Source: an uncultured virus (IMG/VR IMGVR_UViG_3300021185_003889) (Duplodnaviria; Heunggongvirae; Uroviricota; Caudoviricetes). From it: a stretch of 64,000 bases of DNA. The notes beneath the pieces are model-generated. The model was not told the origin of the DNA, did no database searches, and was given only the letters and a program-made list of their open reading frames with translations. The translations under genes and the position numbers were made by a program. Location: IMG/VR virus record IMGVR_UViG_3300021185_003889, one strand, 5' to 3'. Below, in pieces: positions 1 through 64,000 of this stretch. Numbering within the stretch: position 1 is the stretch's first letter; each line of letters starts with the position of its first letter.

Positions 1-2285
1 GCTTGAGTAACTTGATCTCTAGGAGAAATAGTCTTAACTATCTCCCCATCTTTCTTAACATACTTAGGAGGTATCTGAGATTCTAGCTCTTTACGAAATC
101 TCCAATCCATCATTCTATCACCAACCTTACTATAAAGCTTCTGAACTTTAGGTAAATGACGTACTCTACCGACATGGTTTTCAATCTGACCATTAGCTTT
201 GACTTCATCTCTGGATCTTTCTCTCCATTCCTTAAGTTGAGGAAATCCAGAGAAGTAACCATCAACTAATTTCTTAGCTGCTTCAGTAGCAAATTTATTT
301 GGACGTCCATTAACTACGAAAGGTATTTCATATTTAGTAGCATGCTTACCAAGATCAGTTTCATCTAATGTATTAAACTCTTCTTCACTAAGTCCTGATG
401 CTTCTGTCAGTCTTTGAAACATTTCCTTCTTAGCATTCTTTCTCCATCTAGCATCATTATAAAGTCCCATACTCAAAGCATATGCCTCCATTCCATAAGC
501 AATACCTAATGAGTATGCTTTAGCTTTATTTCTAGCTACAGGATCTAACTTCTTTAAGAATACAGGAGAAGATTTATCAGCAGATACTCCGTTAGGAAAT
601 CTATCAGTTTGAGATTCTAGATCTTCAGTTCTAATAGCAACAGTAGAATAGAAGTCCCAGTTCTTTTCAAATATCTCTTGTAAGTTCTTATCACCTGTTA
701 CTGAGGCAAAGCAGTGAGGTTCTAATGATTCGTAATCACAATCAATAACCTTTCTATCTTTTCCTGCTACTAAGAAAGCACGTACAATATTTACATACTT
801 CATAATAACGTCAGCATCTTCACCTGGTTCTAACGGCTTAGGAAGTTGTTGAGCATCACTACCGTAACGACCACTAACAGTACCATTTTGCTTAAAGTAA
901 AAATAATATCTACCATCTTCTTGTCTATCTCTAAATCTATCAACATAAGTAGATTTAATTTTTAATAGTTTATTATACACTCGTAAGTTCTCTGCCCAAG
1001 GATAATCCTTTGCAAGCTCTTCTACCATAGACATATCAAACTTAGCTCTACCAGATTTAGTATTAGCGCCTGATACCTTAGGTTTGATTCCCATGTAACC
1101 GAAGACAATTTCACCCAAATGCTTTTTAGACTGTATATTAATATAATCTCCATCATTTGACTCTTTCCATAAAGCCATAGATATTCTAGCTTTTTCAACG
1201 TCTTCAATAAGGGTATCGTCTCCGGTTAATAGGAATTCCTTGACGTTTGAATCTTCTAGTTCGTTAATATACTTTGCAGTAAGAGAATACTTACCAGTTT
1301 TTTCAGATTTAGGTAAAGGTAATGAATACCTTTGAACTAATCTTTGAGCCCAGTTACCTTTATGAGAAACTGGATATGAATCCATAGACGTAGCTACTAC
1401 CCATTCCTTTACTTCAGGTATAGCTAGAAGAGACTTCATTACAATCTCTTTGTTTTCTTTTTGATCTTTTACGATTTCATCGTGAATTCTTTCTATAAGC
1501 TCTGTATCTAGATCTACTCCATAAGATTCCATAGGAATAGTAACCTCACGGTAAATAGGCATTACTTCATCTTCGAAGAAAAATTTGTCCAACCCCTCTG
1601 CTCTAAGTTTACCCAAATATAGATTACAAATGCGAAGGGTAAGATCAGTATCAGCAGAAGCATATTTACTAAGAATTCCAAGATCAGCTTTGTATATTTC
1701 AAAGCTTTCTTTTGTGACTGATCCTCCATTATCTTTAATACTTTGTTTTAGTTCTAATTGCTCTTGGTTAGCAGCTTCTTCGACGTTAAGTCCAAGAGCC
1801 TCTTGGTTCATTATCGCTATGGACTTTAGTCCAAAAGGGTTACCGAATCCAAAAGCACCCTCTTCGTAAACAGTATGAACTAGTAGTCCAGTATCAACCC
1901 ATACATCATCTACTAAATCTATACCAAAATAGTTTTTTATAAACTGAATATCGAAAGAAGCATTATGAAAGACAAGTTTCTTTCCTCTCAGCATTTTTAA
2001 CAGATTCTTAGAAATAGTCTCAGATGAAGTACCATTTATAGATTGAAGTTCTAATTCACCTTTATCAAAGTTCCATACGAGAGTAGGTATATAAAAACCT
2101 ATACCTTCATCACCAGATATAGACCAACCTACTACTTTATCCTTTCTAGGATTAAGACCTGAAGTCTCAGTATCGACTGCTATTATATCTGACTCTGTAA
2201 TATGCTTATGCATCAACTGCAACGTATCAGAGTCTTGAACTGTATAATACTTTTTTTCTACTTTGCTATCTATTCTGAATGCCAT
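1..2285 (-). CDS. polA: DNA polymerase family A (3'-5' exonuclease + polymerase), runs off window start
   Basis: Hand translation from ATG at 2285: MAFRIDSK...IAVDTETSGL (ExoI), DCDYESLEPH (motif A), RNKAKAYSLGIAYG (motif B). Absent from the ORF track because it is open at the edge. Confidence 0.95.
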   Translation of the reverse strand, partial: MAFRIDSKVEKKYYTVQDSDTLQLMHKHITESDIIAVDTETSGLNPRKDKVVGWSISGDEGIGFYIPTLVWNFDKGELELQSINGTSSETISKNLLKMLRGKKLVFHNASFDIQFIKNYFGIDLVDDVWVDTGLLVHTVYEEGAFGFGNPFGLKSIAIMNQEALGLNVEEAANQEQLELKQSIKDNGGSVTKESFEIYKADLGILSKYASADTDLTLRICNLYLGKLRAEGLDKFFFEDEVMPIYREVTIPMESYGVDLDTELIERIHDEIVKDQKENKEIVMKSLLAIPEVKEWVVATSMDSYPVSHKGNWAQRLVQRYSLPLPKSEKTGKYSLTAKYINELEDSNVKEFLLTGDDTLIEDVEKARISMALWKESNDGDYINIQSKKHLGEIVFGYMGIKPKVSGANTKSGRAKFDMSMVEELAKDYPWAENLRVYNKLLKIKSTYVDRFRDRQEDGRYYFYFKQNGTVSGRYGSDAQQLPKPLEPGEDADVIMKYVNIVRAFLVAGKDRKVIDCDYESLEPHCFASVTGDKNLQEIFEKNWDFYSTVAIRTEDLESQTDRFPNGVSADKSSPVFLKKLDPVARNKAKAYSLGIAYGMEAYALSMGLYNDARWRKNAKKEMFQRLTEASGLSEEEFNTLDETDLGKHATKYEIPFVVNGRPNKFATEAAKKLVDGYFSGFPQLKEWRERSRDEVKANGQIENHVGRVRHLPKVQKLYSKVGDRMMDWRFRKELESQIPPKYVKKDGEIVKTISPRDQVTQ

Positions 2286-2304
2286 GTATAACCGTTTATT
2301 TTAA

Positions 2305-2335
2305 TAAAGATAAGAAAAATTAGTCGGATAACCAA
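2305..2335 (-). promoter_or_regulatory. Bacteroidota-type sigma70-like promoter upstream of polA
   Basis: TTG-N20-TATCTTTA; resembles the Bacteroidota -33 TTG / -7 TAnnTTTG architecture. Confidence 0.7.
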
Positions 2336-2493
2336 CTTAAAATAATGTTAATTACTATAAAGACATTGCAAATAACTGCTTGTAAAACTATGAATGTTCT
2401 TATCCATGCAACATTATCAGCACGCCGCCGGTCCTCACCTGTCTTTTCACCTAATGCTCTTGCCCAGGTTTTCCAAAAGCTAGTATTCTCCAT
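2320..2493 (-). CDS. Small membrane protein (57 aa), not in ORF track
   Basis: MENTSFWKTWARALGEKTGEDRRRADNVAWIRTFIVLQAVICNVFIVINIILSWLSD; fills the gap, C-terminal TM helix. Confidence 0.7.
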   Translation of the reverse strand: MENTSFWKTWARALGEKTGEDRRRADNVAWIRTFIVLQAVICNVFIVINIILSWLSD

Positions 2494-2740
2494 AGAGATC
2501 GAACTTCATAGGTTCTTCTTCCGGTACCTCTACTTCTTGTTGTTCGATAGCATAAAGTTTACCATCGAGAGGATCTAATTGATAAGAACCCTTAAATTTA
2601 GTCTTACGCATATACATTGTAAGAGCCATTACAAGTCCTTCAATAGTAGTTCCTTGATCGATTACTAACTCCCAGTTATCACCAGGAGGCATTCTGTTTG
2701 CGATAAGAACTTTTTCTTCTTGGATTTCTATTTCACTCAT
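2480..2740 (-). CDS. Hypothetical acidic protein
   Basis: 86-aa ORF in a tightly packed operon. Confidence 0.7.
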   Translation of the reverse strand: MSEIEIQEEKVLIANRMPPGDNWELVIDQGTTIEGLVMALTMYMRKTKFKGSYQLDPLDGKLYAIEQQEVEVPEEEPMKFDLYGEY

Positions 2741-2888
2741 TAGTTATTCCTTTACCTAATATTAGGGGTGATTCGTCTTTATTAGACTTAATAGTGTAGT
2801 GTGAATCGAACTCTTGAATAATAAGAGGTTTATCACCGTACATATTTTTATAATTTTTTCTAACGTATGCTTCTACTTTATCAATCAT
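2733..2888 (-). CDS. Small hypothetical protein (51 aa), not in ORF track
   Basis: MIDKVEAYVRKNYKNMYGDKPLIIQEFDSHYTIKSNKDESPLILGKGITNE; TAATG coupling with the queF stop. Confidence 0.65.
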   Translation of the reverse strand: MIDKVEAYVRKNYKNMYGDKPLIIQEFDSHYTIKSNKDESPLILGKGITNE

Positions 2889-3793
2889 TACTGTCTCAAA
2901 GTTTTACGAATAGTATATTCTGGGTTAGTAAAAAATTCTGGTACTAGACTGCTGTGAGTAGCTCTGATAGGGTTAATGTCTATTCCACCTCTTCGAGTAT
3001 ATAAACAACTTACCATTAACTGCTCAGGTTCAAACCTTTCAGTTAGGTGAGCAAATATCATCTCACATATTTCTTCATGAAAGTGACTTACTGTTCTGTG
3101 ACTAACTATATATTTAGCTAATGACTCAGCAGTAGGTAATTTCTTACCTTTCATATAAATAAACACATCACCCCAATCTGGTTGATTGGTTACTCTACAA
3201 TTGGATCTAAGTAAATTAGATCTAAATTTTATTGCACCTTCTAATTCATTAACTTCTAATTGAGTAGCATCAGATTTAAAAGCAGTAAAATCTATATTAT
3301 CTAAATCTGCTATATCACCTAAGTCTTTATATTCTTCTGAGAATGATAGAGGTTCAGTTTCAAACTCCGAAGCGTAAAAACTTACAGTAGTATTAGTTTC
3401 TAATAATTCATCTAAATCTCTCTTAACTCTAGCTTCTATTCCAGAAATACAATCAGGAGCATTATCTCCTATTTCAGTCATATTAAAAGAATTTAAATAT
3501 AGTTTTATAGACTTAGATTCTACGTGATTCTCACTATCACTAGGACAAACTATCTTTAACATACCAGCTACTGGTTGTCCTTTAGTAGTAATAGCTGATA
3601 CTTCGTATGCATTCCAAGTATCTACACCTACAAATTCATCTCCGGTTAAACCGTAACCTTCTCTATTTAAAGATCTTGGTATTTTAACTAATAAGTCAGG
3701 TGCATAAGTATCTTTATAACCAGCACCACCAACAGTTCCTAAATGTTTTGAAGCAATCTCTTTTACTGCTTCGTAGTTTTTAACTTCGCTCAT
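2888..3793 (-). CDS. queF: NADPH-dependent preQ0 reductase QueF (bimodular type)
   Basis: ESKSIKLYLNSF QueF motif, SNCRVTNQPDWG catalytic Cys/Asp, FHEEICE, YTRRGGIDINP. Confidence 0.93.
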   Translation of the reverse strand: MSEVKNYEAVKEIASKHLGTVGGAGYKDTYAPDLLVKIPRSLNREGYGLTGDEFVGVDTWNAYEVSAITTKGQPVAGMLKIVCPSDSENHVESKSIKLYLNSFNMTEIGDNAPDCISGIEARVKRDLDELLETNTTVSFYASEFETEPLSFSEEYKDLGDIADLDNIDFTAFKSDATQLEVNELEGAIKFRSNLLRSNCRVTNQPDWGDVFIYMKGKKLPTAESLAKYIVSHRTVSHFHEEICEMIFAHLTERFEPEQLMVSCLYTRRGGIDINPIRATHSSLVPEFFTNPEYTIRKTLRQ

Positions 3794-4308
3794 TTAATAA
3801 AATTTAATATTTGTTCAACACGCTGTAATGGTGACCCTGTTACAGTTAGGTAGGGTTTTCTAACTCCTTCAAGAAGTAGTTGAAATTCTTTATCTATTTT
3901 TTCTCTCCAATCTTCATTAACACTACGAACTCCATCATCAACTGATGCAAACTCGATAGGAAAGTAAATATAATGAGTATATTCATTTTTAACTCTATTC
4001 CAAGTATCTTCTATGTAGCTATGAGATTCTTTACTTATCTTATCCATAAAGTTAGAATAAACAAGCAAATCAATATAACATCTATCTAAAATCATATTAC
4101 CTGGTTTAAGTAAAGCCTCTAAATGAAAGCTACTGATAGCAAGTTGAGTCTCAGAAGTACCAGCTTCATTAATAGGAAAGCCATACTTAGCTACACTACG
4201 AGTAGATTCATTAATAAACTCAAACTTAGGTAACTTACCTTTTAATAACTCAAATACAGTAGTCTTACCGGTACTACTAGCACCTACTAAAGCAATTCTT
4301 TTTATCAT
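3790..4308 (-). CDS. P-loop nucleotide kinase-like protein (AAA_28/dNMP-kinase-like)
   Basis: GASSTGKTT Walker A; ILDRCYID; DDGVR lid. Confidence 0.75.
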   Translation of the reverse strand: MIKRIALVGASSTGKTTVFELLKGKLPKFEFINESTRSVAKYGFPINEAGTSETQLAISSFHLEALLKPGNMILDRCYIDLLVYSNFMDKISKESHSYIEDTWNRVKNEYTHYIYFPIEFASVDDGVRSVNEDWREKIDKEFQLLLEGVRKPYLTVTGSPLQRVEQILNFIK

Positions 4309-4835
4309 AAAACCTTTTTAAGATAGTCAGTCCAAAGACTTAAACTTATATTTCTTAATATAAGAAAAATTTCACCAATATCCAACTTTAAATCGTTACT
4401 ATACTGAGCTTCAGATATAACCTCTCCTTCATCAACACCTTTAACTACCTTATGTAATACTGAGCCGATTGTTTTATATTTTCCTTGATAAGCTCTCATC
4501 TGTGGATCTTTACCTTTAAGTTCAGGATACTTAGTAATTAATCCAGGATGTCCATTAATAATAGTATAGTTTTTACATATACTAGGAGGCATTATTCTCA
4601 ACCAACCATGTAGAGTAACAATACTTTTATTTTCTATAACAGATTTATAGTTTTTAGGTGTAGGTTTATTAGGTAACTCTATAAAACCTTTTTCTACTAT
4701 TCTCGAATCTATAGTTCTTAAATCTTTTGATCTTTTATTTGTAACTATTTTATCAGGCCATCTACCTAAATTTTCTGATAAATCAGCAATTTCAGCACCT
4801 GTTTGACTGAAGAATGCTATCCATTTGTTAGCCAT
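4305..4835 (-). CDS. PurN-like formyltransferase, likely preQ1 formyltransferase (DpdN-like)
   Basis: LHGWLRIM, INGHPGLI, LHKVVKGVDEGEVI formyltransferase motifs; overlaps the dpdA-like gene and lies two genes from queF. Confidence 0.8.
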   Translation of the reverse strand: MANKWIAFFSQTGAEIADLSENLGRWPDKIVTNKRSKDLRTIDSRIVEKGFIELPNKPTPKNYKSVIENKSIVTLHGWLRIMPPSICKNYTIINGHPGLITKYPELKGKDPQMRAYQGKYKTIGSVLHKVVKGVDEGEVISEAQYSNDLKLDIGEIFLILRNISLSLWTDYLKKVL

Positions 4836-5614
4836 CTAAACTTTTTTATATTATTTACTACTTTATCAATATCAATCTCTTCTATTGGTACATCTATAAG
4901 TTCATGTAATTTCTGAGATTCCTTAGACCAGAGTCCTTCTCTATCATACTCTATACCTTTTAATCCGTGAACTACTGGGTTAGAAGTATCTAATGAGTAG
5001 AGCCATTTGTAATCTGCATGCTTATAAAAAGCAAACTCTTGAGGTAAACCGCAACCTAGTAAGTGATGAGGTTTATCCTTATTAATTATACCGTCTCTCT
5101 CTAAATCTCCTAGTAGCTTAACACGTCCTAGCATCCAACTAACGTACTTGTTAGGATGAGGAATAGAATCGCTATAATACGAATAATCAAACGATATGGC
5201 TATCATATCACAAGGAGATAATTCATCGATAGCTTTATAACAGTCTTTAATCTCCTGGTATGTTTTACCTTGAACTACTCCTATGCTTTTACCAGGAGAA
5301 TTTCCATAACTCTTAAACCAATCAGCCATTTGCTGCATAGTCTTTTCAGCATTTTCTAATGCATCCGGAACTATATACCAAGTAGGTTTTAATCTTTCGA
5401 CCCACAGAGCAAATCTATCAGCTTCAAAAGCTTCTTCTAACTCAAATATAGAGTTATCAAGAATAATCTCTCTACCTTTTTTAACTGCTCTTTCAAACGT
5501 ATCTCTATATCTAGGATTTTGCTCTAGTAAGTGAACTAAAGCATAATCATAATCAGTTAGTCTTTGAACTTCTTCAAATATATCTATAGGAGCTTCGTGC
5601 GCTATTTTAATCAT
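4817..5614 (-). CDS. dpdA: TGT-fold 7-deazaguanine insertion protein (DpdA3-like)
   Basis: IILDNSIFE, IVPD, GVVQG, HHLLGC, SLDTSNP: TGT/DpdA-type motifs; context with Que genes. Confidence 0.75.
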   Translation of the reverse strand: MIKIAHEAPIDIFEEVQRLTDYDYALVHLLEQNPRYRDTFERAVKKGREIILDNSIFELEEAFEADRFALWVERLKPTWYIVPDALENAEKTMQQMADWFKSYGNSPGKSIGVVQGKTYQEIKDCYKAIDELSPCDMIAISFDYSYYSDSIPHPNKYVSWMLGRVKLLGDLERDGIINKDKPHHLLGCGLPQEFAFYKHADYKWLYSLDTSNPVVHGLKGIEYDREGLWSKESQKLHELIDVPIEEIDIDKVVNNIKKFRWLTNG

Positions 5615-5789
5615 TGTTTAAAGAGTCATTTACTGATTTATTAATTTCATTTACTGAGTTAGTAATTAAGTTTATTGCATCATCTATTGATGCTACATCT
5701 ATACCTTCAGATTGAGCAGTTTGTGCTACTTCTAACGGTACATATTTTTTACCGTCTATTTCTATTACAAAGTCATCTAATTTAATCAT
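5607..5789 (-). CDS. Hypothetical protein
   Basis: 60-aa ORF overlapping both neighbours. Confidence 0.6.
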   Translation of the reverse strand: MIKLDDFVIEIDGKKYVPLEVAQTAQSEGIDVASIDDAINLITNSVNEINKSVNDSLNND

Positions 5790-6376
5790 ATACCCATGTG
5801 TTGTGAAGGTCTAGTTTTAATGATTTCATCATCACTAAAAAACTTCATTAAATCTGGTCTAAAGTAGTTAACAGACTTCATTACTTTTTTATCTCGTTTT
5901 CTATAGACAATATACCTTCTCTCCGCAACTTTTTCAAAATAACACTCCTCACCTTGCTCCTTACTTCGTACCCTGACAGTTTCCAAGGCTTCTTTTTCAG
6001 TTTCGCAAGCTTTACTAAGATTACTCGCCTGTACCTCTTGATAAGCGGGCCATATCTTATCCTTAAGGCCATGTAACATAGTACCGTTCCCAAGGGAAAC
6101 ATAAGTAATGTCACACAAAGCATCCAAAATCTCCACAATGTCGCCCCGTTCGCAAGCTTCTTTATATTCTTGGAGCTCTTCAAGGATAAAATCATAGACA
6201 AATCTCCAGTCTTTTTCTTCTGGGATGGTTGGTTCATAATTATTAGTTTTGTTGAATGTTTTGTTAAACTCTTCTACTTCATCTACAAATGGGACTGGGT
6301 CGATGGTTACTTTTCCATCTGCCTCACTCCAGTTACCAGTTTTTTCTGGGAATAGTGATAATTGTTTTCCTTTCAT
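5786..6376 (-). CDS. All-alpha NTP pyrophosphohydrolase (MazG/HisE-like superfamily)
   Basis: EELQEYKEA...EILDALCDITYV...VQASNLSK. Confidence 0.85.
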   Translation of the reverse strand: MKGKQLSLFPEKTGNWSEADGKVTIDPVPFVDEVEEFNKTFNKTNNYEPTIPEEKDWRFVYDFILEELQEYKEACERGDIVEILDALCDITYVSLGNGTMLHGLKDKIWPAYQEVQASNLSKACETEKEALETVRVRSKEQGEECYFEKVAERRYIVYRKRDKKVMKSVNYFRPDLMKFFSDDEIIKTRPSQHMGI

Positions 6377-6380
6377 AATA

Positions 6381-7100
6381 TTATATTATACCTTCTGTCA
6401 TTATTGAATATAGTAAATCTCTCGTATCTTTCCAACTTTCTACATGATAAAATTCATTACCTTTAAGTTTTTTTCTAATTGTAGCTTCTTTAACTGCATA
6501 ATCATTACCTCCAGGAACTAAGTTATCTCCAAAAAAAGTAAAATTTTCTCCATTTAAGTCATCTAGTATTTGTCCTTTATCTGCTCCTCTTTCATGTATA
6601 TCTATACTTATCTCCCCTCCTATTGATGCATCTAACCAACCATACCTTCCACAAATTTCCTCAGCAAATTGTTTTCTTTCTTGATGTATTTGGTCCCACT
6701 TATAGTATTCATTTCTTTGTTCTTGAGTACAATTTCTCCCAACAACAGAAAAATTAACTAAACCTATTCTCTTTTCTATATGATTACCAAACCTGTGTGG
6801 GTATTCAGATTTATCTAACATCATATTCAGTAACGTGTCTAAGTATTCTTCACCAGACCATTCATTTTGCTCAATCATTTTACCGCCAATCCATAGTTGG
6901 TTACCGCAGCATTGGTATACTCTATCTGCAGCCAACCAAGCATCTTCACCTAATTGCTCTACTGATTTATCTTTATCACTTCCAGTAACTAGCCAAACTT
7001 TATTGTGTTTACAAAAATTTAAGAAATCTTCTTTAAATTTAGGGTCAATAAGATTCCTGGAAGGAGTTAATGTACCGTCGATGTCAAAAATGTATATCAT
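6381..7100 (-). CDS. HAD-IIB phosphomannomutase, eukaryotic PMM-like
   Basis: FDIDGTLT, VTGSD, IEKRIGLVNFSVVGRNCTQEQR, GGEISIDI, FFGDNLVPGGNDY. Confidence 0.85.
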   Translation of the reverse strand: MIYIFDIDGTLTPSRNLIDPKFKEDFLNFCKHNKVWLVTGSDKDKSVEQLGEDAWLAADRVYQCCGNQLWIGGKMIEQNEWSGEEYLDTLLNMMLDKSEYPHRFGNHIEKRIGLVNFSVVGRNCTQEQRNEYYKWDQIHQERKQFAEEICGRYGWLDASIGGEISIDIHERGADKGQILDDLNGENFTFFGDNLVPGGNDYAVKEATIRKKLKGNEFYHVESWKDTRDLLYSIMTEGII

Positions 7101-7447
7101 ACTCTATCGTAATCGTCTTCGTATCTAATAATGTCATCTTCACCAAAATATTGTCCAGTTTGTACTTCTATAAACTCAACTAATTTATCAGTTTTATTCC
7201 AGGCCCTATGTTTTGATTGACAAGGAATCCTAATTGATTCACCTGTAGCAGCTAATGTATACTCTATATCATCTAATACTACAGTAAGAGTACCTTTGAC
7301 TAATGTCCATTGTTCTTGTCTTTTATTATGAGACTGAAGAGATAATCTTGAATTAGGAGCTATAGTTATTAACTTAACTTTGGTAGCATCTGAGTCTAAT
7401 AATACTTGGTACATTCCCCAAGGTCTAGTTTCAGCTTCGTATTTCAT
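7097..7447 (-). CDS. Mannose-6-phosphate isomerase type II cupin
   Basis: RPWG, LSLQSHNKRQEQW, HRAWN, IEVQTG..FGEDDIIRYEDDYDR. Confidence 0.9.
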   Translation of the reverse strand: MKYEAETRPWGMYQVLLDSDATKVKLITIAPNSRLSLQSHNKRQEQWTLVKGTLTVVLDDIEYTLAATGESIRIPCQSKHRAWNKTDKLVEFIEVQTGQYFGEDDIIRYEDDYDRV

Positions 7448-7907
7448 AATCAGATATTATTCTTACTTTTGCGGGCACATTTAAAAATAGACAACAATAA
7501 AATCTAGTTCTGCCATCTATAATATAGTACTTTTTTTTCAATTCTAAAAAGAAAATAGGATGATAATCATTATTTTTTACTAGTTCAAATATTTCTTTGA
7601 TACTAAAACCTCTAGTTATATCTCTAGGAAACAAAGAATCCCTTTCTTCTAAAATATTTAAAAAATTAGAAACGTCTTTTTCTTTTAAAATTCGTTCTAA
7701 AATAACTTCACAGGAATCTGTGTTAGCAAGGTTAAGAAGTTCACTATACTTTGAAGTATCAAAAGTATCTACTTTACTTTCTTTAACTAGTTTTAAAATA
7801 CTTTCCTTATTCTTATTGAAAGTAAATTTTCTAACATCTGGATGCCATTGAGAAAATAAATTACCTACATCAATGTCATCGTAGAACTCTTTACTTCTTC
7901 TCCCCAC
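7431..7907 (-). CDS. Hypothetical protein with ParB/Srx-like C-terminal motif
   Basis: HPIFF...YYIIDGRTRF; very AT-rich. Confidence 0.5.
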   Translation of the reverse strand: MGRRSKEFYDDIDVGNLFSQWHPDVRKFTFNKNKESILKLVKESKVDTFDTSKYSELLNLANTDSCEVILERILKEKDVSNFLNILEERDSLFPRDITRGFSIKEIFELVKNNDYHPIFFLELKKKYYIIDGRTRFYCCLFLNVPAKVRIISDYEIRS

Positions 7908-7912
7908 TTATA

Positions 7913-8620
7913 TTAACACTTTTCTGCTAATTCAATATTCTTATAAAACTCTGCTTTTGCTGAGTCTTCGTTTAAGAAAGCTCCAGTTAATTTAGCCGTT
8001 TGCATAGAAGCACCTCCATGCTTTACTCCTCTACATGATACACATGCATGAGTTGCATTTACTTGAACTGCTACTCCTAAATTACCTTCACATATCTTAT
8101 CTACAGCATTATGTATAGCTACAGTAAGCTGTTCCTGTATTGCACCTCTTCTACCGAATTGCTCTACTATTCTATTAAGTTTAGATAGTCCTACTACCTT
8201 ACCATCTTCAGATGCTATATAAGCAATACTTACTGTACCTCTAATAGCTTGATGATGATGAGAACACATAGACGTTACAGGTATGTTACTCTCTTGAACT
8301 ATACCGTCATAACCGTCTGATGGAAATGCTGTAATACGGTCTAGTGGACTATATCTTCCTGCCCATAAATCGTTAACGTATGCTTTTGCTACTCTAAATG
8401 GAGTATCTGCAGAATTAGGATCTTCTTTATAATTACATCCTAGAGCAGTTAAGAAGTCTCCATATGCTTTAGCAGCATTTTCTATTATAACTTGTTTTTC
8501 TTCTGAATCTAACCTTGCTTCAGGTCCTTCAGTTTGTTGTTTCTTTGCTAGTTGACTTGATATACCGTTAGCAAAACCGGCTTGAACTAATTCAGTTCCT
8601 TCTATAAACTTCTTTGGCAT
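7913..8620 (-). CDS. folE: GTP cyclohydrolase I
   Basis: TPFRVAK, SMCSHHH, VVGLSKLNRIV, IQEQLT, HACVSCRGV. Confidence 0.96.
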   Translation of the reverse strand: MPKKFIEGTELVQAGFANGISSQLAKKQQTEGPEARLDSEEKQVIIENAAKAYGDFLTALGCNYKEDPNSADTPFRVAKAYVNDLWAGRYSPLDRITAFPSDGYDGIVQESNIPVTSMCSHHHQAIRGTVSIAYIASEDGKVVGLSKLNRIVEQFGRRGAIQEQLTVAIHNAVDKICEGNLGVAVQVNATHACVSCRGVKHGGASMQTAKLTGAFLNEDSAKAEFYKNIELAEKC

Positions 8621-8655
8621 TATTAATTGTTTTTATTGAGGTTCTACGACTCATT
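8621..8655 (-). ncRNA. Candidate preQ1-I-like riboswitch aptamer in folE leader
   Basis: UGAG-UCGUAGAAC-CUCA-AUAAAAAC-AAU, close to the type II preQ1-I pattern (CUGGG-UCGCAGUAAC-CCCAG-UUAACAAAAC-AAG). Confidence 0.6.
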
Positions 8656-8658
8656 ATT

Positions 8659-8689
8659 ATAATATACGAACTTATTCTGAATCTACCAA
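8659..8689 (-). promoter_or_regulatory. Promoter upstream of folE
   Basis: TTG-N20-TATATTAT. Confidence 0.7.
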
Positions 8690-9094
8690 ATAATCTTGTT
8701 TAGATTCACTGTTTAAAGTCTCCCATGGAAAAACTAACCATCTTTCATCATTAATTAGTTCTCCTGAAAAAGTAGGTACTGTTTGTGTAGTTGACCTAAC
8801 AGCTAGAGTACCAGTTAAGAAGCCCAGTTTGTTTGCTTCTACTAAAGTATGACCTGTATCTGCAATATCATCTATTACTAAGGTATTCTCTCTTATATCT
8901 TTAGGTAATAATTTAGCTGAAGAATAACTAATGTATTTTATTCCGAATAAATGAGATGCCATTACTGCAGGTATCAAACCGCCTCTTGGTATACCAGAAA
9001 CGAATTCTAACTCTTTACTCTCTATCTGTTCTCCTATAGTATTAAGTTGTTCCTCAACCCAATTCCATGCTAAAAAATATCTTGAATTTGTCAT
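8672..9094 (-). CDS. Type I phosphoribosyltransferase (xanthine/guanine PRT-like)
   Basis: GIPRGGLIPA, LVIDDIADTGHTL (PRPP-binding), WLVFPWE. Confidence 0.88.
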   Translation of the reverse strand: MTNSRYFLAWNWVEEQLNTIGEQIESKELEFVSGIPRGGLIPAVMASHLFGIKYISYSSAKLLPKDIRENTLVIDDIADTGHTLVEANKLGFLTGTLAVRSTTQTVPTFSGELINDERWLVFPWETLNSESKQDYLVDSE

Positions 9095-9098
9095 ATAA

Positions 9099-9129
9099 CT
9101 AATATAGTAAAATTATCTTAAAAAAGCAA
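9099..9129 (-). promoter_or_regulatory. Promoter upstream of PRTase
   Basis: TTG-N20-TATATTAG. Confidence 0.65.
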
Positions 9130-9654
9130 CTTTAAGATATTCTTTACTGTATCTTCTCCTACCTCTATTTCTTGGTAAGGTAAATTATGCTCTTCTAACT
9201 TAGCTTTGCATAATTCATCAATTTCTATAGATTGTTTTAGATCTTGAAATCTTTCAGCTTCGTTAATTTCTGTATTTGATCTCTTAAGTAAGATATTGAG
9301 ATTATCGTAAGTATTATGAAGATCAACTACCATATTATGGAACGATTGTCCATAGTTCTCCGCTGGGTATCCTTTAGTGTAATAACTATGATAGATAGTA
9401 GAGAAGAGTACAGGAGAGTCAATAATAATATAGTCTACCTTGCCGTAAGATTGTGCTATACCTCTATGTTGGTTTGCAAACACATATAACTGGTCTTGTA
9501 TAGCAGGATAATTTTTATCCCAAGCTAATGTTTTAGGGAACTCATAAGGGTTGTTACAACTTATATGCTTCCTTTTTAATTCATATGTTAAACCTGCTGC
9601 AATTCCACTCTTTCCTATTCCGGGGCCTCCAAATAAATTAATTAACTTGCTCAT
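9118..9654 (-). CDS. P-loop kinase/ATPase (NadR/AAA_28-like)
   Basis: INLFGGPGIGKS, IIIDSPVL. Confidence 0.75.
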   Translation of the reverse strand: MSKLINLFGGPGIGKSGIAAGLTYELKRKHISCNNPYEFPKTLAWDKNYPAIQDQLYVFANQHRGIAQSYGKVDYIIIDSPVLFSTIYHSYYTKGYPAENYGQSFHNMVVDLHNTYDNLNILLKRSNTEINEAERFQDLKQSIEIDELCKAKLEEHNLPYQEIEVGEDTVKNILKLLF

Positions 9655-9878
9655 TGAGTAAAGATGCTATATAAATAACCGCAAATACCTACTACATTAA
9701 GTAAGGATAGATTATAAGATTTTGTTTTCTGAGTTTGAATTGTTAGTAGTGCTAAACCTAGTACGGATAGTACTTTACCTAACGTATAATTAACGAAAAA
9801 TGGTCCAACCATCATACATCCAGTTCCGATGAATACTACAAATATCTTGTAAAGTAATTCTTTTGTTTCTTTTTTCAT
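9651..9878 (-). CDS. Small membrane protein
   Basis: 75 aa, three hydrophobic segments. Confidence 0.65.
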   Translation of the reverse strand: MKKETKELLYKIFVVFIGTGCMMVGPFFVNYTLGKVLSVLGLALLTIQTQKTKSYNLSLLNVVGICGYLYSIFTQ

Positions 9879-10687
9879 TCGAATATTTCATTTATTAATT
9901 TACCTAATCTTACTCCTGCATAATATAACCGTTTTTCTAATACCGGTTGATATTTGTAAACATAATCGTATGATAGATATGAACCATCTGGTGTATTCTT
10001 GTAGATATCTCTAGCCCACCAGTGTGATTCGAAAGTCCATTCTAACACATCACTCTGTTTTACTTCTTTTCTTCTGTATTTATTCTGTAAATGAGTACTC
10101 CACTCAGTGTACGACATTTTAAAATCATCTATTAAGTTAGTATCCCATAGAACATGTAAGTTCGTTCTATTATCTGATCCTTTTCTACCTTTAAATGTAA
10201 TGTAAATTTTTGAACCACCATAATCTTCGTATCTACCTGTATGCATTGGTTGATGAATATCACCTACTAAATGAACTAAATACTTAAGATAGAATTTTTT
10301 CATTTCTTTATCTGAAGAAGGTGATTTAAGTATAGCAACACATCTTTCGATTATAGTCACTACATTTTCTTCGGGTACATCAGCATCTGGGTATTCTACG
10401 TCTAAAGGTAGGTTTACGTAGTGCCATTTATCATAAGGTCTCCAATTAGGGTTACTTCTCATCTCATCAGCCCAAGTACTTACTGATGCTAACGATTCTC
10501 CGTCTAGTATATCGTATACAACTTTTTTTACTTCTTCGGTCAGTTGTCTTTCGGCAATTTCTCCTACTATTCTGTGTCCTGTCTTTCCCCAATCATTTGC
10601 AAACAATGATGTTGCTGCTCCTAATAAAAGTAACAATAATAAAATCGGAAATAGGTAAACCTTTAGTATATTATATAACGCTTTCAT
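9875..10687 (-). CDS. Secreted S1/P1 nuclease
   Basis: Signal peptide then WGKTGH, WADEMR, WHYVN, HLVGDIHQPMH, NLHVLWD. Confidence 0.93.
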   Translation of the reverse strand: MKALYNILKVYLFPILLLLLLLGAATSLFANDWGKTGHRIVGEIAERQLTEEVKKVVYDILDGESLASVSTWADEMRSNPNWRPYDKWHYVNLPLDVEYPDADVPEENVVTIIERCVAILKSPSSDKEMKKFYLKYLVHLVGDIHQPMHTGRYEDYGGSKIYITFKGRKGSDNRTNLHVLWDTNLIDDFKMSYTEWSTHLQNKYRRKEVKQSDVLEWTFESHWWARDIYKNTPDGSYLSYDYVYKYQPVLEKRLYYAGVRLGKLINEIFE

Positions 10688-10701
10688 ATTGTAAATATAA
10701 G

Positions 10702-10729
10702 AAAAAAAAAGGGAGCTAAAAAGCTCCCC
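10702..10729 (-). terminator. Intrinsic terminator after TBDR
   Basis: GGGAGC-TTTTTA-GCTCCC followed by T9. Confidence 0.85.
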
Positions 10730-10745
10730 TTAATTTATTTTTGAA

Positions 10746-13220
10746 TTAAAATTTGTATTTCAACGAAACATTCCAAGTACGGCCAAATCCAAACCATACT
10801 GAGTTTCTAACATCAATACCATTCCAAGTAACATTACCTGGTTCTGCATGAATATTACTATTAGACTCAGCTATATATGTTGTGTCTAATAAGTTATTTA
10901 CATTCGCTCTTAATGACCATCCATTAGCAGCATAAAAAGTAGCCCCTAAGTCAACTAAACCGTAAGAAGGTAGTTTTAACGCACCATCATTATCAGGGTT
11001 AGTAAATGCTGAATCTGTAATAGAATAATCAGCATATAATCCATCTACGAATCTATAATCAATATCAAATTTTATATTGTTACCTAAAGATTGATCTAAT
11101 CCTAAAACGGCAACAAATTGAGCAGCATCTCCTACTTTAGCACCTTTTGTGTAAAGTTTACCAGTACCAATTGATTGCTGGTTTTCATCGAATAATTCTG
11201 CCTCGAAGTCTTTAGTATAAGTCCAATCACCAATAGATAACATACCTCTTAGTTTAGTTGAACCTATTCTATAAGTACCTTCTGCTTCAATACCTTTATG
11301 AGTTACATCAATATTTCTAAATTGAGCAAATCCATCAACTCCTTGCTGATTAGATAAACTTCTAGAAACAAATCTGTTACCCCAGTTGGTATTATACGCA
11401 TTAATATTGAATTTTAACTTTTTACCAATATATCCGTAACCAATCTCTAAAGATTCGATTCTTTCATTCTGTAAGTCCGGGTTTATATCGTTTCCATAGT
11501 TAGGAAATACAGCATCAAATAAAGGCTGACGATCAATATATCCAGCGTTAACAAAAATGTTAGACTTACTACTAAAGTTATAGTTTATACCCCCTTTTAG
11601 GTAGCCACCACCTAAGTTAGCTTTATCTGAAAGTGGATTGTCTGTATTGTTAAATCTATCTTCTCTTTGAAACTGTTGGTTTGAAGCACCTGCTTGTAAA
11701 ACTGCTGTAATTTTATCTCCAGCATATTCTACTAAACCATTAACACCAGCCCATTTTACAAAACCAATGTTAAAATAATCAATTTTTGCTTCGTCATCAC
11801 CTATATTAGTACCTCTGAATGGTTTTGCAACAATTGCATCATCCATACTATATAGTTGAGTTCCTAAGTTATCATTACCTGTAGAAGCATACTGTCCTAA
11901 ACCTAATAAGTCATTGACGGCTCTGTAATGGTATCCAGTATAGTTCCTTAGATCTACTCCTAATGAGTATCTCATTTTACCTTTCTGAATGTTTAATTTA
12001 GAAATAGCTCCAACCCAGTTATGGGAGTTCATAGAAGCTCTTCTCATTAATACATTACGAGCATAGTCGCTATCGTTATTAGATCCTACAGGGTATTGTG
12101 AGTTATGAGTTACTACTGCATCATAGTTAATGAAGCCGTTTGCATCTCTTGTTCCTCTACCATTTTCTAGGTAATGCTCAGTTAAATCTTTTCTGTATGG
12201 TAACATATCGATAGATCCTTCGTAGTAGCTTCTACCTCTTGGACCTGTACCTCCACCTCTACCGGCAGAACCGTATAAAGAAGTGTTTAATTGTACATTA
12301 TCAGATATATCCCAATCCCAGTTAAGAGTAGCTAAAGGCTTGTTGTAGAAGTTTCTACGTAAGTTGTACTCTTCACCATTTAATGTTCCACCGTTAGTGT
12401 TCCATCTTCTGTCGATTCCGTCTTCTCCAAAGTTTTGGTAATCTCTAATTGATACCCAAACATCTCTTTGGTGGTGCCATTGACCGGCTCCTAAAACAGA
12501 AAGGTTCAGACTATGCGCTGAACCCTCTGGTGTATATCCTACGGCTGCAAAATAAGTCCAGCCTGCTCCCGATGTATTATAAATGTATCCATTTCCTGAC
12601 CATTTAGTTAATAAATAAGAAGATGACCAGCCTTTATCATTTACTCCAGTATTATATACTGCAGTAGTTTTAATATAGCCATCATTTCCTACCATCTGAG
12701 TTAAGGATCCACCTTGAGCTTTTTCAGCACTTTTAGTGAAAATAGAAACAGTTCCACCTACTGAGGGAACTGCTAATGAAGTGGCACCTAGTCCACGTTG
12801 GATCTGGATTCCAGAAGTAACGTCAGTTAATCCTTGCCAGTTACTCCAATAAACCCAACCATTTTCCATATCATTGACCGGTTGACCGTTGATAAGAAAA
12901 GATGTATTACGTTGATCAAATCCTCTTAAAGAAATACGGCTATCACCATATCCTCCTCCTTGTTTTGTAGCGTATACACCGGGTGTCTTGTTCATGACTT
13001 CTGGGAATTCCAAATTCCCTGTCTTCAAGAGTACATCACTTCCAGCAATAGTACTAACAGCGATTGGTGTCTCCCTTTCTTTGGCGACATCAATTACTCT
13101 TGAGGACACTACTACTTCTTCCAAGTTAACATCTAGAATTGTCTTGGAGTCTGTACTCGATTCTTGTGCAAAAGCACTTACCGCTAATAACATCAGCAGT
13201 ACGGTAACGAGATTTCTCAT
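10746..13220 (-). CDS. TonB-dependent outer-membrane receptor (plug + beta-barrel)
   Basis: Signal peptide, LEEVVV TonB-box-like, plug ISLRGF...LINGQPVND, C-terminal GRTWNVSLKYKF. Confidence 0.93.
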   Translation of the reverse strand: MRNLVTVLLMLLAVSAFAQESSTDSKTILDVNLEEVVVSSRVIDVAKERETPIAVSTIAGSDVLLKTGNLEFPEVMNKTPGVYATKQGGGYGDSRISLRGFDQRNTSFLINGQPVNDMENGWVYWSNWQGLTDVTSGIQIQRGLGATSLAVPSVGGTVSIFTKSAEKAQGGSLTQMVGNDGYIKTTAVYNTGVNDKGWSSSYLLTKWSGNGYIYNTSGAGWTYFAAVGYTPEGSAHSLNLSVLGAGQWHHQRDVWVSIRDYQNFGEDGIDRRWNTNGGTLNGEEYNLRRNFYNKPLATLNWDWDISDNVQLNTSLYGSAGRGGGTGPRGRSYYEGSIDMLPYRKDLTEHYLENGRGTRDANGFINYDAVVTHNSQYPVGSNNDSDYARNVLMRRASMNSHNWVGAISKLNIQKGKMRYSLGVDLRNYTGYHYRAVNDLLGLGQYASTGNDNLGTQLYSMDDAIVAKPFRGTNIGDDEAKIDYFNIGFVKWAGVNGLVEYAGDKITAVLQAGASNQQFQREDRFNNTDNPLSDKANLGGGYLKGGINYNFSSKSNIFVNAGYIDRQPLFDAVFPNYGNDINPDLQNERIESLEIGYGYIGKKLKFNINAYNTNWGNRFVSRSLSNQQGVDGFAQFRNIDVTHKGIEAEGTYRIGSTKLRGMLSIGDWTYTKDFEAELFDENQQSIGTGKLYTKGAKVGDAAQFVAVLGLDQSLGNNIKFDIDYRFVDGLYADYSITDSAFTNPDNDGALKLPSYGLVDLGATFYAANGWSLRANVNNLLDTTYIAESNSNIHAEPGNVTWNGIDVRNSVWFGFGRTWNVSLKYKF

Positions 13221-13264
13221 TAAATTGATTTAAAATTAAACATTAATATAACCTACTTCATCGA

Positions 13265-13909
13265 TCAACCTTGATCGTGTTCTATTTCGTACTCTTCCCA
13301 ACCTTTAGTAGGTTTTTCATTAGGAAAAGAGAAACATCTAGTGTTTTTCGATTCTTTAAATTCGATACACTTAATAAATCTATTTGGTATATTAGCTCCT
13401 GTAGGTAAGATAGAATCCGAAAATTCAATTTTTACAGTTACTATTAAATCTTGTTCGTCGTCCCATTTTCTTTCTTGTTCTTCTAATAATCTCCACTCTC
13501 CTCTATTAAGGTACTGATTTTGTAGAGCACAATTGAGATAAGAAAAGGTCATTCTTAAATTTTTTAAATTATCTGAAAAGGTCGCTGCTGGTGCAATATG
13601 ACCTTTGTCCCATACATTTCTGTAATAGTCTGCATTATCTGATGTATGAAAATCCTTATCTGTATAAAAATTCATTGAACCTCTATCGACATTTTTAGGT
13701 CGGTTAGTTGATAAGTATGTAAGTGAAATAGGTTGTTCTTTAACCTCTGAGTATGTAACTGTATAGATGGGTGTTTCTATAGTAATTGATTGTCTTAGTT
13801 CTTCAGAAACCTGTGCTTTAGTGCAAGCTAATGTTAAAACTAATAAACTGGTTAGATAAGTCCTAACCATTAAATTTGAGACCATAAAAGTATATAATTT
13901 CTTTATCAT
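13265..13909 (-). CDS. DNA/RNA non-specific endonuclease (NucA/EndoG-like), exported; true start may be a downstream Met
   Basis: WDKGHIAPA, TFSYLNCALQNQYLNRGEWRLLE; hydrophobic N-terminus with LAC. Confidence 0.88.
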   Translation of the reverse strand: MIKKLYTFMVSNLMVRTYLTSLLVLTLACTKAQVSEELRQSITIETPIYTVTYSEVKEQPISLTYLSTNRPKNVDRGSMNFYTDKDFHTSDNADYYRNVWDKGHIAPAATFSDNLKNLRMTFSYLNCALQNQYLNRGEWRLLEEQERKWDDEQDLIVTVKIEFSDSILPTGANIPNRFIKCIEFKESKNTRCFSFPNEKPTKGWEEYEIEHDQG

Positions 13910-13926
13910 AAATAGCTGGATTAGAT

Positions 13927-14235
13927 TTATCCGTTAAATTCTAACCCAAAAAATTTGTAGTTTCTTTTTACGTATTCGTCAGTACCGTCAGCGGCTATCG
14001 CCTCTTCCTCACTATCGTATATTGCATCAACCGGACATTCAGGTAAGCATGCTCCGCAATCAATGCATTCTTCAGGATTAATATATAACATATCTTTTTC
14101 CCCAATAGTCATTCCAGGTACTTCTTCCCCCCTGCCTTCAGGGTTAATAGGTCCATGTATACAGTCAACTGGACATACTGCAACACATGCTGTATCACAG
14201 GTTGCTTCACATGGTTTACCTATTATATAACTCAT
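13927..14235 (-). CDS. Dicluster ferredoxin (FdxA-like)
   Basis: CEATCDTACVAVCPVDCI and CIDCGACLPECP. Confidence 0.93.
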   Translation of the reverse strand: MSYIIGKPCEATCDTACVAVCPVDCIHGPINPEGRGEEVPGMTIGEKDMLYINPEECIDCGACLPECPVDAIYDSEEEAIAADGTDEYVKRNYKFFGLEFNG

Positions 14236-14486
14236 TTTCCTATGGAACTTACACGTTTCATAAATGTATTGAGAGCTTCTTTTTGAGTCATTCCCTCATT
14301 AATGAGTTTCTGTACTTCTAAAGCACCTTCTAAGTTTGAGATTAGTTCACCTATAACATCAAGTTCTTCATCTTTAATGCCTCTAGCATCTATAAGATCT
14401 TCAAAAACCGTTAAAGTTTCTTCAATATAATCTTGATCGTTTTTTTCAATAAAATTGCTAATATGCTTTATTATAGGTAATCTCAT
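14232..14486 (-). CDS. DUF6952-like Bacteroidota protein
   Basis: MRLPIIKH...ELDVIGELISNLEGALEV...EALNTFMKRV. Confidence 0.7.
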   Translation of the reverse strand: MRLPIIKHISNFIEKNDQDYIEETLTVFEDLIDARGIKDEELDVIGELISNLEGALEVQKLINEGMTQKEALNTFMKRVSSIGK

Positions 14487-14695
14487 TCAGGAAAGTGTCT
14501 TTGGATAGTTTCTAAAACATCTTCAGCTTCCGCTAAAGTTGATATTGCATCAATTGCATTTTTATAGAAGTCTTGAGTTGAATGATCTCCTATTCCTGCT
14601 TTATCTTCAGTTAAAAGTTCTAAAGACAGTAATGCTTTTTCTTTTTCTGATTCGAAATGCTTTTTAAGCATTTTAATTGTTCTATATTGTGCCAT
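14483..14695 (-). CDS. Hypothetical phage protein
   Basis: 70-aa helical ORF, GIGDHS motif, coupled to neighbours. Confidence 0.65.
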   Translation of the reverse strand: MAQYRTIKMLKKHFESEKEKALLSLELLTEDKAGIGDHSTQDFYKNAIDAISTLAEAEDVLETIQRHFPE

Positions 14696-15267
14696 TACTT
14701 AGATAAATATTCTGCAACTCCAGTTCTAGTTGCGGTCATTGCATCTTTTCCTTCCGACCAATTTGCCGGACAAACTTCTCCGTGTTTGTCGTTATGAGTC
14801 TTAGCATCTATAAGTCTAAGTAACTCATCTATATTACGACCTAACGGCATATCATTAACAGACTGATGAAAGATTCTACCATTACCATCTATAAGGTAGG
14901 TAGCTCTATAAGTAACTGATTCATCATCAAGTATGTTAAGTTCTTTAGATAATCTTCTAGTGGTATCAGAAAGTAAAGGAAACTCTACTCCTTCTATTCC
15001 ACCATTATCTTTAGGTGTATTTAACCATGCAAAGTGTACCTCTGCAGTATCACAAGAAGCACCAAATACTTGGTAACCTCTATCATTAAAATCTTTCAGC
15101 TTAGCCTGAAATGCATGTATCTCAGTTGGACACACGAAAGTAAAATCTTTCGGGTACCAAAATAATACAGTTGGTGTTTGTGGTTTAGATAAGTTAATTG
15201 TTAACTCATCTCCATCAGCATTTATTGCTTTAACATCTGTATATGGAAATTGACTTCCTACTCTCAT
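14695..15267 (-). CDS. ahpC: 2-Cys peroxiredoxin
   Basis: PKDFTFVCPTE and VCPANW. Confidence 0.93.
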   Translation of the reverse strand: MRVGSQFPYTDVKAINADGDELTINLSKPQTPTVLFWYPKDFTFVCPTEIHAFQAKLKDFNDRGYQVFGASCDTAEVHFAWLNTPKDNGGIEGVEFPLLSDTTRRLSKELNILDDESVTYRATYLIDGNGRIFHQSVNDMPLGRNIDELLRLIDAKTHNDKHGEVCPANWSEGKDAMTATRTGVAEYLSK

Positions 15268-15692
15268 AACGATTTAATTAATTTATTAATACTATATTTC
15301 ATACTATTGACTGATATCGTAGCTCCTGATATTGCGTCTACGTAATTTTTAGGTTCAGTCATACCTATAAATTGTTTTAACCATCTTTTTGATCCTATTT
15401 CTCCTCCGTAGTTCTCTCTATAGACCAGAACTCTTACTAGCTTAACTTTTTTAGTAGAATCGAATAAAACCATATAATCAAAATCATCAAACTTAGAAGG
15501 AGAGTACCCAATATAAACTTTATCAGTTTTTCCTGCAACTTCGTATAAATTACCGTTTGGTACATTGATTTTAGTTTTTAGTAAAACTATATCTTCTCCA
15601 TAAAATTTAAAAAGAGTTTTATGAGCTCTTTTTTCAGTATTATTGCTGAATGTTAATAAAACTAATATAAGTATAAATCTCATACTAACCAA
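15264..15692 (-). CDS. Exported FMN-binding domain protein
   Basis: Signal-like N-terminus; YRENYGGEI; VDAISGATIS flavinylation motif. Confidence 0.85.
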   Translation of the reverse strand: MVSMRFILILVLLTFSNNTEKRAHKTLFKFYGEDIVLLKTKINVPNGNLYEVAGKTDKVYIGYSPSKFDDFDYMVLFDSTKKVKLVRVLVYRENYGGEIGSKRWLKQFIGMTEPKNYVDAISGATISVNSMKYSINKLIKSL

Positions 15693-16398
15693 ATATTTCT
15701 ACTCTTATGTCTTTCATCATCTCAAAACCTCTCTCTGCTAGATGATCTCTTCCTTCCCTTATCATTCTATCCCAACCACAATAGTATACCAGAGGCTTGT
15801 GATCTGACTTGTCGATAAGGTCTAAATAATGCTTGTGTACATAGCCTTCAGCTATGCCTGGCACTTTTTCTCTACTTAATGTAGGTATGTACTCAAAGCC
15901 TGGAAGACAGTGCTGTATAAACTCTAATTCTTTTCTATACACTATATCTTCTTCTTTTCTAGTACCAAAAAATAACTTAATATTTTTAAATTCTTTTTTA
16001 CTATTAAAAATGTCATTAATCATAGATCTGAAAGGGCTTATTCCTGATCCTGTAGAAACCATATAGATATCTCTTTCCATAAGGTTGTCCGGAAGAGTAA
16101 ATACTCCCATAGGTCCTCTGTATACGAATTCATCACCTAATTTAGCATGATTAAATAAATAATCACACATATTACCGCCAACTAAATTAGTTATGATAAG
16201 TTCAAATCTAGGGGTACCGTCCTGCCAAGAAGCTACTGAATAATTTCTTATTACAGAGTCTGGTTGACCAGGTTTAGCACATAACTGTACTAACATTCCT
16301 GATTCCATATTTATCTGGTTTGCTAAAGGATCTTCAAATATAAATCTCCAGTTTGCTTCAGTTTCTTTTATTATATCTACTAGTACTGCTACGTTCAT
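15685..16398 (-). CDS. FAD/NAD(P)H oxidoreductase (ferredoxin-NADP reductase family)
   Basis: RNYSVAS, GPMGVF, TGSGISPFRSM, YYCG, terminal EIFG. Confidence 0.9.
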   Translation of the reverse strand: MNVAVLVDIIKETEANWRFIFEDPLANQINMESGMLVQLCAKPGQPDSVIRNYSVASWQDGTPRFELIITNLVGGNMCDYLFNHAKLGDEFVYRGPMGVFTLPDNLMERDIYMVSTGSGISPFRSMINDIFNSKKEFKNIKLFFGTRKEEDIVYRKELEFIQHCLPGFEYIPTLSREKVPGIAEGYVHKHYLDLIDKSDHKPLVYYCGWDRMIREGRDHLAERGFEMMKDIRVEIFG

Positions 16399-17177
16399 TA
16401 AACTTCTCTTTGGTCTTCGAAGGCTATAATATGAGGCCTCCAGGTTAAACGGTATCCATTATCACGAACCCAATCGAACATAACAGGATAAGATTTTTGT
16501 AATGCCTCTCTAGTATCTCCAGCTGGCATAAACCATACTTTGTCTTTAGGAGCATCTAACTGATCAATACAGTCCATAATCTCCTCTAATGCTCCTTCAT
16601 CTTTACCATCCCAAACAGGTTTTAGGTGATAATCACCATGGTATGCTATACTCTCTTTTATTGCAGGATAATTAAGTCTAAACTTATTATGCTGTTTGAT
16701 CATTCTTTCATCCGTAATCTTGCCTTCAGGCGTCTCAACACCGAGTACCGGAACCGAATTGCTGAACTTCGGACTGATTGAAAGTAAATTAATAGGGTAA
16801 TCAGTAGGTAAAAAATGACTCCCCTCATTCTCCATAGTAATGAAGATATTCCTTTCATTTGCTAGATGTGTTAGTTCGTTTACTAGTTTTTTATGCATAG
16901 TAGGACTTCCTCCTGTTAACATCATTTCTGATATATGAGGATTATCATCGTATGCTTTAATAATATCGTTAAAAGTATATTTACCTTTTTCAGGATGTAT
17001 AGAAGTATACCAACTATCACACCAACCTCCTTCACCGAAATAGCATCTATGAGTACATCCTGTAGTTCTAATTACCACGGTAGGGTATCCTGCTCTTGAT
17101 CCCTCAGATTGAACAGCAGTATAGATTTCTACAATAGGTAAATTTTTATCGTAATCTTCTACTCTACCTAGGCTCAT
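16398..17177 (-). CDS. queE: 7-carboxy-7-deazaguanine synthase (radical SAM)
   Basis: EIYTAVQSEG, RTTGCTHRC...WCDS, LTGGSP, ISPK. Confidence 0.92.
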   Translation of the reverse strand: MSLGRVEDYDKNLPIVEIYTAVQSEGSRAGYPTVVIRTTGCTHRCYFGEGGWCDSWYTSIHPEKGKYTFNDIIKAYDDNPHISEMMLTGGSPTMHKKLVNELTHLANERNIFITMENEGSHFLPTDYPINLLSISPKFSNSVPVLGVETPEGKITDERMIKQHNKFRLNYPAIKESIAYHGDYHLKPVWDGKDEGALEEIMDCIDQLDAPKDKVWFMPAGDTREALQKSYPVMFDWVRDNGYRLTWRPHIIAFEDQREV

Positions 17178-17631
17178 ATATTGCGCTATTTTTACCGTGT
17201 TCTCTAAATTCTACCTTAATTACCTTTACTCTACCTTCAGTTTCTTCCTCTATAAAAGGATTTAACTTGTCATAAACGAATTGAGCAAATCTTTCTGCAC
17301 CTGTTGCAGGTACTACTCTTACTTGAGCTACTCCTGCATCATCCATCTTTTTGAAAGATTCTAGGAAAGGATCATCTTCAGCTACTATAAAAGTATGATC
17401 AAACATATAATCCATCCATGCTTTAGGAGTCATACCGTCAATTTTACCTTTTGCTCTTTTCATTCCTCCAAAGTCCCAAACCCAATTTCTTTCATCTAAT
17501 TCTCCTTCAAACCATAGTTTAAAAGATATACCATACCCATGTAAAAATCTACAATGAGTAGTTTCTGCTTTCCATTGACGAAATACTGTAGAGAATCCGT
17601 CAAATACCTTAGTTGATGTGTATTTTCCCAT
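17164..17631 (-). CDS. queD: 6-carboxytetrahydropterin synthase
   Basis: HCRFLHGY, WVWDFGGMK, FDHT, TGAE, VEFREHGKNSA. Confidence 0.92.
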   Translation of the reverse strand: MGKYTSTKVFDGFSTVFRQWKAETTHCRFLHGYGISFKLWFEGELDERNWVWDFGGMKRAKGKIDGMTPKAWMDYMFDHTFIVAEDDPFLESFKKMDDAGVAQVRVVPATGAERFAQFVYDKLNPFIEEETEGRVKVIKVEFREHGKNSAIYEPR

Positions 17632-17903
17632 TATACTAGTTCTTCGATTATACCTACTATTTCTGATAAGATAAGAAGAATAGCTGAGACTACCAAATTA
17701 AATGGTATAAAACAGTATCCTAAAATTCTGATACCTGATTTAATGAAAGAAACTATTTGATGCTTTCTAGCATCTGGATAGTTTAATGGTTTTGAGGGTG
17801 TAAGTTTGTTTTGATGTATACGGTTTACTAAGTATTGCTCTTCCGTCATTCTGCGAGACTCCACATCATAGAGATCTTTCTCGACTTCTTTTAATTCTAC
17901 CAT
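17631..17903 (-). CDS. Small membrane protein leading the queD-queE unit
   Basis: C-terminal hydrophobic helices; TAATG coupling to queD. Confidence 0.65.
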   Translation of the reverse strand: MVELKEVEKDLYDVESRRMTEEQYLVNRIHQNKLTPSKPLNYPDARKHQIVSFIKSGIRILGYCFIPFNLVVSAILLILSEIVGIIEELV

Positions 17904-17940
17904 TTTTAGTGTTTTTATAGTTGTGTTACGACACTATAGT
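17904..17940 (-). ncRNA. Second preQ1-I-like aptamer candidate (possibly degenerate or variant)
   Basis: AUAGUG-UCGUAACAC-AACUAU-AAAAAC-ACU; same 9-nt loop and A5C tail as the folE element. Confidence 0.45.
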
Positions 17941-17949
17941 CATTTAATA

Positions 17950-17980
17950 TAAATATAAAAAAAAAGGAGATAATAAACAA
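17950..17980 (-). promoter_or_regulatory. Promoter for orf-queD-queE unit
   Basis: TTG-N20-TATATTTA overlapping the upstream terminator. Confidence 0.7.
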
Positions 17981-17988
17981 CTATCTCC
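17957..17988 (-). terminator. Intrinsic terminator after fibre-like gene
   Basis: GGAGATA-N9-TATCTCC + T-run. Confidence 0.75.
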
Positions 17989-18010
17989 CTAATTTTTTTT
18001 AAAAATTTTA

Positions 18011-19252
18011 TTATACTCTATTCCAACCAGATCCTGATCCGTTATAAATGTATAATTGTACTGGACTTCCTGATACTATTAATGATCCTGTAGCAGGTGT
18101 TGCTGGAGCTGAACCGGTAACTTGTTGTAAAGTTAATAGTATTGATGCGCTTACTATTTGATTACCTGTAAATGTGTTACTCCCTGTTGATGCAAATGAA
18201 GCAGTATTAACGTTTGTAACATATGAACTAGTTACAGCAGTAAGTGATGCAATGTCAGTTGCAAAAGATGATGAATTAGCTAACTTAACCCAATTTCCTG
18301 CATGAGCAAAATAAGCTGACCCTGTAGCATGTACATGTGCAAACATTCCATGATATTGAGTAGCAGAAGGTAAGTCAGTAAAGTCACTATAAAGAAATCT
18401 TAATTTATTAGAAGCTGCATTTGAATCTAAAGTACCTGATATAATTTGATTATCAGTAAAGGTGTTACTTCCAGTTGTTGCTGTTATTGCTGATAATGCA
18501 TATGAACTAGATGCTGCATTTAATGACGATACAGCTGTGGCTAGTTGAGCATCTGTAGCATAAGTAGAATCTAGTGATGAGCTAAAAGATTCATTTGATG
18601 CTATTCTACTTGCAAGAGAAGAACTTAATGATGTAGATGAACCAGAAATTTCAGAAGCTATTTGAGCTGCTCCACTAATTAATGTATTACCTAATTCTGA
18701 TTCTGCTGTTGTAAGTCTAGTACTTAAAGATGAACTAAATGATCCTGTTAGTGCTGCTATTTCAGGTTGAAGTGATGAGCTTAATGAAGCAACTGATGCG
18801 CTTACTGAATTAGGAGAAAAGTCCCAATTCGCTAATCTTATCCAACCATAGCTTTCATGGGCGAAGTATGCTGATCCTTCAGAGTGTACGTGTGCAAACA
18901 TACCATGCCATGTAGTAGCATTTGGTAATGAACCAGTGTTGTCGTAGTGAAATCTTATTTTACTTTCTCCTCCGTAGGCTTCAATTTTACCTACCTGAGA
19001 CGTGTCACCCCAGTGGTTAAAACTTCCTGTATGTTTTAAACTACCAGTAATATTTACATTTCCTGTAAAATCGTGATTGTCACCAATAGTATCTCCAAAT
19101 TGGGTACTACCTGATTGAAAGAGAGTAACAGATTGAGTGAGTTCGGTTCTCAACTCTCTTGCTACAAGTGTGTCTGTTAATACTAAAGAACCGGTAAGGT
19201 GTACTATACTACCTGATTGAGGTTCTATGTTTGTTACTTTTAATTTGCTCAT
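18011..19252 (-). CDS. Ser/Thr-rich fibre-like virion protein
   Basis: Low-complexity S/T/A/G, internal repeats, TGSNTFTxNQ fibre-type repeats. Confidence 0.7.
   Translation of the reverse strand: MSKLKVTNIEPQSGSIVHLTGSLVLTDTLVARELRTELTQSVTLFQSGSTQFGDTIGDNHDFTGNVNITGSLKHTGSFNHWGDTSQVGKIEAYGGESKIRFHYDNTGSLPNATTWHGMFAHVHSEGSAYFAHESYGWIRLANWDFSPNSVSASVASLSSSLQPEIAALTGSFSSSLSTRLTTAESELGNTLISGAAQIASEISGSSTSLSSSLASRIASNESFSSSLDSTYATDAQLATAVSSLNAASSSYALSAITATTGSNTFTDNQIISGTLDSNAASNKLRFLYSDFTDLPSATQYHGMFAHVHATGSAYFAHAGNWVKLANSSSFATDIASLTAVTSSYVTNVNTASFASTGSNTFTGNQIVSASILLTLQQVTGSAPATPATGSLIVSGSPVQLYIYNGSGSGWNRV
18275..18961 (-). repeat. Two copies of a ~45-aa His-rich domain (18827-18961 and 18275-18406)
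   Basis: LPNATTWHGMFAHVHSEGSAYFAH vs LPSATQYHGMFAHVHATGSAYFAH. Confidence 0.9.
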
Positions 19253-19253
19253 C

Positions 19254-19655
19254 TTAAATTGTGTCTATAATTTCTAAATTCGAGTTTGAACCAACAGTTA
19301 ATTCGTATCCTGCTCCAACTGTTATTGGTCCGTACATCCTACCATTATGACTAGCAGGAAAACTAATATTTTTTACTAAAGTTTGAGGATTCGCAAAAAA
19401 TGCTCCAACTAATCCTTCATGGGCAGTTGCTGTACCTGCAATAGTAGTACTTCCAGTAATATTTGGAATAATTCCATTACCTCCAACAGTAACGTCACTG
19501 CTTACGTTCATACTACCAGTATGGTATAATGAACCACTAATGTGAACGTTTCCTAAATCAGCGGAACCTGTACCGTCTTGTACAACTCCACTACTATCAT
19601 GTTGAAGAACTCTCTGATAGGTATGTCTTATCTGATTATTGGTAAAATCTGCCAT
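19254..19655 (-). CDS. Putative virion/fibre-associated protein
   Basis: S/T/G-rich; C-terminal NGRMYGPITVGAGYELTV beta motif; TATTTAT upstream. Confidence 0.6.
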   Translation of the reverse strand: MADFTNNQIRHTYQRVLQHDSSGVVQDGTGSADLGNVHISGSLYHTGSMNVSSDVTVGGNGIIPNITGSTTIAGTATAHEGLVGAFFANPQTLVKNISFPASHNGRMYGPITVGAGYELTVGSNSNLEIIDTI

Positions 19656-19683
19656 AGCAATAGTCTATATACAATAAATAGTA

Positions 19684-19794
19684 CTAGAAATTCTTATAAG
19701 TAAACGGATCTCTTTTTTTAAGTTCCTTAATTTTTTTATTAAATTCTTTTTCTTTTTGCCATTTTTTTATTTTCTCTCTAAGTTTTTTAATCAT
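19684..19794 (-). CDS. Small basic protein after carbamoyltransferase (36 aa), not in ORF track
   Basis: MIKKLREKIKKWQKEKEFNKKIKELKKRDPFTYKNF; ATGA overlap. Confidence 0.6.
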   Translation of the reverse strand: MIKKLREKIKKWQKEKEFNKKIKELKKRDPFTYKNF

Positions 19795-21431
19795 AGTTTT
19801 TTTATTAAATAATTGTTAAGTACTAAATAATCGATATCGGAATCTAAATATCTCTGTATAGCTTGTTCAGGAGATATAGTAATCGTTTGATCCTTAAGGT
19901 TAAATGATGTATTTAACACAACTGGTATCTTAGTTAATTTACCTACTTCCGATAATAGATTATAATACAAGGTATTTTGTTTTTTTGTTACAGTCTGCAC
20001 TCTACAAGTCCCGTCTATATGTGTTGCTGCAGGTAAAAAATTAACTTTAGCTTTAACTACCTGGTTCATATACGGAACAGGTTCTTTTATGTTAAAAAAC
20101 ATGTTAGCTTGTTCGTATATAACCGATGGAGCGAAAGGTCTAAAACCTTCTCTTTTCTTAATTACATAATTTAACTTTTCTCTCATCTTAGGATCCTTAG
20201 GAGATGCTAGTATACTCCTATTTCCTAATGCTCTTGCTCCGAATTCCATACGGCCTTGCAACCATGCTACTATATTCTGAGCTGCAATAAGTTTAGCAGT
20301 TTTATTTATTAGCTTTTCGTCTGTAAGTTTGAACGCCCATATTTTATCCTTATAGTTGTGTATTACTTTCTTAATTTGCTGGTTAGTAAAACCAGGGCCA
20401 AGGTAAGGTGAAGGTTTAGAGTGTCCATCAAGACATGCACCTATAGCAGAACCAGCGTCTGAAGGAGCAAAAGGTATATGTACTGATTTAAAGTATTTAT
20501 ATGCTAACGTATTGCCAACGCCATTGTAAGCGCATCCACCTCCAATACAAATATTTGAGGATCCTGTAAGCTCTTTTGCTTTTTTTACTAATAATAGAAA
20601 TTGATTTTCGTATAATTTCTGAAGTGCTGCTGCTAGATCTTTGTGATCCTGAGTTAAGGTATCTTCCGGCAGTCTTGGAGGTAATTCTAATAGACGACAT
20701 AATTTTTTATTAAACATTACCCGATCATCGTATTCCCAGGTAAAGTACTTTTGATATAAATATAATTTAGATTCATTCTTATTAAGAACTTGCTCTAATT
20801 TTTTTAAATATTTTTCTGGGTTACCATACGGTGCTAACCCCATAACTTTATATTCACCTTCATTAGGTTTAAATCCTAAAAAAGCAGTAATAGTACTATA
20901 TAACATTCCTAATGAATGAGGAAAGTTAACTGATTCTATTTTTCTTATAGATTTACCAGAACCAAAGGATATTGTAGTCGTTTCCCACTCTCCTACACCG
21001 TCTACTGTAAGTATTGCTGCATCCCTATATGGACTAGTATAATAGCTGAAAGCAGCATGACTGTAATGGTGATCGTGGTAAATGATTTTTCCGGTGTACC
21101 CCATATTTTTGAGAATAGTTTCCGGAGAGTTAATTTTTCTGTTCTTATTATACCTCTGTCGAAGAAAAAAAGTTCTAAACGGCCTTTTATTGAAGATAGT
21201 ATTGACTCTATCGTTTTTAATTTTTGGATTTTCATACCAATGTACTTCTTGAATATCATTAATTTGTTTTGCTGTTGCTCTTAACGCCCATTTTATTGCA
21301 TTGATAGGAAAACTACTATCATGCTTTATTCCAGTAAATCTTTCTTCTTCAGCAGCAGCCAACACCATATTACCTTGTGTTATACAAGCAGCAGAATCGT
21401 GATAAAATGCTGATATTCCTAATCTAATCAT
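19791..21431 (-). CDS. Carbamoyltransferase (NodU/CmcH family)
   Basis: GISAFYHDSAA, EEERF, HHYSHAA, DGVGEW, EYKVMGLAPYG, EFGARALGNRS, LNTSFN. Confidence 0.95.
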   Translation of the reverse strand: MIRLGISAFYHDSAACITQGNMVLAAAEEERFTGIKHDSSFPINAIKWALRATAKQINDIQEVHWYENPKIKNDRVNTIFNKRPFRTFFLRQRYNKNRKINSPETILKNMGYTGKIIYHDHHYSHAAFSYYTSPYRDAAILTVDGVGEWETTTISFGSGKSIRKIESVNFPHSLGMLYSTITAFLGFKPNEGEYKVMGLAPYGNPEKYLKKLEQVLNKNESKLYLYQKYFTWEYDDRVMFNKKLCRLLELPPRLPEDTLTQDHKDLAAALQKLYENQFLLLVKKAKELTGSSNICIGGGCAYNGVGNTLAYKYFKSVHIPFAPSDAGSAIGACLDGHSKPSPYLGPGFTNQQIKKVIHNYKDKIWAFKLTDEKLINKTAKLIAAQNIVAWLQGRMEFGARALGNRSILASPKDPKMREKLNYVIKKREGFRPFAPSVIYEQANMFFNIKEPVPYMNQVVKAKVNFLPAATHIDGTCRVQTVTKKQNTLYYNLLSEVGKLTKIPVVLNTSFNLKDQTITISPEQAIQRYLDSDIDYLVLNNYLIKKL

Positions 21432-21637
21432 TTTTTCTTTACTCCGAATTTACTAAATTTATACCAAGCTCTTTCATGAATATAGTATAAAATCATTTTA
21501 GTAAACACTTCTATACCTCCTATAGCTAATCCCCATTGCCATGAACCAGTTACAGCCCATGAAATAATCATTGTGTCTAATGTACCGATAACTCTCCAGG
21601 TAATAGTCTTTAAAATATGTCTCTTATAACTAACCAT
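21428..21637 (-). CDS. DUF2061 membrane protein
   Basis: RHILKTITWRVIGTLDT...YYIHERAW. Confidence 0.88.
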   Translation of the reverse strand: MVSYKRHILKTITWRVIGTLDTMIISWAVTGSWQWGLAIGGIEVFTKMILYYIHERAWYKFSKFGVKKK

Positions 21638-21644
21638 AACTAAT

Positions 21645-22133
21645 TTATAAATTGTACTTTACTTTTCCTATAGTAAAATGAATACTATATCTTGTACCTC
21701 TTGTAACTTCAGATACGTGATGTTTATCTTTTAAAGTATGTATAAAAATTTCTCCTCTTGTTGCTCTTGCAGGTTTACCATGTAAATGATATATTCCTCC
21801 ATCGTAATCTGAAGGATCGCTAAGTTCTATACCACCACTTAATACTCTATCACCTGCTGCTTCCCCATCTACATGCTCAATCATATAATCTCCTACGTCG
21901 TACCTAAGTCCGAAGACCCAGTTATTTACACAGTACCCTTCTCCTAACTTATCTTTAACTAAATCGTCACATTTTTTGTATATCATCCAAGTAAAAAAAT
22001 CTTTTTGTTGACTTTTAAAAATACTAGATCTTTTATGAGTACTAATAGAAGAGTTTACTTGTTCGAAGTCTTTAAAAAAAACTTTAACTACTTCATTACA
22101 GTAATCAGCATCCCATTTGAGAGTTGTTTTCAT
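21645..22133 (-). CDS. 2OG-Fe(II) oxygenase
   Basis: YDVGDYMIEHVD, YDGG, HHVSEVTRGTRYSI. Confidence 0.85.
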   Translation of the reverse strand: MKTTLKWDADYCNEVVKVFFKDFEQVNSSISTHKRSSIFKSQQKDFFTWMIYKKCDDLVKDKLGEGYCVNNWVFGLRYDVGDYMIEHVDGEAAGDRVLSGGIELSDPSDYDGGIYHLHGKPARATRGEIFIHTLKDKHHVSEVTRGTRYSIHFTIGKVKYNL

Positions 22134-22151
22134 CTTTTTTAAATAAATATA

Positions 22152-22886
22152 TTAAATTAATGCTCTATACTCCTTCATAAGTTGATTTTTAGTTGTTGAA
22201 GAATAGTGAGTATAGTTACAATTGTTCTGATTATCTTTATTGAAGTAAAATGGGTTTATTTTTTCTTTAAGTAAAAATTGTTTTACTAACATTTGAGCTC
22301 CACAAGCGGAGAATTGTTTATCTTTTTTATTAAACTTATATTTAGGTTCAATATATTCTGTAAAAAAATTTTGTGTCTTTTTATACTGGTCTGTTAATTT
22401 ATTTTTGATTAGATCATTATTGAAATACATTAAGCCTAAATTTACTGCAGATTTATTAGGAATATTCCATAATGGAATTTTTTTTTCTATTTCATTTTCA
22501 AGGAGAATTTTTTTCCAACTATTAACTAAAGGTCCAACGTTATTAATCATTACCTCAAAAGCTAAATCTGTATTTTTTGGAATTGGAACAGTTCTATTAA
22601 AAATAATATCTCCATCAGTAATTAAAAATTCACCATTTAGTATATCTGCTACATAAAATTTTAAATCAGCTAAAAATACAAAAGGTCTTTTTGGTAAAAT
22701 AATTACTTCGTCAACTATACCTTTAAATATATTTACATTTTCTTCTTCCGTGCAAATAATCTTATGGTAACTGTTAGGTGCTGATAAAATTGATTGTTTA
22801 AATAAAAATTGAATATACTCATGTGTGTATAGTGATATATTTTCACCTTTTTTCCAATCCTTACTATATGTCCAAACAAGTCTCAT
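22152..22886 (-). CDS. Putative GT-A-like glycosyltransferase (DUF6734-like)
   Basis: FLITDGDII DxD, NLGLMYF, YTHY. Confidence 0.5.
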   Translation of the reverse strand: MRLVWTYSKDWKKGENISLYTHEYIQFLFKQSILSAPNSYHKIICTEEENVNIFKGIVDEVIILPKRPFVFLADLKFYVADILNGEFLITDGDIIFNRTVPIPKNTDLAFEVMINNVGPLVNSWKKILLENEIEKKIPLWNIPNKSAVNLGLMYFNNDLIKNKLTDQYKKTQNFFTEYIEPKYKFNKKDKQFSACGAQMLVKQFLLKEKINPFYFNKDNQNNCNYTHYSSTTKNQLMKEYRALI

Positions 22887-23236
22887 TAGAGCTCACCATC
22901 TTTTCTCATCTGCTCTCTTATTTTAGTTGCAGATATTTCTTTTACGTCTGTTGGCGGTACATGTTCTATTATCTCATAACCTACACCTCTTCCATAATTT
23001 ACTGATTCGATATCAGGTATAATTACTACTTTGATTTTACCATCAGTTATTTCTTTAAAGAATCTGGTTTTTAAGTTATATTTTATTTCTTCCGCAGTCC
23101 AAGGTTGATTTTCATTAGGTTCTACATCACGTATTGCTATACAGACGTTTTTACCTTCTTTTAATCTTTGATCGATTAACCATTGATGACCATCATGCCA
23201 AGGTTGCCATCTACCTATAAATAAACTATATTTCAT
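22886..23236 (-). CDS. Small HIGH-type nucleotidyltransferase (candidate minimal ATP sulfurylase)
   Basis: FIGRWQPWHDGH, ISATKIRE; overlaps APS kinase. Confidence 0.75.
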   Translation of the reverse strand: MKYSLFIGRWQPWHDGHQWLIDQRLKEGKNVCIAIRDVEPNENQPWTAEEIKYNLKTRFFKEITDGKIKVVIIPDIESVNYGRGVGYEIIEHVPPTDVKEISATKIREQMRKDGEL

Positions 23237-23654
23237 TTAGTAATTTTTTAAACGACTCTTCTGGCGAGTCAAATGTTGTATTGATAGAAATGTAATTGTG
23301 ATCAGGAGGCATGTAAGCTATTGCAGCAAAATGATCTCTTTCTCTCTTTTCTGTTGTATAGACGTATATTTCTTTAAAATCTTCTCCTATAAGTTGTTTA
23401 AAATCTTCTCTTTGATCAATGTACGGTGACACTAATGCAACTATTACATCTTCTCCTTTGTTATGCAGGTAATGGGCTATATGTTGAGCTGTACTTACAT
23501 TTTCAACTCTTCCTTTTATAGAATAATCTTTATTAGAAAAAAGATCTCTCATATCATCTCCATCTATAAGGTATGTATGAGGAAGTTCTTGATGTAACAT
23601 ACCTGCAAGTGTTGTTTTTCCAGCCATCGGCTGACCTGTAAACCAATATATCAT
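23226..23654 (-). CDS. cysC: Adenylyl-sulfate kinase
   Basis: WFTGQPMAGKTT, IDGDDMR, DYSIKGRVEN, VALVSPY. Confidence 0.88.
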   Translation of the reverse strand: MIYWFTGQPMAGKTTLAGMLHQELPHTYLIDGDDMRDLFSNKDYSIKGRVENVSTAQHIAHYLHNKGEDVIVALVSPYIDQREDFKQLIGEDFKEIYVYTTEKRERDHFAAIAYMPPDHNYISINTTFDSPEESFKKLLNEI

Positions 23655-24694
23655 ATAAAACTTTTTTTATGTTCAACTAAATGATTAAAATTATGTATTA
23701 CGTTAGGTTGGTTAGATATAATCTTAAGCATTTCTAAAAATTCTTCATGGTCTGGGTGTTCTATTCTGCTTATATCCTTAGTGTTGTACTCTTTTTCACT
23801 AAATGTACCCCAGTTAGTTAAGTGATTAAAAAATATAGAGTACCTTTTATCTTTCAAATTATGTGAACTGTTAAATAACTGACAAAACATATCCATTTCT
23901 CTAAAATTAGTATCTTGCGTAACGAAAGAAAAGGTAAACTGTTTAATAGTATTTATAGAAGTAATAAATTTTAAGTTATTAATTAACTTATCCCACTTCC
24001 CACCTAACCTAACTTTATTTTCGTATGTATCTGCAGTTGCTGCATCTATTGATATTTCACAAGTTTTAACATACGAATGTATTTTGTGTAATTTATTCCA
24101 TAAAGACTCAGTCCACAGACTTCCATTAGTTAATATATGAATATTTTTTAACTTTGGAAACTTTTTTGGTTCAAATCTTAATAGGAATTTTCTGAAGCTG
24201 TTGGAAAAGAATGGATCGCCTCCTCCTGTTAAAGTAATTTTTTCTATATCTGATGCTAGCTCAGTTTCTACTTGTAGTAATTTTTCCTCTACTGTTTGAA
24301 CTTCTTTTCCTTTAAAATTTATAAAGTCTAATCTACAGGATGGGCATTTATAGTTACAGCTTTCATCGAAGCATAAATTTACATTTTTAAGTTTTGTATT
24401 ATTAATAACTGCTTCTATGTTTGCAGTTGATTTAGGTATTAACCTATTATCTATACTTTTACCTTGTTCAATTAATGATAAATGAGGACATTGTTGATCA
24501 TCACAGTATTTGTATGTACCATCTAATATACTATCTCTTATTTTTTCAGCTTTTTCACTATGAAAATCTTTTTTCATATTTCCAGTTTCGTACACACTTT
24601 CATTTAACCATCCAGGACAGCATAAATAATGCCTATCTTTGAATACTTCAGAGTACTTAAAAGGAATAGTACAGATATATTGTGATTTATGCAT
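23651..24694 (-). CDS. Radical SAM protein with N-terminal twitch/SPASM-like Cys cluster
   Basis: CTIPF, LCCP, CDDQQCP; CNYKCPSC; paralogue of 56529-57554. Confidence 0.88.
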   Translation of the reverse strand: MHKSQYICTIPFKYSEVFKDRHYLCCPGWLNESVYETGNMKKDFHSEKAEKIRDSILDGTYKYCDDQQCPHLSLIEQGKSIDNRLIPKSTANIEAVINNTKLKNVNLCFDESCNYKCPSCRLDFINFKGKEVQTVEEKLLQVETELASDIEKITLTGGGDPFFSNSFRKFLLRFEPKKFPKLKNIHILTNGSLWTESLWNKLHKIHSYVKTCEISIDAATADTYENKVRLGGKWDKLINNLKFITSINTIKQFTFSFVTQDTNFREMDMFCQLFNSSHNLKDKRYSIFFNHLTNWGTFSEKEYNTKDISRIEHPDHEEFLEMLKIISNQPNVIHNFNHLVEHKKSFI

Positions 24695-25305
24695 TAAATA
24701 AAAATCTTATCAGATACTCTATATTTAAATTCAGGATTAATATATTCTTTTAAATTTTCATATGATATATTGTTGGGTAGAGATTTTAAACATTTATTAA
24801 CTCTTTCAACATCACCAGAAAATAAATCTTCATACCAAATTATTTCCTTATTTAAATTTTTAGCTAATAATTTTAAATCAGACATATGACTATCGTATTG
24901 ATTACCGTATTCAATATAATCTTCTTCTGATATATTATCATTAAAGGTGTATTTACCATGCCATTCTTTAGGTCCTGTGTTATTTTTAATTGCATGTACA
25001 AAACTTTCTACCTGCTTTCTTTTATTCTTTCTTCCTAGACATATAACTATATCGAATTGTTTTGCAAATCTAGTATGAATATCTAATCTATCTTCATATT
25101 TTCCGTCAGAAGGTACTTGTGAAGCCATAGTCTTAATTACTACATTTTTTACATTTCTTTCTTGCAAAAAATCTTTAGATTGTCTATCGTGGTAAGTAGC
25201 TTTTAACCAAGGTTCAGTAATAGCTCTAAAATTGTATATTTTACCTATAGCTTTTAATAGTACTGTTGAACCGCTTCTAGGGATTGCTTCTATTAATATT
25301 TTCAT
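24694..25305 (-). CDS. Sulfotransferase-like protein
   Basis: IPRSGSTVL PAPS-binding loop, EPW, IWYEDL. Confidence 0.75.
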   Translation of the reverse strand: MKILIEAIPRSGSTVLLKAIGKIYNFRAITEPWLKATYHDRQSKDFLQERNVKNVVIKTMASQVPSDGKYEDRLDIHTRFAKQFDIVICLGRKNKRKQVESFVHAIKNNTGPKEWHGKYTFNDNISEEDYIEYGNQYDSHMSDLKLLAKNLNKEIIWYEDLFSGDVERVNKCLKSLPNNISYENLKEYINPEFKYRVSDKIFI

Positions 25306-25326
25306 AACTTCTTTTAAATAAATAGG

Positions 25327-25347
25327 AAAAGCCGCACAAAGGCGGCT
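25327..25347 (-). terminator. Intrinsic terminator after lipoprotein
   Basis: AGCCGC-CTTTGT-GCGGCT-TTT. Confidence 0.75.
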
Positions 25348-25368
25348 CCTACTACCTATAGCTATAGA

Positions 25369-26196
25369 TTATAGATTTTCGAACTCTTTGATAAATTCGA
25401 TCCACCATAAAATAAACTGTGACTCTTTAGCTGCATTCCATGCTGCTGTCATTTCTGTTACTAGTGTTCTAAAGTTTACAACGTTAGTATCAGTTGAAGT
25501 ATCATAAAAAGAACTTGCTGCTGTAGTCATTGATACAGTACCAGATTTAACTGCGTTGTTAAAAACCCAATTAGATTCTGCTGTAATTAATCCTTTAAGA
25601 GTCGCTGGAGTTAAACTTGTAGAAGTTAACCCAATAGAAACAGAGTCTATAGCAGTATTCAGATTAGCATCTGAAATTGTTGCTGCAACCATTGCATCTA
25701 CTTTATGTCTTAAATCTTTGAATTGCTGTAAAACTAATACATCAGCTTCTGCAGCATCGATTGATGCCTGTAAAGTAACTGCATCTGCCGTAAGGCTAGC
25801 TACCTGAGTAGTTAATGTAGTAATCTGTGAATTCAAGTCCGTAGTAGAACTCCCATTCGCTGTAATTGTAGCGTTAAGAGTCACTATCTCTGCATCCAGG
25901 TCAGTAATCTGATCATTCAGAGTACTTACTGAAGTAGTAAGAGTGGCGATTTCGGCTACTTGTTCATCAGAAGTTACTCCCAATGCAGTAATTGTAGCGT
26001 TTAAATCGTCAATCTGCGTTGTTAAAGATGTAGTAGTTTCAGTCAAAGTATTCTTCTCAATAGTCAAAGCGTTGATTTGATTTTGATATGAAATTTTGAT
26101 GTTTTCTACATCTTCAGGTGAGAACCAGTCTGATTTCTCACAACTTACACTAGCTACCGCTAATGAAAGCATTAAAATAAAAATTGATTTATTCAT
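25369..26196 (-). CDS. Coiled-coil lipoprotein (start corrected to ATG 26196)
   Basis: MNKSIFILMLSLAVASVS-C lipobox; long heptad Thr/Asp-rich coiled coil. Confidence 0.8.
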   Translation of the reverse strand: MNKSIFILMLSLAVASVSCEKSDWFSPEDVENIKISYQNQINALTIEKNTLTETTTSLTTQIDDLNATITALGVTSDEQVAEIATLTTSVSTLNDQITDLDAEIVTLNATITANGSSTTDLNSQITTLTTQVASLTADAVTLQASIDAAEADVLVLQQFKDLRHKVDAMVAATISDANLNTAIDSVSIGLTSTSLTPATLKGLITAESNWVFNNAVKSGTVSMTTAASSFYDTSTDTNVVNFRTLVTEMTAAWNAAKESQFILWWIEFIKEFENL

Positions 26197-26219
26197 AATT
26201 ACGTATTTAATAAACGTAG

Positions 26220-26292
26220 TGGCGGGGATAGGACTCGAACCTATGACCTCCGGGTTATGAGCCCGGCGAGCTACCTGCTGCTCCACCCCGCA
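26220..26292 (-). tRNA. Initiator tRNA-fMet (CAU)
   Basis: TGCGGGGTGGAGCAGCAGGTAGCTCGCCGGGCTCATAACCCGGAGGTCATAGGTTCGAGTCCTATCCCCGCCA; 1:72 mismatch, A11:U24, three G-C pairs in anticodon stem; CCA not encoded. Confidence 0.96.
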
Positions 26293-26296
26293 ATCC

Positions 26297-26629
26297 TTAA
26301 TATCCTATTCTATAAAAAAGCCAAGCCGATACAGAGTTAGGTTTAGTAATAACTAATACATCATTTCTTTCATAGTAACTCAGAACATATTCATCATCTA
26401 TATCTGTCCTTTTAATGTATAGTTTACCACCATCTTCTCTTAATATACCTTTAGCCATGACCTTTTTATTGTCAATTCTAATAAATGAACCATCATTACC
26501 GATGTTAACAAATTCATTATCAAAACTTTGCCATTTACCTATAACATCCTTAGGTAAGTTATCCATATCTTTGAAATCCTGGGACTGTAAAGATATAGTA
26601 GTTAGTAAAAGTAAAAATAATTTACGCAT
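26297..26629 (-). CDS. Secreted hypothetical protein
   Basis: Signal peptide MRKLFLLLLTTISLQSQ; IGKW beta-rich domain. Confidence 0.7.
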   Translation of the reverse strand: MRKLFLLLLTTISLQSQDFKDMDNLPKDVIGKWQSFDNEFVNIGNDGSFIRIDNKKVMAKGILREDGGKLYIKRTDIDDEYVLSYYERNDVLVITKPNSVSAWLFYRIGY

Positions 26630-27413
26630 ATTGAGCTAATAATTTTTCTACATGTGCTTTCGCAACATCATATTCAACCTCTCCAGTTTCATCCTCATAT
26701 TGTACAGGGTCATCCACACCCAAGTTGATGAATGCTTCAATCCTTTCAACAGATGATGCTGATTTATAGTCACTATTACCGCTAGGATAGGGCTTATAAG
26801 ATGTATTAGTACGTTTGTATACATCATTAAAAGTAACTCCGAGCTCTTCAACCAATTTCTGTCCATCTTTTAAGATTCCAAGTTTATCTGTATCTAAGTA
26901 AGGAGTAAAATATCCTACTTTTTCTGCTTCCCAGTTACCTATTCTAAAGGCAGCATCGTCAGCATCTCTAAACTCTTGTCTGCAGTCAGGATAGATTGCA
27001 TGATCACCAGCATGAATACCTAATGCGATATCTGTATCGTTTCCATTAGAATTAGCTTCTGATAGAGCAACTGCTTGTACTAAAGAAGCAAATATCTTGT
27101 TTCTATTAGGTACTACTGTAGCTTTCATGTTATCTTCTTCATAATGACCTTCCGGTACATCATCTCCTCCTGTTACTAATGCTGAGTTTAGTAAATTAAC
27201 GAGTCCGTCAAGTTTAATAACTTGATACTTAATACTCTGACCATTAGCGTTTAAATAATCAACTAATGATTGAGCTCTTTCTAGTTCTACTCTATGCTTT
27301 TGACCGTAATCAAAAGATATTGCAGTAACATTGTCATACTCTGATAAACATCTGAGTAGTAAAGTTGAGGAGTCCATCCCTCCTGAAAGACTAATTACAA
27401 CATTTTTTGCCAT
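26622..27413 (-). CDS. queC: 7-cyano-7-deazaguanine synthase
   Basis: SLSGGMDSST, FDYGQKH, VPNRN, YPDCR. Confidence 0.95.
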   Translation of the reverse strand: MAKNVVISLSGGMDSSTLLLRCLSEYDNVTAISFDYGQKHRVELERAQSLVDYLNANGQSIKYQVIKLDGLVNLLNSALVTGGDDVPEGHYEEDNMKATVVPNRNKIFASLVQAVALSEANSNGNDTDIALGIHAGDHAIYPDCRQEFRDADDAAFRIGNWEAEKVGYFTPYLDTDKLGILKDGQKLVEELGVTFNDVYKRTNTSYKPYPSGNSDYKSASSVERIEAFINLGVDDPVQYEDETGEVEYDVAKAHVEKLLAQYA

Positions 27414-27429
27414 TTTATAAAATTTAATA

Positions 27430-27464
27430 TTTGCCAGGTATTATAAAGCGTATAGGCAAACGCT
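27430..27464 (-). ncRNA. Candidate H-type pseudoknot in queC leader
   Basis: AGCG(U)/(A)CGCU stem; loop UUGCC complementary to downstream GGCAA. Confidence 0.45.
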
Positions 27465-27759
27465 ATTCTAAAATAGAAGTTAAGGATTCTTTTACAGATT
27501 CCCAACGATCTACATAACTTTTTAAATCGTAAGTTTTACCTTCTTCATTTAATATTTCTCTTGCAACTGATCTTAGTGCATTACCAAAGTTAGAAGGATA
27601 TCCTAGAGTCTTAATATACTCTGTATTGTTGTCTCCTTTTACTACTCTTTCATATACAGTATAACCTCCTGTTTGAGATCGAGTAATAAAGAATGGTTCC
27701 ATAACTGGGTCTTGTATAATTGTATCCGATGACGGAATACTGTCTGGGTTTCGTAACAT
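27463..27759 (-). CDS. Hypothetical phage protein
   Basis: 98-aa ORF. Confidence 0.7.
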   Translation of the reverse strand: MLRNPDSIPSSDTIIQDPVMEPFFITRSQTGGYTVYERVVKGDNNTEYIKTLGYPSNFGNALRSVAREILNEEGKTYDLKSYVDRWESVKESLTSILE

Positions 27760-28026
27760 TTATGATAAAATTAATTCAACTAATTCGTTTTTTCCTAATC
27801 TTCCGGCTTTTTTAATTTCAGAGCCGTCTTCTCTAATTAATACAGTAGTAGGTACTGATTCTACTTTGTACTTAGCAGCAAATCCACTAATATCTTTATC
27901 AATATCAATATTTATAACCTCAACTTGATCTTGATAATCAGGCATTACTTTATCCCAAGTTTTGCCATAAACTTTACATGGTCCGCACCATGTTGCATAA
28001 AATTTAATAATTTTTTTTGCTACCAT
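27760..28026 (-). CDS. Thioredoxin
   Basis: FYATWCGPCK, VESVPT. Confidence 0.93.
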   Translation of the reverse strand: MVAKKIIKFYATWCGPCKVYGKTWDKVMPDYQDQVEVINIDIDKDISGFAAKYKVESVPTTVLIREDGSEIKKAGRLGKNELVELILS

Positions 28027-28180
28027 AATGTTTGTTTACTTTGTTATAGTGATCTGATTTAGAAAACTTCTTACTCTTTCTAGGGTCGTCTTTTTTCATG
28101 TATTTATCTCTGTAGCTTTTTAACGTAGGGAGCCACTCCTTTAACTGAACATATCTTGCTTTCGCACTTATTTTTGACAT
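28004..28180 (-). CDS. Small basic protein (58 aa), not in ORF track
   Basis: MSKISAKARYVQLKEWLPTLK...; lies directly after a promoter. Confidence 0.55.
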   Translation of the reverse strand: MSKISAKARYVQLKEWLPTLKSYRDKYMKKDDPRKSKKFSKSDHYNKVNKHYGSKKNY

Positions 28181-28195
28181 ATATCTTATTTTATA

Positions 28196-28226
28196 TTAAT
28201 ATACGAAAAAATACTGAGATAGACAA
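28196..28226 (-). promoter_or_regulatory. Promoter for trx-queC unit
   Basis: TTG-N20-TATATTAA. Confidence 0.7.
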
Positions 28227-28763
28227 CTATTCATCTTTAAAATACGCATAAATTACGTCAGATCCGGTAAATGTTGTGTTAGTTAAGGTTAATGTGGGAG
28301 AAGTTGAAAAAGCATTACTTCTATCGTTAGAATAATACCAACCTTGAAATTGATCAGTAGGGTAGGTAGGTTCGTTTGCTTGTATTGAAGCATATGCATA
28401 ATCAACAAAGTTCACTGAAGCGGTAAATGAAGATGTGGTAGCTGCTACTACCGTGGGGTATGTCATTTCAATGCTACCTCCTTCGTCACTTCCTGAAGTA
28501 TAAAAAGTAAAGTATCTTGTATTAGGTGAATAAGCACTTGCGGTAACACTGGAAGTAGTTTCATTACAAACTCCTCCTGATACATAAGCCCAGAATGTGT
28601 TTACATCGTCATCTACTGCAAATGTTATACCCGATCCAGTTAAAAGTGATGCGGAGACACTAGCAGATATAAGATTACTACCAGTTATAGAAGTATGGTA
28701 TACATCTACAAACTCTATATCACCACCTAACGATGTAGTATTAAGTCTAATTACTTTTGCCAT
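28227..28763 (-). CDS. Ser/Thr-rich putative virion protein
   Basis: Beta-rich, C-terminal FQGWY..YAYF InlB-B-repeat-like motif, multiple TGS/SAS; TATTTATA upstream. Confidence 0.6.
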   Translation of the reverse strand: MAKVIRLNTTSLGGDIEFVDVYHTSITGSNLISASVSASLLTGSGITFAVDDDVNTFWAYVSGGVCNETTSSVTASAYSPNTRYFTFYTSGSDEGGSIEMTYPTVVAATTSSFTASVNFVDYAYASIQANEPTYPTDQFQGWYYSNDRSNAFSTSPTLTLTNTTFTGSDVIYAYFKDE

Positions 28764-28775
28764 ACTTATAAATAG

Positions 28776-30491
28776 TTATCCATCACAACTTAAACAATCA
28801 GTATCTGTTCTACTACCTATATCTCCGTTGATTACTGAGTCTGTTCTTAAATAATATAGTGTTTTTACTCCTAATCTCCAAGCTGTTTGATGAACTTCAT
28901 TAATAAACTTAGGACTATCTGTTGGATCAAAAGCTAAATTAAGTGACTGTGTTTGATCTATATATTTCTGCCTCGCTGCTGCTTGTTCTACTAACTTTAG
29001 TTGGTTAATTTCAGCAAATGTTAAAAATATAGGTTTATCTTCAGCTGGCATTACATCTTCTGGTAAATTAGCTATAGAACCTCTATCTTTCATTATCTGG
29101 TCCCAAACTTCTTCGGTATTTGCTCCTTTTTCTTCTAAGTAAGTAACTAATGCAGGGTTTTTTCTAATAAATGTACCTTTTGCTGAATTAAATGTATAAA
29201 CATTAGCTGGTACTGGTTCAATACCTGCTGAAACTCCTCCAGATATAGTACTATTTGATACTGTAGGGGCAATTGCTAGTAGGTGACTGTTTCTCATTCC
29301 AGTCCCTCTACACCAAACAGGCTCTCCATACTCGTCAGCAAGTTGCCTTGATGCTGCTTCAGCCTTAGTTCTTATATCTGAAAATATTTGATGAGTTAAT
29401 GAAGTAGCTGCAATAGAAGCAAATGGTAATCTTTCATTCTGTAAGAATGTATGCCATCCTAACACACCTAAACCGATTGCTCTACCTTTTTTAGCGGAAC
29501 GGTGAGCTCTTACGAGTGATTCCCTTCCAGAAGTTTTTGCTAAGAACTCTTCTAATACTCCATCTAAAAAATATATTGCGGTTTCTACTAGGTCCGTGTT
29601 TTTCCATTCATGCCATTTAGTAAGGTTGACAGATGACAAACAGCAAATGAAAGAATGCTCCTCATCTGTATGTAAAGTGATTTCTGAACAGATATTAGTC
29701 ATACTAACATCCAAGTTATTCTTTTTGTATGCAGGTGGATTAGCATTATTAACTGTATCCTTATACATAATATAAGGTTCTCCTGTCTCTACTCTAGATT
29801 TAAGTATTTTAACCCATAATTCCATTGCCTCAGCGTCTCTATGCTCTAGTTTTTGCATAAAGCTATCATCCACCACAACACATTGATGTAGGTTTAGACA
29901 CTGTCTATTAGGGTCTCCTTTAGGACGTCTAATTTCTAAGAATTCATGAATATCTGGATGGTTAATATCTAGATTTACTGATGCTGCACCTCTTCTAACT
30001 GCACCTTGATTAGTAGCAATAATAGTTGAGTCGTATATCTTAGCCCAAGGTACTATACCTTCTGACTGACCCATATCATCTTTACCTATTTTATTACCTC
30101 TACCTCTAACTTTAGATAACCCAATACCAACTCCTCCACCGAGAGAAGTCAGCCTCATTAACTCTGCGTTAGTAAGGCCGATTCCTCTAATTGAGTCTGG
30201 TGTATCTATACCAAAACAAGAGATGGGTAATCCTCTATCGGTTCCTGTATTCGACAACACAGGTGAGGCTAAGTTCAACCAACCTTTCCACATATAACGA
30301 AAAAACTTATTCGCTAAATCAGGTCGATCTAATCTGTCTGCAATTCTGTTAGCAACTCTTCTATATGCTAATTTTGGAGTTTCATCCGGTAGCAAATATC
30401 CTTTAGATATAGTAGCTATCGAAACTTCATTCATCCATTCTGGGTAATCTTTACCAGCTTCCCAGTTACTGGTGTCCATTATTATACTCAT
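28776..30491 (-). CDS. nrdA: Ribonucleotide reductase class Ia alpha subunit (no ATP cone)
   Basis: PISCF, TNICSEI, AIAPTVS, KTLYY, C-terminal CLSCDG. Confidence 0.95.
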   Translation of the reverse strand: MSIIMDTSNWEAGKDYPEWMNEVSIATISKGYLLPDETPKLAYRRVANRIADRLDRPDLANKFFRYMWKGWLNLASPVLSNTGTDRGLPISCFGIDTPDSIRGIGLTNAELMRLTSLGGGVGIGLSKVRGRGNKIGKDDMGQSEGIVPWAKIYDSTIIATNQGAVRRGAASVNLDINHPDIHEFLEIRRPKGDPNRQCLNLHQCVVVDDSFMQKLEHRDAEAMELWVKILKSRVETGEPYIMYKDTVNNANPPAYKKNNLDVSMTNICSEITLHTDEEHSFICCLSSVNLTKWHEWKNTDLVETAIYFLDGVLEEFLAKTSGRESLVRAHRSAKKGRAIGLGVLGWHTFLQNERLPFASIAATSLTHQIFSDIRTKAEAASRQLADEYGEPVWCRGTGMRNSHLLAIAPTVSNSTISGGVSAGIEPVPANVYTFNSAKGTFIRKNPALVTYLEEKGANTEEVWDQIMKDRGSIANLPEDVMPAEDKPIFLTFAEINQLKLVEQAAARQKYIDQTQSLNLAFDPTDSPKFINEVHQTAWRLGVKTLYYLRTDSVINGDIGSRTDTDCLSCDG

Positions 30492-30501
30492 AACCTTTAT
30501 A

Positions 30502-31479
30502 TTAAAATGCGTTTGACCAATCTAAATGTCCTTTACTATAGTTTGTTACTCTGCTAGCAAAGAAATCTGTTTGTTGTTTTCCAGCGATAACAGCATCAAA
30601 CCATTTCATAGTCTTTAATGCTCCTTTATCGATTTCTTCTGCAGGAATTATAGGACTTAATCCTAAATCTGCCATTTTAGTATTTACTCTATGACGAATA
30701 AAGTTTTTTAATTCGTCTTTAGTTAAGTTTTCAAGATCACCCATTTCAAATATCTTATCGATAAAATCAAACTCTAACTGTAATGCAGTTGCTGCTGCTT
30801 CATTTATATCAGTTATAAGTTCTGGAGTCTTAAATTCTGGATGTTCTTTCATAAGGGTTCTAAATAACCAACATCCTGCTTCAGAGTGAAGACTTTCGTC
30901 TCTTACAGACCACTCTACTATCTGTCCTACTCCTTTGAGTTTATTTCTCATCTTAAACGATAATAAAACTGCAAAAGAACTAAATAAATTTACACCTTCT
31001 GTAAATGCTGAGAATATAGCTAGTGATTTAGCTCTATCATGCCAGTTAGGTTCACCATTATGTCCGTCCCTAACATCCATTAAAGATTCTATTTTTGCCA
31101 TCGTAGCTTCATCTTCCATAAATTCAGCAAAGTTATCTAATCCTAACTGCTCATTTAATAAAGAGTAAGCTTCAGCATGAATCGTTTCAGAAGAACCTAA
31201 AGTTGTGCCCATCATAATTATTTCAGGTTTCCTAAACCACTTAGTTACGAGGGTTGACCAATAATCATTAACTACTGTTTCGGTCTGTGCGAAACCTTTC
31301 AATATACCTCCAACTACATTTTTTTCATGAGGCTTCATGTTAGACTTCCAGTCCGAAACGTCTTGCGCCATTGGTACTTCAGTATGTAGCCAATGTGCTT
31401 GTTGTTGTTTTAACCAGTAATCGTATGCTTTAGGGTATTCGAAGGGCTTGTACACAACTCTTTCTTCTAATAAACTCAT
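30502..31479 (-). CDS. nrdB: Ribonucleotide reductase class Ia beta subunit
   Basis: ETIHAEAYS, EGVNLFSSF, RDESLH, DFFASRVTNY. Confidence 0.95.
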   Translation of the reverse strand: MSLLEERVVYKPFEYPKAYDYWLKQQQAHWLHTEVPMAQDVSDWKSNMKPHEKNVVGGILKGFAQTETVVNDYWSTLVTKWFRKPEIIMMGTTLGSSETIHAEAYSLLNEQLGLDNFAEFMEDEATMAKIESLMDVRDGHNGEPNWHDRAKSLAIFSAFTEGVNLFSSFAVLLSFKMRNKLKGVGQIVEWSVRDESLHSEAGCWLFRTLMKEHPEFKTPELITDINEAAATALQLEFDFIDKIFEMGDLENLTKDELKNFIRHRVNTKMADLGLSPIIPAEEIDKGALKTMKWFDAVIAGKQQTDFFASRVTNYSKGHLDWSNAF

Positions 31480-31584
31480 ATATCTTTATATATTACTTAA
31501 AGTGTTAGACAAAAACAACCTCGATAGAAAGTCTTCGAGGCCGTGGTTATAAATAGAATATATATTCCACATTTTGCCAAAAAA

Positions 31585-32925
31585 TTACAATAATTTTTGC
31601 ATTTGTTCACGTGACAAAGTAAACTTAGGTGTACCATCGTCTTGAGGCATTAGATCAGCAGGGTCAGCTTTACCCTCGAACTCTATATGACCATTATTCG
31701 TGTCCATTTTTACGTTATAAGTCATACCGTCTTGACCATATCTATTTTTCATAACGTGTACTCTCCCGGTACCAAGTACCTTATCCTCTTTCTGTCTTGA
31801 AAGTGATAGACATATATCTGCTACCATCATTTTGTCGTAACTACCGGCTGCTTTATCACCTTCTATTACGTTGTCTTTAGCACCCATTCTATTTACCTGA
31901 GACGGTGTAAGAATAGGTATCTTTAAGTCTTTTGCTAATCCTTTAGTAGCTATAAATACATCATCTATTTCATCCTTACGTTCGGCAAACTTACCTTTAG
32001 ATGGTGCTCTAAGATAATCAACATAGTCAATTATAACTAAGTCAGGTTTATGATCCATATCCATACATTTTTGAATATGTGACTTTACAGTATTGACTGT
32101 AGCTCCTTTTGGAGGGTATTCTTTAACAATTAACCTACCTTCTAAACCATCTACGTATTTTTGGACTTCCTCACGGTGTTTATTAACCTCATCAATAGAG
32201 TACCCCGTAAAGTAGCAATCAAATCTTTTACCCACATAATCCTCTCCGAGCTCGAGCGTATAGTAATTAACTTTATAACCAAGCTTAACAGCATGAGCAG
32301 CAATAGCAACCATAGTCCACGACTTCCCGCCACCAGGATTACCAAAAACAATACCAAGGTCGCCAGGTCCAAATCCTCCTTGAATACCATCGTTAAGGAT
32401 AGGCCAAGGAGAAGGAATAGTAGGACGGTAATCAGTTCTATACCTAGTTTCAACATCTTTATTATATTCATGTCCCATGTTTTTATCCATACCAGCTTTC
32501 ATAGCCTTCTCTACCATGTTTCTAATACCGTCGAAGTCTCCTTCTTTAAGTAGATCAGCTGAATTAAGTATGGCGTTCTTCATTTCTTGATTTTTACAAA
32601 ATGTTTGAAACTCCTCTTGTACATAATCTAAATCATCTTGAGAAGCTTCATAAGAGTTTCTTAACTCTTCTTTTAACGCAACTTGAAGTACCTCATTTTC
32701 TACTTTTTGAAGTTCTACTTTAAGAACGTCCATAGTAATATTAGTATGATACTTATCGAAATAGTTTGTAATTTGGTCAATGATCCATTTATGAGAATCA
32801 GCATCAAAATAATGATCGTGTAAAACATCTCTTACATTAAGTAAGAATTTTTTATCCGTCAATAATGATCCTAAAACTTTTAGTTGGAACCCCTTCCCGT
32901 ACTGCTGTAAACTCTTTAATGTCAT
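31585..32925 (-). CDS. Replicative DnaB/T4 gp41-like helicase
   Basis: GNPGGGKS, YTLEL, IIDYVD, SQVNR, KNRYG. Confidence 0.93.
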   Translation of the reverse strand: MTLKSLQQYGKGFQLKVLGSLLTDKKFLLNVRDVLHDHYFDADSHKWIIDQITNYFDKYHTNITMDVLKVELQKVENEVLQVALKEELRNSYEASQDDLDYVQEEFQTFCKNQEMKNAILNSADLLKEGDFDGIRNMVEKAMKAGMDKNMGHEYNKDVETRYRTDYRPTIPSPWPILNDGIQGGFGPGDLGIVFGNPGGGKSWTMVAIAAHAVKLGYKVNYYTLELGEDYVGKRFDCYFTGYSIDEVNKHREEVQKYVDGLEGRLIVKEYPPKGATVNTVKSHIQKCMDMDHKPDLVIIDYVDYLRAPSKGKFAERKDEIDDVFIATKGLAKDLKIPILTPSQVNRMGAKDNVIEGDKAAGSYDKMMVADICLSLSRQKEDKVLGTGRVHVMKNRYGQDGMTYNVKMDTNNGHIEFEGKADPADLMPQDDGTPKFTLSREQMQKLL

Positions 32926-32939
32926 TTAAAACCTTTGTA

Positions 32940-32970
32940 TTAATATAATTACTTTTTCTCTAATAACCAA
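32940..32970 (-). promoter_or_regulatory. Promoter upstream of helicase
   Basis: TTG-N20-TATATTAA. Confidence 0.7.
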
Positions 32971-33371
32971 GAAGAACTTTGTATTTTATCTCCTAATCCG
33001 TCAATTAATTCAATCCCGTATTGTTCACACACCTGTCTTTCTGGAATGGTGTTATTGTTTTGATCTCCTCCATTTGCAAAAGCTAATTTGTAAGTTTCGT
33101 GAAATTTATTAAACATACATTTTATAGTTTCAATTTGAGTACTATCTGTATCAATTGAAATCCAAGCCATATCAACAACACTAAGTGACCTAATTATTCG
33201 AACTCTTTCTTGTTCATCTTGAAAGAACTTAGAACCTTTCATTTCTCTCTGTTTATCGTTATTGACGATTACTATAAGAGCGTCTCCTACCTCTTTAGCA
33301 TTCTCAAATAAATCTAAATGGCCTTTATGTAAGGGGTTGAAGTACCCGCTAACTATTATTGCTTTTTTCAT
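32949..33371 (-). CDS. Cytidylyltransferase-like protein
   Basis: SGYFNPLHKGH, FANGGD, KIQSSS. Confidence 0.88.
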   Translation of the reverse strand: MKKAIIVSGYFNPLHKGHLDLFENAKEVGDALIVIVNNDKQREMKGSKFFQDEQERVRIIRSLSVVDMAWISIDTDSTQIETIKCMFNKFHETYKLAFANGGDQNNNTIPERQVCEQYGIELIDGLGDKIQSSSWLLEKK

Positions 33372-33765
33372 AACTTTCTGATATTAACTTTTTGAACTTA
33401 GTTGTGCTCCATCCATGATCTCTATTAAGATAATGAATAGGTATTTTTAGATCATCTCCAGTAAAAGGTTTATTTATATAGTCATCACCTAAAAACCTTA
33501 AATCAAATTCTCCAACCTTTAATAAATCATATAACTGTTCTTCATATGTATATCTTACAACATCATCAATATATTTAATGCTTTCTAACATTTCCTTTCT
33601 CTCATCGGGTGAAAGTATAGGTTTAAGTTTATGAGGTCTTTCTATTGATGGGTCTGTATGTAAGAGTACGACTAAACAATCGCAATTCTCTCTCATTTCT
33701 TTGAACATCGCAATATAACCTGGATGTAGTACGTCGAAATTTCCTGCTATAACTCCTTTTAACAT
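33349..33765 (-). CDS. Cytidylyltransferase (TagD-like)
   Basis: GNFDVLHPGY, LGDDY, RDHGWSTT. Confidence 0.88.
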   Translation of the reverse strand: MLKGVIAGNFDVLHPGYIAMFKEMRENCDCLVVLLHTDPSIERPHKLKPILSPDERKEMLESIKYIDDVVRYTYEEQLYDLLKVGEFDLRFLGDDYINKPFTGDDLKIPIHYLNRDHGWSTTKFKKLISESYEKSNNS

Positions 33766-34073
33766 AATTCACATTCTGGTGCAAATAACACCCATAATAA
33801 AATTAATATTAGAACAAATAAACCGTATAACCATCTCTGCCATTTAGGTCTTTTATCCATATTAGCTTTTAGTTTTTTTCCTCTTTCTTCTACTTTCATC
33901 TTTCTTGATAGCCAATCCTCATATCTACCTACCCAATCAAATGGTGGCATTTTTAATAAACAGACTAGTAGTACTATCCACATCTCTGATTCTCCTTGGA
34001 AGATTAGATATATAGTTGGCACGATAACTATCCATCCCAACCATCTCTTTATAAAGTTTCTAAATTTATTCAT
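33759..34073 (-). CDS. Membrane protein
   Basis: Hydrophobic segments; terminal CELC. Confidence 0.65.
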   Translation of the reverse strand: MNKFRNFIKRWLGWIVIVPTIYLIFQGESEMWIVLLVCLLKMPPFDWVGRYEDWLSRKMKVEERGKKLKANMDKRPKWQRWLYGLFVLILILLWVLFAPECELC

Positions 34074-34431
34074 CTGTTTCTATTTTCCAAAATACTTGAA
34101 GTAATAAAATAATAGTAGCGAGTACTAATATTACTGCAGTTTTAATATTTATACCCTCTTTCATATGTAGATAAGTTAAAGCACTAAAGCTAAGAATACC
34201 GGTTGCAAAACCAAGTAATCTAGCAGGCCATAACTCTCCGTCAAATGCCTCTACTAAGTAAGTAGTACCGTAAATGTATCCTAGTCCTATAGGTGCACCC
34301 ATAACTAGTGCTATTAAAAAAGGATTCTCTTTAACCCAAGTATTCATAAACTGACCATTAGATTGGTACCATGAAAGTGTTTGAGCTACAGTAAAAATTA
34401 TTAATCCTAAAACTATTTTATTATATTGCAT
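34066..34431 (-). CDS. Four-TM membrane protein (start likely ATG 34431)
   Basis: Four hydrophobic helices, DMT/EamA-like size; TAATG coupling. Confidence 0.65.
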   Translation of the reverse strand: MQYNKIVLGLIIFTVAQTLSWYQSNGQFMNTWVKENPFLIALVMGAPIGLGYIYGTTYLVEAFDGELWPARLLGFATGILSFSALTYLHMKEGINIKTAVILVLATIILLLQVFWKIETDE

Positions 34432-35447
34432 TACTTTACTGTTGTAAGTGATCTGAAGTTCTCTAACCATCCTTCAGTATTTTTAGTTATTCCTTCTATT
34501 TTATCCTGATCCATTAAATGTAAGAATGCACCAGTTTGTAAGTCAGGTATTGTTTGTTTAAACACATCATTTACATATTGTTTTTCTTTATCGTCTAAAG
34601 ATGTTTCGTGCAAATCCATCAATTCGAAGTTCTGTTCGACTTTATCCCAACTGTGTATAATTTTAGCAAATATCTTCTTTCCATCTAACTTTTCCTCTGC
34701 TACTTTAAAAACATAATTAAGATCAGTTTTTTCGGTTAGTAATTTAGGGAACTCAGATACTATAGTCTTAATACCTAATCCCTTGACCCCTTGCAAATTG
34801 TCTGAGTTATCACCTAGTAAAGCTTTAACTACGTTGTAATTCTCTGGTAATACCTTTAGTTCATCGAATATATTATCCTTTGTAAAGGTCTTCTTTTTAA
34901 CTGGTGCATACACCTCTATTGTGTCATCAACTAGTTGCAAAAAATCTTTATCAGAAGAAACTATAGTGCATTTCTTAACATTAGAGTAAGAAGCTTTTTT
35001 AGCAATCCATGCCATAATATCATCTGCTTCTAATTTCTCCATTACCATTTGCTGAACTGGTAGACAGTCTAAATACTCTTGAGTTCTAAATAATTGTCCT
35101 ATTAATGCTTCTGTCTCTTCTTCTTTAGTATCATATAGCCCCCAATGGGTAATACGTGAAGTAGCTCTTTGAGCTTTATAATTAGGATTTATATTTTGCC
35201 TGTTACCAGAGCCTCCTTTACCGTCCCATACTATTATAACCCTAGTAGGATCAAATATCCTTGTTATATACCCCAAAGAGCGAAGGAACCCAACTAACCC
35301 ACCGATATGGGTACCAGTTGGATTCATCGCTTTTAAGAGTGAAAACGATCTAATCAACGTATTCATTCCGTCAACTAACATTATATGATCGTTTAACGCT
35401 CGGGGTGGGGTCTCTTTAAGATTATTGAGTATATTTTCGTAAGCCAC
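34431..35447 (-). CDS. 5'-3' exonuclease / flap endonuclease (T4 RNase H/PolI N-terminal-like)
   Basis: VDGMN, YKAQR, EADD, SSDKDFLQL, GDNSDNLQGVKGLGIKT. Confidence 0.93.
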   Translation of the reverse strand: MAYENILNNLKETPPRALNDHIMLVDGMNTLIRSFSLLKAMNPTGTHIGGLVGFLRSLGYITRIFDPTRVIIVWDGKGGSGNRQNINPNYKAQRATSRITHWGLYDTKEEETEALIGQLFRTQEYLDCLPVQQMVMEKLEADDIMAWIAKKASYSNVKKCTIVSSDKDFLQLVDDTIEVYAPVKKKTFTKDNIFDELKVLPENYNVVKALLGDNSDNLQGVKGLGIKTIVSEFPKLLTEKTDLNYVFKVAEEKLDGKKIFAKIIHSWDKVEQNFELMDLHETSLDDKEKQYVNDVFKQTIPDLQTGAFLHLMDQDKIEGITKNTEGWLENFRSLTTVK

Positions 35448-36517
35448 TAATCTAGTAAGTTAGGAGTTATAGTATCTTCTTCTAAATCTCCTTCTTCTAT
35501 AAGATCGAAATCTAAACTACCAACTAATTTCAACCAATGTTCTTTATGAGCATCTTTGTACCTATCGATTTCTCTCTTATCATCTGAGATAAAACCATGG
35601 GCAGTCATTACTACTCTACCTCTTGATTGTACTCCTCCGATATGATTTTTCTCTATCTGAACATTAGTACGTTTAGCAAACTCTACTTGCATACCGTTCT
35701 TGATAGCTTTAATTTTAGACGTACCTGGGTTAGTTATGTTACCGAAGGTAACTACTAATGTTGCATCATACCACATAGACATACCTCCTTTATTCTGTAG
35801 TTTAGGCATTCCCATAGGTGATTCAGGTTTTTGAGTCCATACTTTATTAATAGCCACCATTGTATTAGTATAAGAAGAGTTTTCCTTACGAGATAATAAT
35901 ATCTTTTGGTTTAGGTTATTACCAAATTGAGTAGACATAGCACCTGCATTCCATTCATTATTATTCTTATTAGAACGTACTGAAAGATCACAAGGTACTG
36001 AACCTATACTATCCCAGAAGAAACACATATCATAAGGTAGATTACCTTTAGCCTGCTCATCCATAAGATCAGCAATATATACTGCTACATCTTCGATAGT
36101 ATTTAACTGTCCCCTATCAGCATATAAGAAATGTCCTTCATAGTCAGTTACTATTCCGTTAGCATCTTTAACCTCCTCAAATTGTAATCCCATCTCTTTT
36201 GCATGTTCCCAAGACCATTTCATCTCAGTAACAATAAAGACTGGGAGAACACCCATTTTTTGGGCATTCACCGCAGCTTCTAGTAGGGCAGTTGTTTTAC
36301 CCGTATCACTATGTCCACGCAATAGAGTGATGTGTCCGGTTGGTATACCGGGTAAAGAAGTAATATCTTGAAAGGCTTGAGATAGTGGAATCCATCCTTG
36401 CTCTTTAAACTTCACAGAAGCATTAGAGAATCCTTTCTTCTTTTTAAAATTTCCTAAATTAAACGACTTGCGTACTGCAGCGGTCGCTTTTTCTTGTACT
36501 TCTTTTTTCTTAGCCAT
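35447..36517 (-). CDS. RecA/UvsX-like recombinase
   Basis: GHSDTGKTT, FFWDSIGS, GGMSMWYDA, KNH. Confidence 0.85.
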   Translation of the reverse strand: MAKKKEVQEKATAAVRKSFNLGNFKKKKGFSNASVKFKEQGWIPLSQAFQDITSLPGIPTGHITLLRGHSDTGKTTALLEAAVNAQKMGVLPVFIVTEMKWSWEHAKEMGLQFEEVKDANGIVTDYEGHFLYADRGQLNTIEDVAVYIADLMDEQAKGNLPYDMCFFWDSIGSVPCDLSVRSNKNNNEWNAGAMSTQFGNNLNQKILLSRKENSSYTNTMVAINKVWTQKPESPMGMPKLQNKGGMSMWYDATLVVTFGNITNPGTSKIKAIKNGMQVEFAKRTNVQIEKNHIGGVQSRGRVVMTAHGFISDDKREIDRYKDAHKEHWLKLVGSLDFDLIEEGDLEEDTITPNLLD

Positions 36518-37314
36518 TATTCATTAAATAAGTCATCAAATTTACTAACATTGTCTTGGTTGCCAGCAGTAGCTGTTTCCAATGTAAAGTCAGTCTTTTG
36601 AGGACTTGAGCTTTCTGGCTTAGTTTCGGCACCTGCTGCAGGAGTAGAAGTCTCTTCAGCTCCAGGATTCAGGTAACTTTGTAGTTGCTTTTTAATGAAG
36701 TCGTAATCATATTCATTATGTACTTCAATAGGGTTAGGTTGAGTCTTTAGCCATAAGTCTACCTCATCATTATTATCTGATAAAGGAGTTTGTTTAGGTT
36801 TGATACGGACAGTAGTCTCAGGGTAAGGGTTACCTTGTACTTGTTCTACTACCATATCCCATCCATTAATAACGTCTGTGAAGTCTCCGATATCTTCATC
36901 TTCTGCTAAAGCAAGTAATGCTTTATAGATAGTAATACCGAATCCCCATAGTCTTACACCTTTATCTTCTTCTCCTCTTACTACAACAGGAGCAAAGATT
37001 CTAGTCTTAGGGTTAAGTTTTCCTGATAAAGACCAGTTATCCTTATCGTTTGTCTTTCTCAGTTCTTTTACGAACTCTTCAATAGGGTCTTGCTTACCAA
37101 AGTTTGATAAAGCTACCATAGGGTACTTTCCTACACCGTAATGAAATTTTAATTCCTTAAACGGGAATGCAGGATCATAGGCTGAAGGAACGATTCTAAT
37201 CGTCTGCTTGCCTAGTTCGGGTTTCCAAAATATTTTTGAATAATCCGTCTTTTCTCTTTGCTGGCCGTTATTATTTAACGTGTCCAACTTTGCGCGTATA
37301 GCATTTAAATCCAT
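36517..37314 (-). CDS. Single-stranded DNA-binding protein (T4 gp32-like)
   Basis: FWKP..GKQTIRIVP, LWGFG, acidic C-terminus FDDLFNE; context. Confidence 0.8.
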   Translation of the reverse strand: MDLNAIRAKLDTLNNNGQQREKTDYSKIFWKPELGKQTIRIVPSAYDPAFPFKELKFHYGVGKYPMVALSNFGKQDPIEEFVKELRKTNDKDNWSLSGKLNPKTRIFAPVVVRGEEDKGVRLWGFGITIYKALLALAEDEDIGDFTDVINGWDMVVEQVQGNPYPETTVRIKPKQTPLSDNNDEVDLWLKTQPNPIEVHNEYDYDFIKKQLQSYLNPGAEETSTPAAGAETKPESSSPQKTDFTLETATAGNQDNVSKFDDLFNE

Positions 37315-37344
37315 ATATAACTATTTTTAATATAACGTTTATTA

Positions 37345-37375
37345 TTAATATAAGAAGAAAAAGTCAATCGACCAA
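37345..37375 (-). promoter_or_regulatory. Promoter upstream of SSB
   Basis: TTG-N20-TATATTAA. Confidence 0.7.
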
Positions 37376-37386
37376 CTCTTAATATA

Positions 37387-37842
37387 CTAATTTACTTCTA
37401 TTATTTTGTAAAGCTTTGTGTTAACCCTTTTGAGTTCGGGCCCCTTAGTAAGTAGTACACAGTTTCTGTAATCAGGCCACTTTATTCTATAGGATGTGTC
37501 AAGTACACCTCCGTTTAGGTCCTTAATAAGAGTGTTCAAAGCGTTGATTGTATACAGAGTATTAGATTCTTTTTTTCTGTGTACTAATATTGTATTGTTT
37601 AGAAACGTTCCGACGTTTGCGAAGTCTACATTATACGTACATATAAACTCATCTTGAGATTTTGAATATAGTACGAAAATTTTGTTATATATGATTTTAT
37701 ACCTTTCTTGAATCTCCTGAAGGGTACTATCTAAAGTCTCTTCAGTAGCAAAGGTACAGAATAATTTGTTGCTCATATCCTCATTAAAGTAAATTGGCTC
37801 TATATCATAATCGAACTCAGGCCTTGTAACTGTATTTATCAT
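37387..37842 (-). CDS. Hypothetical phage protein
   Basis: NKLFCTF, HRKKESNTLYTINALN. Confidence 0.75.
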   Translation of the reverse strand: MINTVTRPEFDYDIEPIYFNEDMSNKLFCTFATEETLDSTLQEIQERYKIIYNKIFVLYSKSQDEFICTYNVDFANVGTFLNNTILVHRKKESNTLYTINALNTLIKDLNGGVLDTSYRIKWPDYRNCVLLTKGPELKRVNTKLYKIIEVN

Positions 37843-37862
37843 ATATAAATATCTTTTTTATT

Positions 37863-39188
37863 TTATAACACAAGATCTTTTGAATATTTTACTTTTATTG
37901 GGTATTTACCACCTTCTTCCAGTATCTCTTGTAGTTTTTCTAATGTTTCTTTTCCATCTTCTTTATGGAAGTCAAATAATAATGCATCATACGTATATAA
38001 AACTAATTTAGTTTTCTTGTCTTTCAAGTAACGTAGTGCTTCTTTTAATATAAGAATATTTCTTGAAGTCTCAAGCGATTGCATAATATAATTCATTAAT
38101 TTTTGAGGATTCATATCTTTTAACGCTTTAGTGAACGGTTTATTACTAATCGGCGCCAAGACTCTTCCGTTAGTTTCGTATTCGGTCCAAAGACCTTTGA
38201 TAAATCCATCGATTTTTTCAAACACGTCGAGAAAAGCGTATTTCTCGGGTATCTTTCCGTAAATTGCGTGAAAGTTAATCTGTTTTGCTTGATTGTACTC
38301 ATCGTCTGTTATTTCTTCTTTGTTAAAATATTGTTTTGCTAGTTGCTTATGAGCTGATTCGTCTGATAAAGGGTATCCAATCTGTTCACAAAGTAAACGC
38401 AAGTGATAACCATCAAAATCCAGCTCAACAAAATAATCACCGGTCGGACGAAAACATTTCCTGTGTTGTTCGCTTTTAGGAATAGCAGCGAAATTAACGC
38501 TATTGAAAGCATTAGTAGGTCTAGAAGTAGCATTGTATAAATTATAAGATGTTAATACTGAGTTATTAATTGTGTTAAATAATGCGTTACGAGGTTTAAA
38601 TAGTTCTATATAGTTATCGTAAAATACTCCTATTCCAGATTGTTCTAATAAAAAAAATACGTTTGTGGCTGTATTGTTATAAAAATCAAAACCAGAAGGT
38701 ATTTCATAACTTATAACTTTATTTACCTGTTCGTATACTTTCTCACAACTCTCATATAGTTTAGATATAGGAATAAGACAATTTATACTAGAAAAATCTC
38801 TAAATTTACTATAAAAATAATTAAGTGTATTATTTTCTCTGGTGTATTCTAATCTATCAAATTTTACCATTGAGTATAGTAATGATAAATCTATAGCATC
38901 CTGTAGATTAAAGTGATATAGTAACTCTTTCTTGTTAACTGTATATAGTTTACTAGCAGATAAAAGGATATCGTAGACACGTTCTTTTGAAACGTTTAAT
39001 CCTTCTTCATGATTGATAGGAATAATAAATCCATGCTTTGAATTTACTGGTCTTATATAAACAGCTACAGTAGAAGTAAGTTTAGGGTGGTATAGGTCAT
39101 TAGACGAAATAACGTCAACGTATAACCCTAATTTTGATAACCGTTGTAAACTTTCAAGTTTACTATCTTGTTCAACTATATAAAACAC
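37863..39188 (-). CDS. Second, compact family A DNA polymerase-like protein
   Basis: ELDFDGYHLR (motif A), AKQINFHAIYG (motif B), NYIMQS, YTYDALL (motif C); no intact exonuclease motifs seen. Confidence 0.8.
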   Translation of the reverse strand: MFYIVEQDSKLESLQRLSKLGLYVDVISSNDLYHPKLTSTVAVYIRPVNSKHGFIIPINHEEGLNVSKERVYDILLSASKLYTVNKKELLYHFNLQDAIDLSLLYSMVKFDRLEYTRENNTLNYFYSKFRDFSSINCLIPISKLYESCEKVYEQVNKVISYEIPSGFDFYNNTATNVFFLLEQSGIGVFYDNYIELFKPRNALFNTINNSVLTSYNLYNATSRPTNAFNSVNFAAIPKSEQHRKCFRPTGDYFVELDFDGYHLRLLCEQIGYPLSDESAHKQLAKQYFNKEEITDDEYNQAKQINFHAIYGKIPEKYAFLDVFEKIDGFIKGLWTEYETNGRVLAPISNKPFTKALKDMNPQKLMNYIMQSLETSRNILILKEALRYLKDKKTKLVLYTYDALLFDFHKEDGKETLEKLQEILEEGGKYPIKVKYSKDLVL

Positions 39189-39204
39189 TTATAAAACCTT
39201 TTAT

Positions 39205-39234
39205 GTAATATAAGAATATTTTACTTACGAACAA
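39205..39234 (-). promoter_or_regulatory. Promoter upstream of second PolA
   Basis: TTG-N19-TATATTAC. Confidence 0.55.
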
Positions 39235-39760
39235 ACTGAGAAGGGTCTTTTAATATTTGAGCACCGATTCCAGGTAGTATCTTTTCAGCTTTATTTATTA
39301 CATCTTGGTTCTTAGCTTTAGTACCAGGATAAAGGTAACCGTTTATAATTTGATCTTCAGGATCACCTTTTATATACCATTCTATCCTTATTACTCTTCT
39401 ATATAACTTACTTTCTTTTTTAAGTTTTTTATATTTTTCTGAACCTACTTCGATAATTTTATTTGTTCTTGAATCTTTACAAAAATATCTTTTAAGTATT
39501 CCTTTTTCATAATCAGCAGCAGATGGTATTACTCTTTGAGTAATAAATCTTTCATCACCCCCACCTTCAGCATGATCTTCTTCAACGTATTCTAATGGTT
39601 CAGAATCTTTTGATAAAGTATCTCCTTTAAAAAATCTTCCAAGAAAGTCTTGTATAAATTTTCCATTAAAGTTTAAACCAGTTTTAGGGTCAATAAGACT
39701 TCCTCCTAATTCCTTAAGTTTATCTTTAGCAGCTTGTTTATGTTTAGGTAAATACGCCAT
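39221..39760 (-). CDS. Hypothetical protein (baseplate region)
   Basis: 179 aa; coupled to the hub gene. Confidence 0.7.
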   Translation of the reverse strand: MAYLPKHKQAAKDKLKELGGSLIDPKTGLNFNGKFIQDFLGRFFKGDTLSKDSEPLEYVEEDHAEGGGDERFITQRVIPSAADYEKGILKRYFCKDSRTNKIIEVGSEKYKKLKKESKLYRRVIRIEWYIKGDPEDQIINGYLYPGTKAKNQDVINKAEKILPGIGAQILKDPSQFVRK

Positions 39761-42588
39761 TATACTTTATATTTAGATATTTTTCCTCTGTTAGCTTCTG
39801 CAAGAGCATTATCTATAGTCTTCTGTGCTTCAGATCCTGTACCCCATGATATATGAAAATGTTTACCTGTAGCAAACTTAGTTGCATTATCATATTCATT
39901 TATATAACGGAAGTAAGGATGTTCACCTGCAGCAAATCCTTTAAGTATCTTTTCTACTCTTTTAACATCTCTCGGGGAAGATGGAGTAATTGTAAAGTCT
40001 AATCCTCTTCCTTTTTTATGTCTACTTAAAGAACTTTTTAATTTTTGATGGTATAGATCATTCCCTGCAGAAAATCTTACTTCTAAATTAGGAAGCTTTT
40101 GTTTTATCATCCTAGCAACTGCTCTACCCATTTTTAAAGTATCACCAGTAATATCACCACCGCTTGATAATTCTCTTCCTTTTTCTTCATACCCAAGCGT
40201 TTCTAATGTAGCTCTCAAATCATTAGCATTAGGAGTAAGTAATGTATCAACTCCTACATCTTCAGAACTATCTACTAATGGTGGGTTGCTTCCTGCTCTT
40301 GCTCTAGATTGATTTTTATAATTATCTGCTGCTTCTGGTGAGGCACCTCTATCAGGATAGAATTGAGTTTTTATAGAAGTAATCCATCTATTTTTAGATA
40401 CTTTATGTTCTACTCCAGTAACAATATATGCCCAGTTATCATATTTAGAAGGTAACAAACCTCTATTGATTTTAAAAGTAGTACCTATTAAGAAACCTTG
40501 AATACCATCTATATCAAAAGATAATTCAACAGGAACAACTCCTTGTACTGATTTTTTATTTGCTACTCTATCTACTGTAAGTAGTTTTTGCATATCAGCG
40601 TTTAGTTCTGATCTTAAACTTTCAATATCTTCTGCTATATAATCCTGATCGCTAAATACACCTGCTCTATCATTCCATTTGTAAAAAAAGTTATATAGTT
40701 TTTTTAGATATTTTCCTTGTGCTATTTGTCTATCTTCTGCTTCATCTTGGTCATCTGTTCCTTTCATTTCAAGATGTCTATCAATAGCACCTCGGTTCCA
40801 TTCCATCATAGCTCCTAAATTATCTTTAGTATTACCAGAGTTACCTTGTGCTGCAATAGCTACTTGAGATGCAATAGCACTAGAAATAGTACTTGATATA
40901 TTAATATTAGAAACTACCGATGACAGACCAGTCATATTAATTACTGGAAGGTCTCCTGGTAAGGTATACTGTCTATCGACTACTTGAAACTTCTGTGAAG
41001 TATAGTTATAATATAAGTCAAAATTATTTACTTCACAAAAAGCTGCTTGTACGTTACTTAATACGTCTTTAATAACATTATACATACCAACAGTATCATC
41101 TTGAACTCCTGAAGTAACATCGTTTATACTCTTTTCAATACAGTATGTACTAACAAATATATTTAAAATGTCTGTTAATCCTCCATCATTACTTCTTGCA
41201 TGTTTTTGCATTAATGGTGATAAATCATCATGTATGCTTTTTTTATAAACTTCGCCTGCATCTCTAACATCGGTTAAACCTATTCTTTGAAAAATATTAG
41301 TAGGAGCTGCTTGACCATTTCTATCTCCTGAAGCTCCTGTTGGAAGTTTGGGAGGAAAAGCAACTATTGGATCACAAGAAATATGATCTTCAAAAGTTAA
41401 AAATTCATTACCAAAAGATAAATCAAAAAGTATAAACTCAGGATCATCCTTCTCAGGATTCTTTTTTGGGTCTCTCCACGAATTTAATTTATTTACCATC
41501 ATTAAAAAATCTCCTAATCTTATATACTGCAAAGGAAATCTTTTATCAAATTGATCACCTAAAAAGTGACCTTGTATATCTGTTTTTTGACTGAATACTT
41601 CAAAGTCATCTAAATACGATGCTACCTGTGATTGTTTTTTATCTATTAGATGTTCTTTACCGTTAAACTGGCCTTCTTTTTTTCCGTCTCTTAGGTAGTG
41701 AAAAATATAATGATAAATACTTTTGTACTTTCTATTTTCTTCTTCTTTATCTTCATCCTCCTCAGATGTTTTATCAGAAGTCATAGTAGGTTTTAATCCT
41801 TCTAATATTGCTCCTGATGATACAATTTTTACAGTACAGTTATAACTACCATCTTTTTCTATCTCGAATGAAAAATTAGTAATAAAACCAAACAATGCAT
41901 CATAATTACCTTCGTGAGCTTCTCTTACATTTGTTATTTGTTGAACAATAGTTTCAAAACTTTGTTTAGAAAAATAAGATTCGTCTGGTATAGTAATAGT
42001 ATCTAATCCAGTTTTAAGTATATTACCATTCTTATCTACAAATACTGAGTGACCCCATTCTAGTAATGCAGTATATCCTGGTCTAAAGTAAAGTAGTTCA
42101 CAAAGCTCTAAATCTTCTACTGAATATACTTTAAAAGATACGTTAGCTTCAGATAAAGTACCGAATGTACCTTTAGATTTTATGTTAGCATCTGTTATAC
42201 CGGGCATTGGTCTGTACCCAAGTCCATATTCACCATTAAAGTTTGAATAAGCAAACTTAGTATTAATTTCGTTTTGAGTTCTATTTACTCCAGCTCTTGC
42301 TTCTAACTGACCTGCCTCTAATGTCCCACCAGCTAGTTGAAAGTTTTCAGCTACTTTAGAATTCGTAGGTATACCTAATCTCTTATCTATCTCTATTAAT
42401 AGATTATCTAAATCAACTCCGTCATTTATTTGATTTACACTAGATCTGAGTTTAATCCAAGGAGTATTAGATTGTACTAAGTATGCTTTGCGAGAATTTT
42501 CTCCATCCTTAGCTACTATCTCTTGTCTTTTCTCTAACTGCTTTATTACTACGTCAGAGACTCTTGAACCGATTCCTTCTTTGGCCAT
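39760..42588 (-). CDS. Baseplate hub-like protein with C-terminal M15-type peptidase
   Basis: PMPGIT, LLEWGHS hub-type N-terminus; SRHKKGRGLDF...HFHISW Zn-peptidase motifs. Confidence 0.7.
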   Translation of the reverse strand: MAKEGIGSRVSDVVIKQLEKRQEIVAKDGENSRKAYLVQSNTPWIKLRSSVNQINDGVDLDNLLIEIDKRLGIPTNSKVAENFQLAGGTLEAGQLEARAGVNRTQNEINTKFAYSNFNGEYGLGYRPMPGITDANIKSKGTFGTLSEANVSFKVYSVEDLELCELLYFRPGYTALLEWGHSVFVDKNGNILKTGLDTITIPDESYFSKQSFETIVQQITNVREAHEGNYDALFGFITNFSFEIEKDGSYNCTVKIVSSGAILEGLKPTMTSDKTSEEDEDKEEENRKYKSIYHYIFHYLRDGKKEGQFNGKEHLIDKKQSQVASYLDDFEVFSQKTDIQGHFLGDQFDKRFPLQYIRLGDFLMMVNKLNSWRDPKKNPEKDDPEFILFDLSFGNEFLTFEDHISCDPIVAFPPKLPTGASGDRNGQAAPTNIFQRIGLTDVRDAGEVYKKSIHDDLSPLMQKHARSNDGGLTDILNIFVSTYCIEKSINDVTSGVQDDTVGMYNVIKDVLSNVQAAFCEVNNFDLYYNYTSQKFQVVDRQYTLPGDLPVINMTGLSSVVSNINISSTISSAIASQVAIAAQGNSGNTKDNLGAMMEWNRGAIDRHLEMKGTDDQDEAEDRQIAQGKYLKKLYNFFYKWNDRAGVFSDQDYIAEDIESLRSELNADMQKLLTVDRVANKKSVQGVVPVELSFDIDGIQGFLIGTTFKINRGLLPSKYDNWAYIVTGVEHKVSKNRWITSIKTQFYPDRGASPEAADNYKNQSRARAGSNPPLVDSSEDVGVDTLLTPNANDLRATLETLGYEEKGRELSSGGDITGDTLKMGRAVARMIKQKLPNLEVRFSAGNDLYHQKLKSSLSRHKKGRGLDFTITPSSPRDVKRVEKILKGFAAGEHPYFRYINEYDNATKFATGKHFHISWGTGSEAQKTIDNALAEANRGKISKYKV

Positions 42589-42893
42589 TACCTGTTTGCG
42601 TTTAGATTTTCATAGTCTTGGACTATCTTTTCTATATCAGCAGGTATTCTTAATTGTATTCCAGGCTCTACTAGCAGACCATCTTTCTTAGAGTTATTAG
42701 CAATAGCTATAACCCACCATAAACTACTATTTCCATAGAACTGTTGAGCTAGAATATCATATCTATCTCCTACTGTCGTAATTAAATACGTATCTTTTTG
42801 ACCTAAAGAAACATCAGGGTATATTGTATTTCTAAAATACCTTTTGCCTTCTAGGGTTTTTAACTTTTCACTATTTTTATATCGTATAGCCAT
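42588..42893 (-). CDS. LysM-like baseplate wedge/tail X protein
   Basis: GDRYDILAQQFYGNSSLWWVIAIAN...GIQLRIP. Confidence 0.85.
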   Translation of the reverse strand: MAIRYKNSEKLKTLEGKRYFRNTIYPDVSLGQKDTYLITTVGDRYDILAQQFYGNSSLWWVIAIANNSKKDGLLVEPGIQLRIPADIEKIVQDYENLNANR

Positions 42894-42894
42894 A

Positions 42895-45699
42895 TTAACT
42901 ATTAAAGTCTGCTAATGCATTTGCTCTTGCTTGTCTCTGTGCATCACGAGGTATCGGACCAAAAGCGTCTCCTTCTCCAACTCCTGATTTACCTGCTTCA
43001 GTATATTCATACACGTAATAAAATTCAGGTGCTCCAGTATTAGGGTCTTTTGATTCTTGATAATCAAGCATCTTATATTGTCTTCCTCCTACGAATTTAG
43101 GTTTAAATGGTCCAGGTTTCTGTTCTACTCCTCCTGCAGCTTGTATATCAGTAGTAGGTTGTACTGTACCAGTTTGTGCTATAGGTGTCTCTATAGCAGG
43201 AGTGTTAGCTGGAGGTGTTACTTGTGGTTCCGGTGCTGCTATTACTTCTGCAGGTTTTGGTGGTGTTACAACTTCAGCTTCAGGTCTAGGCTGGATAGCT
43301 GGTTTCGGTTGTGTTGTATTCACTGTATCAACTGGTTCTCTTTGAGTACCGTATTGAGCTCCAAAGTATGATTCATTATTATTTTCTAAATCAATATCAT
43401 TTTTAACTTCAAAGTTATGTATAGGAGTAAATGATACACTTACATTAAGTATAGTTGGTACTTGTGGAACATTTTCATCGAATAAATCTATTTCCCATGG
43501 GTAACCTGTTTCCCAACTTAAATCAACTTTAGATATAAACCCATCTTGTCTGTCAAAATATTCTCCGATAGATAAGGTTGTTAATGTACCTCTCATAAAG
43601 TTACCTGCCTTACTATATGTAGGTGCAGTTGATGCAACTAAATGATTTAATTTTTTATATAAAGGTAATAATTCTTGTTTTGAGAATGCTGCTACTTTAA
43701 AATTAAAAGAAACATCTCTTTTAAACCCTTGATAAGTATAGAACTCTTCAGCTCTACCAACATATTGAGTACCTGCCCAATCTCCAGAGAAGCTATCTTG
43801 CATATCATCTAAAAATGCTCTAAAGAATATAAATTTTTGTCCATCTGGAGTTAATGTATTAAATGTAAAAGGAATAATATCTCCTTTGTAATACTGCCAT
43901 GTAGCATCTTCAGCTACTGCTCCTGCATCTGTGTTACCAACTTCAATAACATTAGACATGTTTATAAAATCTCCTACTCCTTTAGTTGCATACCCTAATC
44001 TTACTCCTACTTCTTGTGTTGTATAATCTGGAAGTAGATCTGTTGGTGTGTTAGAACTGTAACCGTTAGTATCAGGTCCTATGCTTTCTCCTTTGCCTTT
44101 TACACCTGCATTAACACCGTACTTACGTATCTTTCTAAAATCTATTAGTTTAGTGACTCTTTCAACATTAGTATTACCAGATGATACAGTGCCTCCTAAT
44201 TCAGTTTTAAGGTCTTCTGATTCAGGAATTGATTGCTCCTGAAGATACATTTTAAGTTGAGAAGGATTGTTAGGGTTATACTGTCTTTCTATAACACCAG
44301 TTACTCCTCCTTCTTCATCAACAAAAGTTCTAAATTCTCCTTCAGCAACACCATCAGGTCCTATTTGAGGCATTATACGTCCAGTAGTTGAAGGACCTTG
44401 AACGTTAACACCAGCTGCAAATTCTGAAGTATCGACTATTTGTTCTGCATCTTCTTTTGCAGTTTTTTGTGCAGTTAATTCATTATACTCTCCTGGTACT
44501 GTGTTTACTGTTTGATCTGACAATCCAGCAATGTTTGTTCTATCTGCACTTCCTGATGAAAGAGTGTACTCAGGACGTAATGGTTTTAGTTTACCATTTA
44601 CGTTTATTAGTTGTTCTGATTCTTTTTTACTAAGGAAGTCTGGTGCTTGAGGTTCAAATCCTCTTCCTCCGTCATTTTCTCTAACTATTCTTTTTTCACC
44701 ACCTCTTATTAAAGGTCTTCCTTCTATTTCGTCTCCTCCTACGCCTGATGAAAGATGATTAGCAGGATCTTTTAAACCTTTAAGATCGGATTGAATAGAG
44801 TCATGCATTTCCTTCTCTTCATCAGAGATTAACCCTGTTGGGGTCATAGGTTGGAAATTTTCTTGACCTAAATTATCTCCTTTTACTTTAAAAATATCTC
44901 CTAATTTAGATCTATCTAAAGGATTTTTTATTTTATCATTTTTCTTTTTAGAAAATATACCTTTAATAAATCCTCCTGCCTTCCCAACGATTTCATCAGC
45001 TTTTTGTCCTGTTAAAGCTTCAATTCCTCTGGCTACTGTATCTACGTAAGGGTTAATTCTTAACTTATCGAGTAGGGTAGAGGAAAAATCATCTCCTCCT
45101 GGTTTAAGATCGAATTTACTATTTAACTCTAATAAGTCACTTTGAACATTAGGTCTGTATCCTGGTTGTCCTAAATTATCTTCTATAATAGTTTTACCAG
45201 TTAATGCTCTTGAGGAACCTAATAATGAATTTACACCTAATACTTCAGCTATAAATCTACCTAAACCAGTTTTTTGGCCCATATCCTTTTTAAGGTAAGT
45301 ATCTTGTACAAACCCATGAGTAAAGTGTGTACCGGTACCATTAACGGGTGCTTGGGCTAGTGTTGCTCCTATTATAAGTGCTATTTCCTTAGGAGATTTA
45401 CCTAGTATAGCCTGGTTAAGTCCAAATTTTAATCCTGGTTTATCTTTTATTACTTTAGATAATCTTTTTAAATCATCAGCTCTTGAACCTATAATACTAC
45501 TCGCTTCAGGAGTAGGTGCAGCATCGAATCTTCCTGATATAAGACCAGTTGAATCTTTTTCGAATTGATGTCCAGGTACTTTTTTCGTTACATACGGATC
45601 CTTGCCCACAGTCTGACCAGTAGAGGTAGTTGTAGTGTACTTCAGAGACTTAAAATCAGTCTTCTGAGTTATTAAAGGATTACCGTGAACGCCTGGCAT
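42895..45699 (-). CDS. Baseplate/tail-tube initiator-like structural protein
   Basis: FRAFL..DSFSGDW..YVGRAEEFYTYQGFKRDVSF tube-like domain; Pro-rich linker. Confidence 0.65.
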   Translation of the reverse strand: MPGVHGNPLITQKTDFKSLKYTTTTSTGQTVGKDPYVTKKVPGHQFEKDSTGLISGRFDAAPTPEASSIIGSRADDLKRLSKVIKDKPGLKFGLNQAILGKSPKEIALIIGATLAQAPVNGTGTHFTHGFVQDTYLKKDMGQKTGLGRFIAEVLGVNSLLGSSRALTGKTIIEDNLGQPGYRPNVQSDLLELNSKFDLKPGGDDFSSTLLDKLRINPYVDTVARGIEALTGQKADEIVGKAGGFIKGIFSKKKNDKIKNPLDRSKLGDIFKVKGDNLGQENFQPMTPTGLISDEEKEMHDSIQSDLKGLKDPANHLSSGVGGDEIEGRPLIRGGEKRIVRENDGGRGFEPQAPDFLSKKESEQLINVNGKLKPLRPEYTLSSGSADRTNIAGLSDQTVNTVPGEYNELTAQKTAKEDAEQIVDTSEFAAGVNVQGPSTTGRIMPQIGPDGVAEGEFRTFVDEEGGVTGVIERQYNPNNPSQLKMYLQEQSIPESEDLKTELGGTVSSGNTNVERVTKLIDFRKIRKYGVNAGVKGKGESIGPDTNGYSSNTPTDLLPDYTTQEVGVRLGYATKGVGDFINMSNVIEVGNTDAGAVAEDATWQYYKGDIIPFTFNTLTPDGQKFIFFRAFLDDMQDSFSGDWAGTQYVGRAEEFYTYQGFKRDVSFNFKVAAFSKQELLPLYKKLNHLVASTAPTYSKAGNFMRGTLTTLSIGEYFDRQDGFISKVDLSWETGYPWEIDLFDENVPQVPTILNVSVSFTPIHNFEVKNDIDLENNNESYFGAQYGTQREPVDTVNTTQPKPAIQPRPEAEVVTPPKPAEVIAAPEPQVTPPANTPAIETPIAQTGTVQPTTDIQAAGGVEQKPGPFKPKFVGGRQYKMLDYQESKDPNTGAPEFYYVYEYTEAGKSGVGEGDAFGPIPRDAQRQARANALADFNS

Positions 45700-45703
45700 T
45701 TAT

Positions 45704-45991
45704 TTATCTTGGTAGGTTATCCGAATACTTATTTGGTGTTTTGCCATCTAAGTCAAATTCTGAATACTCGCCGGTTGATTTGTATTTAACATTTGTTGCT
45801 TCTTCTTGATTCTTTGCAACAAACCCTTTGTTAACTTTACCAAATCCTTCAGCTTCTTGTCCAAAATTACCTTGAGCATGCATTTGAGAAGAATTAAATG
45901 CTCCTGATCTTTTTTCGATTTGTGTACCTTCTTTTGATCCCGGCTTTATTTGACTGGAATCACTTGCGTTAAAAATGTCTATTAGTCCCAT
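45704..45991 (-). CDS. Hypothetical structural-region protein
   Basis: Terminal DLDGKTPNKYSDNLP. Confidence 0.65.
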   Translation of the reverse strand: MGLIDIFNASDSSQIKPGSKEGTQIEKRSGAFNSSQMHAQGNFGQEAEGFGKVNKGFVAKNQEEATNVKYKSTGEYSEFDLDGKTPNKYSDNLPR

Positions 45992-46026
45992 GTTTTATTA
46001 ATTTAAATTGTTTAGTATAAATAGTT

Positions 46027-49000
46027 TTAAGATAGAGTTGTTGACTCTATAACTGTTCTTTTTGTAATATCATCACTATCTAGATAAACTCTAACATTAG
46101 CACCAGATTTTACTGCTGCTATAAGTTCATCTAATTTAGCATCTGTATTTCCTCCTTCACCTCCTGTACCGGCTATACCTTGTATAAGAGATGTTATAGC
46201 TCCTGTAGCTGCTACTGCTGGTGCTGAAATAGCTGCTGTAGTAATAAGGTCTTTTACTTCTTCTAATTTAGAAGTTTCTAAAGATTCTAATGCTTCTGAT
46301 AATTTAGCTACTCCTTCTGCCATTACTTTTATTCCGGTTCCAGCATTCATTAATCCTGTACCCATTACCGCTATAGCTCCTAACATACCTATTGCAGGTA
46401 ATGAAGTAAATATTGATGCTGTTAGTACTGCAAGACCTCCTGCAAGTGATACCATACCTGCACCCATAACAACTAGTGCTGCTGCTTTTTCTAAAGTAAT
46501 CACATCCAACATACCTATCAATACTCCTCCTACTGCAGATACAATAGACGCTACTCCTTCAAATGCTGCTTTTATAGCAACACCAAATGCATATATTGCA
46601 GGTGATGCCATTAATAAACCTGCTCCTATAGCTAATATAATAGGTATAGCAGGTGCTGCTGCTGCACCGAATGCTCCTAATCCTGCACCAGCGGCTGCGA
46701 GTCCTCCTCCGGCTGCTGCTCCAGTAGTTGCTACTGCTGTTTGTGAAGTTGATAAAGCAGTATTAGCTGTTGTTTGAGCTACTGATGCTCCAACGTTAGC
46801 GTACTTTGCTACTGTGGATGCTACTAATTGAGCTTTTTCAGCAATGTACTGAGCTATTCTGCTTTTACCTAAAAATAAAGCTATCTTTTCGTAAACGTTA
46901 CTTAATTTAGTTTGAATAGCTTTAATTCTTTCAGCACCAATTAATCTTGTTAAGCTAGCAGTTAAAAAATTAGTAGTAGCAGCATAAGCTTTTTGTAATA
47001 CTATACTTACTTTACGAACTGCATTATTTGCTTTTAGTGCTATAGTTTGACCTATAGTCATTTGAGTAGCTTGTTGTGCTGCTTTACCGCCAAAACCAGC
47101 AAGTATTTGCTTATCAGAAAGTCCCTTGGCTTGGGCTACTCTAAATGCTCGCATAGATACCATCAATCCTTTCATAGACTGACCAGATAACATTAACCCT
47201 TTAATAAAGTTAGCAAACTTAAATCCAAAAGTAGCTAGAACTAGACCTTTTAAGATAGTCATTACTGGTTGAAACTTTATTAGAGATGCTAAACCTTGAG
47301 CTAAATATCCTACAAATCCAGCAACAGGTGCTATTACAGAGGCAAGCATATCTACTATTGGAACTAAAGCTTCTAATATAGGAGTAAAAGCTTGAGCTAG
47401 TTTACCTAATAGCATTTGTATTTTTTCTTGGATGGCTATTCTTTCCATCTCTTCTTTGTTAACACCTGCTGCAGCTGCTGCTTGTTCAGATGTCATTCCT
47501 GCTTCTATAGCTCTTTGATATGCTATTTTACCTAATTGATCTCTAGTAAGTCCAAGAGCTTTAGCTTGTGCTTCTTGTTGTATTCGGTTCATCTTACCGA
47601 ACTGTACTAATGAAGCTGAGTTTTTGAATATTTCTTTTCCTACTCCTGCTAAATCATTATTTAATGCAAGCTCTCTAGCTTTAGCCATATTCATTTGCCT
47701 ACCGGTAAGTAGTTGAGCTTCTAATTCTGATTCTATAGATGATTCAAAATCTAATAAACTACTTGCAATACCATCTAAATCAGATAATTCCATTCCAAGT
47801 CTTCTGGCAGTTGCAGCTGCTTTAGTAATCTGACCTGGCATTCCAGCAAATGACGCTTTTATTCCGTCTGCTGCTGTTGCAACATCTCTAAGTACCTGTC
47901 CTTGTGAAACAGCTGATCTGTTTGCTTTATTAAATGCAGAAACTTGGTCTATTACCGCATCAGTTACACCGTCTATGTCACCTGATGTAGTCTGTGCAAT
48001 CATTGCTAGACCTCCTGCTTCGTTAGCAGCAAGACCTAATGTATTTTGTAATTCGGCAGCACCTTGAAGAACTTCATTTGAGAAGATATTCTGAGCATTC
48101 ATACCAGTTTGCTTGGTAAGCTCGTTTATAGTCTCTAAGTACTGCTGTGAGGTTGCTAATCTAGTATTTAGACCTTGTGTAAATACAGCATTTTGTCCAG
48201 TAAGTTGAACTGTTTCAGTTGCTGTTTTATTAATATCTAGAAATGCCTGTGCTACTGCAACTCCTGCTCCTTCTAAACTAAATATAGCTGCACTAAAACC
48301 TTGAAATAAGGTAGATAAACCTTTAGATATAATCTCTAACCTGGAAAAATTAGCAACATTATCAGCAGTTGCTCTGGCCATATCTCGCATCTCTTGTGCG
48401 GCTTGTTCCATTGCAGTATGGAATATACCAGAACGCATACCTAATCGTTCCATAAGTGCACCAGTACCTTCAACTAAGGCACCAGTAACCCCCATTTTCT
48501 TCTCTATCTTATCTTCTAGAAGTAAACGAGTTTGCGTTTTTGAAATAATTCCATTTAAACCAGCATCTTGCTGCGCATTATAGTCTATTATCGCCTGTAA
48601 CTGTCTTTCTTGATCTTTTTGGGTTTGGGTTACAGCTTTACCCTCAGCTTTCCTTAATCTGATTGCAGTCTGTAGACGGGTCATCTCTTTTTTAGCTTCT
48701 TCCTTAGATGCTATTAATGCCTGTTGCTGAACTTTTAATGTTTCTAATTTACTACGTAACTGCTGTCTATTTAAATCAGTTACTCCTATGCTATCATTTA
48801 GTAAGTCCCTTCCAATATCTCTTACTGCATTAAATGAACTACCAACCTGAGAGATAAATTTACCTGTTGATTGTAGTTCGGCAGCATTTTGGGCTAATAT
48901 TTGATTAAGATCTCTAAATGGTAAGGTAGCAGCAGCAGCTTGCATTTCAAGAGCTTGTAACTCTTTATTCATTCTAGTAAGTTCTGCCCTAGCTTGTTCA

Positions 49001-49119
49001 GTAGATTCACCTGCATCAGCAAATGCTTTCTTCATAGAGTTTATTTCTCTAGTAGAAGCACCTAGTTTTGCAAGCTTTTTTATAAGCTCATCAAATTGAT
49101 TCTGTAAATTATCAGCCAC
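46027..49119 (-). CDS. Tail tape measure protein
   Basis: 1030 aa, Ala/Gly-rich helical, LLDFESSIESELEAQLLTG; follows chaperone genes. Confidence 0.88.
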   Translation of the reverse strand: MADNLQNQFDELIKKLAKLGASTREINSMKKAFADAGESTEQARAELTRMNKELQALEMQAAAATLPFRDLNQILAQNAAELQSTGKFISQVGSSFNAVRDIGRDLLNDSIGVTDLNRQQLRSKLETLKVQQQALIASKEEAKKEMTRLQTAIRLRKAEGKAVTQTQKDQERQLQAIIDYNAQQDAGLNGIISKTQTRLLLEDKIEKKMGVTGALVEGTGALMERLGMRSGIFHTAMEQAAQEMRDMARATADNVANFSRLEIISKGLSTLFQGFSAAIFSLEGAGVAVAQAFLDINKTATETVQLTGQNAVFTQGLNTRLATSQQYLETINELTKQTGMNAQNIFSNEVLQGAAELQNTLGLAANEAGGLAMIAQTTSGDIDGVTDAVIDQVSAFNKANRSAVSQGQVLRDVATAADGIKASFAGMPGQITKAAATARRLGMELSDLDGIASSLLDFESSIESELEAQLLTGRQMNMAKARELALNNDLAGVGKEIFKNSASLVQFGKMNRIQQEAQAKALGLTRDQLGKIAYQRAIEAGMTSEQAAAAAGVNKEEMERIAIQEKIQMLLGKLAQAFTPILEALVPIVDMLASVIAPVAGFVGYLAQGLASLIKFQPVMTILKGLVLATFGFKFANFIKGLMLSGQSMKGLMVSMRAFRVAQAKGLSDKQILAGFGGKAAQQATQMTIGQTIALKANNAVRKVSIVLQKAYAATTNFLTASLTRLIGAERIKAIQTKLSNVYEKIALFLGKSRIAQYIAEKAQLVASTVAKYANVGASVAQTTANTALSTSQTAVATTGAAAGGGLAAAGAGLGAFGAAAAPAIPIILAIGAGLLMASPAIYAFGVAIKAAFEGVASIVSAVGGVLIGMLDVITLEKAAALVVMGAGMVSLAGGLAVLTASIFTSLPAIGMLGAIAVMGTGLMNAGTGIKVMAEGVAKLSEALESLETSKLEEVKDLITTAAISAPAVAATGAITSLIQGIAGTGGEGGNTDAKLDELIAAVKSGANVRVYLDSDDITKRTVIESTTLS

Positions 49120-49144
49120 TTAGGTATATTTTTATATAAATAGG

Positions 49145-49171
49145 AAAGGCCTCTATTATTTAGAAGCCTTT
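49145..49171 (-). terminator. Hairpin at end of chaperone-T ORF (weak terminator candidate)
   Basis: AAAGGCTTCTA-AATAA-TAGAGGCCTTT; short U-tract. Confidence 0.45.
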
Positions 49172-49458
49172 GTTGTATATGAAGGTTGTTTAATTGCAGG
49201 ACCTCTCGGCATTGACGAACCTCCTTTTCCTTTGTTTGCTTTTTTCATTTCTTCTGCCTCTTTTTCATAGAATTCATTTATCTTTTGAAAGGTAAAATTT
49301 CTAAGCCAAATCGGCATATTATAGATAGAATGAAAATCGTATCCACCTTTACCATGAAAAACTATTTCATGTATTTGAGTAAATAAACTCGCTCTATATG
49401 TTGGCGTCAGGCCAAAGAAAGGTAATCCCGATCGGTATATCGACGCCCTCCTCTGCAC
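49156..49458 (-). CDS. Tail/baseplate assembly chaperone second ORF (gp51/T-like), possibly made by frameshift
   Basis: LFTQIHEIVFHG..YNMPIWLRNF; overlaps the upstream ORF in the +1 frame. Confidence 0.7.
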   Translation of the reverse strand: MQRRASIYRSGLPFFGLTPTYRASLFTQIHEIVFHGKGGYDFHSIYNMPIWLRNFTFQKINEFYEKEAEEMKKANKGKGGSSMPRGPAIKQPSYTTKASK

Positions 49459-50128
49459 CGTCTGGGTAGAATTTTAAATCTACGTCAGGTTGTATTTCGT
49501 TAACGTATTTTCTAAATTCTCTTGAATCTCTAGCTAGAAATTGATTATCAACATATGGACGAACTGCTTTATCGTCTCCATTTACTGCTGTTATCATATA
49601 TTTTAGTCTAGTAGAAAGTTCTGCTGATGATTCTTTGTTTATTTTCTTTAAACCATCAATCTCTCTTTGCACAGATAATTCGTCACCGTGAGTAAGTAAT
49701 TTAAAAGTAAGCGTATCACCAGTTGCTGGTGTAGTAAACTCAAATTCGTTTTTACCGTCTTTAATATTAGACTCATCTAATGGTTTATTCTGTACTGCTG
49801 ATAAGTCAACGTTCACTTTTTCAGCTAAATAAGTAAATTCGTAATCTTTACCGTATCCTAAAATACGAGCTGCAACTAAAAGTGCATTTTTATCACCAAC
49901 TAATAAGTCATTATATTTAATGTTCTTATCAACTATAAGTGATTGTAGTAATTTGTCAATAACTGTACCTTTTTGGATATAGTTTTGATTAGTTAGAATA
50001 TCCTCTTCCTTAGCAGTCATATATTTCATCTCTATAGTTCCGGATCTAAGAGGTGAATCTTCTGCATACAACAAGCCTTTTGAGGGTAATTCTACAATTT
50101 CCGTTGGAAATTTCTTTTGTTGTTCCAT
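49394..50128 (-). CDS. Tail/baseplate assembly chaperone (T4 gp26-like)
   Basis: ELPSKGLLY, MTAKEEDIL, ARILGYG, C-terminal FLWPD. Confidence 0.85.
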   Translation of the reverse strand: MEQQKKFPTEIVELPSKGLLYAEDSPLRSGTIEMKYMTAKEEDILTNQNYIQKGTVIDKLLQSLIVDKNIKYNDLLVGDKNALLVAARILGYGKDYEFTYLAEKVNVDLSAVQNKPLDESNIKDGKNEFEFTTPATGDTLTFKLLTHGDELSVQREIDGLKKINKESSAELSTRLKYMITAVNGDDKAVRPYVDNQFLARDSREFRKYVNEIQPDVDLKFYPDGAEEGVDIPIGITFLWPDANI

Positions 50129-50157
50129 AAATTATTAAATTAAAACTAGTTTATATA

Positions 50158-50188
50158 TAAATATATAAAAAAATAATTTAATAAACAA
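50158..50188 (-). promoter_or_regulatory. Promoter upstream of chaperone
   Basis: TTG-N20-TATATTTA (overlaps TATTTATA). Confidence 0.55.
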
Positions 50189-50214
50189 AAAAAAGAGGGT
50201 TTATTTACCCTCTT
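50187..50214 (-). terminator. Intrinsic terminator
   Basis: AAGAGGGT-AAATAA-ACCCTCTT + T-run. Confidence 0.8.
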
Positions 50215-50422
50215 CTTTCTTAAGTTGTTTAATTGCTGTTCGCCATTTCCTTTGGGCCTCTTCTAGAGTCAAGTCTCCAGCATCGAGTTCTGCACGTATA
50301 TCTAAGTAAATCATATACTTCGCAGTTTCTTCTTTTTCATAATCCTTAGCATGTAATGTAATCATTCCTAGAATGAGTAATGCAAATGCTAGGATTATCC
50401 TAATTTTGCTTAATAATCTCAT
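50201..50422 (-). CDS. Small secreted/membrane-anchored protein
   Basis: Signal peptide ending LHA; own promoter and terminator. Confidence 0.7.
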   Translation of the reverse strand: MRLLSKIRIILAFALLILGMITLHAKDYEKEETAKYMIYLDIRAELDAGDLTLEEAQRKWRTAIKQLKKEEGK

Positions 50423-50491
50423 AATATAAAGGATTTATAATAATAAATAGCAAATTTCTTAATATTCTCTTAAACTTGCCGTAATATTAAA

Positions 50492-50522
50492 TTAATATAC
50501 GATTATATTATGTTACTACCAA
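50492..50522 (-). promoter_or_regulatory. Promoter upstream of 50201-50422
   Basis: TTG-N20-TATATTAA. Confidence 0.6.
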
Positions 50523-51363
50523 ATATTTTAGAAGGTTCTTCTGAAAGTTGAAAGGTTTGAGGTGTATTATTAGGTTTTATCTTCTTTTTATAACTGTTTA
50601 AAGCTATTTTTGTATATTCATTATGATGAGAAACGGGCATATGGTTATCCCTAGCTTTAGATGGTATACCTACAGTTTTACTTTTGTTTACGTTAATATA
50701 GTGGTATTGCTGTTTACTAAGTGGAGTAACAGTAAATAACTGTGCTCCCATATAATCTGCAAGGTTTACTATCTTATTAAAATGTAAATTATAATACATT
50801 TCCATATTATTATCTTCTAATAATACTTTCTGTAAATCTTTAGTAAGATACATTCTTGTTGATCTAGGTTTAGCTAACCAATCAAATGTTGGTGAAATCG
50901 TAAGCCATTCTTCTGGTATAGGATCAAAATATTCATATCTATACGGGTGAAAAGTAAAAAGAAAAATATTCTTTACTTTTAACATGTCTTTAAAATAATG
51001 TAATAATCTTGAAGAAGTCCCGATCCCGGTTCCAGGAGCTCCTAAATTTAAGAAATTACCTCCTATTTTTTCATTAACTTTATAAGACCAGACATTTTCT
51101 ATATGATGTCCTGAGCCAAAGGTATGACTGCATCCTAAAAATACATTACCTTCAGTACCCTTTTTAAAATCAATATTAGTTCTAAACCCGTAGTTATTTA
51201 ATTTATACTGAATAGGGTTATCTCTATAGTAAAGTAAATTTTCATCATTAGGAAAATTCCTGAGGTTTTCTTTAAATCTACGTTCATTATCACTTTTAGT
51301 CCAGGATAAAGTAGTATTTTTTAATTTACTAAAACCGTGAAGTACTTTTTGTTGTAGTTTCAT
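50503..51363 (-). CDS. SGNH-hydrolase-like protein (start corrected to ATG 51363)
   Basis: YKLNNYGFR, FLGCSHTFG, NLGAPGTG, RDNHM. Confidence 0.65.
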   Translation of the reverse strand: MKLQQKVLHGFSKLKNTTLSWTKSDNERRFKENLRNFPNDENLLYYRDNPIQYKLNNYGFRTNIDFKKGTEGNVFLGCSHTFGSGHHIENVWSYKVNEKIGGNFLNLGAPGTGIGTSSRLLHYFKDMLKVKNIFLFTFHPYRYEYFDPIPEEWLTISPTFDWLAKPRSTRMYLTKDLQKVLLEDNNMEMYYNLHFNKIVNLADYMGAQLFTVTPLSKQQYHYINVNKSKTVGIPSKARDNHMPVSHHNEYTKIALNSYKKKIKPNNTPQTFQLSEEPSKIFGSNII

Positions 51364-51392
51364 TAATAACAATTTACGAAAAATATAGCTAT

Positions 51393-51416
51393 AAAAAAAC
51401 CCACCAAAAGGTGGGT
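51393..51416 (-). terminator. Intrinsic terminator after tail tube
   Basis: ACCCACC-TTTT-GGTGGG-T7. Confidence 0.88.
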
Positions 51417-51440
51417 CTTTAATACTTGTCGGGTAATGTC

Positions 51441-51926
51441 TTAGTAGTTTAGTACACAATAATCCATTGCTACTGTAATTCCTAATTCAGCGACATCTGA
51501 TGTAGCCCAATCGAAAGAACCTTGTTCCATTGAAGTAATGAAAGCTCCTTTGACTATCCATTCAGAAACTATATCGCCTACAGGTCCTAATACGTTAAGT
51601 ACTAGATCTTTTTTGTAGAAGTCTGAATATCCTGCTCTACCAGTTACTGATTCGTAAGATAAACGAGCCCATTCCATTACTGCTTGTGCTCCAGAAGGTG
51701 TAATTGGATCATATAATGTCATGTCCATGTTACCCCATTCTCTTTTACCACGAATTTTTCTATATGTGTTGATGTGATCGAGTTTGACTTCCTCATCCTC
51801 GAAGTTTGGAGCTGTTACGTTCTTTATCATAAAGGACGGAATATTGTCGATATACATTACGAATCTATTCTGTACTTTAGGCTCGAAAGCTCTAAACATT
51901 ATTTCATTTGGATCTAATACTGCCAT
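51441..51926 (-). CDS. Tail tube protein (T4 gp19-like)
   Basis: FEPKVQNRF, LYDPITPSGAQAVMEW, YKKD, GPVGDIVSEW. Confidence 0.9.
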   Translation of the reverse strand: MAVLDPNEIMFRAFEPKVQNRFVMYIDNIPSFMIKNVTAPNFEDEEVKLDHINTYRKIRGKREWGNMDMTLYDPITPSGAQAVMEWARLSYESVTGRAGYSDFYKKDLVLNVLGPVGDIVSEWIVKGAFITSMEQGSFDWATSDVAELGITVAMDYCVLNY

Positions 51927-51961
51927 TTTATTACTTTATTATAAATATTATAAATTCAAAA

Positions 51962-53671
51962 TTATTCTCCAAATGTTGCGCCTGTTGGTTCGATTGTGAA
52001 GTCTAATACAATAAATTCAACTGTTTTAGCTGGTTGAATAAAGATTTGACCAATCAACTGATTTCTGTCGATTACATCTGGTGTGTTGTTTGAGTCGTCC
52101 ATTACTACTCTATAAGCGTAAAGTCCTTGTCTCTGTACTACTGACTCTAAATAAGGATTAACTTGAGCTAAGAATCCATTTCTAGTAGTAGTTGTATTTT
52201 GTTCGAATACTAATGTTCTTGATACATCACCTACGAATTTCTTAAGATCGATCATTAACCTACGAACATTTACTCTATCTAAAGCTGATGATTTAGTCTG
52301 AAGTGTTTTCTGACCAAATACGTTAATTCCTGCTCCTGGGAAGGTAGCAATTGGGTTAACTGTAGCATCATATAAAGTATCTCTTTGAGATCTTGTTAAT
52401 TTTCTTTCTGCTTGAATTACGTCTCCGATTCCACCTCTAGTTAAACCAGCAGGTGCGAACCATGGTGCAGCAGCTCCATCTGTAAATGCATATACTCCAG
52501 GAATAATAGTTGATGCTGGAATCCATACATTTTTACCTGTAGCTGACTGTGTCTGTAACCAAGGCCAGTATGCAGCTCCATAAGAACTATTAACTGAATC
52601 GGCAGCTGCAGCAGCATTTGCTACTGATGTACCGTAATTAGATAGATCTACTACTGCAATAGCATCTCCTCTGCTTTCAGCTAAAGAAATAATACTGTCT
52701 ACTTGAGTTCCATGAGAAGCTCTAGTAAGACCTGGTACTGAAACGATGTTAAATACGTACTCATCTTTATTTCCTAGTACTGAGATAGCATTAGTGTAGT
52801 TACCGCCTGTAAGACCTTGTGATCTAGTGCTGATATCTCCGAAGTAATTATCTCCTCCTACTACATTGTCCCCAGTTGCTCCTGAGAAGGAACCAGAATC
52901 AGTAATTGGTAAAGAACCTGATGCTGAACCAACTCTTATCGATCCGTCATTTCCAATGTAATTTAATGTTTGTCTGTTAACAGCTGATACTCTAATGTAT
53001 TTTGATCTGTTAACGTATTCTCCTGTAGTAGATATAAAAGCTGGGTCTTCACTAGTATTGATAGACTTAGTCTGGTTACCTATTACTTTTTCAATGTAGT
53101 TATCAGTCTCAGGGTCTAACGTTAGGTTAGTATAAGATTCTAATACTACTTTGTTTTTATGATTGTCATCTCCTCTTCTGATGTTAAGTGTAAATGTTCC
53201 TTTTGTATTGTTTACATTTGCTACTTCCCATCTAACATTGTCTGATGATCCATTGACTAAAGATCCGTCTGAGTTAAGAGACCCTGAACTGTTATATATA
53301 GATCCTTTACCAATAGTCTGTAGAGTAAAAGGTGCTGTACCTCCATCTGCTGATGCAGATATATGTGTAGCAGAAGCTGCCCCGAAAGATCCTGTAACAA
53401 CTCTTGTTACAAGCACTGAGTTCCCTCCGTTACCAAAGTAAGATTTTACTGCTATAGAAGTTAAAAATTCTTGTTTAGTTGATCCAGAAGAAAAAGTAGT
53501 TCCAAAGACTCTACTATACTCCCCGAACGAGGTTACTAGGGTAGGAGTTTCTACTGGTCCTTTAACTGCTGGTCCAATGATTGCTGCCCCGGCTTCAAGT
53601 GCGGCTGGAGCGATAAATGATATATCGTTCTCTCTTGTTAGTACACCTGGGGAGATTAATGTTTCTGCCAT
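51962..53671 (-). CDS. Contractile tail sheath protein
   Basis: SPGVLTREND, WFAPAGLTRG, VNPIATFPG, GQKTLQ, RVNVRRL, FEQN, IQPAKTVEFI. Confidence 0.96.
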   Translation of the reverse strand: MAETLISPGVLTRENDISFIAPAALEAGAAIIGPAVKGPVETPTLVTSFGEYSRVFGTTFSSGSTKQEFLTSIAVKSYFGNGGNSVLVTRVVTGSFGAASATHISASADGGTAPFTLQTIGKGSIYNSSGSLNSDGSLVNGSSDNVRWEVANVNNTKGTFTLNIRRGDDNHKNKVVLESYTNLTLDPETDNYIEKVIGNQTKSINTSEDPAFISTTGEYVNRSKYIRVSAVNRQTLNYIGNDGSIRVGSASGSLPITDSGSFSGATGDNVVGGDNYFGDISTRSQGLTGGNYTNAISVLGNKDEYVFNIVSVPGLTRASHGTQVDSIISLAESRGDAIAVVDLSNYGTSVANAAAAADSVNSSYGAAYWPWLQTQSATGKNVWIPASTIIPGVYAFTDGAAAPWFAPAGLTRGGIGDVIQAERKLTRSQRDTLYDATVNPIATFPGAGINVFGQKTLQTKSSALDRVNVRRLMIDLKKFVGDVSRTLVFEQNTTTTRNGFLAQVNPYLESVVQRQGLYAYRVVMDDSNNTPDVIDRNQLIGQIFIQPAKTVEFIVLDFTIEPTGATFGE

Positions 53672-53784
53672 GTTATATAAGTTAAATTATTGAGTACTCT
53701 TATAAATATCGTTAATACAACGAAACCGTTTTGTAATCTTTATACGGTATCATATATAAATATAGTGATTTATCTCTAAAAGGA

Positions 53785-54024
53785 CTAAAGAGGAATAAAT
53801 TCTCCTGAATCTATGTCAACACTCCCCTTTCCGTATTTATCTTCTAGTTTTTTCGCTAGATCTTGTTCAGCTACCTTAAGTTGCTCAAAGTAACCTAATG
53901 CAGAAGCTTTTCTTTTTTTAAGAGTCTCTTCTGATATAGATATCTGTCCAAACTCATTTACTATTTTTTTAGTACTTTCTTGAATAGCTTTTAACTGAGC
54001 TATTTCTTCTTGTTCTAATTTCAT
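53785..54024 (-). CDS. Small coiled-coil phage protein
   Basis: LEDKYGKGSVDIDSGEF. Confidence 0.7.
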   Translation of the reverse strand: MKLEQEEIAQLKAIQESTKKIVNEFGQISISEETLKKRKASALGYFEQLKVAEQDLAKKLEDKYGKGSVDIDSGEFIPL

Positions 54025-55274
54025 ATAAATATAGATTTATCTTTTAATGCATTAACTAAATCTGGAAATAATGCTTTCCAGTCTTCTCTTCTTACTTTAT
54101 CTACCTCTTCTGTAGTATTAATAAATTCATTTACTAGTTTGTTATCTTCTGAATCGTAAAAGTTGCTTTTTAGTCTATTGAAAAAGCCTTCTTCTAGTTT
54201 ACCTTCTATGCTGTCTATTTTTTTTCTTCTTACTTCTAAAGGTATAACTTTTACATTATGGTAGTTAGGATAATTTACATAATTATCTCTAATTACTTTA
54301 ATAACACCAGTTCCGTCTTTATAATATAAGCCTTTTTCCTCTAAATACAAGTGAAGTTCCTCTAAATATAAAAAATTAAAAACATGAATAGTCTGAATTA
54401 TAGCATAATCAAAGTCATATTTGTCAGTATATTTCTTTATGTTACCAATTACTGTTTCAAATCTACTTAAACTTCTGATATAATCGTTTCTTTTAAAAGT
54501 ATCATCTAAACTAAAGTTTAATTTAACCTGTTTAAAGTGATGCAATCTATCTAATATAGGAACTATTCTTTCAAACTTATAATTACCGTTAGTAATATAC
54601 GTTATATAAATGTCTTTAGCTAAATCTCTTTCTATTAATAGATCTAATAGATATGAATGTTTATCTACTAAAAAAGGTTCACCGCCACTTATATGTAATT
54701 CATCTAATTTGAACCCATTCTGTAAAAGATCCAAATATACTTTAGGATCTTCTACCCAATCGTAATCAACTCCATCAGATTTAAGTTTATCGTATCCACT
54801 AGGTAGGTTTATTTTATCTTTTAATTTATAGTAATCGTCTACCCATGAAGTTGATGATTCAGCATTACAACTTCTACATTTTAAATTACAAAAATTACCT
54901 AGCCTTAATTCTAGGTACCTAACATCGGGCTGTATTGTACCATCTTCTTTAGTTATAGACTGTAGATAAGATTCATCTAATATTTTTTCTTTATTTCTTT
55001 TTGAAAATCCTCCTGCTTCTTCTATTTTATAGCAAGTTAAGCAAGCCTCTGGTACCTCACCGGATAGCATATCAGTTCTTATTTTTCTAAAAGACTCTGA
55101 GTTTACTATTTTATTAACTCCATCTCTTATATGTACGGGCCTACTATCTTTACTATCGAAGTTTTGTGATAAAGCATACTTACTTTCCCAATTAGCTTCA
55201 CAGCAAACAGAAGACCATCCATGTGGCATAACACTTAGGTGTTTCCATGGTAAACTACATATAAATTTACTCAT
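54021..55274 (-). CDS. Twitch/SPASM radical SAM protein
   Basis: CSLPW, VCC, CLTC; CNLKCRSC; SGGEPF. Confidence 0.9.
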   Translation of the reverse strand: MSKFICSLPWKHLSVMPHGWSSVCCEANWESKYALSQNFDSKDSRPVHIRDGVNKIVNSESFRKIRTDMLSGEVPEACLTCYKIEEAGGFSKRNKEKILDESYLQSITKEDGTIQPDVRYLELRLGNFCNLKCRSCNAESSTSWVDDYYKLKDKINLPSGYDKLKSDGVDYDWVEDPKVYLDLLQNGFKLDELHISGGEPFLVDKHSYLLDLLIERDLAKDIYITYITNGNYKFERIVPILDRLHHFKQVKLNFSLDDTFKRNDYIRSLSRFETVIGNIKKYTDKYDFDYAIIQTIHVFNFLYLEELHLYLEEKGLYYKDGTGVIKVIRDNYVNYPNYHNVKVIPLEVRRKKIDSIEGKLEEGFFNRLKSNFYDSEDNKLVNEFINTTEEVDKVRREDWKALFPDLVNALKDKSIFI

Positions 55275-56529
55275 GGTAATGCTTGTTTTTTAAATCTTCG
55301 AACTCAGGAAAAATTTTAAAAAAGTCTACTTTCCTTATTCTATCTAATTTACCTTGCATATAACTATATGCTTCTTCGTTATACTTGTCTGCTCTTAAAT
55401 TTGATCCTTGCTTAATATATTTTACTACTTTTTCAAAAGCTCTAACATCACTAAGTATATGATTTTCTTCTCCTTCTAACGTTTTTAACCACTCTATATG
55501 ATTATTGTATTTATCTACTAAAGCATCTAAATGATTCTTAGGAAGCTTCCAAAGAGTAAACTGAACAGGTGCATGTAAAATATTTGCATGAATTTTACCA
55601 ACTGATAAGTAATTTTTTTCAATAAACTCTCTATGTAAATCAACAACGTTGTAAGAATTTAACCAACTTATAGTTGGAGCAATATTAAAATCTAAATGAG
55701 GTACTTCTTTTTGTAGTCTTTCAATATTAGCTTCTACATTATTCCATTTTATGTTAGTACGTAAATATTCTCCTCGAGAATGAGATCCATCAAGACTAGC
55801 TTGAATACATATTTCTTTAAACTCTTTCCACAACGGTACTACATCCCATACTCCGTATGTTAACTTAGCCATATTAGTACTATACAAAAGAGCAATTTTG
55901 TCAGCTCTACCTTTTTCTATAATTTTATTTAATAATTTATAATGTTCTGGTAGCATTAAAGGTTCTCCACCAGCAAAATATATCTGTCTTATATTATCTA
56001 TTTGATCATATAGTTGAAGTAATAAATTTTCAGTATTTTCAATAGATTTGAGCTTAGGGGCTCCTTCAGGAGTTAAACCTAATGCTACTGAATCATTATA
56101 CCATGATGTAGACCAATTGCTTCCACAGCTTACACATTTTAAATTACATTTATTTGAGAAACGAATGTCTATATACCTTAATTTTAAATCTGGTATGAAA
56201 AAGTTGTTTTCATTAGTAGCTTTAACTACATCGTCATAATCATATACCCTGTTAAAATTATACCTTAATGACTGTTCTCCTTTATCCTCCAATTCCCAAC
56301 AGTGATCACACCCTTTTACTTTTACACCATTATGAAGGTCTTTACGTAACTGAACAGCTGCTGGGGAGTTCATGTGTTCTTGTAAATCGTCATCACCTGA
56401 ATATGTAGATAATTTATGTTCAGGGTTAAAAATACAACAGGGCATGAACTCTCCTTGTGTTCCTATGTAGGAAGCAATATAAGGTGCAGAACAAAAAGTA
56501 CCTTCCATATTTCTTATTTCTTTTTCCAT
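55267..56529 (-). CDS. Twitch/SPASM radical SAM protein
   Basis: CSAPY, PCC, CDHC; CNLKCVSC; AGGEPL. Confidence 0.9.
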   Translation of the reverse strand: MEKEIRNMEGTFCSAPYIASYIGTQGEFMPCCIFNPEHKLSTYSGDDDLQEHMNSPAAVQLRKDLHNGVKVKGCDHCWELEDKGEQSLRYNFNRVYDYDDVVKATNENNFFIPDLKLRYIDIRFSNKCNLKCVSCGSNWSTSWYNDSVALGLTPEGAPKLKSIENTENLLLQLYDQIDNIRQIYFAGGEPLMLPEHYKLLNKIIEKGRADKIALLYSTNMAKLTYGVWDVVPLWKEFKEICIQASLDGSHSRGEYLRTNIKWNNVEANIERLQKEVPHLDFNIAPTISWLNSYNVVDLHREFIEKNYLSVGKIHANILHAPVQFTLWKLPKNHLDALVDKYNNHIEWLKTLEGEENHILSDVRAFEKVVKYIKQGSNLRADKYNEEAYSYMQGKLDRIRKVDFFKIFPEFEDLKNKHYHE

Positions 56530-57554
56530 TACAGTAACTCAGCTTCTAGTTCTAAATTAGATATAACATTTCGATATCTATTTAATTTACGTACCTCATT
56601 TACAAACTCATAATGTTCAGGATGAGTATTATCTAGTACATTGACTTTTTTATATTCTTCTTCTGAGAATGTTCCCCAGTTAGCAACTCTATAAAAAATA
56701 TTTTTATGATCTCTATGTTTATAGAATATCTTATTCATTAACTCCACAAATGGAATTATTTCTTTATAGTTTGCTTGTTGTGTGACAAAAGAAGTAGTAA
56801 TTTTATCTATAGTTTCTATTTTGTTAATAAACTTAAGATTTTCAATCAACACATCCCATTTACCTCCCAGTCTAGTTTTATTTTCATAAGTGTCTTTAGT
56901 TGCAGCATCTATGCTTATCTCAACTTGCTTTATAAACTTTCTAACATTTTTTAGTTTATCCCAAAGTTTGGTAGTTAAAAGTATACCATTAGTATGTAAT
57001 ATAATTCTATCTAACTTAGGGTACTTTTCTACTGGAAAGTTAATTAGATACTCTCTCATTGGTTTACTATAAAGAGGATCACCAGTACCGCTAGTAAAAA
57101 ATTCCTCAAGTTCATCACTAAATCCTTCTTCTACCTTTCTCAACTGATTTAAAGTCAATGCTGTATTAAGGTCTGTATTAGGTATAATATTATCCCTGCA
57201 AGTAGGACATCTTAAGTTACAAGACTGGTCAATACAAATTTTTATTCGTTTAGGTTTATTGTAATTATTAGGATTAAATTCCTTAATAGGTCTTATCGGA
57301 CCTGTTGCTTCGCCTTTATTAACAAGTACATTTAAATGTGGACAGAATTCACTACTACAGTTTTTAAATGTACCATCCAGCATAGATTCTCTTATCTCTT
57401 CTGCTTCTGTGCTAAACCAGTTTTTTAAATAATCAGGAGATTTTTTTAAATTAGTATCATTCCAATACGGACAGCACATAGTTTGTCTATCCTTATGAAT
57501 CTCTGTATAGGTAAAAGGTAAGTCACAAAAATAATTTTTTAGATCTACTTTCAT
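56529..57554 (-). CDS. Twitch/SPASM radical SAM protein
   Basis: CDLPF, MCCP; CNLRCPTC; GTGDPL. Confidence 0.9.
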   Translation of the reverse strand: MKVDLKNYFCDLPFTYTEIHKDRQTMCCPYWNDTNLKKSPDYLKNWFSTEAEEIRESMLDGTFKNCSSEFCPHLNVLVNKGEATGPIRPIKEFNPNNYNKPKRIKICIDQSCNLRCPTCRDNIIPNTDLNTALTLNQLRKVEEGFSDELEEFFTSGTGDPLYSKPMREYLINFPVEKYPKLDRIILHTNGILLTTKLWDKLKNVRKFIKQVEISIDAATKDTYENKTRLGGKWDVLIENLKFINKIETIDKITTSFVTQQANYKEIIPFVELMNKIFYKHRDHKNIFYRVANWGTFSEEEYKKVNVLDNTHPEHYEFVNEVRKLNRYRNVISNLELEAELL

Positions 57555-58813
57555 ATACTATTCAATTTAAAATGATTATAGGTAAAAGGATCTAATTCTA
57601 AAAAATTTTGTTTTCTCTTCTTATCTAAAATATCTGTAAACTTAACAAAGTCTCTTATACTGCTTTTCTCTGATGTTATTTTGATTAAGGTAATTAAAGA
57701 TTTAAGTTTGTTAATAATCCACTTTTTTCTAGATTCAGGTATGTTAGTATACCTAACTTTTAAGTAGTTTATTTTATCGTTTATTTTTAATATTGCTTTT
57801 TCTTTAAGTTCCTCTGGTATATTTTTTATATTTAGATAATGAGGATTAGTAACTGGATGTAGTACAGGTATAAAATTTCTATCTAAGAAGAAATCTATAG
57901 CATCAAGCATATGAATTAAATTATATGTTTGAACTGTATAGTTAGCATATACGTTAATATTAGTCTTATTATTTCTAATATACTGATCTAACATATCTAT
58001 CTTTTTATTTATAACTGACCATTTCATAGGGTACCTAACATATTCATATGTATCTTCTATACCATCAATAGAAAAATCAATATTAACGTTTTTAAACTTA
58101 TTGAGTTTAGTGAGTAAGTCAAAATTTAATTTAGTTAGATTAGTATTTATTCTTAGATCTAAATTATATGAATGACCTGATTCTATAAAGAAATCTATAA
58201 GTTCATAAAAAGACTTATTAATTAAAGGTTCTCCACCGGAAAATCTTATAACTTCTATATCTTCAACATTATCTTTAATATGGTTACAGTATTGTTCCAT
58301 ATCAATATTAACAGGTTCGTCTAATGTAGGAAAAAGATTTTTAAGAGAATCTTCTGATAATGTAGATGTTATCTCTAAATACTCATTATTAATAAGGTTT
58401 GAGTCTTGAGGTGAACACATTCTACATTTTAAGTTACATAAGTTACCTACTCTATACTCAACTGATATAGGAGCATGATTAAGTATCCCGTTATTCTTTC
58501 TAGCTGATTGTACTCTTTCGATAAACTTTTTATCGTTTTGATAAGATTCTACTAAATCAGTTCGTAGGGATGCACCCCCTTCTTTTTCAGCATGATAACA
58601 TACATCACATCCTTTGATATATTCACCGTTTATACTTTTTATTCTGTCTTTTGCTAATTGTTCACTATTCCAAAAACTCTCTAGTGGCTGATCTACTGTT
58701 ATTCCGTTTACTTTACCATTTTTTATCTCAGGTACGTGCAAACAACATGCTTTATAAACTCCATAGGAGTCATTCATTACATGATTGAAAAAACTAGGGC
58801 AGAAAGAGTTCAT
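57551..58813 (-). CDS. Twitch/SPASM radical SAM protein
   Basis: CPSFF, ACC, CDVC; CNLKCRMC; SGGEPL. Confidence 0.9.
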   Translation of the reverse strand: MNSFCPSFFNHVMNDSYGVYKACCLHVPEIKNGKVNGITVDQPLESFWNSEQLAKDRIKSINGEYIKGCDVCYHAEKEGGASLRTDLVESYQNDKKFIERVQSARKNNGILNHAPISVEYRVGNLCNLKCRMCSPQDSNLINNEYLEITSTLSEDSLKNLFPTLDEPVNIDMEQYCNHIKDNVEDIEVIRFSGGEPLINKSFYELIDFFIESGHSYNLDLRINTNLTKLNFDLLTKLNKFKNVNIDFSIDGIEDTYEYVRYPMKWSVINKKIDMLDQYIRNNKTNINVYANYTVQTYNLIHMLDAIDFFLDRNFIPVLHPVTNPHYLNIKNIPEELKEKAILKINDKINYLKVRYTNIPESRKKWIINKLKSLITLIKITSEKSSIRDFVKFTDILDKKRKQNFLELDPFTYNHFKLNSI

Positions 58814-58824
58814 GATTAAAAAGG

Positions 58825-60144
58825 TTAAATATTAGATTTAACCTTATTGTTTGTATCAGGAATACTGTCATACCAGTCTTTATAATATGGGTATACTGTA
58901 GTGAAAGATTCTTTTCTATACTCATCTACTAAAGAAACAATATTTTTCATTTCTCCGTTTTCTTTAGACTTATCTACTTCTCCTTTATCTAACTCGAAAT
59001 ACTTAGTAATAATATCGTACTTTTGTTTCATTTGTTTTTTATAAAACTCTGGTACTTTTCTCAGATGGTTATATAGGTTATCTCTAGCTTTTATTTTTAA
59101 ATCAGTTGGTAAAGTATCTAAAGCATAGTATCTTGGGAAAGTTAAAACGTTATTTAAATGAACACCATGCCATTGAACTCCTAACTCAATCATTCTATCT
59201 ACGAAGTCTGGTATTTGAAATATATTTAGTATACTTACAGTACAACTAAAGTCAAAATGAAATCCTTTATCGATAGCTAATCTAACGTTATCTTCTATTT
59301 TTTTCCAATCTGTTCCAGATCTAGCATATTCTGCAACATCTCCCATTGCGTCTAATGAAGCAAATATTCTTACATTAAGAGGATTACGTTTAGTAAAATG
59401 GCTCCACAGTTCTAAAACATCCCATTTTTTAAACTTTAACATACTGAAGTTAGTGTTATATCTAATGCGGGTATCAGTGTTACCTATTTCGATAAGCTTT
59501 TCTAAAATCATATAATGCTCTTCCATCATCAATGGTTCTCCACCTGCAAAATAAATCTCTTCTACGTCTTCAATAAACATATCTATATACTCATAGATAT
59601 TTTTTTTACTCCAATCGTTTACATGTATAAGTGCTCTATCATTTTCACTCTGACCAAATATATCTACTTCATCTTTATACCATTTAGAACTAAGAGATGA
59701 ACCGCACATTCTACATTTAAAGTTACATAAGTTAGAAAAACGAAAATCCCAATACCTTAAAGTAAAATCATTACTATGTCCATCTTCTTCAGTAGTATCA
59801 ACAAAAGTATCTAAATGATCTTTCATTAATCTATTTGAAGCTACCCTCATACTCTCATCTCCGTTTTCTTCTTGAAGATAGCATTTAGCACAATGTTCAT
59901 GTTTTTTACCCTCAAGTTTATCTTTTCTTAACTCCTTCATTCTATCTGCATTCCACAACTCTTCTAAAGTTGCATCTTTTACATGTCCGATAGGATGTCT
60001 ATAGTCAGTCAAACAACAAGGATATACTCTACCATCAGGCCAGTGATGTAAATGAGACCAAGGTAATGCACAGAATGTTTTACTTATTCTATCTCCTGGG
60101 TTTTCCTTAAACTTATACTTAATATGATTTCTATGTTCCGCCAT
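58825..60144 (-). CDS. Twitch/SPASM radical SAM protein
   Basis: CALPW, PCC, CAKC; CNFKCRMC; AGGEPL. Confidence 0.9.
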   Translation of the reverse strand: MAEHRNHIKYKFKENPGDRISKTFCALPWSHLHHWPDGRVYPCCLTDYRHPIGHVKDATLEELWNADRMKELRKDKLEGKKHEHCAKCYLQEENGDESMRVASNRLMKDHLDTFVDTTEEDGHSNDFTLRYWDFRFSNLCNFKCRMCGSSLSSKWYKDEVDIFGQSENDRALIHVNDWSKKNIYEYIDMFIEDVEEIYFAGGEPLMMEEHYMILEKLIEIGNTDTRIRYNTNFSMLKFKKWDVLELWSHFTKRNPLNVRIFASLDAMGDVAEYARSGTDWKKIEDNVRLAIDKGFHFDFSCTVSILNIFQIPDFVDRMIELGVQWHGVHLNNVLTFPRYYALDTLPTDLKIKARDNLYNHLRKVPEFYKKQMKQKYDIITKYFELDKGEVDKSKENGEMKNIVSLVDEYRKESFTTVYPYYKDWYDSIPDTNNKVKSNI

Positions 60145-61481
60145 TATATTGTATTATACCAATTTAACATTTCAGCTGTAAAGTGCTTTTCTATAGGCAT
60201 TTCTCTACGTACTGCGTATTGTTTAGTGAAGTTCTTAAAGTCAGTTAATTTCTTATCTAACTCATCATTATCTTCTTGTGATTTCGTAACATTTTTTAAA
60301 TACTTAGTTAGTCTTGTTATTTGATTTATTTCCCAAGGTCTTAAAACGTCCTTGATTTTATCTAACGTATTTTCTATTCTTTCAGCTAATATATCTTTAT
60401 ATTGCTGCTCTATAATATTTACACTTTGAAAAGAAGGAAATCTTAAAATATTTAAGGACATATAAAACTGATCAGGTCTAGTTGATTTTCTCCATTGAAC
60501 TATCTTTTCTAAAAATTCAGCAACACCCCAAACACTTAATGCTGATATAGTCATCATTATATTAACCGTCGTAACAGAGTCTTCTTTATTTAATGCAAAC
60601 ATATTTTTTTCCCATACATCCCATTCAAAACCATCTCTTACAAAATCCTGCAAAGGACCGTAACATTCAGCAGATGTATATATTTCAAACTTTTTAAATT
60701 TTTTACTTGCAGCTACTAATTTTTGTAATCTGCTATCTTCCATAATAAGATTACTATTAACTGCAAAATCAAATTTTTCATTCTCACAAACATCTAAAAG
60801 ATGCCAGAAAGAAGGACTCCTTGAAGGTTCACCGCCTGAAACTCTAAGTTCATATAACCCGTCTTTTATTTCAGGAAACCAATCAAAGAACCGTTTAACA
60901 TAAATATTACCTTCATTCTTATTTCCAAAAGGCATTGCCAGTGAACCATCTTGTCTATAAGTTTTTCCTCCAAATGTTTCCATATCTTTGTATGGACCGT
61001 TTGTTGTAATATCTTTAGACCAAGTAGAACTAAATTCAGAGTTACAATATGAACATGCTAAGTTACATAAGTTATCAAAGCATATTTCTACAGTTTTAGG
61101 ATTAACATTTTTATCCCACGGTATATCTTTCAAGGCAGCTATTTCCTCATCAGTATAACGAGCAGTTTGATATACTCTATCACTATACACTCCTTCTCTA
61201 TTACCACCTGATGCGTCTTCTGCAGTCCAACAGTATGAACACTCTGGCGGTCTTTCTCCCTCCAGCATCATCTTACGTTGTTTCTTTTTAAACTCTGTAT
61301 TATGTAATGCTGATGCGTCTTTGGCTAGTTCTTCATCTGGTATTTTATGAGCGAGAGGATGGTGACAAGAAGCTGTTCTACCGTTACCTAACCAAATAGA
61401 TACGTTGTACCATTTTGCCGCACAAAATGATGTTGATGTATTATTCATCGCCTTTAATGCATTCTCATAGGATGTTTTCAT
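60144..61481 (-). CDS. Twitch/SPASM radical SAM protein
   Basis: CAAKW, SCHHP, CSYCW; CNLACSYC; SGGEPS. Confidence 0.9.
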   Translation of the reverse strand: MKTSYENALKAMNNTSTSFCAAKWYNVSIWLGNGRTASCHHPLAHKIPDEELAKDASALHNTEFKKKQRKMMLEGERPPECSYCWTAEDASGGNREGVYSDRVYQTARYTDEEIAALKDIPWDKNVNPKTVEICFDNLCNLACSYCNSEFSSTWSKDITTNGPYKDMETFGGKTYRQDGSLAMPFGNKNEGNIYVKRFFDWFPEIKDGLYELRVSGGEPSRSPSFWHLLDVCENEKFDFAVNSNLIMEDSRLQKLVAASKKFKKFEIYTSAECYGPLQDFVRDGFEWDVWEKNMFALNKEDSVTTVNIMMTISALSVWGVAEFLEKIVQWRKSTRPDQFYMSLNILRFPSFQSVNIIEQQYKDILAERIENTLDKIKDVLRPWEINQITRLTKYLKNVTKSQEDNDELDKKLTDFKNFTKQYAVRREMPIEKHFTAEMLNWYNTI

Positions 61482-62062
61482 GCTATTTGGTATATAAAAT
61501 TTAAGTTGCCAGTTTTATCTACAGACTTACCGTGTATTATCTCACTAAAATCATGATGACATGCTAAACCTTCTGTATCGTATATTTTAAAATTTAATAA
61601 CTTTATATCTATTTGTTCAGATTCTTCTTGTGTAACATGTGTATTTGCACCTAAAAAAATTACTGGGTTATCAACTATAGCTAAAGGTGTTTCTGATAAA
61701 CTGTATTCAAATTCAATTTTCTTATTTATTGATACTGTTAACTTTTCTTTAGGTAGGTGCTCATAAGTTACATTATACTTTACATTAGGTTCAAATATAT
61801 AATTAGTTTCTACTCTATCATTTTGATTATCGTATCCTAATCCTATAAACAATCTATTTTCAAATATAGATAAACTTGTACATTTAGGAACAAAACAGAA
61901 TACATCTTTTACAGTAGAAAAATTATTTTCAGTATTTTCAAAATCTACTTCTATCTTCCAATAATGATCCCCCTGAACTCTAGGAAGTATAGGGTTAGGT
62001 AGAAATGAAGGGCATATACTATCTGGCCATAACATCCATGGGTATCTTCTACTTATATTCAT
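61478..62062 (-). CDS. LamG/concanavalin A-like beta-sandwich protein (start likely ATG 62062)
   Basis: Beta-rich, IFLGA, NFKIY, DKTGN end typical of LamG-like domains. Confidence 0.5.
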   Translation of the reverse strand: MNISRRYPWMLWPDSICPSFLPNPILPRVQGDHYWKIEVDFENTENNFSTVKDVFCFVPKCTSLSIFENRLFIGLGYDNQNDRVETNYIFEPNVKYNVTYEHLPKEKLTVSINKKIEFEYSLSETPLAIVDNPVIFLGANTHVTQEESEQIDIKLLNFKIYDTEGLACHHDFSEIIHGKSVDKTGNLNFIYQIA

Positions 62063-63434
62063 TATACATGTATTTAAGTTCTGGGAATGTTTCTTCAAAG
62101 TTAGTACCTCTACGTTCATCATATTGAGATATAAATCTTGCAAAGTCTTTCCTTTGTTTTTCTACATCAAATGGAGTATAGTCATTTTTACCTATTGCAT
62201 AATCATAAGTTCTTTTTATCTTCTGTATTTCGACATCATTAAAACCGTACTTAATTTTAGTCATACCGTTTCTTCCATAATATAATGCTTTAGTAGCAGC
62301 ATCTAAAATATACTTTTTATGATTATCTTCTAATATTTTTATATTAAGATGAGGTGGCCAACGAGTATAAGATGTATCTAACTGTAATGCAGTATTCCAG
62401 TACCTATCCTTATTCCAATGTTTCTTTTTATAAATTAGTACCTTATCTATTAATTCACTGTATGTAAAAACAGATAATGCATTAAAAGCAGCCATAATAT
62501 TTACTGTAACTTTTGGTAACTCAGTAAGTATATTATCTATGTTTATCCAAAATTCATCATAATTTAAACCATGTCTTACATATTCTGCTTGTTTACCAGT
62601 AGCTTCAACAGAAGTAAAAATTATTAGTTCTTTTATCTTATTATTGTTTACTAAATCTTTACATATGTTAATCATTCTATCTATTAACTTTTTAGGTACT
62701 CCTAAATTAGTATTTATAGCTAATGATAAATTAGGATTTTCTTCCCAGTGGTCTTGAATATACTCTAATACTTTGAAAGTATCTGGAGAAAGTAAAGGTT
62801 CACCGCCAGTTATTCTAAATGTATGTAAATCTTTAAATAAATCTGGCCACCATTCCCAAAATGCATCTATATAAGGATTATGTTCAGATTTTTTATAAGG
62901 CATTTCACCTCTTGCTTTTATATCTTTTATACTATTAAACCTAGTAGCCGTATCATACCCTCCATGTTTTTCTATCTCTTCTACCCATTTTGAAGAGTAT
63001 TGAGGTCCACAATAAGCACAAGCAAAATTACAAGTATTACTGAATGAAACTTCTACATATCTAGGATTGTAGTCCGCAGACCATCTAGTATTTTTAATTT
63101 TATCCATTTGGTCAAGTGACCATGGTTCAGCTGATTTAAAAGTTCTATCAGAAAAGTGAGGAGAGTTATCTTCTACGTTCCAGCAATAATTACATTCTGA
63201 AGGTCTCTTACCTTCTAGCATTTCTTTCCTTTTTTTCTTTTTATATCTGGTGTTATGTAATGCAGAAGGATTGTTTCTTAACTCTCTTAATGGTATTTTA
63301 TGTTGTACAGGGTGGTGACAAGAATGTGTTAATCCTGTACCTAAGTGCATAGTTACTTGAGTCCATTTTGCTAAACAGAAACCGCATCCTTGTTCATCTA
63401 ATTTTTTCTTTACTATTCCGTAGTCGAAATTCAT
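62049..63434 (-). CDS. Twitch/SPASM radical SAM protein
   Basis: CLAKW, SCHHP, CNYCW; CNFACAYC; TGGEPL. Confidence 0.9.
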   Translation of the reverse strand: MNFDYGIVKKKLDEQGCGFCLAKWTQVTMHLGTGLTHSCHHPVQHKIPLRELRNNPSALHNTRYKKKKRKEMLEGKRPSECNYCWNVEDNSPHFSDRTFKSAEPWSLDQMDKIKNTRWSADYNPRYVEVSFSNTCNFACAYCGPQYSSKWVEEIEKHGGYDTATRFNSIKDIKARGEMPYKKSEHNPYIDAFWEWWPDLFKDLHTFRITGGEPLLSPDTFKVLEYIQDHWEENPNLSLAINTNLGVPKKLIDRMINICKDLVNNNKIKELIIFTSVEATGKQAEYVRHGLNYDEFWINIDNILTELPKVTVNIMAAFNALSVFTYSELIDKVLIYKKKHWNKDRYWNTALQLDTSYTRWPPHLNIKILEDNHKKYILDAATKALYYGRNGMTKIKYGFNDVEIQKIKRTYDYAIGKNDYTPFDVEKQRKDFARFISQYDERRGTNFEETFPELKYMYNEYK

Positions 63435-64000
63435 AATTTTATATCTAACATTTTAGCCCAAGGGGTAAGTATTTTTTCTCCAACTAACTCATATTTAAGT
63501 TGCTTGATACCGTCTTCTTTGTAGTTAATTTTTTTATCTTGCATTTTAAGAACATATCTACGTTCATTAGCTGCAGTAGTATCACCTTTTACAAATTTAC
63601 CATCTACTATTCCTTCATCAGGATGTGGTAAACATCTCATTCTACCTTCTACTCTATGAGGTAATATAGAATTAGGAACTCTAATGTCTTCTATTTTTTC
63701 TTCAACATTAAATAAATTATATTCAGTTTTAGTATTATTAAAATCAATATCTACTAAATGTCCTTCAGTAGGGATATTATTATGTAAGTTGCTTACTTCT
63801 TGAGGTGTTAATGCTCTATTCCAGGCATGTACCTTAGCGATATCTCCTTTAAAGTACTTTATTGTACTACCTTCTTGTTCTGATGGTGAAGTTCCTAAGT
63901 AGTAATCATTAGAACCGTAATTTTTAAGATTACCTTTGAATCTCCATGGTGATAAACTTCCTATACCTGCTCTAGCATCTACTTCATTTCCATTTAAATA
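63431..64000 (-). CDS. GT7 (beta-1,4-galactosyltransferase-like) C-terminus preceded by LamG domain; 5'-truncated by window
   Basis: Open frame to 64000: YLNG...YYLG...FKGDIAKVHAWNRALTPQEV (LamG), then HRVEGRMRCLPH...NERRY...DGIKQLKYELV (GT7-like C-terminus). Confidence 0.65.
   Translation of the reverse strand, partial: YLNGNEVDARAGIGSLSPWRFKGNLKNYGSNDYYLGTSPSEQEGSTIKYFKGDIAKVHAWNRALTPQEVSNLHNNIPTEGHLVDIDFNNTKTEYNLFNVEEKIEDIRVPNSILPHRVEGRMRCLPHPDEGIVDGKFVKGDTTAANERRYVLKMQDKKINYKEDGIKQLKYELVGEKILTPWAKMLDIKL

What the first reader, a model, noticed from the sequence alone, without database searches (positions are those of the whole stretch)
8621..8655. folE leader closely matches a type II preQ1-I aptamer
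Seen: the promoter -7 box ends at 8659, so the predicted 5' UTR is about AAUGAG UCGUAGAAC CUCA AUAAAAAC AAUUAAUA AUG. Compared from memory with the T. tengcongensis aptamer (CUGGG UCGCAGUAAC CCCAG UUAACAAAAC AAG), it keeps the G-C pair closing P1, loop U-C-G, the specificity C before P1', the A-tract and the G11-C30-type pair. P1 is only 4 bp and one loop nucleotide is missing. FolE is the first, GTP-consuming step, a logical feedback point.
Basis: partly seen in the sequence, partly recalled or inferred. Interest (0 to 1): 0.85.

Follow-up and report, generated by a model that had tools for sequence, protein, structure and literature searches.

The report
Compact phage preQ1-type riboswitch candidate
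The 35 bases in front of the folE gene of this marine phage form a tiny conserved RNA hairpin-plus-A-tail that looks like a stripped-down preQ1 riboswitch. It recurs before several 7-deazaguanine synthesis genes in many related phages, so it probably lets the phage throttle production of the modified base that replaces G in its DNA.

Summary
The sequence is as described. On the minus strand it reads UGAG (8653-8650), loop UCGUAGAAC (8649-8641), CUCA (8640-8637), AUAAAAAC (8636-8629), then 8 nt to the folE AUG (8620).

The window is a phage. All ORFs lie on one strand, and it encodes FolE, QueD, QueE, QueC, QueF, a DpdA, a DpdN-like formyltransferase and replication genes.

Rfam's PreQ1 model (RF00522, cut-off 39 bits) does not hit the leader even at E<=10. 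Comparative evidence is strong nonetheless:
- The motif lies upstream of folE in 57 of 80 related viral loci.
- The 4-bp stem is paired in 99% of cells, and three of its four pairs show compensatory changes.
- The loop and the A-tract-C-A tail are nearly invariant.
- The same element precedes FolE, non-homologous FolE2, QueD, QueE and a small unknown protein in at least 140 viral stretches, always 5-13 nt before the AUG. In one case it fills a 36-nt queD-queE gap.

Every position that the literature gives as contacting preQ1 in type II preQ1-I aptamers is conserved. A sequence with the identical loop, a longer stem and an SD lies before a Vut_1 transporter gene and does hit RF00522 weakly.

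Verdict: a phage-specific, SD-less, minimal preQ1-I-like riboswitch variant acting on translation (about 0.7). Ligand binding is untested.

The parts
8684..8689 (-). promoter-like upstream box TTGGTA
   Evidence: TTGGTA-17-TATATT, 9 of 12 matches to the sigma-70-type consensus. A TTG-containing box about 17-20 nt before a TATATT-like box recurs in relatives. No transcript start was shown.
   Evidence: A (T)TATATT box is seen 5-20 nt before P1 in most relatives' leaders. It is absent where the element sits between queD and queE.
8650..8653 (-). P1 5' strand UGAG
   Evidence: Covariation with 8637-8640: 99.1% of 228 cells paired. Pair types: AU 27 / UA 16 / GC 12; GC 56 / AU 1; UA 37 / AU 20; GC 57.
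8641..8649 (-). 9-nt loop UCGUAGAAC. By position these correspond to: U 8649 = the U after P1 (U6-like), C 8648 (C7-like), G 8644 (G11-like), AC 8642-8641 (specificity C preceded by A)
   Evidence: In 80 distinct instances: U 80, C 78, G 78, A 80, G 80, A 80, C 80 at loop positions 1, 2, 3, 5, 6, 8, 9. Roles are assigned by analogy with PMC11625349 and are not tested.
8637..8640 (-). P1 3' strand CUCA
   Evidence: see P1 5' strand.
8630..8636 (-). A-rich linker AUAAAAA (L3-like). It lies at -16..-10 relative to the AUG
   Evidence: Linker length is 7 nt in 64 of 80 distinct instances, range 5-10. It coincides with the A-enriched zone -10..-14 of this phage's start sites.
8628..8629 (-). conserved C-A. 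The C is the proposed partner of loop G 8644 (single P2-like pair). This is the 3' edge of conservation
   Evidence: C is fixed by the search regex (not an independent count); A after it in 80 of 80. No Watson-Crick extension: loop position 4 with C+2 pairs in only 31%.
8621..8627 (-). variable spacer before the start codon, no SD-like sequence
   Evidence: The gap between the conserved C and the AUG is 5-13 nt in the 136 of 140 viral instances that have a downstream ORF.
7913..8620 (-). folE (GTP cyclohydrolase I), the regulated gene
   Evidence: PF01227 E 4e-41. NCBIfam FolE models are the top hits, below their curated cut-offs.
17908..17938 (-). second, degenerate copy of the element (AGUG UCGUAACAC AACU AUAAAAAC). 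The otherwise invariant loop G is A (17926), and the C of the closing pair is A (17922)
   Evidence: Model R1 gives 26.9 bits, E 0.005, with filters off. Sequence. This exact variant is not found elsewhere in viral contigs.
17631..17903 (-). small unknown protein (90 aa, PDARKHQIVSFIKSGIR motif plus hydrophobic C-terminus), first gene before queD and queE
   Evidence: Its relatives carry the intact element in 63 of 140 viral instances. 1738 homologues, none named, no Pfam, PHROG or NCBIfam hit.
17164..17631 (-). queD
   Evidence: PF01242; TIGR03367 is the top hit.
16398..17177 (-). queE
   Evidence: Radical SAM. The five best NCBIfam hits are all QueE models, below their cut-offs.
26622..27413 (-). 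queC
   Evidence: PF06508 E 3e-39.
2888..3793 (-). queF (makes preQ1 from preQ0)
   Evidence: PF14819 and PF14489.
4817..5614 (-). DpdA-type DNA guanine transglycosylase
   Evidence: 69% identical over 265 aa to the annotated DpdA of Flavobacterium phage immuto (annotation).
4305..4835 (-). DpdN-like formyltransferase
   Evidence: PF00551. 53% identical to the immuto formyltransferase, which PMC10516641 names DpdN.

Best explanation
The folE leader is a minimal, phage-specific variant of the class I (type II-like) preQ1 riboswitch. The RNA forms a 4-bp stem with a 9-nt loop. When free preQ1 (possibly also preQ0) accumulates, it would be held between the closing G-C pair of the stem and a loop-G:tail-C pair. 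It would pair with the loop's last C, and the A-tract would dock along the stem. That folds the 26 nt that end about 8 nt before the AUG into a compact pseudoknot. These phages and their Bacteroidota-type hosts do not use Shine-Dalgarno sequences and rely on an open, A-rich stretch upstream of the AUG. Locking up exactly that A-tract would therefore block 30S loading and switch off translation of FolE, the GTP-consuming first step. The same switch sits before folE2, queD, queE and a small unknown gene in related phages. The purpose would be to match precursor synthesis to the demand of the DpdA enzyme that replaces G in phage DNA. SHOWN: conservation, stem covariation, gene association, position next to the AUG, lack of SD. 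INFERRED: the pseudoknot, the ligand, the OFF direction and the translational mechanism.
For: (1) Conservation. The core is identical between the window and Flavobacterium phage immuto except for a U-A to G-C swap at the base of the stem, while folE DNA is only 73% identical. 57 of 80 viral loci whose FolE is 70-94% identical have the motif upstream.
(2) Covariation. On 57 distinct sequences 99.1% of cells pair and 3 of 4 pairs change on both sides. 0 of 500 shuffles reach the observed score, and slid registers give 29-60% paired. One further instance adds G-C at the third pair (L254).
(3) Gene association. Families were confirmed for representatives. FolE and FolE2 are non-homologous enzymes for the same step.
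(4) The element is not a promoter part. In L132 it fills the 36-nt gap between the queD stop and the queE start.
(5) The gap between the tail C and the AUG is 5-13 nt in all 136 instances with an ORF, and there is no terminator-like site.
(6) Pocket positions named in PMC11625349 (U after P1, C, loop G with tail C, AC before the 3' strand, G-C closing pair, A-rich L3) are 78-80 of 80 conserved.
(7) Bridge sequence. L254 has the identical loop, a 5-bp stem, an AAGGAG box and a Vut_1 (PF02592) transporter gene. It is hit by RF00522 at 24.5 bits and by my model at 26.1 bits.
(8) QueF is present in 10 of 10 large records bearing the motif or its loop variant, and in the window. Phage phiST, whose DNA carries dDG rather than a preQ1 derivative (PMC10516641, Table 1 passage), has a 15-nt queE-folE gap and no match above 14 bits.
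(9) SD-like 4-mers occur before 3 of 66 window ORFs against 14.6% of random 17-mers, and A reaches 0.53-0.58 at -10..-14. Bacteroidetes lack SD and tune initiation by mRNA structure (PMC6847099, abstract read).
Against: Rfam's curated PreQ1 model does not report the leader. There is nothing at the gathering score, nothing at E<=10 in 301 nt or in 71 nt, and nothing at the folE leader of five related phage records. By my rough scaling this means under about 10 bits against a cut-off of 39.
The stem has 4 bp rather than 5 and the loop 9 nt rather than 12.
The second helix of the pseudoknot is reduced to one invariant G:C pair, which cannot show covariation. Possible extensions pair in only 31% of instances.
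The hairpin alone is no more stable than shuffled sequence.
No ligand binding, transcript start or regulation has been measured.
The window's own second copy (17908-17938) carries changes at two otherwise invariant positions, so the element is not indispensable everywhere.
23 of 80 FolE loci lack the motif.
Covariation rests on few independent events: three stem positions with 2-3 pair types each.
Confidence: 0.72

Rival explanations
1. The fold and position are as above, but the ligand is a different 7-deazaguanine of the phage pathway, for example an N-formylated preQ1 base, CDG or only preQ0. The shortened loop and linker would have retuned the pocket.
For: The phages concerned end with a further-modified base. 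Immuto DNA is fully fdPreQ1, and it is open whether DpdN formylates free preQ1 or DNA-bound preQ1 (PMC10516641, discussion passage). The window has a DpdN-like gene. The loop is 1-3 nt shorter than in known types. Loop position 7 differs systematically: A before most folE genes, C before the small gene.
Against: All positions said to read preQ1 are unchanged. L254, with the identical loop, sits before a Vut_1-family transporter gene in an SD-using context, where preQ1 or preQ0 is the expected signal. QueF is present in 10 of 10 records.
Confidence: 0.1
2. The hairpin-plus-tail is an operator for a phage or host RNA-binding protein, or a constitutive 5' stabiliser or translation enhancer. It would be shared by the 7-deazaguanine genes for co-ordinate timing and would not bind a metabolite.
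For: Rfam's riboswitch model fails. The stem is short and weak. The second helix is not demonstrable. Phages often use protein-bound translational operators (general knowledge). Riboswitches are reported as rare in phages (PMC5473149, passage read).
Against: The invariant positions coincide one for one with the published preQ1 pocket (PMC11625349). The same loop occurs in an RF00522-detectable element before a Vut_1 transporter gene outside this phage group. The element follows the pathway across two non-homologous cyclohydrolases. No candidate RNA-binding protein gene travels with it: the constant neighbour is a small hydrophobic protein.
Confidence: 0.12
3. It is a preQ1-sensing aptamer but acts on transcription (ligand-dependent pausing or early termination, or mRNA decay) rather than on ribosome loading.
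For: PMC11625349 (section 11 read) notes that a preQ1-I pseudoknot can stabilise transcriptional pausing without any terminator hairpin, and that such switches would escape sequence searches.
Against: No terminator-like site lies between the aptamer and the AUG. There are only 5-13 nt before the start codon. The A-tract coincides with the A-rich zone of start sites. The element also works from an intercistronic position.
Confidence: 0.05
4. Chance resemblance: an AT-rich leader that happens to look like an aptamer.
For: Within the window alone the core pattern is not significant, since 12 of 100 shuffles have a match. Folding energy is unremarkable.
Against: Conservation, compensatory changes and recurrence before five gene families in at least 140 viral stretches.
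Confidence: 0.01

Closest known systems
preQ1-I riboswitch, type II (Thermoanaerobacter tengcongensis and Bacillus subtilis aptamers; part of Rfam RF00522)
   Same: Hairpin followed by an A-rich tail. G-C pair closing P1. U directly after the 5' strand. 'AC' directly before the 3' strand. Loop G that can pair with a conserved tail C. Location before 7-deazaguanine synthesis genes. Features as listed in PMC11625349 sections 4 and 8; counts.
   Different: P1 has 4 bp rather than 5. The loop has 9 nt; Rfam's consensus has 12. L3 is mostly 7 nt. The P2 helix is reduced to one pair. No SD is buried. It is not detected by RF00522. It is found in phages and not in the cellular genomes searched.
L254 element (viral contig, before a Vut_1/PF02592 transporter gene)
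   Same: Identical 9-nt loop UCGUAGAAC, AC before the 3' strand, A-rich linker ending in C-A.
   Different: 5-bp G/C stem, 10-nt linker and an AAGGAG box 3' of the C (an SD-type platform). RF00522 scores it 24.5 bits, still under the cut-off of 39. It serves as a bridge between the canonical family and the phage form.
preQ1-I type I 'indirect occlusion' model
   Same: The review states that pseudoknot formation itself, more than SD burial, represses translation. [quoted passage not shown] The phage element fits that prediction.
   Different: Type I has UC before the 3' strand and UU after the 5' strand, and binds two ligands. The phage element has AC and a single U.
Riboswitches previously noted in phages (c-di-GMP-I in C. 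difficile prophages, glutamine riboswitches in cyanophages)
   Same: A metabolite-sensing RNA carried by a phage (PMC5473149, passage read).
   Different: Those are ordinary members of cellular classes, seen in two instances each. This one is a distinct variant, abundant in one phage lineage, and tied to a phage-specific DNA-modification pathway.
THF-II riboswitch (the 'folE motif')
   Same: An RNA upstream of folE (recalled, not from a call).
   Different: A different architecture and ligand. No Rfam family other than chance hits matched the leader at E<=10.

Membership tests
preQ1-I riboswitch (Rfam RF00522) | Score at or above the curated gathering cut-off (39 bits) of the family's covariance model | tested here: not met
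   No hit at gathering. No hit at E<=10 in 301 nt or 71 nt around the leader. Not among the hits in five related phage records, although the first look passed few candidates there. Note that L254, a canonical-looking element with the same loop, reaches only 24.5 bits, so the model under-scores short-loop forms.
preQ1-I riboswitch | P1 helix supported by covariation | tested here: met
   4 bp, 99.1% of 228 cells paired, 3 of 4 pairs with changes on both sides, 0 of 500 shuffles as high. The helix is one pair shorter than Rfam's consensus.
preQ1-I riboswitch | Conserved G-C pair closing P1 (pocket floor; the G contacts the aminomethyl group) | tested here: met
   G-C in 57 of 57 distinct rows. 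It was required by my wider regex, so the 80-instance set adds nothing here. The window's second copy breaks it.
preQ1-I riboswitch | U immediately 3' of the P1 5' strand (reads N9-H of the ligand) | tested here: met
   T at loop position 1 in 57 of 57 rows of A3. This position was fixed in the search patterns, so the count is partly circular. It also holds in the loci found through FolE alone (where the regex likewise required T).
preQ1-I riboswitch, type II | Specificity cytosine preceded by A ('AC') directly before the P1 3' strand | tested here: met
   AC in all 31 rows of A2 and 57 rows of A3. Definition from PMC11625349 section 4. The AC was part of the search regex.
preQ1-I riboswitch | A-rich L3 that runs along the P1 minor groove | tested here: inconclusive
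   An A-tract of at least 4 A is present in all instances, and the linker of 5-10 nt (mode 7) fits a 4-bp stem. Docking cannot be tested by sequence.
preQ1-I riboswitch | P2 pseudoknot helix between the loop and the 3' tail | tested here: inconclusive
   The loop G and tail C are both constant, so no covariation is possible. Extensions are not supported: loop position 4 with C+2 pairs in 31%, and loop position 5 faces an invariant A. [quoted passage not shown]
preQ1-I riboswitch | Expression platform: SD burial or a terminator | tested here: not met
   No SD-like sequence in the leader. SD-like 4-mers occur before 3 of 66 ORFs of the window. No terminator-like site.
preQ1-I riboswitch | Association with queuosine / 7-deazaguanine synthesis or transport genes | tested here: met
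   FolE, FolE2, QueD, QueE and a Vut_1 transporter for L254.
preQ1-I riboswitch | Selective binding of preQ1 (and preQ0) | not testable with these tools
   Needs in-line probing, ITC or NMR.

The most novel reading that the evidence does not exclude
A fourth, phage-borne type of class I preQ1 riboswitch. At about 26 nt (4-bp stem, 9-nt loop, 7-nt A-linker, C-A) it would be smaller than any aptamer described in the papers read here. It would work without a Shine-Dalgarno sequence by sequestering the A-rich ribosome-landing zone of Bacteroidota-type mRNAs. It would govern not tRNA queuosine but the flux of GTP into the 7-deazaguanine that replaces G in phage DNA. It appears to be widespread in marine and freshwater Flavobacteriia-type phages, and it brings a 1700-member unknown small membrane-type protein into the pathway.
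Probability: 0.6. Interest if true: 0.88.

Novelty: new variant of a known kind. Interest (0 to 1): 0.8.

Why it matters
(1) Riboswitches are described as rare in phages (PMC5473149). This would be an abundant class restricted to one phage lineage, and the first regulatory element proposed for the 7-deazaguanine DNA-hypermodification pathway. The paper on these phages does not contain the words riboswitch or regulat-, and no paper in the library pairs 'riboswitch' with 'DpdA'.

(2) The 2024 review of the preQ1 family names as open challenges the finding of riboswitches in mRNAs without an SD, and predicts that they exist (PMC11625349, abstract and section 11). This element is a natural test case, and it has a cultured system: phage immuto on Flavobacterium sp. 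LMO8.

(3) It would set a new lower size limit for a natural ligand-sensing fold, which is of interest for RNA design and for understanding how little RNA a pocket needs.

(4) It shows that the curated Rfam model misses short-loop type II-like members, since even the canonical-looking L254 reaches only 24.5 bits.

(5) The shared leader points to a function in this pathway for an unnamed small protein family.

Tried and rejected
Rfam searches. cmscan of the window at gathering found only a tRNA. At E<=10 the leader region gave only chance hits: CRISPR-DR41, snoRNAs, His leader, CrcZ. RF00522 on five phage records gave 13 weak hits (8.8-18.1 bits), none at folE. The best one (L085) lies in a Y-RNA/tRNA-like region beside a Ro60-like gene.

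Host-side search. RF00522 found 0 of 151 sampled Bacteroidota genomes over the cut-off. The single 25-bit hit lies inside a feoB-like gene on the other strand. My model R1 hit 0 of 151 at E<=0.01, but only some 40-50 of thousands of first-look candidates per genome were scored, so this is weak evidence.

Exact-pattern scan of 185,579 species' genomes. It gave 5 stretches. Three have a mismatched stem and no downstream ORF (my rough expectation by chance is about 3). Two lie on one phage-like MAG contig.

Searches for more stem variants. The pattern with S at the third pair gave 1 hit (L254). The pattern with a non-G-C second pair gave 18 hits. None is credible: the four stem-complementary sequences inspected lie inside open frames, and none of the 18 precedes a pathway gene. 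The second pair therefore varies only once (L066).

P2 extension was not supported. The CM-made alignment A4 did not align the tail C any better.

Thermodynamics: no signal.

RNA evidence. Eight RNA runs hold small shares of the stretch. The four laid are contigs of relatives, give no starts or ends, and are not shown to be transcripts.

Cultured phages. Only the immuto isolates carry the leader in the phage collection; the other 49 records are A-rich chance matches.

Literature. Ten searches were run. None of those aimed at it returned a paper describing a preQ1-type riboswitch in a phage; the library lacks most subscription papers. McCown et al. 2014 was not read. Supplements of PMC10516641 were not opened.

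Full report
WHAT IS THERE. Read on the minus strand, the 51-nt gap between a phosphoribosyltransferase-like ORF (8672-9094) and folE (7913-8620; PF01227, E 4e-41) contains the following, in order:
- a promoter-like pair of boxes, TTGGTA-17 nt-TATATT (8689..8661);
- seven bases;
- UGAG (8653-8650), the loop UCGUAGAAC (8649-8641) and CUCA (8640-8637);
- AUAAAAAC (8636-8629) and A (8628);
- seven variable bases and the AUG (8620).
Taken alone the match is not remarkable. The degenerate core occurs once in the window, and 12 of 100 shuffles give at least one match. The hairpin is worth -1.5 kcal/mol, no better than shuffles (z +0.58).

The window is a phage.
- All 75 listed ORFs of 90 aa or more, bar six short overlapping ones, lie on the minus strand. 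No host genome is held for the window.
- It encodes gp32-like, DnaB-like, RecA/UvsX-like, ribonucleotide reductase and family A polymerase proteins.
- For immuto, PMC10516641 (passages read) reports complete replacement of G by the formylated preQ1 nucleoside, and names the formyltransferase DpdN.
The pathway here therefore serves DNA hypermodification, not tRNA queuosine.

THE RFAM TEST IS NEGATIVE.
- RF00522 (45 positions, cut-off 39 bits) reports nothing at the gathering score.
- It reports nothing at E<=10 in 301 nt or in 71 nt around the leader.
- It does not report the folE leader in five related phage records.
- Scaling from the 18.1-bit/E 0.14 hit, I estimate the leader scores below roughly 10 bits. 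This is my inference.
- The consensus printed shows why. Rfam's model expects a 5-bp stem, a 12-nt loop (UUCGuAAaCcUC) and a tail AUAAAAAACUAAGgA. The leader has a 4-bp stem, a 9-nt loop and no CUAAGG.

COMPARATIVE EVIDENCE IS STRONG.
- Window against immuto: folE DNA is 73% identical, yet GAGUCGUAGAACCUC-AUAAAAACAAU is identical. The one difference, at the base of the stem, is compensatory: U...A becomes G...C.
- On 57 distinct sequences the four stem pairs are AU 27/UA 16/GC 12 (2 unpaired), GC 56/AU 1, UA 37/AU 20 and GC 57. That is 99.1% of cells paired. 0 of 500 column shuffles reach the covariation score, and sliding the 3' partner by 1-3 columns gives 29-60% paired (the 31-row alignment gave the same picture).
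- The caveat is that these are few independent events at three positions.
- A prediction-driven scan for other second pairs found nothing credible: 18 hits, of which the four stem-complementary sequences inspected lie inside open frames and none precedes a pathway gene.

THE ELEMENT FOLLOWS THE PATHWAY, NOT THE GENE.
- The ORF that starts 5-13 nt after the tail C is FolE in 65, a small unknown protein in 63, QueD in 3, QueE in 3 and FolE2 in 2. Four have no ORF, being at contig ends.
- Representatives were confirmed: PF02649 for both FolE2 cases, PF01242 for QueD, and QueE models as the best NCBIfam hits. FolE and FolE2 are unrelated enzymes for the same reaction.
- Many contigs carry two copies about 2.3 kb apart.
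- In L132 the element fills the 36-nt gap between the queD stop (1194) and the queE start (1231). It is therefore not part of a promoter, and it works inside a polycistronic mRNA.
- QueF is present in 10 of 10 large records carrying the motif or its loop variant.
- Cellulophaga phage phiST, whose DNA carries dDG rather than a preQ1 derivative (PMC10516641, Table 1), has a 15-nt queE-folE gap and no match above 14 bits.

COMPARISON WITH THE KNOWN POCKET. PMC11625349 (sections 4, 8 and 11 read) lists the following for class I aptamers:
- a cytosine directly before the P1 3' strand that pairs with preQ1, preceded by A in types II and III and by U in type I;
- a U after the P1 5' strand;
- an adenine of the A-rich L3;
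- the conserved G-C pair closing P1, whose G contacts the aminomethyl group;
In 80 distinct phage instances the corresponding positions are U 80, C 78, G 80, AC 80. The A after the tail C is 80 of 80, and the tail C was fixed by the search regex. The linker is 7 nt in 64. Several of these positions were fixed in my search patterns, so those counts are partly circular. In the FolE-anchored set only the loop regex constrained them.

Possible Watson-Crick extensions of the G:C pair are not supported (31%).

A BRIDGE SEQUENCE. The scan for G/C at the third stem pair found one locus, L254. It has the identical loop UCGUAGAAC, a 5-bp stem UGGGG/CCCCA, a 10-nt linker, C-A, then AAGGAG and, 10 nt on, a gene matching Vut_1 (PF02592, E 3e-18; 113.6 bits for the full gene). 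From my own knowledge, this family includes the YhhQ queuosine-precursor transporter. RF00522 aligns L254 end to end at 24.5 bits, treating the loop as the consensus loop with three deletions. My phage model scores it 26.1 bits. So the phage loop lies within the variation of canonical-looking preQ1-I elements, and the Rfam model under-scores such short-loop forms. Its silence on the phage leader is therefore weak evidence against kinship.

HOW IT MOST LIKELY WORKS. There is no terminator-like site, and only 5-13 nt separate the element from the AUG.
- The phage does not use SD sequences. SD-like 4-mers occur before 3 of 66 ORFs against 14.6% of random 17-mers, while A rises to 0.53-0.58 at -10..-14 against a background of 0.37.
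- Bacteroidetes lack SD sequences and tune initiation by mRNA structure and upstream nucleotides (PMC6847099, abstract).
- In the folE leader the A-tract occupies -16..-10.
I therefore infer a translational OFF switch. Ligand-induced docking of the A-tract onto the stem removes the single-stranded A-rich landing zone. This matches the 'indirect occlusion' idea and the predicted SD-less riboswitches of PMC11625349 (section 11). The logic is feedback on GTP consumption, matched to what DpdA can insert. The pseudoknot, the ligand, the direction and the mechanism are all inferred.

DISTRIBUTION AND NOVELTY.
- The exact pattern occurs in only 5 stretches of 185,579 species' genomes. Three look like chance, and two lie on one phage-like MAG contig.
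- Neither RF00522 nor my model found anything in 151 sampled Bacteroidota genomes, with limited sensitivity.
- Among cultured phages only the immuto isolates carry it.
- PMC5473149 states that riboswitches are rarely found in phages: two c-di-GMP-I and two glutamine examples.
- The searches aimed at a phage preQ1 riboswitch found no description of one, and PMC10516641 does not contain the word. The library lacks most subscription papers, and I did not read McCown et al. 2014.
- I rate it a new variant of a known kind.

THE WINDOW'S SECOND COPY. With filters off, my model finds one more match in the window: 17908-17938 (minus strand), 26.9 bits, E 0.005. It lies 7 nt before the small protein gene (17631-17903) that precedes queD and queE, and sits behind a terminator-like hairpin and a TATATT box. 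It carries A in place of the invariant loop G (17926) and A in place of the C of the closing pair (17922). The exact variant occurs nowhere else in viral contigs. It is probably a decayed, constitutive version. In two other phages the small gene's leader has the loop UCACAGCAC.

VERDICT. Confidence is about 0.72 that this is a preQ1 (or preQ0)-responsive translational switch, and it needs a binding experiment.

Noticed in passing
window 17908-17938 (-): A second, degenerate copy of the element lies 7 nt before the small protein gene. The invariant loop G and the C of the closing pair are both A. The exact variant is not seen in any other viral contig.
   Followed up: partly
window 17631-17903 (-): A 90-aa protein with the motif YPDARKHQIVSFIKSGIR and a hydrophobic C-terminal half is the first gene before queD and queE. 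Its relatives carry the intact element in 63 of 140 viral instances. It has 1738 homologues, all unnamed, and no Pfam, PHROG or NCBIfam hit. It is a candidate new component of the phage 7-deazaguanine pathway.
   Followed up: partly
window 9875-13909 (-): A phage carrying a TonB-dependent receptor (824 aa, Plug plus beta-barrel), an S1/P1 nuclease with a signal-like N-terminus and a non-specific DNA/RNA endonuclease in a row. This may be a nucleotide-scavenging module expressed in the host envelope.
   Followed up: no
window 13927-16398 (-): Ferredoxin-like, peroxiredoxin, FMN-binding and FAD/NAD(P) oxidoreductase genes lie directly downstream of queE on the coding strand. They may form an electron-supply chain for the radical-SAM enzyme.
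   Followed up: no
window 5786-7907 (-) and 22886-24694, 32949-33765 (-): MazG-like pyrophosphohydrolase, eukaryotic-type phosphomannomutase, a mannose-6-phosphate-isomerase-type cupin, three cytidylyltransferase-like proteins, an APS-kinase-like protein and a second radical SAM protein. Together these suggest sugar-nucleotide metabolism of unknown purpose.
   Followed up: no
window 8652-8654 (-): In the UGAG stem variant an AUG lies inside the P1 5' strand, out of frame with folE. It is absent from the GGAG and AGUG variants, so it is probably incidental.
   Followed up: partly
window 26220-26292 (-): A tRNA gene (63 bits) overlaps the 5' end of the mechanical ORF 25369-26286, whose start is therefore probably miscalled.
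   Followed up: no
L085 1460-1543 (viral record G004): A YrlA-like/tRNA-like RNA (20.9 bits, under the cut-off) lies next to a Ro60-like (TROVE-type, by eye) gene in a large phage contig. It produced a false 18-bit PreQ1 hit.
   Followed up: partly
L254 394-436 (+): A canonical-looking preQ1-I element before a Vut_1 transporter gene scores only 24.5 bits against RF00522's cut-off of 39. The curated model therefore misses 9-nt-loop members.
   Followed up: yes
L244 and L245 around 1501-1531: A loop variant, UCACAGCAC, precedes the small protein gene in two phages whose folE leader lacks the element.
   Followed up: partly

Follow-up and report, generated by a model that had tools for sequence, protein, structure and literature searches.

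The queC gene of an uncultured virus of the Caudoviricetes (IMG/VR record IMGVR_UViG_3300021185_003889; 72 kb, 44% complete) lies on the minus strand of the 64,000-nucleotide stretch of DNA analysed here, referred to as the window. It is preceded by a 32-base leader element, on the minus strand from 27464 to 27433, which is predicted to fold into an H-type RNA pseudoknot with two stems, P1 and P2. The features of the locus, with the basis of each where it applies, are the following.

26622-27413, minus strand: queC (Pfam QueC, 135 bits), with its AUG at 27413
27414-27432, minus strand: A/U-only initiation region of 19 nt without a Shine-Dalgarno sequence (spacer composition)
27433-27435, minus strand: P2 3' strand, GGC (subtype comparison)
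27436-27446, minus strand: loop 3, with the conserved core (A)AUAC at 27442-27438, ending AAUAC-CU (sequence-free search)
27447-27451, minus strand: P1 3' strand, ACGCU, with A27451 at the position of the preQ1-I specificity C
27452-27454, minus strand: loop 2, UAU, the last U (27452) being kept in all subtypes
27455-27457, minus strand: P2 5' strand, GCC (subtype comparison)
27458-27459, minus strand: loop 1, UU, variable, 1-6 nt across subtypes
27460-27464, minus strand: P1 5' strand, AGCGU, the last U being the invariant closing base
27463-27759, minus strand: 98-aa ORF upstream of queC (ORF call); the gene at this place varies among relatives
27477-27505, minus strand: promoter-like TTG-N20-TAACTT, inside the end of the upstream ORF

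A tRNA gene with a CAU anticodon (26220-26292, minus strand) lies just downstream of the queC-110 aa pair. Elsewhere in the window, large cysteine-motif proteins resembling radical SAM enzymes, one of them confirmed by Pfam, are encoded at 53785-62000 and 23651-24694 (minus strand), with glycosyltransferase-like genes upstream of the radical SAM-like run, and the region 19791-25305 holds a cluster of APS kinase, cytidylyltransferase-like and carbamoyltransferase genes.

The original prediction of a pseudoknot at this place had given its letters exactly (minus strand 27464-27430, then 16 A/U bases at 27429-27414 and the AUG at 27413), and the 5-bp P1 that it proposed, AGCG(U)/(A)CGCU, is borne out and covaries. 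Its P2, UUGCC/GGCAA, has to be shortened: GCC/GGC is conserved, the outer G of GCC being paired in all 75 distinct subtype-1 sequences, whereas the two outer U-A pairs are kept in only 29 and 45 of these. Moreover, 5 bp in P1 and 5 bp in P2 would together leave a loop 1 of 0 nt. The first U of loop 2 stands opposite position 27436, a combination that is U.U in 73 of the 75 distinct subtype-1 sequences, U.G in one and U-A in one. The element, first described as GC-rich, is so relative to its surroundings only (the motif has 41% G+C, the spacer 0% and the window ~33%). None of 20,000 base shuffles of the 55-nt gap yielded a pseudoknot with at least 5 bp in P1, at least 4 bp in P2 and at least 6 G-C pairs, and the wider descriptor defined below has a single match in the 72-kb genome, the queC-leader element itself. 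The nested-only fold of the queC leader region is unremarkable (z = 0.26), so the evidence for the pseudoknot is comparative and not thermodynamic. The last two bases of the UAG stop codon of the 98-aa ORF (27463-27759) are the first A and G of P1; this ORF is placed outside the element because the upstream gene differs among relatives. Readthrough of the stop codon was considered and rejected, as the UAG lies inside P1 and queC in another frame.

An element of the same kind, termed subtype 1, is visible by eye in 79 of the best 80 of 598 viral QueC loci, and the genes upstream of it vary. It was searched with a pattern in which P1 was left unspecified, and 120 viral loci of ~430 were examined. 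The pattern lies ahead of queC in 96 of the 120, and 95 of these 96 have at least 4 P1 pairs. Two further loci with P1 are cut contigs, in which the next codons resemble a QueC start; the remaining 22 have no queC start behind the pattern, and not one of them reaches four P1 pairs. On a tree of 191 QueC proteins, P1 pairs 1 and 2 changed on both sides together in 10 of 10 and 13 of 13 cases, and the next P1 pair changed 15 and 18 times in 19 events, counts that may be inflated if phages exchange leaders. The carriers number more than 100 phage sequences, including two cultured phages, Flavobacterium phage immuto_2-6A and Bacteroides phage BS162P1. The former has the same motif ahead of a queC whose product is 68% identical to that of the window, and its DNA is reported to be fully modified, with dG replaced by fdPreQ1 (10.1101/2023.04.13.536721).

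More distant QueC proteins led to five further subtypes, six in all, with stems unrelated in sequence. All of them close P1 with a U-A pair, have a U as the last base of loop 2, just before the P1 3' strand, and carry AUAC where loop 3 ends. A descriptor built on these features demands a U-A-closed P1 with no fewer than 4 bp, a P2 with no fewer than 3 bp, a final U in loop 2, and AUAC followed by 0-2 nt as the last bases of loop 3. It matched 163 of 216 distinct viral queC leaders, none of the 80 nearest cellular ones and none of 4320 dinucleotide shuffles. Given that some of the viral loci had been fetched by the motif and that the descriptor presupposes the core, the search was repeated by geometry only on protein-fetched loci. 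This retrieved 111 of 165 viral leaders, 6 of 77 cellular ones (unrelated and without the core) and 1 of 220 shuffles, and AUAC closes loop 3 in 75 of 75 distinct viral pseudoknots found in this way.

P2 covaries as well. A subtype-4 pattern in which P2 was left open, save for its last pyrimidine, gave 83 matches; among the 32 distinct ones, P2 pairs over at least 4 bp in 26, whereas 2000 swaps of the 3' strands gave 10.7 on average and 18 at most. The 132 distinct motifs (one chance match dropped) display 19 P1 and 29 P2 strand pairs, P2 ranging from 3 to 7 bp and the element from 32 to 45 nt. Thus, ~8 junction bases are kept across the six subtypes while the stems vary freely, as is the case in ligand-binding aptamers. 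Subtype 2, which varies mainly in third codon positions, carries less weight than the other subtypes because it falls within the last coding part of an upstream dpdA-like gene; subtypes 1 and 3-6 are largely non-coding.

Subtype 2 occupies the last codons of the dpdA-like gene in loci L040, L044, L060, L068, L330 and L348; in locus L448 the same dpdA-like coding end does not form the pairing, and a subtype-1 motif stands apart from it. This suggests a deletion after which coding sequence gave rise to subtype 2. Loci L447 (1400-1480), L689 and L155 (1195-1620) between them show tandem motifs, either two subtype-1 copies or subtype 3 with subtype 4, and a case in which a subtype-1 copy is stranded before a broken queC start while a subtype-3 copy stands before the intact gene. 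Such tandem and stranded copies indicate that the leaders move as modules.

Bacteroidota ribosomes ignore Shine-Dalgarno sequences, and no Shine-Dalgarno-like word occurs in any of the 202 spacers between motif and start codon. The spacers average 6% G+C, with A at -3 in 85% and A at -12/-13 in 69-74%, which is typical of a Flavobacterium initiation region. Among 111 distinct motifs, the end of P2 lies 17-24 nt from the QueC start in all but one, where the distance is 9 nt. As the low-structure zone reported for F. johnsoniae extends from -20 to +20 (PMC6847099), the fold would stop at the edge of the initiation region. Upstream, the promoter-like pattern seen at queC also occurs before folE, ORF 17903, ORF 28180 and the PRTase gene. 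For 35 of the 197 loci with the motif, but for none of 197 control windows, TTG-N19-21-TAHHTT ends no more than 16 nt ahead of P1. With the spacing of 4-5 nt between promoter box and transcription start given in PMC6847099, the box at 27505-27477 would start a transcript ~5-6 nt before P1.

The motif keeps to queC. The descriptor was run on both strands of 4.73 Mb of overlapping viral loci fetched by protein; 155 of its 208 matches lie at most 400 nt from queC. Among 34 distinct matches away from queC three are convincing, all of them queC-linked, one standing before an HNH-like gene inserted ahead of queC; among the other distant ones, that in L410 is coding and the rest were judged by eye to be chance. 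The descriptor matched none of 53 folE, 45 queD, 46 queE, 39 queF, 52 dpdA and 41 dpdN leaders. As judged from these matches, the link of the motif to QueC-family genes is exclusive. Where HNH-like genes are inserted between motif and queC (L468, 965-1489; L689), they take over the leader, with the motif still 24-25 nt ahead of their own start codon; the gene inserted in L468 overlaps with the beginning of queC. The motif is dispensable, being absent from about a quarter of the queC genes sampled. Seventeen motif-less queC genes mostly abut or overlap the preceding gene, often behind dpdA, and no motif was found within ~12 kb upstream of them (6 kb for one), so that its relocation to operon heads was rejected for these genes.

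Of the 83 subtype-4 matches, 60 stand before queC, one before an HNH-like gene that precedes queC, and five are chance; the remaining 17 belong to another phage group, the Bacteroides phages. There, the motif is followed after 20-24 nt by an ORF of 34-57 aa rich in K, R, A and G, for which no PHROG match was obtained (4 tested). These small ORFs (L659, 1061-1192; L625, 1062-1166; L838, 2819-2929; and those of five further lineages) cannot be aligned, often end in SKS, do not have glycine at their N-termini and follow a SpoVS-family gene. The small ORF is separated by a strong hairpin, with a U tail in 6 of 7 cases, from a QueC-family gene (39-62 bits with Pfam in 5 of 5), behind which comes a TGT/DpdA-like gene (2 of 2 tested). 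The cultured phage BS162P1 has this same layout of motif, small ORF, hairpin and QueC. In 5 of 8 Bacteroides-phage lineages P1 begins 4 nt behind a TAnnTTTG box, and in 2 others 7-8 nt behind it, a spacing that would place the pseudoknot at the 5' end of the message in these phages. By analogy with QatB/QatC or CdnD/Cap9, one might guess that the small basic peptide is a partner or substrate of the QueC-like enzyme.

The QueC proteins of the two groups are barely alignable (27% identity over 94 aa, E 0.007 with BLASTP), although both are above the Pfam QueC cut-off, and a close-relative search of GTDB gave no relative of the Bacteroides-phage QueC. The latter keeps the zinc motif and has altered YxQxHxxE and YPDC, described as QueC signatures (PMC13329287); YPDC is altered in 7 of 7 proteins, in one merely to YADC. 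In the alignment, the clade of the window's QueC (26622-27413) keeps SGGxDS, YxQxHxxE, VPxRN and YPDC, and has serines instead of the C(x)8CxxCxxC zinc motif. Since the fully fdPreQ1-modified immuto_2-6A has a 68% identical QueC, this zinc-free form may be active. Subtypes are scattered over the QueC tree, with 23 changes; together with the occurrence of subtype 4 before barely alignable QueCs, this indicates that the RNA does not track the protein. The Bacteroides-type phages have FolE (5 of 5), QueD (4 of 5) and one QueC each, and neither Pfam nor the window's QueF detected a QueF in them, the weak Pfam matches in G001-G003 being folE. In a small sample of five motif-bearing genomes, no QueF was found in three (G002, 98% complete; G008, 100%, a complete large phage with subtype 6; and BS162P1) and matched in two (G006 and immuto_2-6A). 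In a control, the QueF search matched Bacteroides thetaiotaomicron.

The original prediction had likened the element to the preQ1-I riboswitch (Rfam RF00522), and the resemblance holds for the fold. The preQ1-I riboswitch is described as an H-type pseudoknot with a P1 of 5-6 bp and a very short loop 2 (PMC10622847); the queC-leader element shares this compact architecture, an A-rich loop 3 and a place in the leader of a queuosine-pathway gene. Types I-III have in common a specificity cytidine (C15/C17; 97% conserved in type III) (PMC10622847, PMC8752633), and a second (beta) site of type I is built from U7, U16 and C31 (PMC8752633). When matched by hand to type I, our element has U at the U6 position, U at U16 and AC at A30-C31. 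Unlike in preQ1-I, the specificity C is replaced by an invariant A able to pair with the U6 equivalent. The U6 and loop-3 A (A29/A30) with which preQ1-I reads the minor-groove edge of its ligand both have equivalents here, but the U can be engaged by that A. In the sequence-free search, this U-A closing pair was recovered in 68 of 75 cases; in the other 7, the same UA is shifted by one pair.

A retained type-I beta pocket was considered and fits only in part: the U16 and C31 equivalents are kept, but that of U7 is not, since any of the four bases can stand there, depending on the subtype (U in 59 of 73 subtype-1 and A in 28 of 40 subtype-4 sequences). The element differs further from preQ1-I in its P2, a freely variable Watson-Crick helix of 3-7 bp that holds no Shine-Dalgarno sequence, and in its position, since the fold ends 17-24 nt before the AUG and sequesters no start signal; nor was a terminator-like site found in the window between 26100 and 28300. 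It has no Rfam match and was found only in phages. By these comparisons, the queC-leader element is not a preQ1-I member, the likeness lying in scaffold and pathway.

Candidate leaders of a preQ1-I-like kind are present in the same genomes. A mini preQ1-I-type leader precedes folE (8621-8655, minus strand), with a 4-bp stem, a loop ending in C and an AAAAC tail, directly behind a promoter-like box; the same type occurs in 36 of 53 distinct related folE leaders, with covarying stems. A twin at ~17904-17945 (minus strand) lies ahead of the operon of ORF 17631-17903, queD and queE; its loop and 3' strand deviate from the consensus of the relatives, and it may be degenerate. The mini-leaders share genomes, pathway and promoter-like box with the queC motif, and differ from it in keeping the loop C and the AAAAC tail. 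Those before folE end 5-12 nt from the AUG and overlap the initiation region, whereas the queC motif remains outside it, which marks the latter as a different element. An exact pattern for the mini-leaders found none in 4 of 5 motif-bearing genomes tested. Thus, this phage group appears already to use RNA sensors in this pathway, with the mini-leaders as candidates.

Searches of databases and literature gave no precedent. Rfam returned one tRNA only for the whole window at the gathering score, five chance matches for the queC gap at E<=10, and a tRNA and a chance CRISPR repeat for 12 loci of other subtypes at E<=1, a weak test given that Rfam also misses the mini preQ1-like leaders. In GTDB, the subtype-1 pattern has an estimated ~1,700 matches, in line with the ~2,800 or so expected by calculation, and 0 of 120 examined stand before queC; the subtype-4 pattern has three matches. 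A metagenome scan gave mostly chance matches, 1 of 121 lying before queC. The motif is not described in the literature searched; the main text of PMC5737381 does not mention queC, and the motif does not occur in the PMC10690425 supplement files covered. RNA-seq contigs, which come from relatives and not from this phage, share at most 0.23 of words and carry no information on strand, start or level. The early view that the pseudoknot belongs to no recognised class agrees with the absence of an Rfam match, and a covarying pseudoknot tied to queC is supported. Judged by comparison of sequences, the queC-leader pseudoknot is a real, well-covarying and uncatalogued phage RNA family, broader than first seen.

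What does the element do? We rate at about even chances that phages use it as a riboswitch responding to a 7-deazaguanine at the QueC step, for which the substrate CDG is the likeliest candidate. The stems vary freely around junction bases that do not change, which points to a site of binding where P1 and P2 meet. A small molecule is a more likely partner than QueC, since the RNA remains constant while QueC changes beyond recognition and the subtypes are shuffled over the tree; a near-identical motif ahead of two barely alignable QueC lineages tilts the sequence evidence the same way. Some features would speak against a riboswitch. Unlike most riboswitches, the motif never stands before another pathway gene among the folE, queD, queE, queF, dpdA and dpdN leaders; the P2 range of 3-7 bp suggests that stability is not finely tuned; ~8 invariant bases are few; and in the Bacteroides phages a predicted hairpin separates the led ORF from queC.

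The foremost alternative, though we regard it as doubtful, is a protein-bound translational operator, in which QueC (or another phage pathway protein) would grip the invariant junction bases and block the 30S subunit from the edge of the initiation region, in the manner of T4 gp32 at the pseudoknot of its own leader. The exclusive link to queC fits this, as does a fold that abuts the initiation region and never enters it (17-24 nt in 110 of 111), a geometry suited to a block by something larger than a base; no alternative fold is required, P2 stability would be free to vary, and the distance of 24-25 nt is restored behind the HNH-like insertions in L468 and L689. In phage T4, an unstructured A/U-rich initiation region follows the gene 32 leader pseudoknot. 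The queC motif likewise stands directly upstream of an unstructured cognate initiation region, except in the Bacteroides phages, where the small ORF intervenes. Gene 32 is a phage precedent, its leader pseudoknot lying directly upstream of its gene (PMC10690425). However, gp32 is a single-stranded nucleic-acid-binding protein and QueC a small-molecule enzyme, for which no report of RNA binding was found ('RNA binding' occurs 0 times in PMC13329287). Nearly the same subtype-4 RNA serves two barely aligning QueC lineages that differ in zinc and substrate motifs, and subtypes are swapped among QueC clades; so wide a persistence across unrelated QueCs sets the motif apart from the gene 32 case. 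Moreover, in 8 Bacteroides-phage lineages the led ORF is the small basic peptide with a terminator-like hairpin, so that binding would not directly limit QueC.

A ligand-independent structural element, acting as a 5'-end mRNA cap or as an enhancer that docks on the 30S platform at a set distance, and raising the output of the next ORF, is decidedly unlikely. It would account for the start near +1 in Bacteroides phages (4 nt after the TAnnTTTG box in 5 of 8 lineages, 7-8 nt in 2), for the fixed spacing to the AUG, and for the leading of a small basic ORF of an often-abundant kind, and the conserved loop-3 bases could be purely structural triples. A general enhancer would, however, be expected before other highly expressed genes, and the matches cluster within 400 nt of queC (155 of 208), the other convincing ones being queC-linked; subtype 2, besides, lies within the coding end of the upstream dpdA-like gene. 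Finally, a DNA-level site (promoter or operator) or a coding constraint, which nearby promoter-like boxes and the coding, mostly third-position variation of subtype 2 might suggest, is barely credible and seems largely refuted by P2 covariation, since two interleaved stems are replaced wholesale with pairing kept, no DNA motif or simple palindrome fits, the promoter-like box is separate and upstream, and subtypes 1 and 3-6 are largely non-coding.

If the element is a riboswitch for a 7-deazaguanine, it would act as RNA in cis, with the ligand lodged between the U-A pair closing P1 and the first P2 pair, touching the loop-2 U and the loop-3 AC. Its folded state would leave initiation open and would thus be permissive, tuning the gene ~20 nt downstream, probably upward, for example by shortening the exposed A/U-rich strand or by capping the 5' end against decay. 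Within this reading, an ON switch for the substrate CDG ranks first, though rather doubtful overall, and would need to work by way of mRNA decay or protection of the 5' end; an OFF switch for a product (preQ0 or ADG) is less likely still, and might act by resisting S1, denying bS1/30S a landing strand. In line with the latter, S1 is reported to prefer and unfold the less folded preQ1-I pseudoknot (PMC7038950), and bS1 to reach -12 to -15 (PMC6847099). Another ligand, preQ1 included, is highly improbable.

Of the three ligands that had been named at the outset (CDG, preQ0 and preQ1), preQ1 ranks last, since phages without a QueF match keep the motif, an argument weakened by the possibility that the host supplies QueF. 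Given that QueF is missing in some carriers while FolE and QueD are present and YPDC is altered, CDG is the shared metabolite: it is the one that all carriers must make and that QueC consumes. DpdA3 'may insert CDG' (10.1101/2023.04.13.536721), which would give a reason to clear it. That a separate element is kept without QueF, placed where its folding would leave initiation open, fits a different signal from that of the folE mini-leader, perhaps of opposite sign.

A conserved alternative fold or expression platform was not found among Shine-Dalgarno words, opening costs and loop-start pairings. The predicted cost of opening -15 to +12 with the real motif, compared with the shuffled one, is 6.5 vs 7.6 kcal/mol in subtype 1 and 7.9 vs 8.3 kcal/mol in subtype 4, the two large subtypes; it exceeds that of the shuffled controls in subtypes 3, 5 and 6, which are small (n = 4-5 each). 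Loop pairing with the start region occurs in 84 of 131 subtype-1, 5 of 48 subtype-4 and 0 of 21 other leaders, loop-to-AUG pairing being a subtype-1 trait tied to AUG-GCA starts. Start-codon sequestration as the basis of an ON switch is seen in the window's nested fold, but was rejected as it is not conserved. As no alternative pairing proved to be conserved, the OFF state that an ON switch requires is left unexplained, which is the weak point of that form of the riboswitch reading.

The family now comprises six subtypes with unrelated stems sharing a junction core, the window's element being one of them, and subtype 4 is also present in Bacteroides phages. Taken furthest, and held only tentatively, these data could describe a phage-only riboswitch class for 7-carboxy-7-deazaguanine, which would turn on the CDG-consuming enzyme while preQ1-type leaders throttle entry into the pathway. 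It would act in Shine-Dalgarno-blind Bacteroidota from a constant position 20 nt upstream of the start codon, would need no alternative pairing, and would have moved between Flavobacterium-type and Bacteroides phages, governing in the latter a small basic peptide, maybe a partner or substrate of the divergent QueC. No riboswitch for 7-carboxy-7-deazaguanine was found in the literature searched.

If the element binds CDG, ADG or preQ0, it would represent a new class of riboswitch in which the preQ1-I scaffold holds a new pocket, and through which phages would meter the flux of a pathway that replaces every guanine in their DNA. If QueC binds the motif instead, a metabolic enzyme would double as an RNA-binding repressor. 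Either way, an element of only 32-45 nt, with six natural stem variants and two cultured carriers, makes the control of translation by leader RNA in Bacteroidota directly testable.
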